Positions 1 to 22,694 of a DNA stretch of 22,694 nt are shown piece by piece (the stretch's first letter is position 1; each line of letters opens with the position of its first letter). A program made the position numbers and the translations under genes. Location of the stretch: contig JAYENL010000260.1 in NCBI GenBank assembly GCA_034722055.1, positions 1-22,694 on the forward strand, read 5' to 3'. The notes beneath the pieces are model-generated. The model had not been told where the DNA came from, did not search any database, and saw nothing but the letters and a program-made list of their open reading frames with translations. Origin of the DNA: Armatimonadota bacterium (GTDB lineage Bacteria > Armatimonadota > Zipacnadia > Zipacnadales > UBA5352).

Positions 1-4
1 CCTC

Positions 5-72
5 CTCGTGCGGCCCCTCCGTGTACCGGCTTCCGTGCGGACCTGCCGTCGTCGTTGGAGGGGCCGCACGAG
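5..72. repeat. 16-bp perfect inverted repeat (REP-like palindrome or possible terminator hairpin) downstream of the sulfatase
   Basis: CTCGTGCGGCCCCTCC (5-20) and its exact reverse complement GGAGGGGCCGCACGAG (57-72), 36-nt spacer, intergenic. No U-tract visible within the window. Confidence 0.7.
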
Positions 73-147
73 CCGCGGCTGCGAAGAAGACGCCCGAGGC
101 CGGCCCACCACGGTCGTTGCCTGTGTCCCGCGAGACGCCCAGTGCGC

Positions 148-1644
148 TCATGCCGGCGGCAGCGCCGCCTCCCATCCCGCCTCCAGCATCGCCGAAAGCT
201 CCTGCACCACACCGGCGCTCTCGGGCCGGCCGGCCAGGTTCACGTTCTCGCCCGGGTCCTCCTGATGGTCGTACAGCTCCTGCGCCACCACCTCATCCTC
301 GCCCTGCCACTGGGTGTAGCGGTAGCGGTCGGTGCGCATGGAGTAGCCCATGGCCCTGCCGCGCGGATACTGGCTGAAGGCCGCGGACTTCCACTCCCGC
401 TCCGGATCGTCCATCAGCGGCGCCAGACTCACGCCCTCCAGGTGATCCGGCATTTCCAGCCCGCACAGCTCACAGAGCGTGGGGTAGATGTCCACGAACT
501 CGCACAGCGCCTCTGTCGGCTGCCCCGCGGCCCGCTGACCCGGCGCGCTGATGACCAGCGGGGAGTGCGTGGAGGTCTCGAAGTTGGTGTGCTTGCACCA
601 CAGCCCGTGCTCCCCGAGCTGCCAGCCGTGGTCCCCCCACAGGCAGACCACCGTGCTCTCGCGCAGCCCCAGCCGCTCCAGCTCATCCAGCAGCATTCCT
701 ACCTGCGTGTCGATGAAGGTGGTGCAGGCGTAGTAGCCGTGGATCAGCTCCCGGGCCTTCTCCTCCGACAGGTCGCCCTCCCGCGGGATGTCCGAGTAGG
801 CCCGCAGCTCGCCCCAGTTGTGCAGGGCGATGTCGGGGCAGTCCTGCGGCCGGAAGGGGTTCTCCGCCAGGTCGATGCTCTCTGGCGGGTAGATGTCCCA
901 GTACCTCTTGGGGCAGGCGAAGGCCAGGTGCGGCCGCACGTAGCCCACCGCCAGGAAAAAAGGCTCGGGGGCTCTGGCCAGCCGCCGCATCTCCTCGAGG
1001 GCCCGCTCGGTGAGCATCCCATCACCGTAGGCGTTGTCCGGCAGGTCCAGGGCCTCGGTCGCCGGCCCCCGCCAGCGCCACCGCTCGCCCCTCTCCCGCG
1101 CCTCGCGCATGGTCTGCTGCTTTTTCTCTCGCAGCTCCTCTGAGGCGTGGCCGGGGAAGGCGTGTGGCGGAGCCCAGGGCTCGTCGCTCCAGCCCTCGGG
1201 GTCGTCGGCGACGCGATGGTGGTAGACCTTGCCCAGCGAGATCGCGCTATAGCCGTTGGCCCGGAAGTGCTGGGGCAGCGTCAGGACCTCCGGCCGCGTC
1301 TCGTGCAGCAGCGTCTGCAGGTCCCACACCCGCGTGGAGTCCGGCCGCAGGCCGCTGAGCAGACTCGCCCGCGAGGGGGCGCAGACGGCCTGCTGGCAGT
1401 GCGTGCGGAGGAAGGCCGTGCCCTCCGCGGCCAGGCGGTCGATGTTGGGCGAGATCATCTGTTCGTGGCCGAAGCACGCAAGCTGCGGCCGCAGATCATC
1501 GACCGGGATGAACAGCACATTCGGCGCCCCGTCCGGAGCCGGCTGCGCGCCGGCCTCCATGGTCTGTGCTCCCAGCAGCATTGCGCCCGCAGCCCCCTTC
1601 AGGCTGATCTCGATGAAGTCACGCCGGCTCATCGTCCACGACAT
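148..1644 (-). CDS. Tat-exported formylglycine-dependent (S1) sulfatase, iduronate-2-sulfatase-like
   Basis: Twin-arginine signal SRRDFI plus hydrophobic stretch; PNVLFIPVDDLR; active-site CAPSRASLLSG (CxPxR); GKVYH; GDHGWQLGEHG; RBS GGAGGTG 7 nt before the ATG at 1644. Confidence 0.93.
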   Translation of the reverse strand: MSWTMSRRDFIEISLKGAAGAMLLGAQTMEAGAQPAPDGAPNVLFIPVDDLRPQLACFGHEQMISPNIDRLAAEGTAFLRTHCQQAVCAPSRASLLSGLRPDSTRVWDLQTLLHETRPEVLTLPQHFRANGYSAISLGKVYHHRVADDPEGWSDEPWAPPHAFPGHASEELREKKQQTMREARERGERWRWRGPATEALDLPDNAYGDGMLTERALEEMRRLARAPEPFFLAVGYVRPHLAFACPKRYWDIYPPESIDLAENPFRPQDCPDIALHNWGELRAYSDIPREGDLSEEKARELIHGYYACTTFIDTQVGMLLDELERLGLRESTVVCLWGDHGWQLGEHGLWCKHTNFETSTHSPLVISAPGQRAAGQPTEALCEFVDIYPTLCELCGLEMPDHLEGVSLAPLMDDPEREWKSAAFSQYPRGRAMGYSMRTDRYRYTQWQGEDEVVAQELYDHQEDPGENVNLAGRPESAGVVQELSAMLEAGWEAALPPA

Positions 1645-1661
1645 CCCGCCGCACCTCCGTT

Positions 1662-4600
1662 TCAGCGTGGCACGGCCACCACCTGCACCCGGTGCGGGGA
1701 GGAGGTGGCGGCGATGACCTCCGCCACGCCGTCGCCGCTCACGTCCGCCAGCGCCACGGCCTCCAGCCGGCCGCCGGCCTCGAACATCGCCGCGATCTCC
1801 CCGGCAGGCGTGACCAGAAAGAGCCTCCCGTCCCTGCAGCCGGCGGCCAGCAGGGGGTCATCGCCGGGCCGCTCGACCAGTGCGGTGAAGGGGATGGCGC
1901 TCGACAGGGCCACGCCCCAGACCTTCTCGCCGGCCTCGTCGAAGGCGCACAGGTAGCCGCTGTCGGAGCCGACCGCCACCACTGCGCCCTCGGCGCGCGG
2001 CAGGATCGTCAGGGAGCGGATCGGCCGCGTCAGGTTGCGAACCCAGGCCTCGTCGGTGTAGTCCGCGTCCGGTGCATAGGCCCGTACGTCGCCGCGGTTG
2101 CTGCCCGTGATGACCGTGTTGACACCGTCGCCGTCCAGGTCGCCGACGGCGATCGCCGGCAGGGAGGTGCACCAGGAGCCGTTGTAGTATCGCGTGAGCC
2201 TCTCCCCGCTCTCGTCCAGCACCCAGCAGGTACCATTCGAGGAGGTCAGGCCGTTGCCGGCCAGGACCAGGTTCCGGCCGTCGCCGAAGACGTCGGCCGT
2301 GTCTATGGTGGTGCAGATGCCGTGATCGGTGCGGAAGCGCCACAGGTTCTCGCCGTCAGCGTTCAGGCACTGCAGCCGCATGTTGCCCGCCCCCACGAGC
2401 AGCTCCGGCCGGCCGTCGCCGGTGATGTCGGCCGGGTGGATGGCGCGGACCTTGGAGCTGCCCAGCGTCCACCACATCCACGGCTGCTGATCGCGCAGGA
2501 AGGGCACCCGGTGGCGCCACAGCTCCTGCATCCTCGCGTCGAGGGCGTAGACGTGCTCGTCGTCGGAGCCCACCAGCAGCTCCTCGGCGCCGTCGCCGTC
2601 GAGGTCCGCCGCCGCCAGAGCGTGGACCGGCCCGCCGGTCTGCATCTCCGCCGATGGCGCGCCGCCGGCGTCGAGCTGCACGACCGTGCCGCCCTCCAGG
2701 CCGGCCGCTATGCGCATGCCCTCGTCGCCGCGGGCGGCCTGCACCGACAGCGGCCGGTCCGGGAGATCGCTTCGCCACAGGAGGCCCGCCCCCGGCACAT
2801 CCGCCCACCGCTCGCCGCGGGCCTCGGCCGGGCCTTCCGCCTCCTCCCACGCGCTCTGCAGGGCGTGCGCAAGTGAGTCACCGGCCGACTCACCCGCGGC
2901 AAGGGCCTGGCCCTCGAGCGACGCCTCGGCCTGGTGCAGAACCACCCGCGAGGGGCTGAGGAGGAAAAGCCTGCCGGATGCGGTCACCGGCCCGACTTGC
3001 ACGGTAGCGCCATCGGCGGATGCGCCCACCAGGGAGAACTCGCCGGCGTGGTGGACGAGTGCGCAGTGCTCGCTGAGCCGGCGCACCTGCAGCGTGGGGT
3101 CATCGCCGCGCCAGGCGCAGAATGCGTTGAAAAAGCAGGCCGCCTCACCCTCGGCCAGATCGCGGCTCATGGACTGCTCGAGGATGTTGAGGGCCTGGTC
3201 GCGGTAAGGGCTGAAGGGGAGATACTTGCCGAGGGTCTCGGTATCGCGGTCGAGGGTCACCGGGACGTCCTCTGGGAAGACGATGCGGAAGCGGTTGCGG
3301 GCGGCCTGCGCCGCCGCCTCCCGGTCGCCGGGCTGCAGCAGCGACAGCGAGCAGATCGCCAGGTAGCAGTCGTCCGAGGCCTCGTTGCGGCCCACCACCT
3401 CGAAGCGGATGGTGTGCTCGCCGGCGGCAAGCTGCATCTCGCCGAGGTCGTGGTCAGTGCGGCGCGGCCGGCCGGCATGGTAGATGTCGATGGGGCCGTC
3501 CGCCTGCACGCCGTCGATGGAGGCCTGGATGATCCCCCGGCCGGTGTAGTCCAGCGTCTGCAGCACCAGCTCGTAGCGCCCGGCCTCAGGGACCTGGAAG
3601 GTCGCCTCGACGAAGTCGCCCGGCTCCTCGCTGCGATACAGCAGCGCGTTGTAGCTGGGCATGGCCCGGGCGACCTTCCCGGAGCTGTCGGCCACCGCGC
3701 CGGCCAGCTCCACGCCGTCGATGTAGACGCCGCCCTGCCGCGCGTCGTCCTGCTCCGCCTCGAACACCCCCGGCTGCAGCGCTGGACTGCCGAGGCTCCG
3801 CCAGCCCAGCACGAAGGAGTAATCGCCCGGCTCGCGCGCGCTCATCTCATCGAGAATGAAGGTGTAGCGGCCCGGCATCCAGAGCGTGTGGCGAGTCCAG
3901 TCCACGCCGTTGTAGTGCGGCAGGCGCGTGGCCGTGTACGCCCAGCCCTCGCCCTCGGCGCTGTCGGCCAGCTCCGCCGCCTGGGGCACCTGCGTCTGCC
4001 CGAGGCCGCCCCGGGCCACGGTCACCGCGTTGTGGAAGGCCATGGTGGGCCCGTTGAAGATGTCGATCTCGCACAGCCAGCGGCGCTCGTTGGCGGAGAA
4101 CTCGCCGATGGAGTTCGCGTCCTCGTACGAGTGGGAGCCGCCGCCGGTACCGTCGATCATCAGGTACTCGTCGCTGTCCTCGAAGCCCGAGCGGAAGGTG
4201 AGCTTGTCGAAGGCGTCTTCCAGCTCGACACCCTCCGCGCTCCGCAGGGCGGTGGTAAAGTAGAGCTCGTCAGCCGGCACCCAGCTCAGCCCCAGGTGAT
4301 CCTCAGGCAGTTGCGGCTTCACGCCGGCGTTGAAGCCCCGCAGAAACTCGTCGGTGCTGGTGCCCAGCGGAACGCGCTTGTCGATCATGAAGCTGTAGCG
4401 CCCATCGCCGAGGGCATACGCCAGCTTCGAGAACACGCTGGTGGCGTAGTCCCCGGAGCCGGTGTCGCCCAGCAGCACCGTCCGGCCCATGTTGTTGGAG
4501 ATGGCGATGCAGCGCTCGCCCATGCGATGCGCGAGGCTCGAGGCGAACCAGTCCGCCGACCACTGTGGCTCCTGCAGCGCGATGTCCAGCGTGTTGTCCA

Positions 4601-6143
4601 TGCTCCCGCCCAGGGCGTGCTGAGACAGCGAGTCCTCGTACGATCGGGAGCTGCTCAGCGGCCACTGCCAGAACTGCGCCAGGGCGTGCCGCCAGGCGGT
4701 CAGCTCGCCGCCCAGCTCCTCGCGGTAGTACTTGCTGAAGTGGCGCCAGCCGTAGTAGAACGCGCGCGCTCCTCGGGTGGCGTGGTTCTCCTTCGTTGTC
4801 CTCCCGCCTCGCGCCGCGACATACTGGTAGCCCTGATCCGAGCGCAGGATGGTCAGCAGCGAGCGCGCGATCTCCAGCCGCTCCTCGTCGCTGAAGACCC
4901 CGCAGCCTTCCATCAGGTCCCAGGACATGGTGCGCGTGACGTAGAACAGATGCAGCGCGTTATCCCGATTGGCCAGCCGTTGCTTGAGGGCTCGCGCATC
5001 CTCCAGCATCACGCGCCGGTACTCCTGCGCATGCTCCAGGTCGCCGGTCTTCAGATACGCCGCCGCCGGTTCCATCTGCCGCCGTGCGCCCCCGATAGGC
5101 CAGGGGAGGTGCTTCAGGTCGATGTAGCCCTCGCCGGTCTCGACGGTGAGCGGCACATCGATGACATCCTTGGCCGCTTCGATGGCGCCAACCAGCCGCT
5201 CTGCTCCCGCCTCCAACCCCGCCCGGTCAGAGGCACCGACCACCAGGATGTTCCCGCCGGTGCCCAGGGGATCGACGAGCGGGCGGAGGACGTAGCCTCC
5301 GCCGCCGGGGTAGTAGAGGTCCTCGTAGGTATAGGAGCGGCGGTAGAGGTACTCCACGGCGTCGCTTGTCGCGAGGTTGCCGAGGACGATCAGGTCCCGG
5401 GTCTCGGATGCCGGGTCGATGGCCGAGTGTGCCACCACCGGCGCCTCGCAGCCCTTCTGGCGTAGAGCGGCGCGGATTCTGGTGGCGGCCTGGGTGCCTC
5501 CCTGGCAGGCCACGACCGCGCACCGGCCATCCTGCAAGCGTATGCCCCGCCGCAGCGGCCTGGGCCGCTCCAGCGGTGCCGGCCTGTAGGCCGTGACCTC
5601 GACGTCGTCGAACCACGCGGTGCCCACGGCCCCGTAGAGGCGCAGATTCACCCGGAGGCCCTTTACCTCGGGCGTGATGTCGCTGGCGGCCACGTGCTCG
5701 CTCCAGTCGGCGGTGACAACGGTCGCGCCGGCGACCGCGACGGCGCCCCCGATCCTGATGCCCCCGCTCTGGCCGATGCGCTCCCCGTTCTCATCGGTGT
5801 GATAGAAGCCCACGAAGGCCCCGTGCCCGCGGCTGACCTCCTCCAGCTTCGCCCACACGCGGAGCAGGAACTGCTGGTCGGGCGATTGCACCGGGATCAT
5901 CTCCGAGGTCCAGGAGATGGTCGGCCCGGCCTCCTGCCAGGTGATCTTCAGGCTCCGATCCCCCGAGTGCGCCTCATCCTCGGCCCAGATCAGCGCCTCG
6001 GCCGGTCCCTGCGCCAGCCAGCCCGCCGGTCCGCCATCCTCCGCCGCCTCCTCGAAGCTCGGGTTGGGCGCCAGATTCTCCGCCGCCCGCACCGGGGCTG
6101 CTGTCGCCGTCACCACGACGACCAACATCGCTGAAAGCCGCAT
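1662..6143 (-). CDS. Large secreted multidomain protein: CBM4/9-like domain, helical + heparinase II/III-like lyase region, inserted CBM-like domain, C-terminal FG-GAP/PQQ-like beta-propeller (putative polysaccharide lyase)
   Basis: Start moved to ATG 6143 (AAGGAG RBS; signal peptide MRLSAMLVVVVTATAAPVRA). NLAPNPSFEE...GTAWFDDV (CBM-like); ENHATR; GGSHSYEDANSI and FHNAVTV (heparinase II/III-like); five DxxGDG repeats at the C-terminus. The ORF is secure, the function is inferred. Confidence 0.7.
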   Translation of the reverse strand: MRLSAMLVVVVTATAAPVRAAENLAPNPSFEEAAEDGGPAGWLAQGPAEALIWAEDEAHSGDRSLKITWQEAGPTISWTSEMIPVQSPDQQFLLRVWAKLEEVSRGHGAFVGFYHTDENGERIGQSGGIRIGGAVAVAGATVVTADWSEHVAASDITPEVKGLRVNLRLYGAVGTAWFDDVEVTAYRPAPLERPRPLRRGIRLQDGRCAVVACQGGTQAATRIRAALRQKGCEAPVVAHSAIDPASETRDLIVLGNLATSDAVEYLYRRSYTYEDLYYPGGGGYVLRPLVDPLGTGGNILVVGASDRAGLEAGAERLVGAIEAAKDVIDVPLTVETGEGYIDLKHLPWPIGGARRQMEPAAAYLKTGDLEHAQEYRRVMLEDARALKQRLANRDNALHLFYVTRTMSWDLMEGCGVFSDEERLEIARSLLTILRSDQGYQYVAARGGRTTKENHATRGARAFYYGWRHFSKYYREELGGELTAWRHALAQFWQWPLSSSRSYEDSLSQHALGGSMDNTLDIALQEPQWSADWFASSLAHRMGERCIAISNNMGRTVLLGDTGSGDYATSVFSKLAYALGDGRYSFMIDKRVPLGTSTDEFLRGFNAGVKPQLPEDHLGLSWVPADELYFTTALRSAEGVELEDAFDKLTFRSGFEDSDEYLMIDGTGGGSHSYEDANSIGEFSANERRWLCEIDIFNGPTMAFHNAVTVARGGLGQTQVPQAAELADSAEGEGWAYTATRLPHYNGVDWTRHTLWMPGRYTFILDEMSAREPGDYSFVLGWRSLGSPALQPGVFEAEQDDARQGGVYIDGVELAGAVADSSGKVARAMPSYNALLYRSEEPGDFVEATFQVPEAGRYELVLQTLDYTGRGIIQASIDGVQADGPIDIYHAGRPRRTDHDLGEMQLAAGEHTIRFEVVGRNEASDDCYLAICSLSLLQPGDREAAAQAARNRFRIVFPEDVPVTLDRDTETLGKYLPFSPYRDQALNILEQSMSRDLAEGEAACFFNAFCAWRGDDPTLQVRRLSEHCALVHHAGEFSLVGASADGATVQVGPVTASGRLFLLSPSRVVLHQAEASLEGQALAAGESAGDSLAHALQSAWEEAEGPAEARGERWADVPGAGLLWRSDLPDRPLSVQAARGDEGMRIAAGLEGGTVVQLDAGGAPSAEMQTGGPVHALAAADLDGDGAEELLVGSDDEHVYALDARMQELWRHRVPFLRDQQPWMWWTLGSSKVRAIHPADITGDGRPELLVGAGNMRLQCLNADGENLWRFRTDHGICTTIDTADVFGDGRNLVLAGNGLTSSNGTCWVLDESGERLTRYYNGSWCTSLPAIAVGDLDGDGVNTVITGSNRGDVRAYAPDADYTDEAWVRNLTRPIRSLTILPRAEGAVVAVGSDSGYLCAFDEAGEKVWGVALSSAIPFTALVERPGDDPLLAAGCRDGRLFLVTPAGEIAAMFEAGGRLEAVALADVSGDGVAEVIAATSSPHRVQVVAVPR

Positions 6144-6210
6144 CGTCAACGCTCCTTCTGAGGCTGCACGCAGTTTACGCGGCCCGTTCCCGGCCACCAG
6201 GCGGCGCTGC

Positions 6211-6567
6211 TCAGCAGGTCAGGTGCAGCGCCGCCACGGTGCGCCGGCCCGGCGCCAGCTCGTTGTACCGCTCGACGGCCTCATCCGTCTGCGCCGCCAC
6301 CACGTCGATGTCGCGCTGAGCCAGCGCCTCCTCGACGCCGTCGGCGAGCCGCATGCGCCCATAGGCGCCGGTGCCCACCACCAGCACGTCCGGGTTGGCC
6401 TGCAGCACTCCGTCGAGGTCCACCATCTGCAGCAGGTGGCCCTGGTCGCGCCACCAGCTATCATCCACGCGCTCGGGGTAGATGATGACGTCATTGCTAT
6501 AGCGCGTCCCGTCGATCACGATGCGCCCGAAGCCGTAGTCCTCAATGCGCGGCGGCTCTGTCGCCAT
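6211..6567 (-). CDS. Mth938-like (DUF498/DUF598) domain protein
   Basis: IEDYGFGRIVIDG..Y.NDVII, PDVLVVGTGAYG, TDEAVERYN, AALHLTC terminus, all typical of the family. Start moved to ATG 6567, preceded by GAGGAGGAG just after the upstream gene's stop. Confidence 0.9.
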   Translation of the reverse strand: MATEPPRIEDYGFGRIVIDGTRYSNDVIIYPERVDDSWWRDQGHLLQMVDLDGVLQANPDVLVVGTGAYGRMRLADGVEEALAQRDIDVVAAQTDEAVERYNELAPGRRTVAALHLTC

Positions 6568-6580
6568 CTCTCGCTCCTCC

Positions 6581-9500
6581 TCACTCCACTTTCCGCAGCT
6601 CAAGGGTGCGGAACCAGGCCCGCCTCTGAGACTTGGTGTTGTAGAGGTACACCGCCGCCGTCCGGAACTCGGCGCCGGTGGTGAACGTGGTCTCGAAGCG
6701 CTCCCAGGTGTCGGTGGTGGCCTCCTCGTTGGTGCCGATCTTGTGTACTCGCAGCCCGCGCTCGCCGACGTGTTCCACCACCGCGGCGGAGACGTTCCCC
6801 TCCCCCTCGCTGCGCTTTATCTCCGCGGCGAAAAAGTACTCCGTCTCCGGCTGCAGCGGCACCCGCTGGCGGAAGAAGATGACCTCCTCCGGCATACCGC
6901 CAATCCACGCGGATCCCTCCTCGACGCCGCGCGGGAAGCTGTGGGTGGTGCCGCTGGCGATCCAGTAGTCTGGCGTGTCATCGCCATCGTCGTTGAGGCT
7001 CATGCCGGGGTTGAGCAGCAGCGGGCGCAGCTCGGCGATGCTCTGGCGCTCGCCGCCCGGCCAGCTCACGCGCAGCATCACCAGCGTGGGCCTCTGCAGG
7101 TCCGCCACGCCCTCCACGTCCATCTCGGCCCGCGCGACGCCGCTTGCAGGGATGGTCAGCGCCAACGGCTCCTCCGCGACGCGCAGCGGCGGCCGGGCCT
7201 GCATCGCAACCCTGGCCATCACCGGCTCCTCCGTGAGGTTTACTCCCCGCAGGTCGAGGCTCGTGCTCTCCCCGCCCTCACCCTCGGAGGCCTGCCACAC
7301 GTCCACGGCGTGATGAGGGGCGACCTCATACAGCGCCACCGCGGCCGAGATGGTGCTCGCGGGCACCTCGATCTGCAGCGCGCCATCGGTCACCCGCGGC
7401 TCTTCCACCCGCGCCTCTCCCTCCCGGTCGTAGATCGCCACCCGCTGGGGCCGAGGCCAGCCCTCCGGCAGCTCCAGCGAGCACCGGGCGCCCTCCACGC
7501 GCTGTTCGTTATCGAACGTGAGGACCAGCGCGCGCTCCCCATCCTCCGCCAGGCGGTTCCAGCGCGCCAGCACCTGGTCGTCGGAGACCTGCAGGCCGAT
7601 GGTGTCCATGAACCGGGCGGGGTACAGCCACCGCCTGATGCGCCGGCGCAGCCGCAGCGCGGACTCCAGGCCCGCCCTGCGGATGCGGCTGTCGAAGCGA
7701 TCGCCGTTGAGGAACGCGCGGCTGATGCGCTGATGCAGGGACAGGTGCGAGGCGTTGGAGAGCCCGCTGATGAGGATGTGCTCGGGGAAGGTGTAGTGGT
7801 AGACCTCCGGGTGCGTGCACAGGCCCGATATCAGGTGCAGGCTGGCGTACTGTCCCAGTGCGTCGCCGCAGCCCTCGATGGCGATGATGAATTCAGGCCT
7901 CACCTCGCGTGCGGCCGCAAGGGACGTGCGCAGCATTTGCACGTTCCCTGAGCCCCAGTCGCCGATGTCGTCATGGCCGTGGTCGAGGTTGTAGCAGGGC
8001 TTGGCGCCCGTGGCGCCGGTCTGGTCGATGTAGACGCCGTCGATGCCGAAACGGTGCGCGTACATGTCGGCGACCCAGAACCGCAGATGCTCCTGGAAGC
8101 CCGTGGAGGCCGGGCACATGATGTACCAGCCCAGCGTGGACGCGTAGTAGCCCTGGGCCTCGCCGTCGATCTGGTACAGTCGCCAGCGGTTGAACCAGTC
8201 GATGGGGTGGATCAGCGACAGCGCCTCCCGGGGCAGCTCCGACTTGGGGGTGCGGCGCAGGGCGTCGTTGATGGCCGAGTCGGGCGTCCAGGTCTGGCAG
8301 TTCATGTAGGCCGTCACTCGCCCGCCCTGTTCGTGCACGGCGGCGATGCCCTCCCGGAATCCCTCAGCGCCGCCCAGCGCCGGCGCCGGCCAGTAGAAGT
8401 TCCCGCAGCACTGGTCGATGCCGTCCGCCATCTGGCCCCAGTACTGCAGGTAGGAGATGCCCTGGTGGCGCGCCTGCGCCAGCTTGCCGGTCATGTGATC
8501 GAAGGGCACCGCCATGGCGCCCACCCAGCCGTCCGTCCATTGCACCCACTCGGGATTGTCGGGCGGCTCCATCCACGACAGCGCCCACTCCCGGTAGGCG
8601 TCGGCGGCCCAGTGCCAGTCGCCGGGGTGCACGCCGACCTGGTAGCGGCGCGTCTTCGCCTCGCCGGGGCCGATCAAGGTGTGCGTGCGCATCGACAGGT
8701 CGGCCCCGCGGTTGCCGGCCGCCGGCGCGGACTCGATCTCGGTGGTGGTCAGCTCCCGGTCGAGCATCGCCAGGTAGAGGCCGGCCTCCGCGTCGCACAG
8801 GTCCATCCAGCTCATGGAGGCGCTGCCCAGGTACCACGCCGTCCACGTCTTCGAACTCGCCGGCTGCTCGATGCGCCACCCGCCGGTCTTGGGGATCACC
8901 ACCTCGTCGTCGCGGAAGTCGGCAATAGCCGCGTTGCGCAGCAGCGGGAAGTCCACCCGGATGACCTCGAGATCGCTCCGGTTCGCGACCGTGATCGTCC
9001 AGTCGCTCAGCGGAGTGCCATCGGCGCTCATCTCAACGCGGCTGCGGATGCTCCCGTCCGCCGCGGAGAACTCCACTGCGAGCCCGTCCGGGCGCTCGGC
9101 CAGGCCCTCGAACTGCAGCTCATCGGGCGGGATGAGGGTCATCTCCGATCCGCCCGGCTCTCGCACCGCCAGCCCCACGAAGCTCTCCTGGAGGTGCAGC
9201 GGTGTGGCAGCCGTTCCCGTCGCGCGGTTGAGGATGCCCGCCAGCCGCCCGGTATCGCGCGCCACGGCGATCCGGTAGTGGTCCGTCTCGAGCACCGCCT
9301 CCGCGTCCGGTGCGAGCTGCAATCCCAGCGTCGCTGCCCGCACCACCGGCGAGCCGCCATCCTCGGCGGCGGTGAGCGTGAATCGCACCAGCAGCGCATC
9401 GGTGCCATCGCCGCGCGTCGGAAGGTCCGAGATTCGGTCCGCCGCGACCCATCTGTCTCCACCATCGGCGGATACCTCCGCCGATACGGCCCCTTCGTTC

Positions 9501-10171
9501 AGCTCTGCCTCGTAGCTGACCGCGCCCCACCGAGCCACCGCCGAGGGCAGCACCGGGCGCGAGAGGACCGTGCCGGTCTGCGCCTCCGGCCCGGCGGGAA
9601 CGCCCCTGAGCACCGCTGGGTCGAGCTCCGGGTTTGCGCTGAAGACGATGCAGTCCAGCTTGGCGCCGCCCAGCCAGTTGTGCAGCCGGAACCGGTGCTG
9701 GCCCGCACTGAGGGAGTACTCGGCCAGCGGCGTCCAGTACCATTCGCCGAAGACGCGCTGGTTGCTGTCCCGGATCTGCTGCTCACCGCCGCCGTCCATG
9801 GACTCCACGTGCGTCCAGCTCGCCGGGAAGGGCAGCAGCGCCCGCGCCCAGCCCTGATATGTCCCCGCCTCGGCGATCCGCAGCGGGAACTCAGCATTGG
9901 TGACGCGCGCCAGGCACCGTCCGCCGCCGCAGTCGGGGTCCTCGAGGACGTCATGGCCCTCCTGCATCGTCAGGTTCTCGGCATCCTCAGCCTCCAGGTA
10001 GAGTGTCTCCTCATTCCACAGCGCCGACCACAGGCCGGCGCCGGTGGGCGAGACGTAGCAGCCCCGGCCCTCCGCCAGCGCCAGGGGGACGCTGACCCCC
10101 TCCTGCGCCCGAGCCGCGCTGAAGCCGATGATGATGGTGGCGATGCAGATGAGGGGCAGTGATCGGGACAT
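6581..10171 (-). CDS. Large secreted DUF6259-like putative glycoside hydrolase with N- and C-terminal CBM-like domains
   Basis: Signal peptide (ICIATIIIGFSAARA); LYLEAED CBM-like start; beta-sandwich with HPGDWHWAADAYR; TIM-barrel-like core with VHEQGGRVTAYMN and GIDGVYIDQ (candidate Asp nucleophile) and IAIEG; C-terminal CBM4/9-like domain; RBS GGAGGT. Confidence 0.7.
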   Translation of the reverse strand: MSRSLPLICIATIIIGFSAARAQEGVSVPLALAEGRGCYVSPTGAGLWSALWNEETLYLEAEDAENLTMQEGHDVLEDPDCGGGRCLARVTNAEFPLRIAEAGTYQGWARALLPFPASWTHVESMDGGGEQQIRDSNQRVFGEWYWTPLAEYSLSAGQHRFRLHNWLGGAKLDCIVFSANPELDPAVLRGVPAGPEAQTGTVLSRPVLPSAVARWGAVSYEAELNEGAVSAEVSADGGDRWVAADRISDLPTRGDGTDALLVRFTLTAAEDGGSPVVRAATLGLQLAPDAEAVLETDHYRIAVARDTGRLAGILNRATGTAATPLHLQESFVGLAVREPGGSEMTLIPPDELQFEGLAERPDGLAVEFSAADGSIRSRVEMSADGTPLSDWTITVANRSDLEVIRVDFPLLRNAAIADFRDDEVVIPKTGGWRIEQPASSKTWTAWYLGSASMSWMDLCDAEAGLYLAMLDRELTTTEIESAPAAGNRGADLSMRTHTLIGPGEAKTRRYQVGVHPGDWHWAADAYREWALSWMEPPDNPEWVQWTDGWVGAMAVPFDHMTGKLAQARHQGISYLQYWGQMADGIDQCCGNFYWPAPALGGAEGFREGIAAVHEQGGRVTAYMNCQTWTPDSAINDALRRTPKSELPREALSLIHPIDWFNRWRLYQIDGEAQGYYASTLGWYIMCPASTGFQEHLRFWVADMYAHRFGIDGVYIDQTGATGAKPCYNLDHGHDDIGDWGSGNVQMLRTSLAAAREVRPEFIIAIEGCGDALGQYASLHLISGLCTHPEVYHYTFPEHILISGLSNASHLSLHQRISRAFLNGDRFDSRIRRAGLESALRLRRRIRRWLYPARFMDTIGLQVSDDQVLARWNRLAEDGERALVLTFDNEQRVEGARCSLELPEGWPRPQRVAIYDREGEARVEEPRVTDGALQIEVPASTISAAVALYEVAPHHAVDVWQASEGEGGESTSLDLRGVNLTEEPVMARVAMQARPPLRVAEEPLALTIPASGVARAEMDVEGVADLQRPTLVMLRVSWPGGERQSIAELRPLLLNPGMSLNDDGDDTPDYWIASGTTHSFPRGVEEGSAWIGGMPEEVIFFRQRVPLQPETEYFFAAEIKRSEGEGNVSAAVVEHVGERGLRVHKIGTNEEATTDTWERFETTFTTGAEFRTAAVYLYNTKSQRRAWFRTLELRKVE

Positions 10172-10272
10172 GGTGTGACCTCCGCTAGTGATCTGCGGTC
10201 CGACCTCTTGCGCCCGTCATCAGGGGTCCGGTGACTTCCGCCCGGGAATGACAGCAACCATCGCTGGGCTGG

Positions 10273-10309
10273 GGGCGCGCTCGCCCGCACGCCGTGACTG
10301 GTGGCGTGC
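10273..10309 (-). terminator. Two small GC hairpins just after the aldo/keto reductase stop (possible terminator or mRNA-stabilising structure)
   Basis: GCACGCC(10287-10293)/GGCGTGC(10303-10309) and GGGCG-cgct-CGCCC (10273-10286). No U-tract, so weak. Confidence 0.25.
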
Positions 10310-10315
10310 AGCGTC

Positions 10316-11392
10316 TCAGTCCAGGCTCCGCCGCTGCGTGCCCGGCGGCCGGGAGCTGTCCACGAGCTCGTGCGCCCGCCAGTTGCCCTCGTTGGCCGCC
10401 GCGCGGGCGTGGGCCCACACCACGCGGTCGTAGTAGTCGCTCACCGTGCTGCCGGGCGGGCAGATCTCGTCGATGCGCTGCAGCTCCTCATCGCTCAGCT
10501 CCACCTCGCACGCCCTGACCGCCGAGCGCAGGTGCTCCACCGTGCGGCAGCCCACGATCGCCGAGCTGATAAAGGGCTGCTGCATAACCCATGCGATGGA
10601 CAGCTCCGCCAGCGTGCAGTCGCGACCCTCCGCCAACGGCCGCAACTGCTCCACGCGCTCGTAGGCGCCCTCGGTGAGCAGGTAGTGGTCGGGGCCGGCT
10701 CTCCTGAGGCGCGCGTCCTCGGGCGGCTCCTCATCGCGGTGGTACTTGCCCGAGAGAATCCCCTGGCACAGCGGCCCGAAGGTGCACAGGCCGATACCCT
10801 GCCGCAGGCACAGCCACGCCATCTCGTTCTCTAGCCGGCGGTCCAGCAGGTTGTAGGGCGACTGCTCCACCACCACCTGCGGCTGCCCCATGAACTGCGC
10901 CCGGAGGCGCATCTCGCAGACCAGGGAGCTGGGCCACTTGGAGGTGCCGATGTAAAGGATCTTGCCCTGCTGCTGCAGGTCGTCGAGCGTCTCCAGGATC
11001 TCGTTGACCGGCGTGGTGGGATCGACCACGTGCAGGTAGTAGAGGTCGACGCGGTCGGTCTGCAGCCGCCGGAGGCTGGCCTCCACCGCTCGCGTGAGGT
11101 GCTGGCGGCTGGCGCCCCAGTGGTTGGGGCCGTCACCCATCTTCCAGACGGCCTTCGTGGCCAGCACGATCTCGTCCCGCCGGCCGGTGTCAGCCAGCCA
11201 CCGGCCGATGAACTCCTCCGAGCCACCCCGCCGGTATACGTCGGCGGTGTCGAAGAAGTTCACGCCCGCATCCGCCGCCTCGCTCATGATCCGGTGCGCC
11301 TCGTCCTCGTCCGTCCGCGCCGCGTAGCTCATCGTCCCCAGGCAGAGCTTGGAGACGCGCATCCCGCTGCGGCCGAGCTGTCGGTATTCCAT
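10316..11392 (-). CDS. Aldo/keto reductase (AKR12/Tas-YajO-like)
   Basis: MEYRQLGRSGMRVSKLCLGTM, NFFDTADVY, IVLATK, SLRRLQTDRVDLYYLH (D/Y/K/H tetrad), QSPYNLL, PLCQGILSGKY; RBS GGAGG. Confidence 0.95.
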   Translation of the reverse strand: MEYRQLGRSGMRVSKLCLGTMSYAARTDEDEAHRIMSEAADAGVNFFDTADVYRRGGSEEFIGRWLADTGRRDEIVLATKAVWKMGDGPNHWGASRQHLTRAVEASLRRLQTDRVDLYYLHVVDPTTPVNEILETLDDLQQQGKILYIGTSKWPSSLVCEMRLRAQFMGQPQVVVEQSPYNLLDRRLENEMAWLCLRQGIGLCTFGPLCQGILSGKYHRDEEPPEDARLRRAGPDHYLLTEGAYERVEQLRPLAEGRDCTLAELSIAWVMQQPFISSAIVGCRTVEHLRSAVRACEVELSDEELQRIDEICPPGSTVSDYYDRVVWAHARAAANEGNWRAHELVDSSRPPGTQRRSLD

Positions 11393-11576
11393 CTCGCTCG
11401 TCCCTCCGGTCAGTCATCTCGGATCGCACTGCTGCGTCGAGTATCGATTCCGGCCTCCGGCGAGCGTCTCCTGCCTCCCTGGTCGGTGTGTATCCACGGT
11501 CCGCCTTGCCTTTGCCGGCCCGAGCGTTTCCACGCGGCAGGAGCCCCACGTGCGAATGCGCGGCCGGTCTCGGGGC

Positions 11577-12980
11577 CTACCAGTCGTAGTGCCGCACCGG
11601 CAGCGGGTCGCGCGACTGCGCTACGCGGTCCAGCAGCAGCCGCTGCATCTCCGCGCGCTGTGACGCGTACCCCGGGTCGCCCCAGAGGTTGCGGAACTCG
11701 CCGGGGTCCTCGCGCAGGTCGTAGAGCTCCCCGAAGTCCTCGCCCGGGTAGTGGATCAGCTTCCAGTCCTGGGTGCGCACGGCCCACTGCTCGACGCGCT
11801 CTGGGTTGAGGCCCCGGGCCGCCAGGTCCGGCGCCTGCCGCTCCTGCAGCAGCACCGACTCCCGGCCGCGCGCGCCCTCCTCGCCGTGCAGGATTGGCGC
11901 CATCGACCGCCCCTGCACCCCCGGTGGGCAGTCCACCCCGCACAGCTCCAGGATGGTGGGCATCACATCGACGCCCTCCACCAGCTCCTCGGTCACCGCC
12001 CCGGACGCCCCACCCGGTATGCGCCAGATCATGGGCACGTTCGCGACCTGGTCGAACAGGAAGGGCCCGTGCCGCCACTGGAAGTGGTCGTTGAGTGACA
12101 GACCGTGGTCGGCCACCAACAGCACCACGGTCTCCTCCGCCACGCCCGCCTCCTCCAGCGCCTCCATCAGCCGCCCGAACTGGTGGTCGATGAAGCGCAT
12201 CTGGTCGTAGTAGCTGGCGATGTAGCGCCGCAGCGTGGGCTCGTCGGGCTGGCGACCGTTGGCAACGTAGCCCTCATAGCACTCCCGGTAGAAGGGGGGC
12301 TTGCCCTCCAGGTCCTCCGCGCGCAGCTCCGGGACCGGCACGTCCGCGGGATCGTAATGACCCGCCCAGCCCTCCGGAGGCGTGCACGGCGGCGACAGCT
12401 CATGGTAGGAGCAGTGGCAGTAGAAGGGCGACCCGCTCTTGGCCTGCCGGTGGATGAAGTCGATGGCCCGGCCCGTGATCCACTGCAGCTCGTGGGCCTC
12501 CTGGGGCATGCCGCGCCGCATCCGCGCCCGCTCTGACAGCTCCGGATGCTGCTCGTCGATGAACTGCAGGTACTCCTCGCCCAGGCGGTTCTCGCTGATG
12601 TGCACCTCGCCAAAGCCGTAGTAGGGCCCCTGGATTATGGGGACGTTGCCGGTGTACTGCTGCTGGGGCTCGAGGTGGATCTTGCCCGCCGCGCAGGTGG
12701 CGTAGTCGGCCTCCCGCAGCACCTGCGGCATGGTCACCTCGCTGTCTCGCAGCCGGACGCCGTTCGCCCACACTCCGTGCACGTGCGGGTAGCGGCCGGT
12801 GTAGAGTGAGGCCCGATTGGGCATGCACACCGAGTGCGTGCCGAAGGCCCGCTCGAATCGGACCCCCTGGCCCGCAAAGGCGTCGATGTGCGGAGTCTCC
12901 AGCAGGTCATTGCCGTAGCAGCCGAGGGTGTCCTTCCTGTGCCCGTCGGTGATGAAGAGTAAAACATTATGTTGGCTCAT
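11577..12980 (-). CDS. Cytoplasmic formylglycine-dependent (S1) sulfatase
   Basis: NVLLFITD, active-site CMPNRASLYTGRYP (CxPxR), GKIH, ADHG, ELYDLREDPGE; no signal peptide. Start overlaps the LSR stop, and the RBS GAGGTG lies inside the LSR coding sequence. Confidence 0.92.
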   Translation of the reverse strand: MSQHNVLLFITDGHRKDTLGCYGNDLLETPHIDAFAGQGVRFERAFGTHSVCMPNRASLYTGRYPHVHGVWANGVRLRDSEVTMPQVLREADYATCAAGKIHLEPQQQYTGNVPIIQGPYYGFGEVHISENRLGEEYLQFIDEQHPELSERARMRRGMPQEAHELQWITGRAIDFIHRQAKSGSPFYCHCSYHELSPPCTPPEGWAGHYDPADVPVPELRAEDLEGKPPFYRECYEGYVANGRQPDEPTLRRYIASYYDQMRFIDHQFGRLMEALEEAGVAEETVVLLVADHGLSLNDHFQWRHGPFLFDQVANVPMIWRIPGGASGAVTEELVEGVDVMPTILELCGVDCPPGVQGRSMAPILHGEEGARGRESVLLQERQAPDLAARGLNPERVEQWAVRTQDWKLIHYPGEDFGELYDLREDPGEFRNLWGDPGYASQRAEMQRLLLDRVAQSRDPLPVRHYDW

Positions 12981-14484
12981 CGAGATTCACCTCGTCGATG
13001 CCTCGAAGCGGGGACCAGAATGACGGTAGTCGCACCGTTCGGGGAGCGATGTCCTCCAGGGTGTGGTGCATCCGGATCCGGTTCCCCCACACCTCTACGT
13101 AGGAATACACGCGGCCGAGGAAGTCTCGGCGACGGGCCACGTCGTCGGACTCGCGGATAGCCTCGATAGCCGCGAGGCCTGCCTCCCGCATCCAGCGGGC
13201 GTCGCGTTCGGGCACATCCGCCTGTGCCTCCAAACGTCTCAGCCGCTGCCGGAGTCGATCACGGCGGTCAATCAAGGGCGCGTTCAACTGCGGCAGCATA
13301 TCCTCCGGCAGGGCATCGGCGTGGGCGGCGCGGACATTGGTGGCGATCTCGTCCTCCACGCTGGCCACTTCGTCGCGGAGTTGTTGCTGCTCACCGCGAT
13401 GGTGACGGGACTGCCGGCGCTGCTGATGGATACGCGCCGCCCGCTCCAAGTGTTCGTCGGTGATCAGCCGTCCCAGCCACGCCCACAGGATGGCTTCGAC
13501 CGCCTCCGCACGGGTGTTCCACGGCGGATGGCGCTGGTCTTCCGGGAGGTCGAGCCGTGCGGCGCACACGTAGTAGGTCCGCTGGCCCGCGACGGCTACG
13601 TTGGTGTTGACTGGTCCGCCGCAAACCCCGCACTGCATCAGTGGCGTGAGGGTGGTGCTTCGGCTGCGGGGGTGCACATCCGCCCGCTGACGCAGCCGCC
13701 GCTGCACATTCTGCCAGCGTTCGCTGCCGATAATGGCTTCATGCTGGCCTGGATACGTCTCGTCCCGGTGGACGACGAGACCGCGATAGACCGGATTGTA
13801 GAGCATACGCCCGACCTGTCCCGCACTCCACCGCCCAGCCCCGCGGACTTTAGGAACGCCCCGGCGATTACACTCCTGTGCCAGCTCCTGTAGAGACGCG
13901 CCATGGGCGTAGCGGTCAAACAGCCAGCGGACTAACTCGGCGTCCTCCGGTACGATGACGATGGGTTCGTCGGGGATGGGATTGCCGCGCTCGTCGACCT
14001 GCTTGCGGTAGCCCATAGCTGGCGGGCCCAGGGTAAGGCCGTGCTGAGCGCGCTCGGCGATGCCGCGCCGGCTGCGCCGGCGGATGCGCCGCAGTTCGTC
14101 GGCGGCCACCGCAGCCTTGATGTCCAGCAGCAGCCGCTGGTCCTCGTCGGCGTAGTCGGCGCTGTCGGAGACGGAGTAGAGGTGGTAGCCGGCCTGCACC
14201 AGCTCGTTCGCCAAGATCAGATGCTGGGCGTAGTCCCGGTGGAGCCGATCCAGATCCACCACATACAGGCCGTCGGCGTCGCCGGCCTCCAGCCGCTCAT
14301 GCGCCTCTCGCAGGCCGGGACGGTCAGGGTCATCGCCATGTTGCGCCGGGTCCCGGATGACCCCCACCACAGCGTCGCCGCGGGCTTCGGCCCGCTCCCG
14401 GCACAGACGCTCCTGCGCCGGCAGGCTGTAGCCGTGTTCGGCCTGGTCGGGGGTGCTCACCCGACAGTAGATGAGGACATTCAT
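12967..14484 (-). CDS. Large serine recombinase / integrase (resolvase catalytic + recombinase + Zn-ribbon + coiled-coil)
   Basis: YCRVST catalytic Ser, GYSLPAQ, DRPGL, DLDRLHR, GPPAMGY, LYNPVYRG...HEAII..W (recombinase domain), CGVCG...YYVC Zn ribbon, coiled coil; 505 aa. Confidence 0.93.
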   Translation of the reverse strand: MNVLIYCRVSTPDQAEHGYSLPAQERLCRERAEARGDAVVGVIRDPAQHGDDPDRPGLREAHERLEAGDADGLYVVDLDRLHRDYAQHLILANELVQAGYHLYSVSDSADYADEDQRLLLDIKAAVAADELRRIRRRSRRGIAERAQHGLTLGPPAMGYRKQVDERGNPIPDEPIVIVPEDAELVRWLFDRYAHGASLQELAQECNRRGVPKVRGAGRWSAGQVGRMLYNPVYRGLVVHRDETYPGQHEAIIGSERWQNVQRRLRQRADVHPRSRSTTLTPLMQCGVCGGPVNTNVAVAGQRTYYVCAARLDLPEDQRHPPWNTRAEAVEAILWAWLGRLITDEHLERAARIHQQRRQSRHHRGEQQQLRDEVASVEDEIATNVRAAHADALPEDMLPQLNAPLIDRRDRLRQRLRRLEAQADVPERDARWMREAGLAAIEAIRESDDVARRRDFLGRVYSYVEVWGNRIRMHHTLEDIAPRTVRLPSFWSPLRGIDEVNLDEPT

Positions 14485-14499
14485 CGCTGACCGCCTGTT

Positions 14500-14545
14500 T
14501 GGACGACAAGGCCCTCGTGACCGGCAACAAGCTCATTGTCGTCCA
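14500..14545. promoter_or_regulatory. 46-bp dyad (att-like site or operator) immediately upstream of the LSR start
   Basis: TGGACGACAA (14500-14509) / TTGTCGTCCA (14536-14545) perfect 10-bp arms. Counted by hand, 17 of 23 positions are symmetric about the central CG at 14522-14523. It lies 15 nt from the LSR ATG. Function is inferred. Confidence 0.5.
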
Positions 14546-14701
14546 GGAATCCGTAGGATGAACAAATTCATGCATGCCATGTGCGGTACACGCCGCGTCT
14601 TCGTAGATCTCATCGCAGACGAGGTGGATCGCTATTCAGCAGCGTCTACCACTCGTGGCACCGCACGTTCCCGTCTCTCCGTATCGGCTTCCGCAGACAT
14701 A

Positions 14702-14851
14702 GGTGTGAATGAGGAGGACGTTATGATCGCCGTATCCCGGGAACTGCTTGATGTGCTCAGCAAGCTGATCGGCGTGCTCTGCCTTGTACTAGACAGCAAA
14801 CAACACCGGCTTCTCGACACACTCTCCGTCTTTCTGTACCCGTAACTCCCA
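14702..14851 (-). pseudogene. Possible degenerate fragment of a type III restriction Res-like SF2 helicase gene
   Basis: Minus frame reads WELRVQKDGECVEKPVLFAV*YKAEHADQLAEHIKQFPGYGDHNVLLIHT with an internal TAG (14789-14791). It resembles the KPxLFV...A.EVAEYL...VLVIHT segment recalled from Res-subunit helicases. Similarity by eye only. Confidence 0.3.
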
Positions 14852-15200
14852 CGGTTACGAGCACATCCCGAAGGACGCTTATGTTGCCGTCTTCAGCCGG
14901 ACAGCTTCGAATCGTGGCGCTTAACGGAGCAATTCCGAGCCCCACCATCTGTCTCCTTCCTCATCCCGGCCATGGGCCAGTCGTCCTGGTGCCAACCAGG
15001 GCCAGCTGCGCGTCGGCGGGCAGTCCTCTCGCAACTTGGCAGCGCTCGGAATACCGCCAAGAGGGACCGCAGAGCAGCTCCGCCGGCTCCCTTCACGGGC
15101 CGATAGATGGCGGAGAGTAGCGCAGCAGGTCGCGCCGGGCCTGCATGGTCTGATGATCACCAAGGGCGAACGGGCCCAGTAACTCCGGCTGTCCGTCGGG

Positions 15201-17315
15201 TCAGCTCTCCCAATGCATGCCGATGTACTCCACCGCCTGGGCCGCATCGAGGGGTCGGGTCGTGTTACCGGCACGGATGTAGAATCGCCTTTCCCCCTCG
15301 GCCTCGACGTAGGCCGGACGCGCGCTTGCCTCGACTTCCACAACACAAACCTGCTTCTCTCCCGCCATCTCGAAAGTGGTATGGATGTATTTGGCGAACT
15401 CAGTGCCGATGTGGTTCTCAACGAGCTGCATCAGCTTCTGCTCATAACCGTCGTTGTCTCCGCGGCCGAGAGTCTGGAGGTCGTGCTCGATTCCCAGCAC
15501 GTGGCCATCGTCGCTGACGCCGACCACCAACTTGCCCCCATATGAGTTAAGGAACCCGGCAATCGTCTTCACGATGACCTGTTCAAGCGCCTTGTTCACT
15601 TGCTCCTGCCGCATGTCCCAGCGGAGCGAAGACTTGAACTCCACCCGCTGGCTCTCGCCCGCATGGATCAGGTCCTGCACAGTCTCAGGAGCAGGCGGTG
15701 CCTGGTCACCCATTGTGTCAGCCATGAACTGATTGATCGCATTGGCAATGAGCTGCCGACGTGCCTCAAGGAACTCTTCATAGTGGTCGAGACGCCACAG
15801 GTGCGGATCGGTAGGCACGAATTGCTTCTCCAGAGCGCCGGGATACTGCTCCGCAATCGCTGGCAGGTACTCGCTTGGAGGCGTGTCTCCGAGAGACACG
15901 TTGCTGTCCGCAGTCAGGAAGGCACGGTTCGCGATTTCGTTGACCTTCTTGCTGTGCAAGTGGTTTGCAGAATCATAGCCGCCATCGCCGTACAGCAACG
16001 ATCGAGGAAAGATGTGGTGGTTGTGAAGACGGTAACGCTCACCAACCGTCTGCCCCAGGGGCATTCCATTGAACCAGTCAATAGCGCCATGCCCCTTTGC
16101 CGCGATGAAGGCCATCCGGAAGATGGGATGCTGTATCCCGCGACCTTCCATATCCGCGGCCTTTAGGTCCAATCTGCCACGTTGGTCGACGATGGCTTCG
16201 CATAGGCCCACGCACGGCTCGTCGCTCCGCACGACGTAGGAGAGGTCATGATCAAGTCGGGTATCGACCTGCGATGTATAGCGCGACCAGGTATGCGCCG
16301 CATACAGCCAGTGCACGAACCTGCGCATCTCCAGTTCGCGGCTGAACTTGCCCCCGTTGCGAGCCAGGTACACCACAACGGGCACGAGGACGTTCGTCGT
16401 GTTCAGGTCCTCTGTGGAGTGGATATGGGCGTGGGCGGGGAGGATGCCGATGCTGTAGTCCAAGACTTGAGAGAGTGTTTCCCATCCCTCCTGCAGCGAG
16501 TCTGCTGGCTCCTCGTGTATGGTCTCATACAGTGCGCGGCCCTTCACGACGCCGACGAGGCACCTGACCATGAATCCCAAGTCGAACTCGAAGTGGAGCC
16601 GCGCCAGGTCGGCGAGCTTCTCCTTCATGACGCGTCGGGCATGAGGCCACTTGCCGCAGATGTGAGCAAGGGCAAGCTCAGCGTCGCTGAGTTTGGTGCC
16701 AAGGCTGTTCACACGGTCGAATACATCTATGGCGTCATCGATGTTGGCGTCGCCAGGAACAAGCTGAATCGGGTAGGTTCGGCTGCGGACAGCGCGGAGG
16801 CAGTTGAGGTTATCATTGAAGAGCGTGCTGAGTTCCAGCGCTTCCTCATCGTCCTCCCCAATCTCTCGACCGATGACTATCGGGTTAACGCTCCCGTCTT
16901 GGAAGCACTCCACGACGGACACCCAGGCCGGGTCGCCCTTCATCCGCGAGGCTTGGTAGTACTGGAAGCTGCCATCGTGGAGGTTGAAGTACAGGTCCCG
17001 CGGATCGTTAGTGATCTCCGCCTCGCGGTAGTAAGGCGGAATCTCGTTCTCCATCAGCAGGAAGAGCGTGGTCAGGCGCTGTTGACCATCCAAGATCACC
17101 TGGACTGTCCCGACCTTGTCCGTGGGCACAGCATCGTGCTTGATGTCCGGCGGATTCTGCGTCTTCCAGAACAGCAGGCTGCCGGTGGGGTAGCCTCGGT
17201 AGAGAGACACCATCAACTGCTTCGCCTGCTCCTTCTCCCAGACGTACTCACGCTGGAACTCGGGCAACACCAGGTCGAACTGACGGATGGCTTGGAGTAG
17301 TTCGGCTATCTCCAT
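15201..17315 (-). CDS. GmrSD-family type IV restriction nuclease (DUF262 + HNH/DUF1524-like) fused to a C-terminal Schlafen AlbA_2 domain
   Basis: LPEFQREYVW, GYPTGSLLFW, ILDGQQRLTTL, FDRVNSLG (DUF262); HHIFP...NEIANRAFL...N (HNH-like); GESQRVEFKSS, KTIAGFLNSYGGKLVVGVSDDG, FYIRAGNTT (AlbA_2). Confidence 0.88.
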   Translation of the reverse strand: MEIAELLQAIRQFDLVLPEFQREYVWEKEQAKQLMVSLYRGYPTGSLLFWKTQNPPDIKHDAVPTDKVGTVQVILDGQQRLTTLFLLMENEIPPYYREAEITNDPRDLYFNLHDGSFQYYQASRMKGDPAWVSVVECFQDGSVNPIVIGREIGEDDEEALELSTLFNDNLNCLRAVRSRTYPIQLVPGDANIDDAIDVFDRVNSLGTKLSDAELALAHICGKWPHARRVMKEKLADLARLHFEFDLGFMVRCLVGVVKGRALYETIHEEPADSLQEGWETLSQVLDYSIGILPAHAHIHSTEDLNTTNVLVPVVVYLARNGGKFSRELEMRRFVHWLYAAHTWSRYTSQVDTRLDHDLSYVVRSDEPCVGLCEAIVDQRGRLDLKAADMEGRGIQHPIFRMAFIAAKGHGAIDWFNGMPLGQTVGERYRLHNHHIFPRSLLYGDGGYDSANHLHSKKVNEIANRAFLTADSNVSLGDTPPSEYLPAIAEQYPGALEKQFVPTDPHLWRLDHYEEFLEARRQLIANAINQFMADTMGDQAPPAPETVQDLIHAGESQRVEFKSSLRWDMRQEQVNKALEQVIVKTIAGFLNSYGGKLVVGVSDDGHVLGIEHDLQTLGRGDNDGYEQKLMQLVENHIGTEFAKYIHTTFEMAGEKQVCVVEVEASARPAYVEAEGERRFYIRAGNTTRPLDAAQAVEYIGMHWES

Positions 17316-17457
17316 TGCACGTTGCCCCCTGTCTCAGGGCCTGCTCGCGGTCGGTCTCTTGCTGGTCGCACTTCAGACGTCCTCGGTGCTCCTTACCGCC
17401 GGTGAATATCGTCCTCAACTTGCAGTAGTCCGAAGGCGAAGACGCGGCGAGGCCTGC

Positions 17458-20400
17458 TCACCATGTCGAACTCGGTCCCGCGCTCAGTCTTTCCCATTCT
17501 CTGGCGATCGTGCTGGCACGCTGCAGTTGCCGGCCCCAGCTCGCGTTAAGCGATTCCGCCTTCTTGCCGGCGAACTGCTCGATCGTGTCAGCGCGGACCG
17601 AGAAGTCGCCCGGGCGTACGCCGGCCACCGAGACCAGCGCTGGCAGGGGAACTTCGCCGTCAGCGAGCCGCCTCTGCAGCAGTGCGCCCACATGGATCTG
17701 TTCGTCGTCCTCGACATCATCGTCCAGCGACGGGTGGGACCTCACGAAGTCGATGGCCATGAGCACCTCGAGCGAAGCTCGTGCGTCTCGCCTCAGCGCG
17801 TCCAGTCGACCCTCCAGATAGCGTTCATGGCGGCGGCTCTCGAAGTCCAAGCGTTGCTGCAGGCGGCGGCTCAGTTCGTCTTTGAGACCCTCCGCGGTGT
17901 CTTCCGCACGAATGATCTGCTCAGCACCCTCCGCTGCGTCCAGGGCGGCTGTCAGGGCCGCCAGCGAGGACACGGTCGTAAGGGTCCCGTCGCTGACGGC
18001 ATAGTACTGCACCAGTCGCTCGCCCTCGGCTTCAGCCTGAACCCGCATGACCGGCCCTGCCGCATCATCCGGCGCCGATGGGGTACTGACCAGGTCCTCG
18101 AATGTCGTGCTGCCGTGGGCCAAGTAGGTGGCGGTGTCGGGCTTCAGATCGTAGACTTCCGGCCGGAATGTCACCACGCCGTCATTGGCTGGTCCTACGA
18201 GCCGATACAGCCCTGGCTCGACCTCCTCGAACCGATAGTCTGACTCCAGCAGCTCACTGCCCAAGACCAGCTCCTCCAACTCGGCAGGTCGTACCGGGAC
18301 TTGGTCCGCCGAGGGTGCCTCCGGGGACGTCCTCCGAGTGTTCTCCTCGAGGTTCAGTGCCTCGCGCCTCAGTTTTTCATACTGCGCAGCGAGGTCCTCC
18401 ACGATCCGCGCGATGCGACTATCTCTCTCAGCCGGATCGGAGAACGCCGCGTCGCGGATCAGGTCTGGGAGTTGCGCCAGGATCGGCTGTAGTGGCCCGA
18501 CTACCCACTGGAAGCTGCCGATCCTCTGCCCAAGTCGCCTGTGGATGCGGGCCTCGACGGTGTCCTCGTAGAAGTAGTTGATGACCCTGACTTCCTCGGC
18601 TTCCTGGCCGATGCGGTCGATCCGTCCGATGCGCTGTTCGACCTTCATCGGGTTCCATGGCATGTCGTAGTTGATCAGCATCGAGCAGGTTTGCAGGTTC
18701 AGGCCTTCGCTCGCAGCCTCGGTACACAGGAGGGTCTTGACGTCCTCGCCCTCTGCAAACAGGTTCTTGATGTGCTCCTTCGAGACCGTCTGCCACTGCT
18801 CGCCATCCCATCGCTCCCCGCCGCGCCCTGAGTAGCAGGCCACCTGACGGCGGTAGACCGTGACAAGCTTATCGCGGATGTAGTCCATGGTGTCGGTGTA
18901 CTGCGTGAAGACCACGACGGTCCGGTGCGTCCGGAAGGCCTCTTCGAGATCCCTCGTGAAGCGGTCGAACTTCGAGTCCTCGCCGCAGCGTTCGATATCC
19001 TGCAGGAACTCCTCGATGAATTGGATCTCCTCTGCCACGTTGATAGCGAGCGGCTCTTCCTGGCCCTCGATCTCCTGGCTCACGTCGCGGCTGAGGTCCT
19101 CATCCTCATAGTCCTCAGCAACCAGACCGCCGGTGCTCTCCTCATCCTCCCCCCGCAGATGCGCCACGCGACGCTGCAGGCTGCGCTCGATGGCGTAGAA
19201 GCTGGATGTCAGGCGTCGCCGGTAGATCGTCATCACGAAGCCCACGCCGGCGCGGTTCTGCTCATCGGCCGCGACGTAGACGTCCCGGATGTACTTCTCG
19301 ATGCGGTCATATAGCTCTCGCTCTTCCCGCGTTGCGAACTCGATGAACTCGTCGTGCGGAGCGCGATCGGGGATGTTCTCGTCCAGCAGGCCCTGCCGGC
19401 GGTAGCTGCGCAGCAGGTCGCGCGTGTGGCGGAAGACGTAGTGATGCAGCGGCGTGTGCGCGCGGAAGAACTGCGCAGCCGCTGCCAGCTCTTCATCGCT
19501 CCAGCGAAGCATGGTGGTGTCGCACTGCCCGCTCTCACCCATGTCCTTGAGCTCCTGGAGCTTGATGATGCCAAGCTCATCGCGCGCCAACGCCTCCGCC
19601 GCCTCGTCCCATGTCCCCACATGCTCCAGGTAGTCGTGTAGCATCTCGCACAGAAATGAGAGGTCGGCCCGGTCGGGGAAGTGTCGCAGCTCCTCGAAGT
19701 AGCGCGTGAAGAGTTCGCCTCCCAGCGCTCCCCACTCTCCGCCGAGGCCCATCGCCTCCATCAGGTCCCATACTTCGATGGGGTCGAGCTGCATGGGCGT
19801 GGCGGTCAGCAGGAGCATGCCGCGGGTCCTGTCGCGGATCTGCTGCAGTAGGTGCAGCAGCCGGTTCGGCCGGTACTCCTCGCCGGTAGGCTGCCTGCGG
19901 CGCGCGTGGTGCGCCTCGTCCACTACCACCAGGTCCCACTCGTCCGCCTCCAGCAATGTCGGAGTCCGCTCCTGACGCTTGGCGAGATGGCTGGAGGCGA
20001 TGATCACCTCGTGCGTGTTCCAGGGGTTGTCGGGGTTCTGAGGTGTCTCGTTCCCGTGGGCGTCCACGAAGCCGCTGCCGGTGTACTGCCAGGTGTTGAG
20101 GTTGAACTTCTCGATGAGCTCCTCCTGCCACTGTGTGACCAGAGACGCCGGCACGAGAATGAGGCAGCGCTTCACCCGCCCCGGCAGCAGCAGGCGCTTG
20201 AGCGCAATGCCCGCCTCGACCGTCTTCCCCAGCCCGACCTCGTCGCAGAGCAGGTAGGGCTCGGGGTAGGTCTCGACGATCTGGTCTGCGACCTTCTTCT
20301 GGTGCGGCCACAGATCGACCGTCGCGAACTCCTCGGCCAGCAGGTCGCCGTTCGGCATGTAGGGGGCGTCCCGGACGAACTGGAACAGCCACCTCTCGCG

Positions 20401-21162
20401 CTCCAGCCGCCTCTCGCGCTCCTCGAGGACCTCGGGGTCCTCCGGATCGTGCTCGGGCGGCTCCTCGGGCGCGATGTCGATGAACCTCTGCCGGACTGCA
20501 TCCGGGAAGTCGATCACCCGCGTGAAGCGGGCCCGGTCCTCCCAGAGCTCCTCGAACTCCTCAAGCTCCGCCTCAATGCGCGCGTCATCGCCGGGGCGCC
20601 AGGACCAGAAGGCGTTGAAGCTCTCCCGGTTCCTCAGCCAGCCGCGCAGGCTCTCGTTGTTGCTGCCGGTGAACGCCACCCGGTTGCCGCGCGCGTCGGT
20701 GAAGATGCCGACCTTCTCGTGGAACAGCTCGTCCTCGGCGACGTCCTGGAGGGTGCCGTCTTCATTGACGGGGACCGCGATCTTGATCTCCAGTGTCCCC
20801 CGCGCGATCATCCACGCCAGCGCCTGCAGCCGCTCCCGCTCGATCCGCTCCGCGGGGTACTCCCACTCTTCCAGCGCCTTCTCCTGGATGCGCTGGCGGA
20901 GGTCGTAGCCCTCGTTGATGGCGCGCACGTCCTGCTTCGACAGGTGCGCGCTCACCAGCAGGCGCATGTGGCCATCGTTGAGGATGAGGCCGGCGATGCC
21001 GCGGGCCGCAGCGGACAGCGCCGTGGAGGAGAAGAACCCCGCCTTGCGGTCATACCGCACGCTGCGCTGCAGCGCGGGGATGTAGAAGTCGGTCAGCGGG
21101 CTGCCCGCCTCGCGACTGTAACGCAGCTTCCACTCATAGGTCGTCAGGTCCGCGTCCACCAA
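17458..21162 (-). CDS. PLD-nuclease / SNF2-family helicase fusion (restriction-like system nuclease-helicase)
   Basis: PLD motif FHEKVGIFTD-x-TGSNN (HxKxxxxD..GSxN); Walker A LLCDEVGLGKT; DEAH (VVVDEAHH); LLTATP; TEAASEGLNLQ; EQRIGRIDRIGQ. Start is TTG 21162 or GTG 21159. Confidence 0.92.
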   Translation of the reverse strand: MVDADLTTYEWKLRYSREAGSPLTDFYIPALQRSVRYDRKAGFFSSTALSAAARGIAGLILNDGHMRLLVSAHLSKQDVRAINEGYDLRQRIQEKALEEWEYPAERIERERLQALAWMIARGTLEIKIAVPVNEDGTLQDVAEDELFHEKVGIFTDARGNRVAFTGSNNESLRGWLRNRESFNAFWSWRPGDDARIEAELEEFEELWEDRARFTRVIDFPDAVRQRFIDIAPEEPPEHDPEDPEVLEERERRLERERWLFQFVRDAPYMPNGDLLAEEFATVDLWPHQKKVADQIVETYPEPYLLCDEVGLGKTVEAGIALKRLLLPGRVKRCLILVPASLVTQWQEELIEKFNLNTWQYTGSGFVDAHGNETPQNPDNPWNTHEVIIASSHLAKRQERTPTLLEADEWDLVVVDEAHHARRRQPTGEEYRPNRLLHLLQQIRDRTRGMLLLTATPMQLDPIEVWDLMEAMGLGGEWGALGGELFTRYFEELRHFPDRADLSFLCEMLHDYLEHVGTWDEAAEALARDELGIIKLQELKDMGESGQCDTTMLRWSDEELAAAAQFFRAHTPLHHYVFRHTRDLLRSYRRQGLLDENIPDRAPHDEFIEFATREERELYDRIEKYIRDVYVAADEQNRAGVGFVMTIYRRRLTSSFYAIERSLQRRVAHLRGEDEESTGGLVAEDYEDEDLSRDVSQEIEGQEEPLAINVAEEIQFIEEFLQDIERCGEDSKFDRFTRDLEEAFRTHRTVVVFTQYTDTMDYIRDKLVTVYRRQVACYSGRGGERWDGEQWQTVSKEHIKNLFAEGEDVKTLLCTEAASEGLNLQTCSMLINYDMPWNPMKVEQRIGRIDRIGQEAEEVRVINYFYEDTVEARIHRRLGQRIGSFQWVVGPLQPILAQLPDLIRDAAFSDPAERDSRIARIVEDLAAQYEKLRREALNLEENTRRTSPEAPSADQVPVRPAELEELVLGSELLESDYRFEEVEPGLYRLVGPANDGVVTFRPEVYDLKPDTATYLAHGSTTFEDLVSTPSAPDDAAGPVMRVQAEAEGERLVQYYAVSDGTLTTVSSLAALTAALDAAEGAEQIIRAEDTAEGLKDELSRRLQQRLDFESRRHERYLEGRLDALRRDARASLEVLMAIDFVRSHPSLDDDVEDDEQIHVGALLQRRLADGEVPLPALVSVAGVRPGDFSVRADTIEQFAGKKAESLNASWGRQLQRASTIAREWERLSAGPSSTW

Positions 21163-21188
21163 GGGTCAATCAGCCCCCCGTCTCTCGG

Positions 21189-22694
21189 CTACTCGTCGTC
21201 CTCGTCCTCTTGGTCTTCGTCGTCGGCGCCCACGAAGGCCATCTCGAGCTGGACGGGCTCGGGGATGTCGATGCGGCCGCTCAGGAAGGCCAGCGCCACC
21301 TCGCGCAGGCTGTCCCATTCGCTCCGCGCCTGCGGAATCGCCCTCAGCAGCGCCTCCACCGCCGCCACGAACTCCTCCCGCTGCGTCAGCTTCCGGTCCT
21401 CCAGGAACCGCCGGCACGCGCTCAGGCCATCCTCGTCAAAGATGTAGATAGCCGCGTGGATGGCGTCGATGATCGAGCTGAACTCGTCCGCCTGCGGGTC
21501 GAGGCTCCCGCGCTTAACCCGCCTCCGCGGCTCGCGCAGCACGATGTCCTGGCTCTTCTTGTAGGCGATGTCGTGGCCCTTGATCGTGTCGTCGAGGTCC
21601 ACGCCCACCGCCATAGCCAGCTTGCGGCCCTCGTCGTAGGGGAAGCGGCCGGCCTTGAACAGGTCCCACGCGAGGATCGCCCAGCGCGTCGGCGGGTCGA
21701 AGGGCACCTCGCCATGGGCGCGGGACAGCAGCGTCCGCACCCGGTAGTTCGTCACCACGCGCCGGGCCTCGTCCAGCGCCACGTCCGGGCGGATCTCCTC
21801 TCCCGAGCGGTCGCGGACCGGCCAGTGGCTGGAGATCACCTGCAGCGCGGGGCCGAACGTGGACACCATCAGGTCCACGCCCTCCATCCCCAGGTCCTCG
21901 AACTCGGCGACCTTCTCCCGCACCTTCTCCCGCACTTCAGGCTCCACGTCGTCCCACCAGTAGCCGGCACCGTTCCTCCCGTCCGGGCGCTTGCGGCAGA
22001 CCAGCAGAATGGTGCTGGAGCAGGCGTTCTTCTTCGCCTGATGCAGGGAGTGTTCGCTTTCCGTATGGACCGGCCAGGCGGCGGTGATCTCGAAGCCGGC
22101 ACCGATGAGGGCCGCCGCCAGCGTGTCCCACGCCTCCACCCGCTTGTGGGTGAACATCATGGTCATGACGCCGTGCGGCTTGAGGACCGTGTGGCAGCGG
22201 TTGAAGACTGCCCGCATCTTCGCCTCATAGTCCTGCTCCGCGAGCTTCCTTTTCGAGCCCTTGACGCCCTCAAAGCGCGCGACGTTGGCGACGGCCTCGC
22301 GGTCCTTGTCCGTCAGCTCCGTGTCGAACCACTCGGGGTAGATATCGCCGAGCGTGCGCTTCTGCCAGACGTAGAAGAAGTCCGAGCACTCCGCGTACAT
22401 CACATTGTCGTAGTAGGGGGGATCGACGCAGATCACGTCCACGCTCTCGGGCTCGCGTCCACGGTAGGCCGCCGCGTCGCCCTGTGTGACGTGGATGCGG
22501 GCCTCGACCGCGTCGTCGATCAAGTTTTGCGCCGGAGCGGCGAGTTCAGCCAGGCCTCCCACGGCGTCAACGATCTGATCTCGAGCCCAGTCAATGCCCA
22601 GACCGTCAACAACCGGGTTCCACTCGCCGTGGCTCCACTTGAAGCTGAAATCGTGGCGTTGGAATACGTGTTTCACGATTTGTCGGGTGTACTC
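21189..22694 (-). CDS. DUF1156-family adenine-specific DNA methyltransferase (5'-truncated by the window edge)
   Basis: Motif IV VDPPYYDNVMYAECSDFFYVW, LKPHGVMTMMFTHK..AW, WPVHTE, STILLVCRKR. The frame stays open to the window end (EYTRQIVKHVFQRHDF), so the listed start at 22676 is not the true start. Acidic C-terminal tail. Confidence 0.88.
   Translation of the reverse strand, partial: EYTRQIVKHVFQRHDFSFKWSHGEWNPVVDGLGIDWARDQIVDAVGGLAELAAPAQNLIDDAVEARIHVTQGDAAAYRGREPESVDVICVDPPYYDNVMYAECSDFFYVWQKRTLGDIYPEWFDTELTDKDREAVANVARFEGVKGSKRKLAEQDYEAKMRAVFNRCHTVLKPHGVMTMMFTHKRVEAWDTLAAALIGAGFEITAAWPVHTESEHSLHQAKKNACSSTILLVCRKRPDGRNGAGYWWDDVEPEVREKVREKVAEFEDLGMEGVDLMVSTFGPALQVISSHWPVRDRSGEEIRPDVALDEARRVVTNYRVRTLLSRAHGEVPFDPPTRWAILAWDLFKAGRFPYDEGRKLAMAVGVDLDDTIKGHDIAYKKSQDIVLREPRRRVKRGSLDPQADEFSSIIDAIHAAIYIFDEDGLSACRRFLEDRKLTQREEFVAAVEALLRAIPQARSEWDSLREVALAFLSGRIDIPEPVQLEMAFVGADDEDQEDEDDE

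Follow-up and report, generated by a model that had tools for sequence, protein, structure and literature searches.

The window, that is, the whole 22,694-nt stretch of Armatimonadota DNA that was analysed, carries a sulfatase gene whose start is overlapped for 14 nt by the gene of a large serine recombinase (LSR), with a host gene beyond the former and three cargo genes beyond the latter (Table 1). The arrangement described in the first-pass annotation, in which the LSR stop (12967-12969) falls across sulfatase codons 4-5 and both the GAGGTG and the sulfatase ATG lie within the last LSR codons, is correct.

Table 1. Features of the window, with positions counted from its first letter
Feature	Position	Strand	Remarks
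Aldo-keto reductase, host	10316..11392	-	Downstream of the sulfatase, likewise downstream in the empty-site relative
S1 (formylglycine-type) sulfatase ORF	11577..12980	-	467 aa; frame open; N-terminus rebuilt
CAC (Asp-Thr codons)	12928..12930	-	+17..+19, common to both targets; candidate host-side motif, post hoc, n = 2
14-bp core TCTTCATCACCGAC	12945..12958	-	Common to window and stub junction G000:C159:28870-28883
Putative crossover dinucleotide GA	12946..12947	-	First two bases of the Asp12 codon
Replacement codons 1-11 and first base of the Asp codon	12947..12980	-	12959-12980 differs from the native stub
Large serine recombinase (LSR) gene	12967..14484	-	505 aa; Resolvase, Recombinase and weak zinc ribbon
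Last codons of the LSR			Overlap with the att arm and the sulfatase start
Distal motif AACATA	12968..12973	-	Positions 27-22 from the centre; predicted zinc-ribbon-domain site, on the model in the accessible part of PMC3783163
RBS-like GAGGTG	12988..12993	-	7 nt upstream of the ATG, within the LSR CDS; element-supplied; putative RBS function
GmrSD-N and AlbA_2 protein, cargo	15201..17315	-
PLD and SNF2 helicase, cargo, anti-phage-like	17458..21162	-	Scores under curated cut-offs
DUF1156/HmaB-like DNA methylase, C-terminal half, cargo	21189..22694	-	Cut by the contig end

The Resolvase (PF00239, E 7e-30) and Recombinase (PF07508, E 3e-19) domains of the LSR both score above cut-off, and Y6, R8 and S10 of its YxRxS motif are invariant in a 5-row alignment. 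The zinc ribbon (PF13408) scores below cut-off in the window LSR (20.3 versus 25.3 bits) and is present in the homologues P0002 and P0004; the candidate zinc-ribbon residues C285, C288, C307 and H319 are invariant within the clade (5-row alignment). The NCBIfam equivalog cut-offs for CcrA/B/C are not reached (best score 80.6 bits for CcrB, cut-off 900), nor is that for XisF (76.9 bits, cut-off 375), and the window LSR has no match to DUF4368, the mark of the multi-targeting LSR clade.

The sulfatase (PF00884, E 1e-41) has the S1 motifs as defined in PMC5066984, namely CxPxR at 52 (C52-M-P-N-R), Asp12 and ADHG at 290. In 96% of S1 sulfatases the N-terminal Asp, which binds calcium, is conserved (PMC5066984); the second Asp is Gly in this protein and its orthologues. 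Against the sulfatase subfamily models the protein scores under the cut-offs.

The N-terminal half of the methylase and a DUF499 ATPase are probably on contig C323, which matches full-length methylase homologues; C119, considered as the missing middle, does not. No contig-end overlaps of at least 10 nt were found for closing the island, and since its junctions are on different contigs in both genomes, no assembled piece holds a whole island; the estimated length of the island is at least 33 kb. A defence cassette like the window cargo rides another LSR element, 27% identical, in genome G278. The first island ORF at the other junction (307 aa, on contig C159) has no Pfam or PADLOC match and gives a weak nuclease-like lead only (Atlas).

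Native stub, empty site and rebuilt start

The first-pass annotation proposed that the island had integrated in the sulfatase start and rebuilt the 5' end of the gene from within the LSR ORF. The stub, the shared core and the empty site support this proposal. The displaced native start, the orphan stub that had been predicted, is found on C159 (at C159:28848), where it has its own RBS and start, encodes MSSANVLVFITD and then departs from the sulfatase frame. The 14-bp core that it shares with the window has three exact matches in the genome, including an unrelated one. In the closest relative, L005 (88% protein identity), the gene is empty and colinear with both sides, matching C159 as far as the core and, from there on, the window. 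As expected of island-free relatives, the QHN start is found in none of 25 orthologues of the window sulfatase, and an LSR lies upstream in none of the 24 orthologues that were parsed. The att junction, first put near 12955-12970, lies instead at the shared core and putative crossover of Table 1.

One sequencing run contains contigs of both states of the site. In this run, X4, a sulfatase-body contig carries at 12958 a loose end of 16 letters, all of them stub sequence (a stub-to-body join), and a second contig beside it spans the occupied junction; the empty-site evidence in reads amounts to these 16 letters of one contig, and all four runs are from one study. In run X3, the sulfatase-side contig (depth 58.7) ends at 12915 and the LSR-side contig (15.6) begins at 12977. 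A search of 79 class genomes with the occupied-junction pattern, allowing 3 mismatches, gave two exact matches, both at already known loci; an LSR was present at none of the 28 loci fetched for the remaining matches (two further matches were unfetched).

Since the crossover appears to be at the Asp codon, the element likely supplies the RBS, the start codon and codons 1-11, including 12947-12958, which are identical to the stub and would also derive from the element. For the same reason codons 8-11, which had been called host-like, are probably element-supplied. The A/T-ending codons 3-7 that had been pointed out are confirmed (5/5), and the window sulfatase is the only such case among the 50 sulfatase starts of the genome, 45 of which have none or one. 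These codons are insufficient as proof of integration, since the L231 orthologue also has 5/5 without an upstream LSR (one of the 24 parsed orthologues). A promoter scan of the LSR gave one promoter-like site, which is at chance level (1 versus 0.4 +/- 0.6).

A second element and the probable crossover site

The LSRs of L001 and L047 (56% and 55% identical to the window LSR) reach their stop codons within the start of a different sulfatase, only 29% identical to that of the window, so that both close LSR homologues with readable downstream DNA overlap a sulfatase start, as the integration proposal had anticipated. The two are 93% identical and represent one lineage; the L048 LSR is identical to that of L001 and is cut before its end, and is therefore no independent case. 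The stub of the second sulfatase is at G392:C41, with a stop codon three codons past the Asp. It was found by a looser pattern (four matches: this stub and three intact sulfatases), earlier, stricter patterns and an upstream-DNA query having returned only the other junction or nothing; upstream synteny did not connect it with its gene. The stub-junction pattern gave four matches across the genome contigs, the known G392 stub and three sites that are not sulfatase stubs. The QH start is found in none of 11 orthologues of the second sulfatase, and the core of the second element is 5 bp only.

This 5-bp core includes the dinucleotide GA. The element-side arms of the second element (G392) are symmetric about G|A at 19 of 26 pairs (next best 11, 16 centres tried), while those of the window give a weak peak of 12 of 26, versus 11 at another centre. 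From both elements together we infer that the crossover is at the GA of the metal-binding Asp codon, an assignment that leans on the second element since the window peak is weak. The two dyads of the first-pass annotation are both present, but their centres do not coincide and the att centre is at neither. The first is produced by AACATA together with the Asn-Val codons after it, and the second element lacks it.

The distal motif AACATA is mirrored as TATGTT on the C159 arm. The left arms of both elements have ACATA at positions 26-22 on the element side versus ACRT at 21-18 on the host side. The right host arms match the motif poorly, with only R21, R19 and T18 kept; all four host half-sites have T at position 18, and all four element half-sites have T at position 23. 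In the host site the zinc-ribbon domain would recognise positions 22-18, which are the Asn-Ile/Val codons, and in the element site ACATA at 26-22; known serine integrases show a 5-bp displacement of this kind. The arm ORFs that were scanned included no identifiable directionality factor.

The six sequences of the LSR clade form a single branch (SH-aLRT 100, quick tree). P0003, P0004 and P0074 are known as proteins, without DNA context, and the C-termini of P0003 and P0004 are 3-4 residues shorter. Only two target classes are known, from three readable loci, among which there is one target class per LSR cluster. Because a related LSR sits at the same codon of a different sulfatase, this lineage likely docks at a conserved stretch of the sulfatase family. 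Among more distant LSRs, 44 loci in the phylum all lack an adjoining sulfatase, as do 82 other, mostly viral, LSR loci, where only 44 of 81 control contigs extend at least 200 nt past the LSR stop. A single-protein scan of viral contigs found no relative of the LSR. In the nearest outgroup, the G149 LSR (about 31-33%), the stop is followed by 147 nt and an alpha/beta-hydrolase gene. Of four other LSR matches in the genome of the window, the stop is followed by no sulfatase in two, and the other two reach contig ends.

Interpretation and alternatives

The window very probably holds the right junction of a defence island. Its LSR would have inserted the island at the conserved Asp codon near the sulfatase start, leaving the native start behind as a stub, while the tail of the LSR gene would furnish a new start through which the sulfatase probably goes on being translated; its expression would come by translational coupling on the LSR transcript. 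Each element would be tuned to one sulfatase subfamily, and the lineage would have moved between paralogues at the homologous codon. With moderate confidence, this may be extended to an Armatimonadota serine integrase clade that reads the DNA behind the S1 signature (Asn-Ile/Val ... Asp ... Asp-Thr) and has hopped between paralogues at the same metal-ligand codon, with about 35 att-arm bases serving as recombinase C-terminus, binding site and sulfatase RBS/N-terminus.

That an LSR simply adjoins a normal sulfatase, the A/T-rich codons being ordinary 5' bias as in L231, has almost no probability left, since it is contradicted by the stub, the shared core, the empty site (L005 and run X4) and the second element with the same anatomy. 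Integration might instead act as a regulatory switch of the skin-element type known from sporulating bacteria, in which programmed excision restores the native sulfatase promoter; empty and occupied junctions occur together in run X4, and the X3 depth step is compatible with a minority of occupied sites. This is very improbable, because the gene in its integrated state is open in frame, with RBS and start in place, and needs no excision, no LSR accompanies any of the 24 parsed orthologues, the cargo is a defence cassette of ordinary type, also found on the 27%-identical LSR element in G278, and the depths are explained by a strain mixture.

The replacement start could be non-functional, a by-product of att-site similarity that leaves the sulfatase silent or weak in carriers. 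In its favour, the promoter scan is no better than chance, att sites need likeness to the target near the core regardless, and the rebuilt dusA is expressed at a lower level according to the accessible text of PMC8409611. Against it, and making it quite unlikely, each element has retained an in-frame start with a purine-rich RBS, 11-13 codons upstream of the Asp and beyond the region that requires identity, each has a hydrophobic strand between start and Asp, and neither sulfatase frame is broken; the 60 nt preceding the crossover show 98% identity between L001 and L047, with flanks at 83-92%, which att function alone could explain. Somewhat more plausible, though still unlikely, is a multi-targeting LSR that can use many sulfatase paralogues per genome, with dozens of sites in sulfatase-rich genomes. 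AACRT stands at positions 22-18 before the Asp/Glu codon in 35 of the 50 sulfatase starts of the genome, and the clade occupies two sulfatases that share only 29% identity. However, the right-arm CAC is present in only 6 of the 50 and both flanking motifs in only 4, so the many potential attB sites per genome that had been foreseen are not supported. Each element was seen at one target, its arm encodes the Asp-adjacent residues of its own target (FIT-D versus FFS-D), and L001 and L047 share one target subfamily. In addition, the second target has an orthologue in the genome (C82) that is unoccupied, and the genome has no second close LSR copy.

If insertion at the Asp codon is correct, sulfatases are a new natural target class for LSRs, with both junctions defined for two enzymes 56% alike. 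Sister enzymes at the same codon of two distant paralogues would offer a ready-made pair for domain swaps to learn how the zinc-ribbon and recombinase domains determine specificity, a matter of practical use to integrase engineering, and the att arm would be under a triple coding constraint. If the wider reading is true, the clade would be a naturally occurring series of retargeted enzymes from which to learn how the specificity of serine integrases alters, and it would rewire the expression of sulfatases in bacteria rich in them. For annotation, the starts of sulfatases in these genomes, and the regions upstream of them, can derive from mobile elements.

Comparison with known systems

Single-copy genes or tRNAs are the docking sites of most islands described. 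A literature search found no published case of a sulfatase-targeting LSR. The accessible parts of Durrant et al. (PMC10083194) describe clusters of LSRs directed at conserved coding segments, as well as LSRs that are related but fall in divergent target clusters, as found here; the word 'sulfatase' is absent from that text and from the 8 supplementary files searched. In the present system the two targets are homologous positions in one protein family and not unrelated sites. The Listeria innocua/A118 integrase, as far as the accessible text of PMC3783163 goes, also has a near-palindromic element site about a central dinucleotide. Its distal motif lies 5 bp further inward in the host site, a shift that the left arms of both elements fit here, and the T at host position 18 and element position 23 is a further likeness; there the motif extends to position 24, here to 26-27. 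The present system also differs in its weak right host arm and, as far as seen, in being no prophage. The cargo resembles the Hma and DUF499-DUF1156-PLD helicase cassettes in matching the HmaB, HmaC, DUF1156, DUF499 and PLD-helicase models (PADLOC, NCBIfam), but the matches fall short of the curated cut-offs and the methylase is divided between two contigs.

Replacement of the 5' end of a host gene is known for the dusA (IMEVchUSA3) and prfC (ICE SXT) islands, which insert in the 5' end of the gene and supply a new N-terminus, and for dusA expression after integration has been demonstrated (accessible portions of PMC8409611 and PMC5812530). The window element likewise has the native stub at one junction and an element-supplied in-frame start at the other. 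The dusA and SXT integrases are of the tyrosine type, whereas the window element uses a large serine recombinase. Its replacement start, unlike theirs, is encoded within the last codons of the recombinase itself, and its target comes from a large paralogous enzyme family, with sister elements on different paralogues, rather than being a single-copy housekeeping gene. The window island thus works like the dusA and prfC islands and is not a member of their group, since both the integrase family and the target gene differ.

The displaced start and the empty site

The window is an entire contig of a 6.1 Mb draft genome in 330 contigs. Its large serine recombinase (LSR) and S1 sulfatase ORFs share 14 nt and, as the first-pass annotation claimed, an RBS-like GAGGTG and the sulfatase ATG both lie within the final LSR codons. 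In the sulfatase, each of codons 3-7 has A or T as its last base, a pattern unique among the 50 sulfatase starts of the genome. Its value as proof of a rebuilt 5' end did not hold: because five A/T-ending start codons also occur without an LSR in one of 24 parsed orthologues (four of 28 unparsed), it is a hint, not proof. The start of this orthologue (L231, G176:C276), LSR-free over 1.5 kb, possibly reflects ordinary bias or an old scar.

Features of the window and of related loci (L032 and L262 lie on other contigs of the same genome, G000)
Feature	Location	Strand	Description
Large serine recombinase	window 12967-14484	minus	505 aa
S1 sulfatase	window 11577-12980	minus	467 aa
Two very large ORFs	window 1662-6197 and 6581-10171		1511 aa with beta-propeller end, 1196 aa with DUF6259; split a block contiguous in L005 and L002 (sulfatase, aldo-keto reductase, DUF498, second sulfatase)
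Repeat, ~70 bp	window 42-121		REP-like by appearance; many genome-wide copies, often close to contig ends
First island ORF	L032:6930-7853 (C159)		307 aa; begins 10 nt past the stub peptide's stop
Low-GC ORF in island arm	L032:8069-9055 (C159)		328 aa; no Pfam or PADLOC match
SIR2-TPR(-PIN) gene group	L262:1034-10434 (C323)		1364 aa, then 920-aa unknown, ParA-like protein, 442-aa unknown; candidate defence operon
Hydrolase	L057:3112-4146 (G149)		147 nt beyond an outgroup LSR; A/T-rich start

The QHN start of the window's sulfatase is absent from all 25 orthologues (59-88% identity). Upstream of the closest of these (L005, 88%), the DNA corresponds over 2.5 kb to another contig of the window's genome, C159. 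The orphan stub expected by the first-pass annotation, which had an LSR island integrated in the sulfatase N-terminus, is found there: an RBS and start at C159:28848, reading MSSANVLVFITD and then leaving the sulfatase frame, with the peptide ending after 23 residues. The sequence TCTTCATCACCGAC is common to the stub and to window 12945-12958; this 14-mer core has three copies in the genome, the third within an unrelated gene. L005 aligns with C159 up to the core and with the window from the core onward, and is therefore the empty site.

Four sequencing runs, all from one study and two of them possibly the origin of the window's DNA, were examined as contigs only. In run X4, the sulfatase-side contig has at 12958 a loose end made up of 16 letters of the stub sequence, and a second contig spans the occupied junction. 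In run X3, the contig on the sulfatase side, at depth 58.7, ends at 12915, and the one on the LSR side, at 15.6, starts at 12977. Thus, occupied and empty sites coexist, either as a strain mixture or through excision, which are indistinguishable from contigs. With its stop on the element side of the likely crossover, the LSR gene would be identical in the integrated and excised states. The overlap of the two ORFs suggests translational coupling, and the native sulfatase promoter would now face the first island ORF on C159; a promoter scan was at chance level.

Island interior and cargo

G+C on the 5' side of the LSR is mostly 0.58-0.67 across 14.4-20.4 kb, compared with 0.65-0.75 in the first 12.8 kb. 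This side carries defence-like genes, namely GmrSD-AlbA_2, a PLD-SNF2 helicase and a DUF1156 methylase truncated by the contig end. In a relative, G278, the same cassette is unbroken, colinear with contig C323 of the window's genome (DUF499 ATPase and methylase N-half) and then, after a gap of ~760 nt, with the window. A SIR2-TPR protein is likewise encoded on C323. If C323 lies entirely inside the island, the size is at least 33 kb; no contig overlaps link the island pieces. The G278 cassette is near a different LSR (27% identity), with no sulfatase within the 16 kb read, so cargo and integrase are exchangeable.

The first island ORF has no Pfam or PADLOC match and gives a weak nuclease-like lead. 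A motif of the low-GC ORF resembles the N-terminus of proteasome-type proteases. A second DUF499 and DUF1156 cassette is on contig C119, where an ORF close to the contig start looks, by eye, like a tyrosine integrase.

Targets of the related recombinases

The species-level genome collection contains a single close LSR (L001, 56%), whose stop lies inside the start of a different sulfatase; this one is of the SDQQRWD type and shares 29% identity with that of the window. A metagenome locus, L047, has an LSR 93% identical to that of L001, the same junction and HmaB/HmaC-like cargo. This second sulfatase has ordinary starts in eleven orthologues (one truncated locus excluded). In G392, the genome with the second element, a stub reads SSPNIVFFFSD with a stop three codons on, and a pattern search of the whole collection found it a second time; it is on a separate contig from the junction, its pairing with the gene being unconfirmed by upstream synteny.

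The close LSR clade is small: in the protein collection it amounts to four clusters at 90%, which together with L001 and a further locus, L048, form one branch (quick tree, 48 rows, SH-aLRT 100). Among its other members, the fragment P0074 has a C-terminal end like the two known members, while P0003 and P0004 end slightly earlier. With a cut-off of E 1e-30, the wider family comprises 113 representatives. A 40-row profile built from this family, applied to the class and a 400-genome phylum sample, gave 46 loci, and a sulfatase is present only at the two clade members. None was found at 82 further distant LSR loci, where many contigs end shortly after the LSR stop. In the nearest outgroup LSR with context, a hydrolase gene follows. 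One contig of 33.7 kb (G377:C25; L184 and L196) is bounded by two inverted copies of one LSR gene. Sulfatase targeting is therefore shown for two lineages, on the three clade loci with readable context.

The expectation of many attB sites per genome is not supported. Among the genome's 50 sulfatase starts, the left motif occurs in 35, the right in 6 and both in only 4, by a two-motif rule derived post hoc from the two targets. The target of the second element has its orthologue among these four, and that site is empty. Since each element's arm also encodes its own target's residues next to the N-terminal metal-binding Asp, the evidence points to enzymes that each use one subfamily and switch over evolutionary time, rather than choosing freely among paralogues.

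Likely crossover position and known systems

Exact identity between the two junctions spans 14 bp in the window and 5 bp (TCCGA) in G392, in both cases including the GA of the Asp codon. When dyad symmetry of the element-side arms is scored over 16 candidate centres, the peak is at G|A in both: 19 of 26 pairs are symmetric in G392, against 11 at the second-best centre, and the window reaches 12 of 26, with its second-best centre at 11. ACATA occupies positions 26-22 in all four element-side half-sites, and ACRT occupies 21-18 in the host-side left arms, as Asn-Ile/Val codons; the host right arms have in common only R21, R19 and T18, from Asp-Thr codons. A 5-bp inward shift and near-invariant T18/T23 are described for the zinc-ribbon motif of the Listeria integrase (PMC3783163). 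The left arms in the window and G392 fit such a shift, T18/T23 is kept in all half-sites, and by this analogy the motifs would be putative zinc-ribbon binding sites. The shared GA and the symmetry peaks thus place the crossover likely at 12946-12947, within the core at 12945-12958 and not near 12955-12970 as first annotated. The element likely supplies the RBS and the start together with codons 1-11, which encode the strand running up to the calcium ligand (Asp12), an Asp given as conserved in 96% of S1 sulfatases (PMC5066984).

In the open-access literature searched, nothing relevant was found on a sulfatase-targeting recombinase. Integration with 5'-end replacement is well supported here and is of a kind already known; the novelty lies in sulfatases as the target family, in a replacement start that sits within the tail of the recombinase itself, and in a change of target from one paralogue to a distant one at the same codon.
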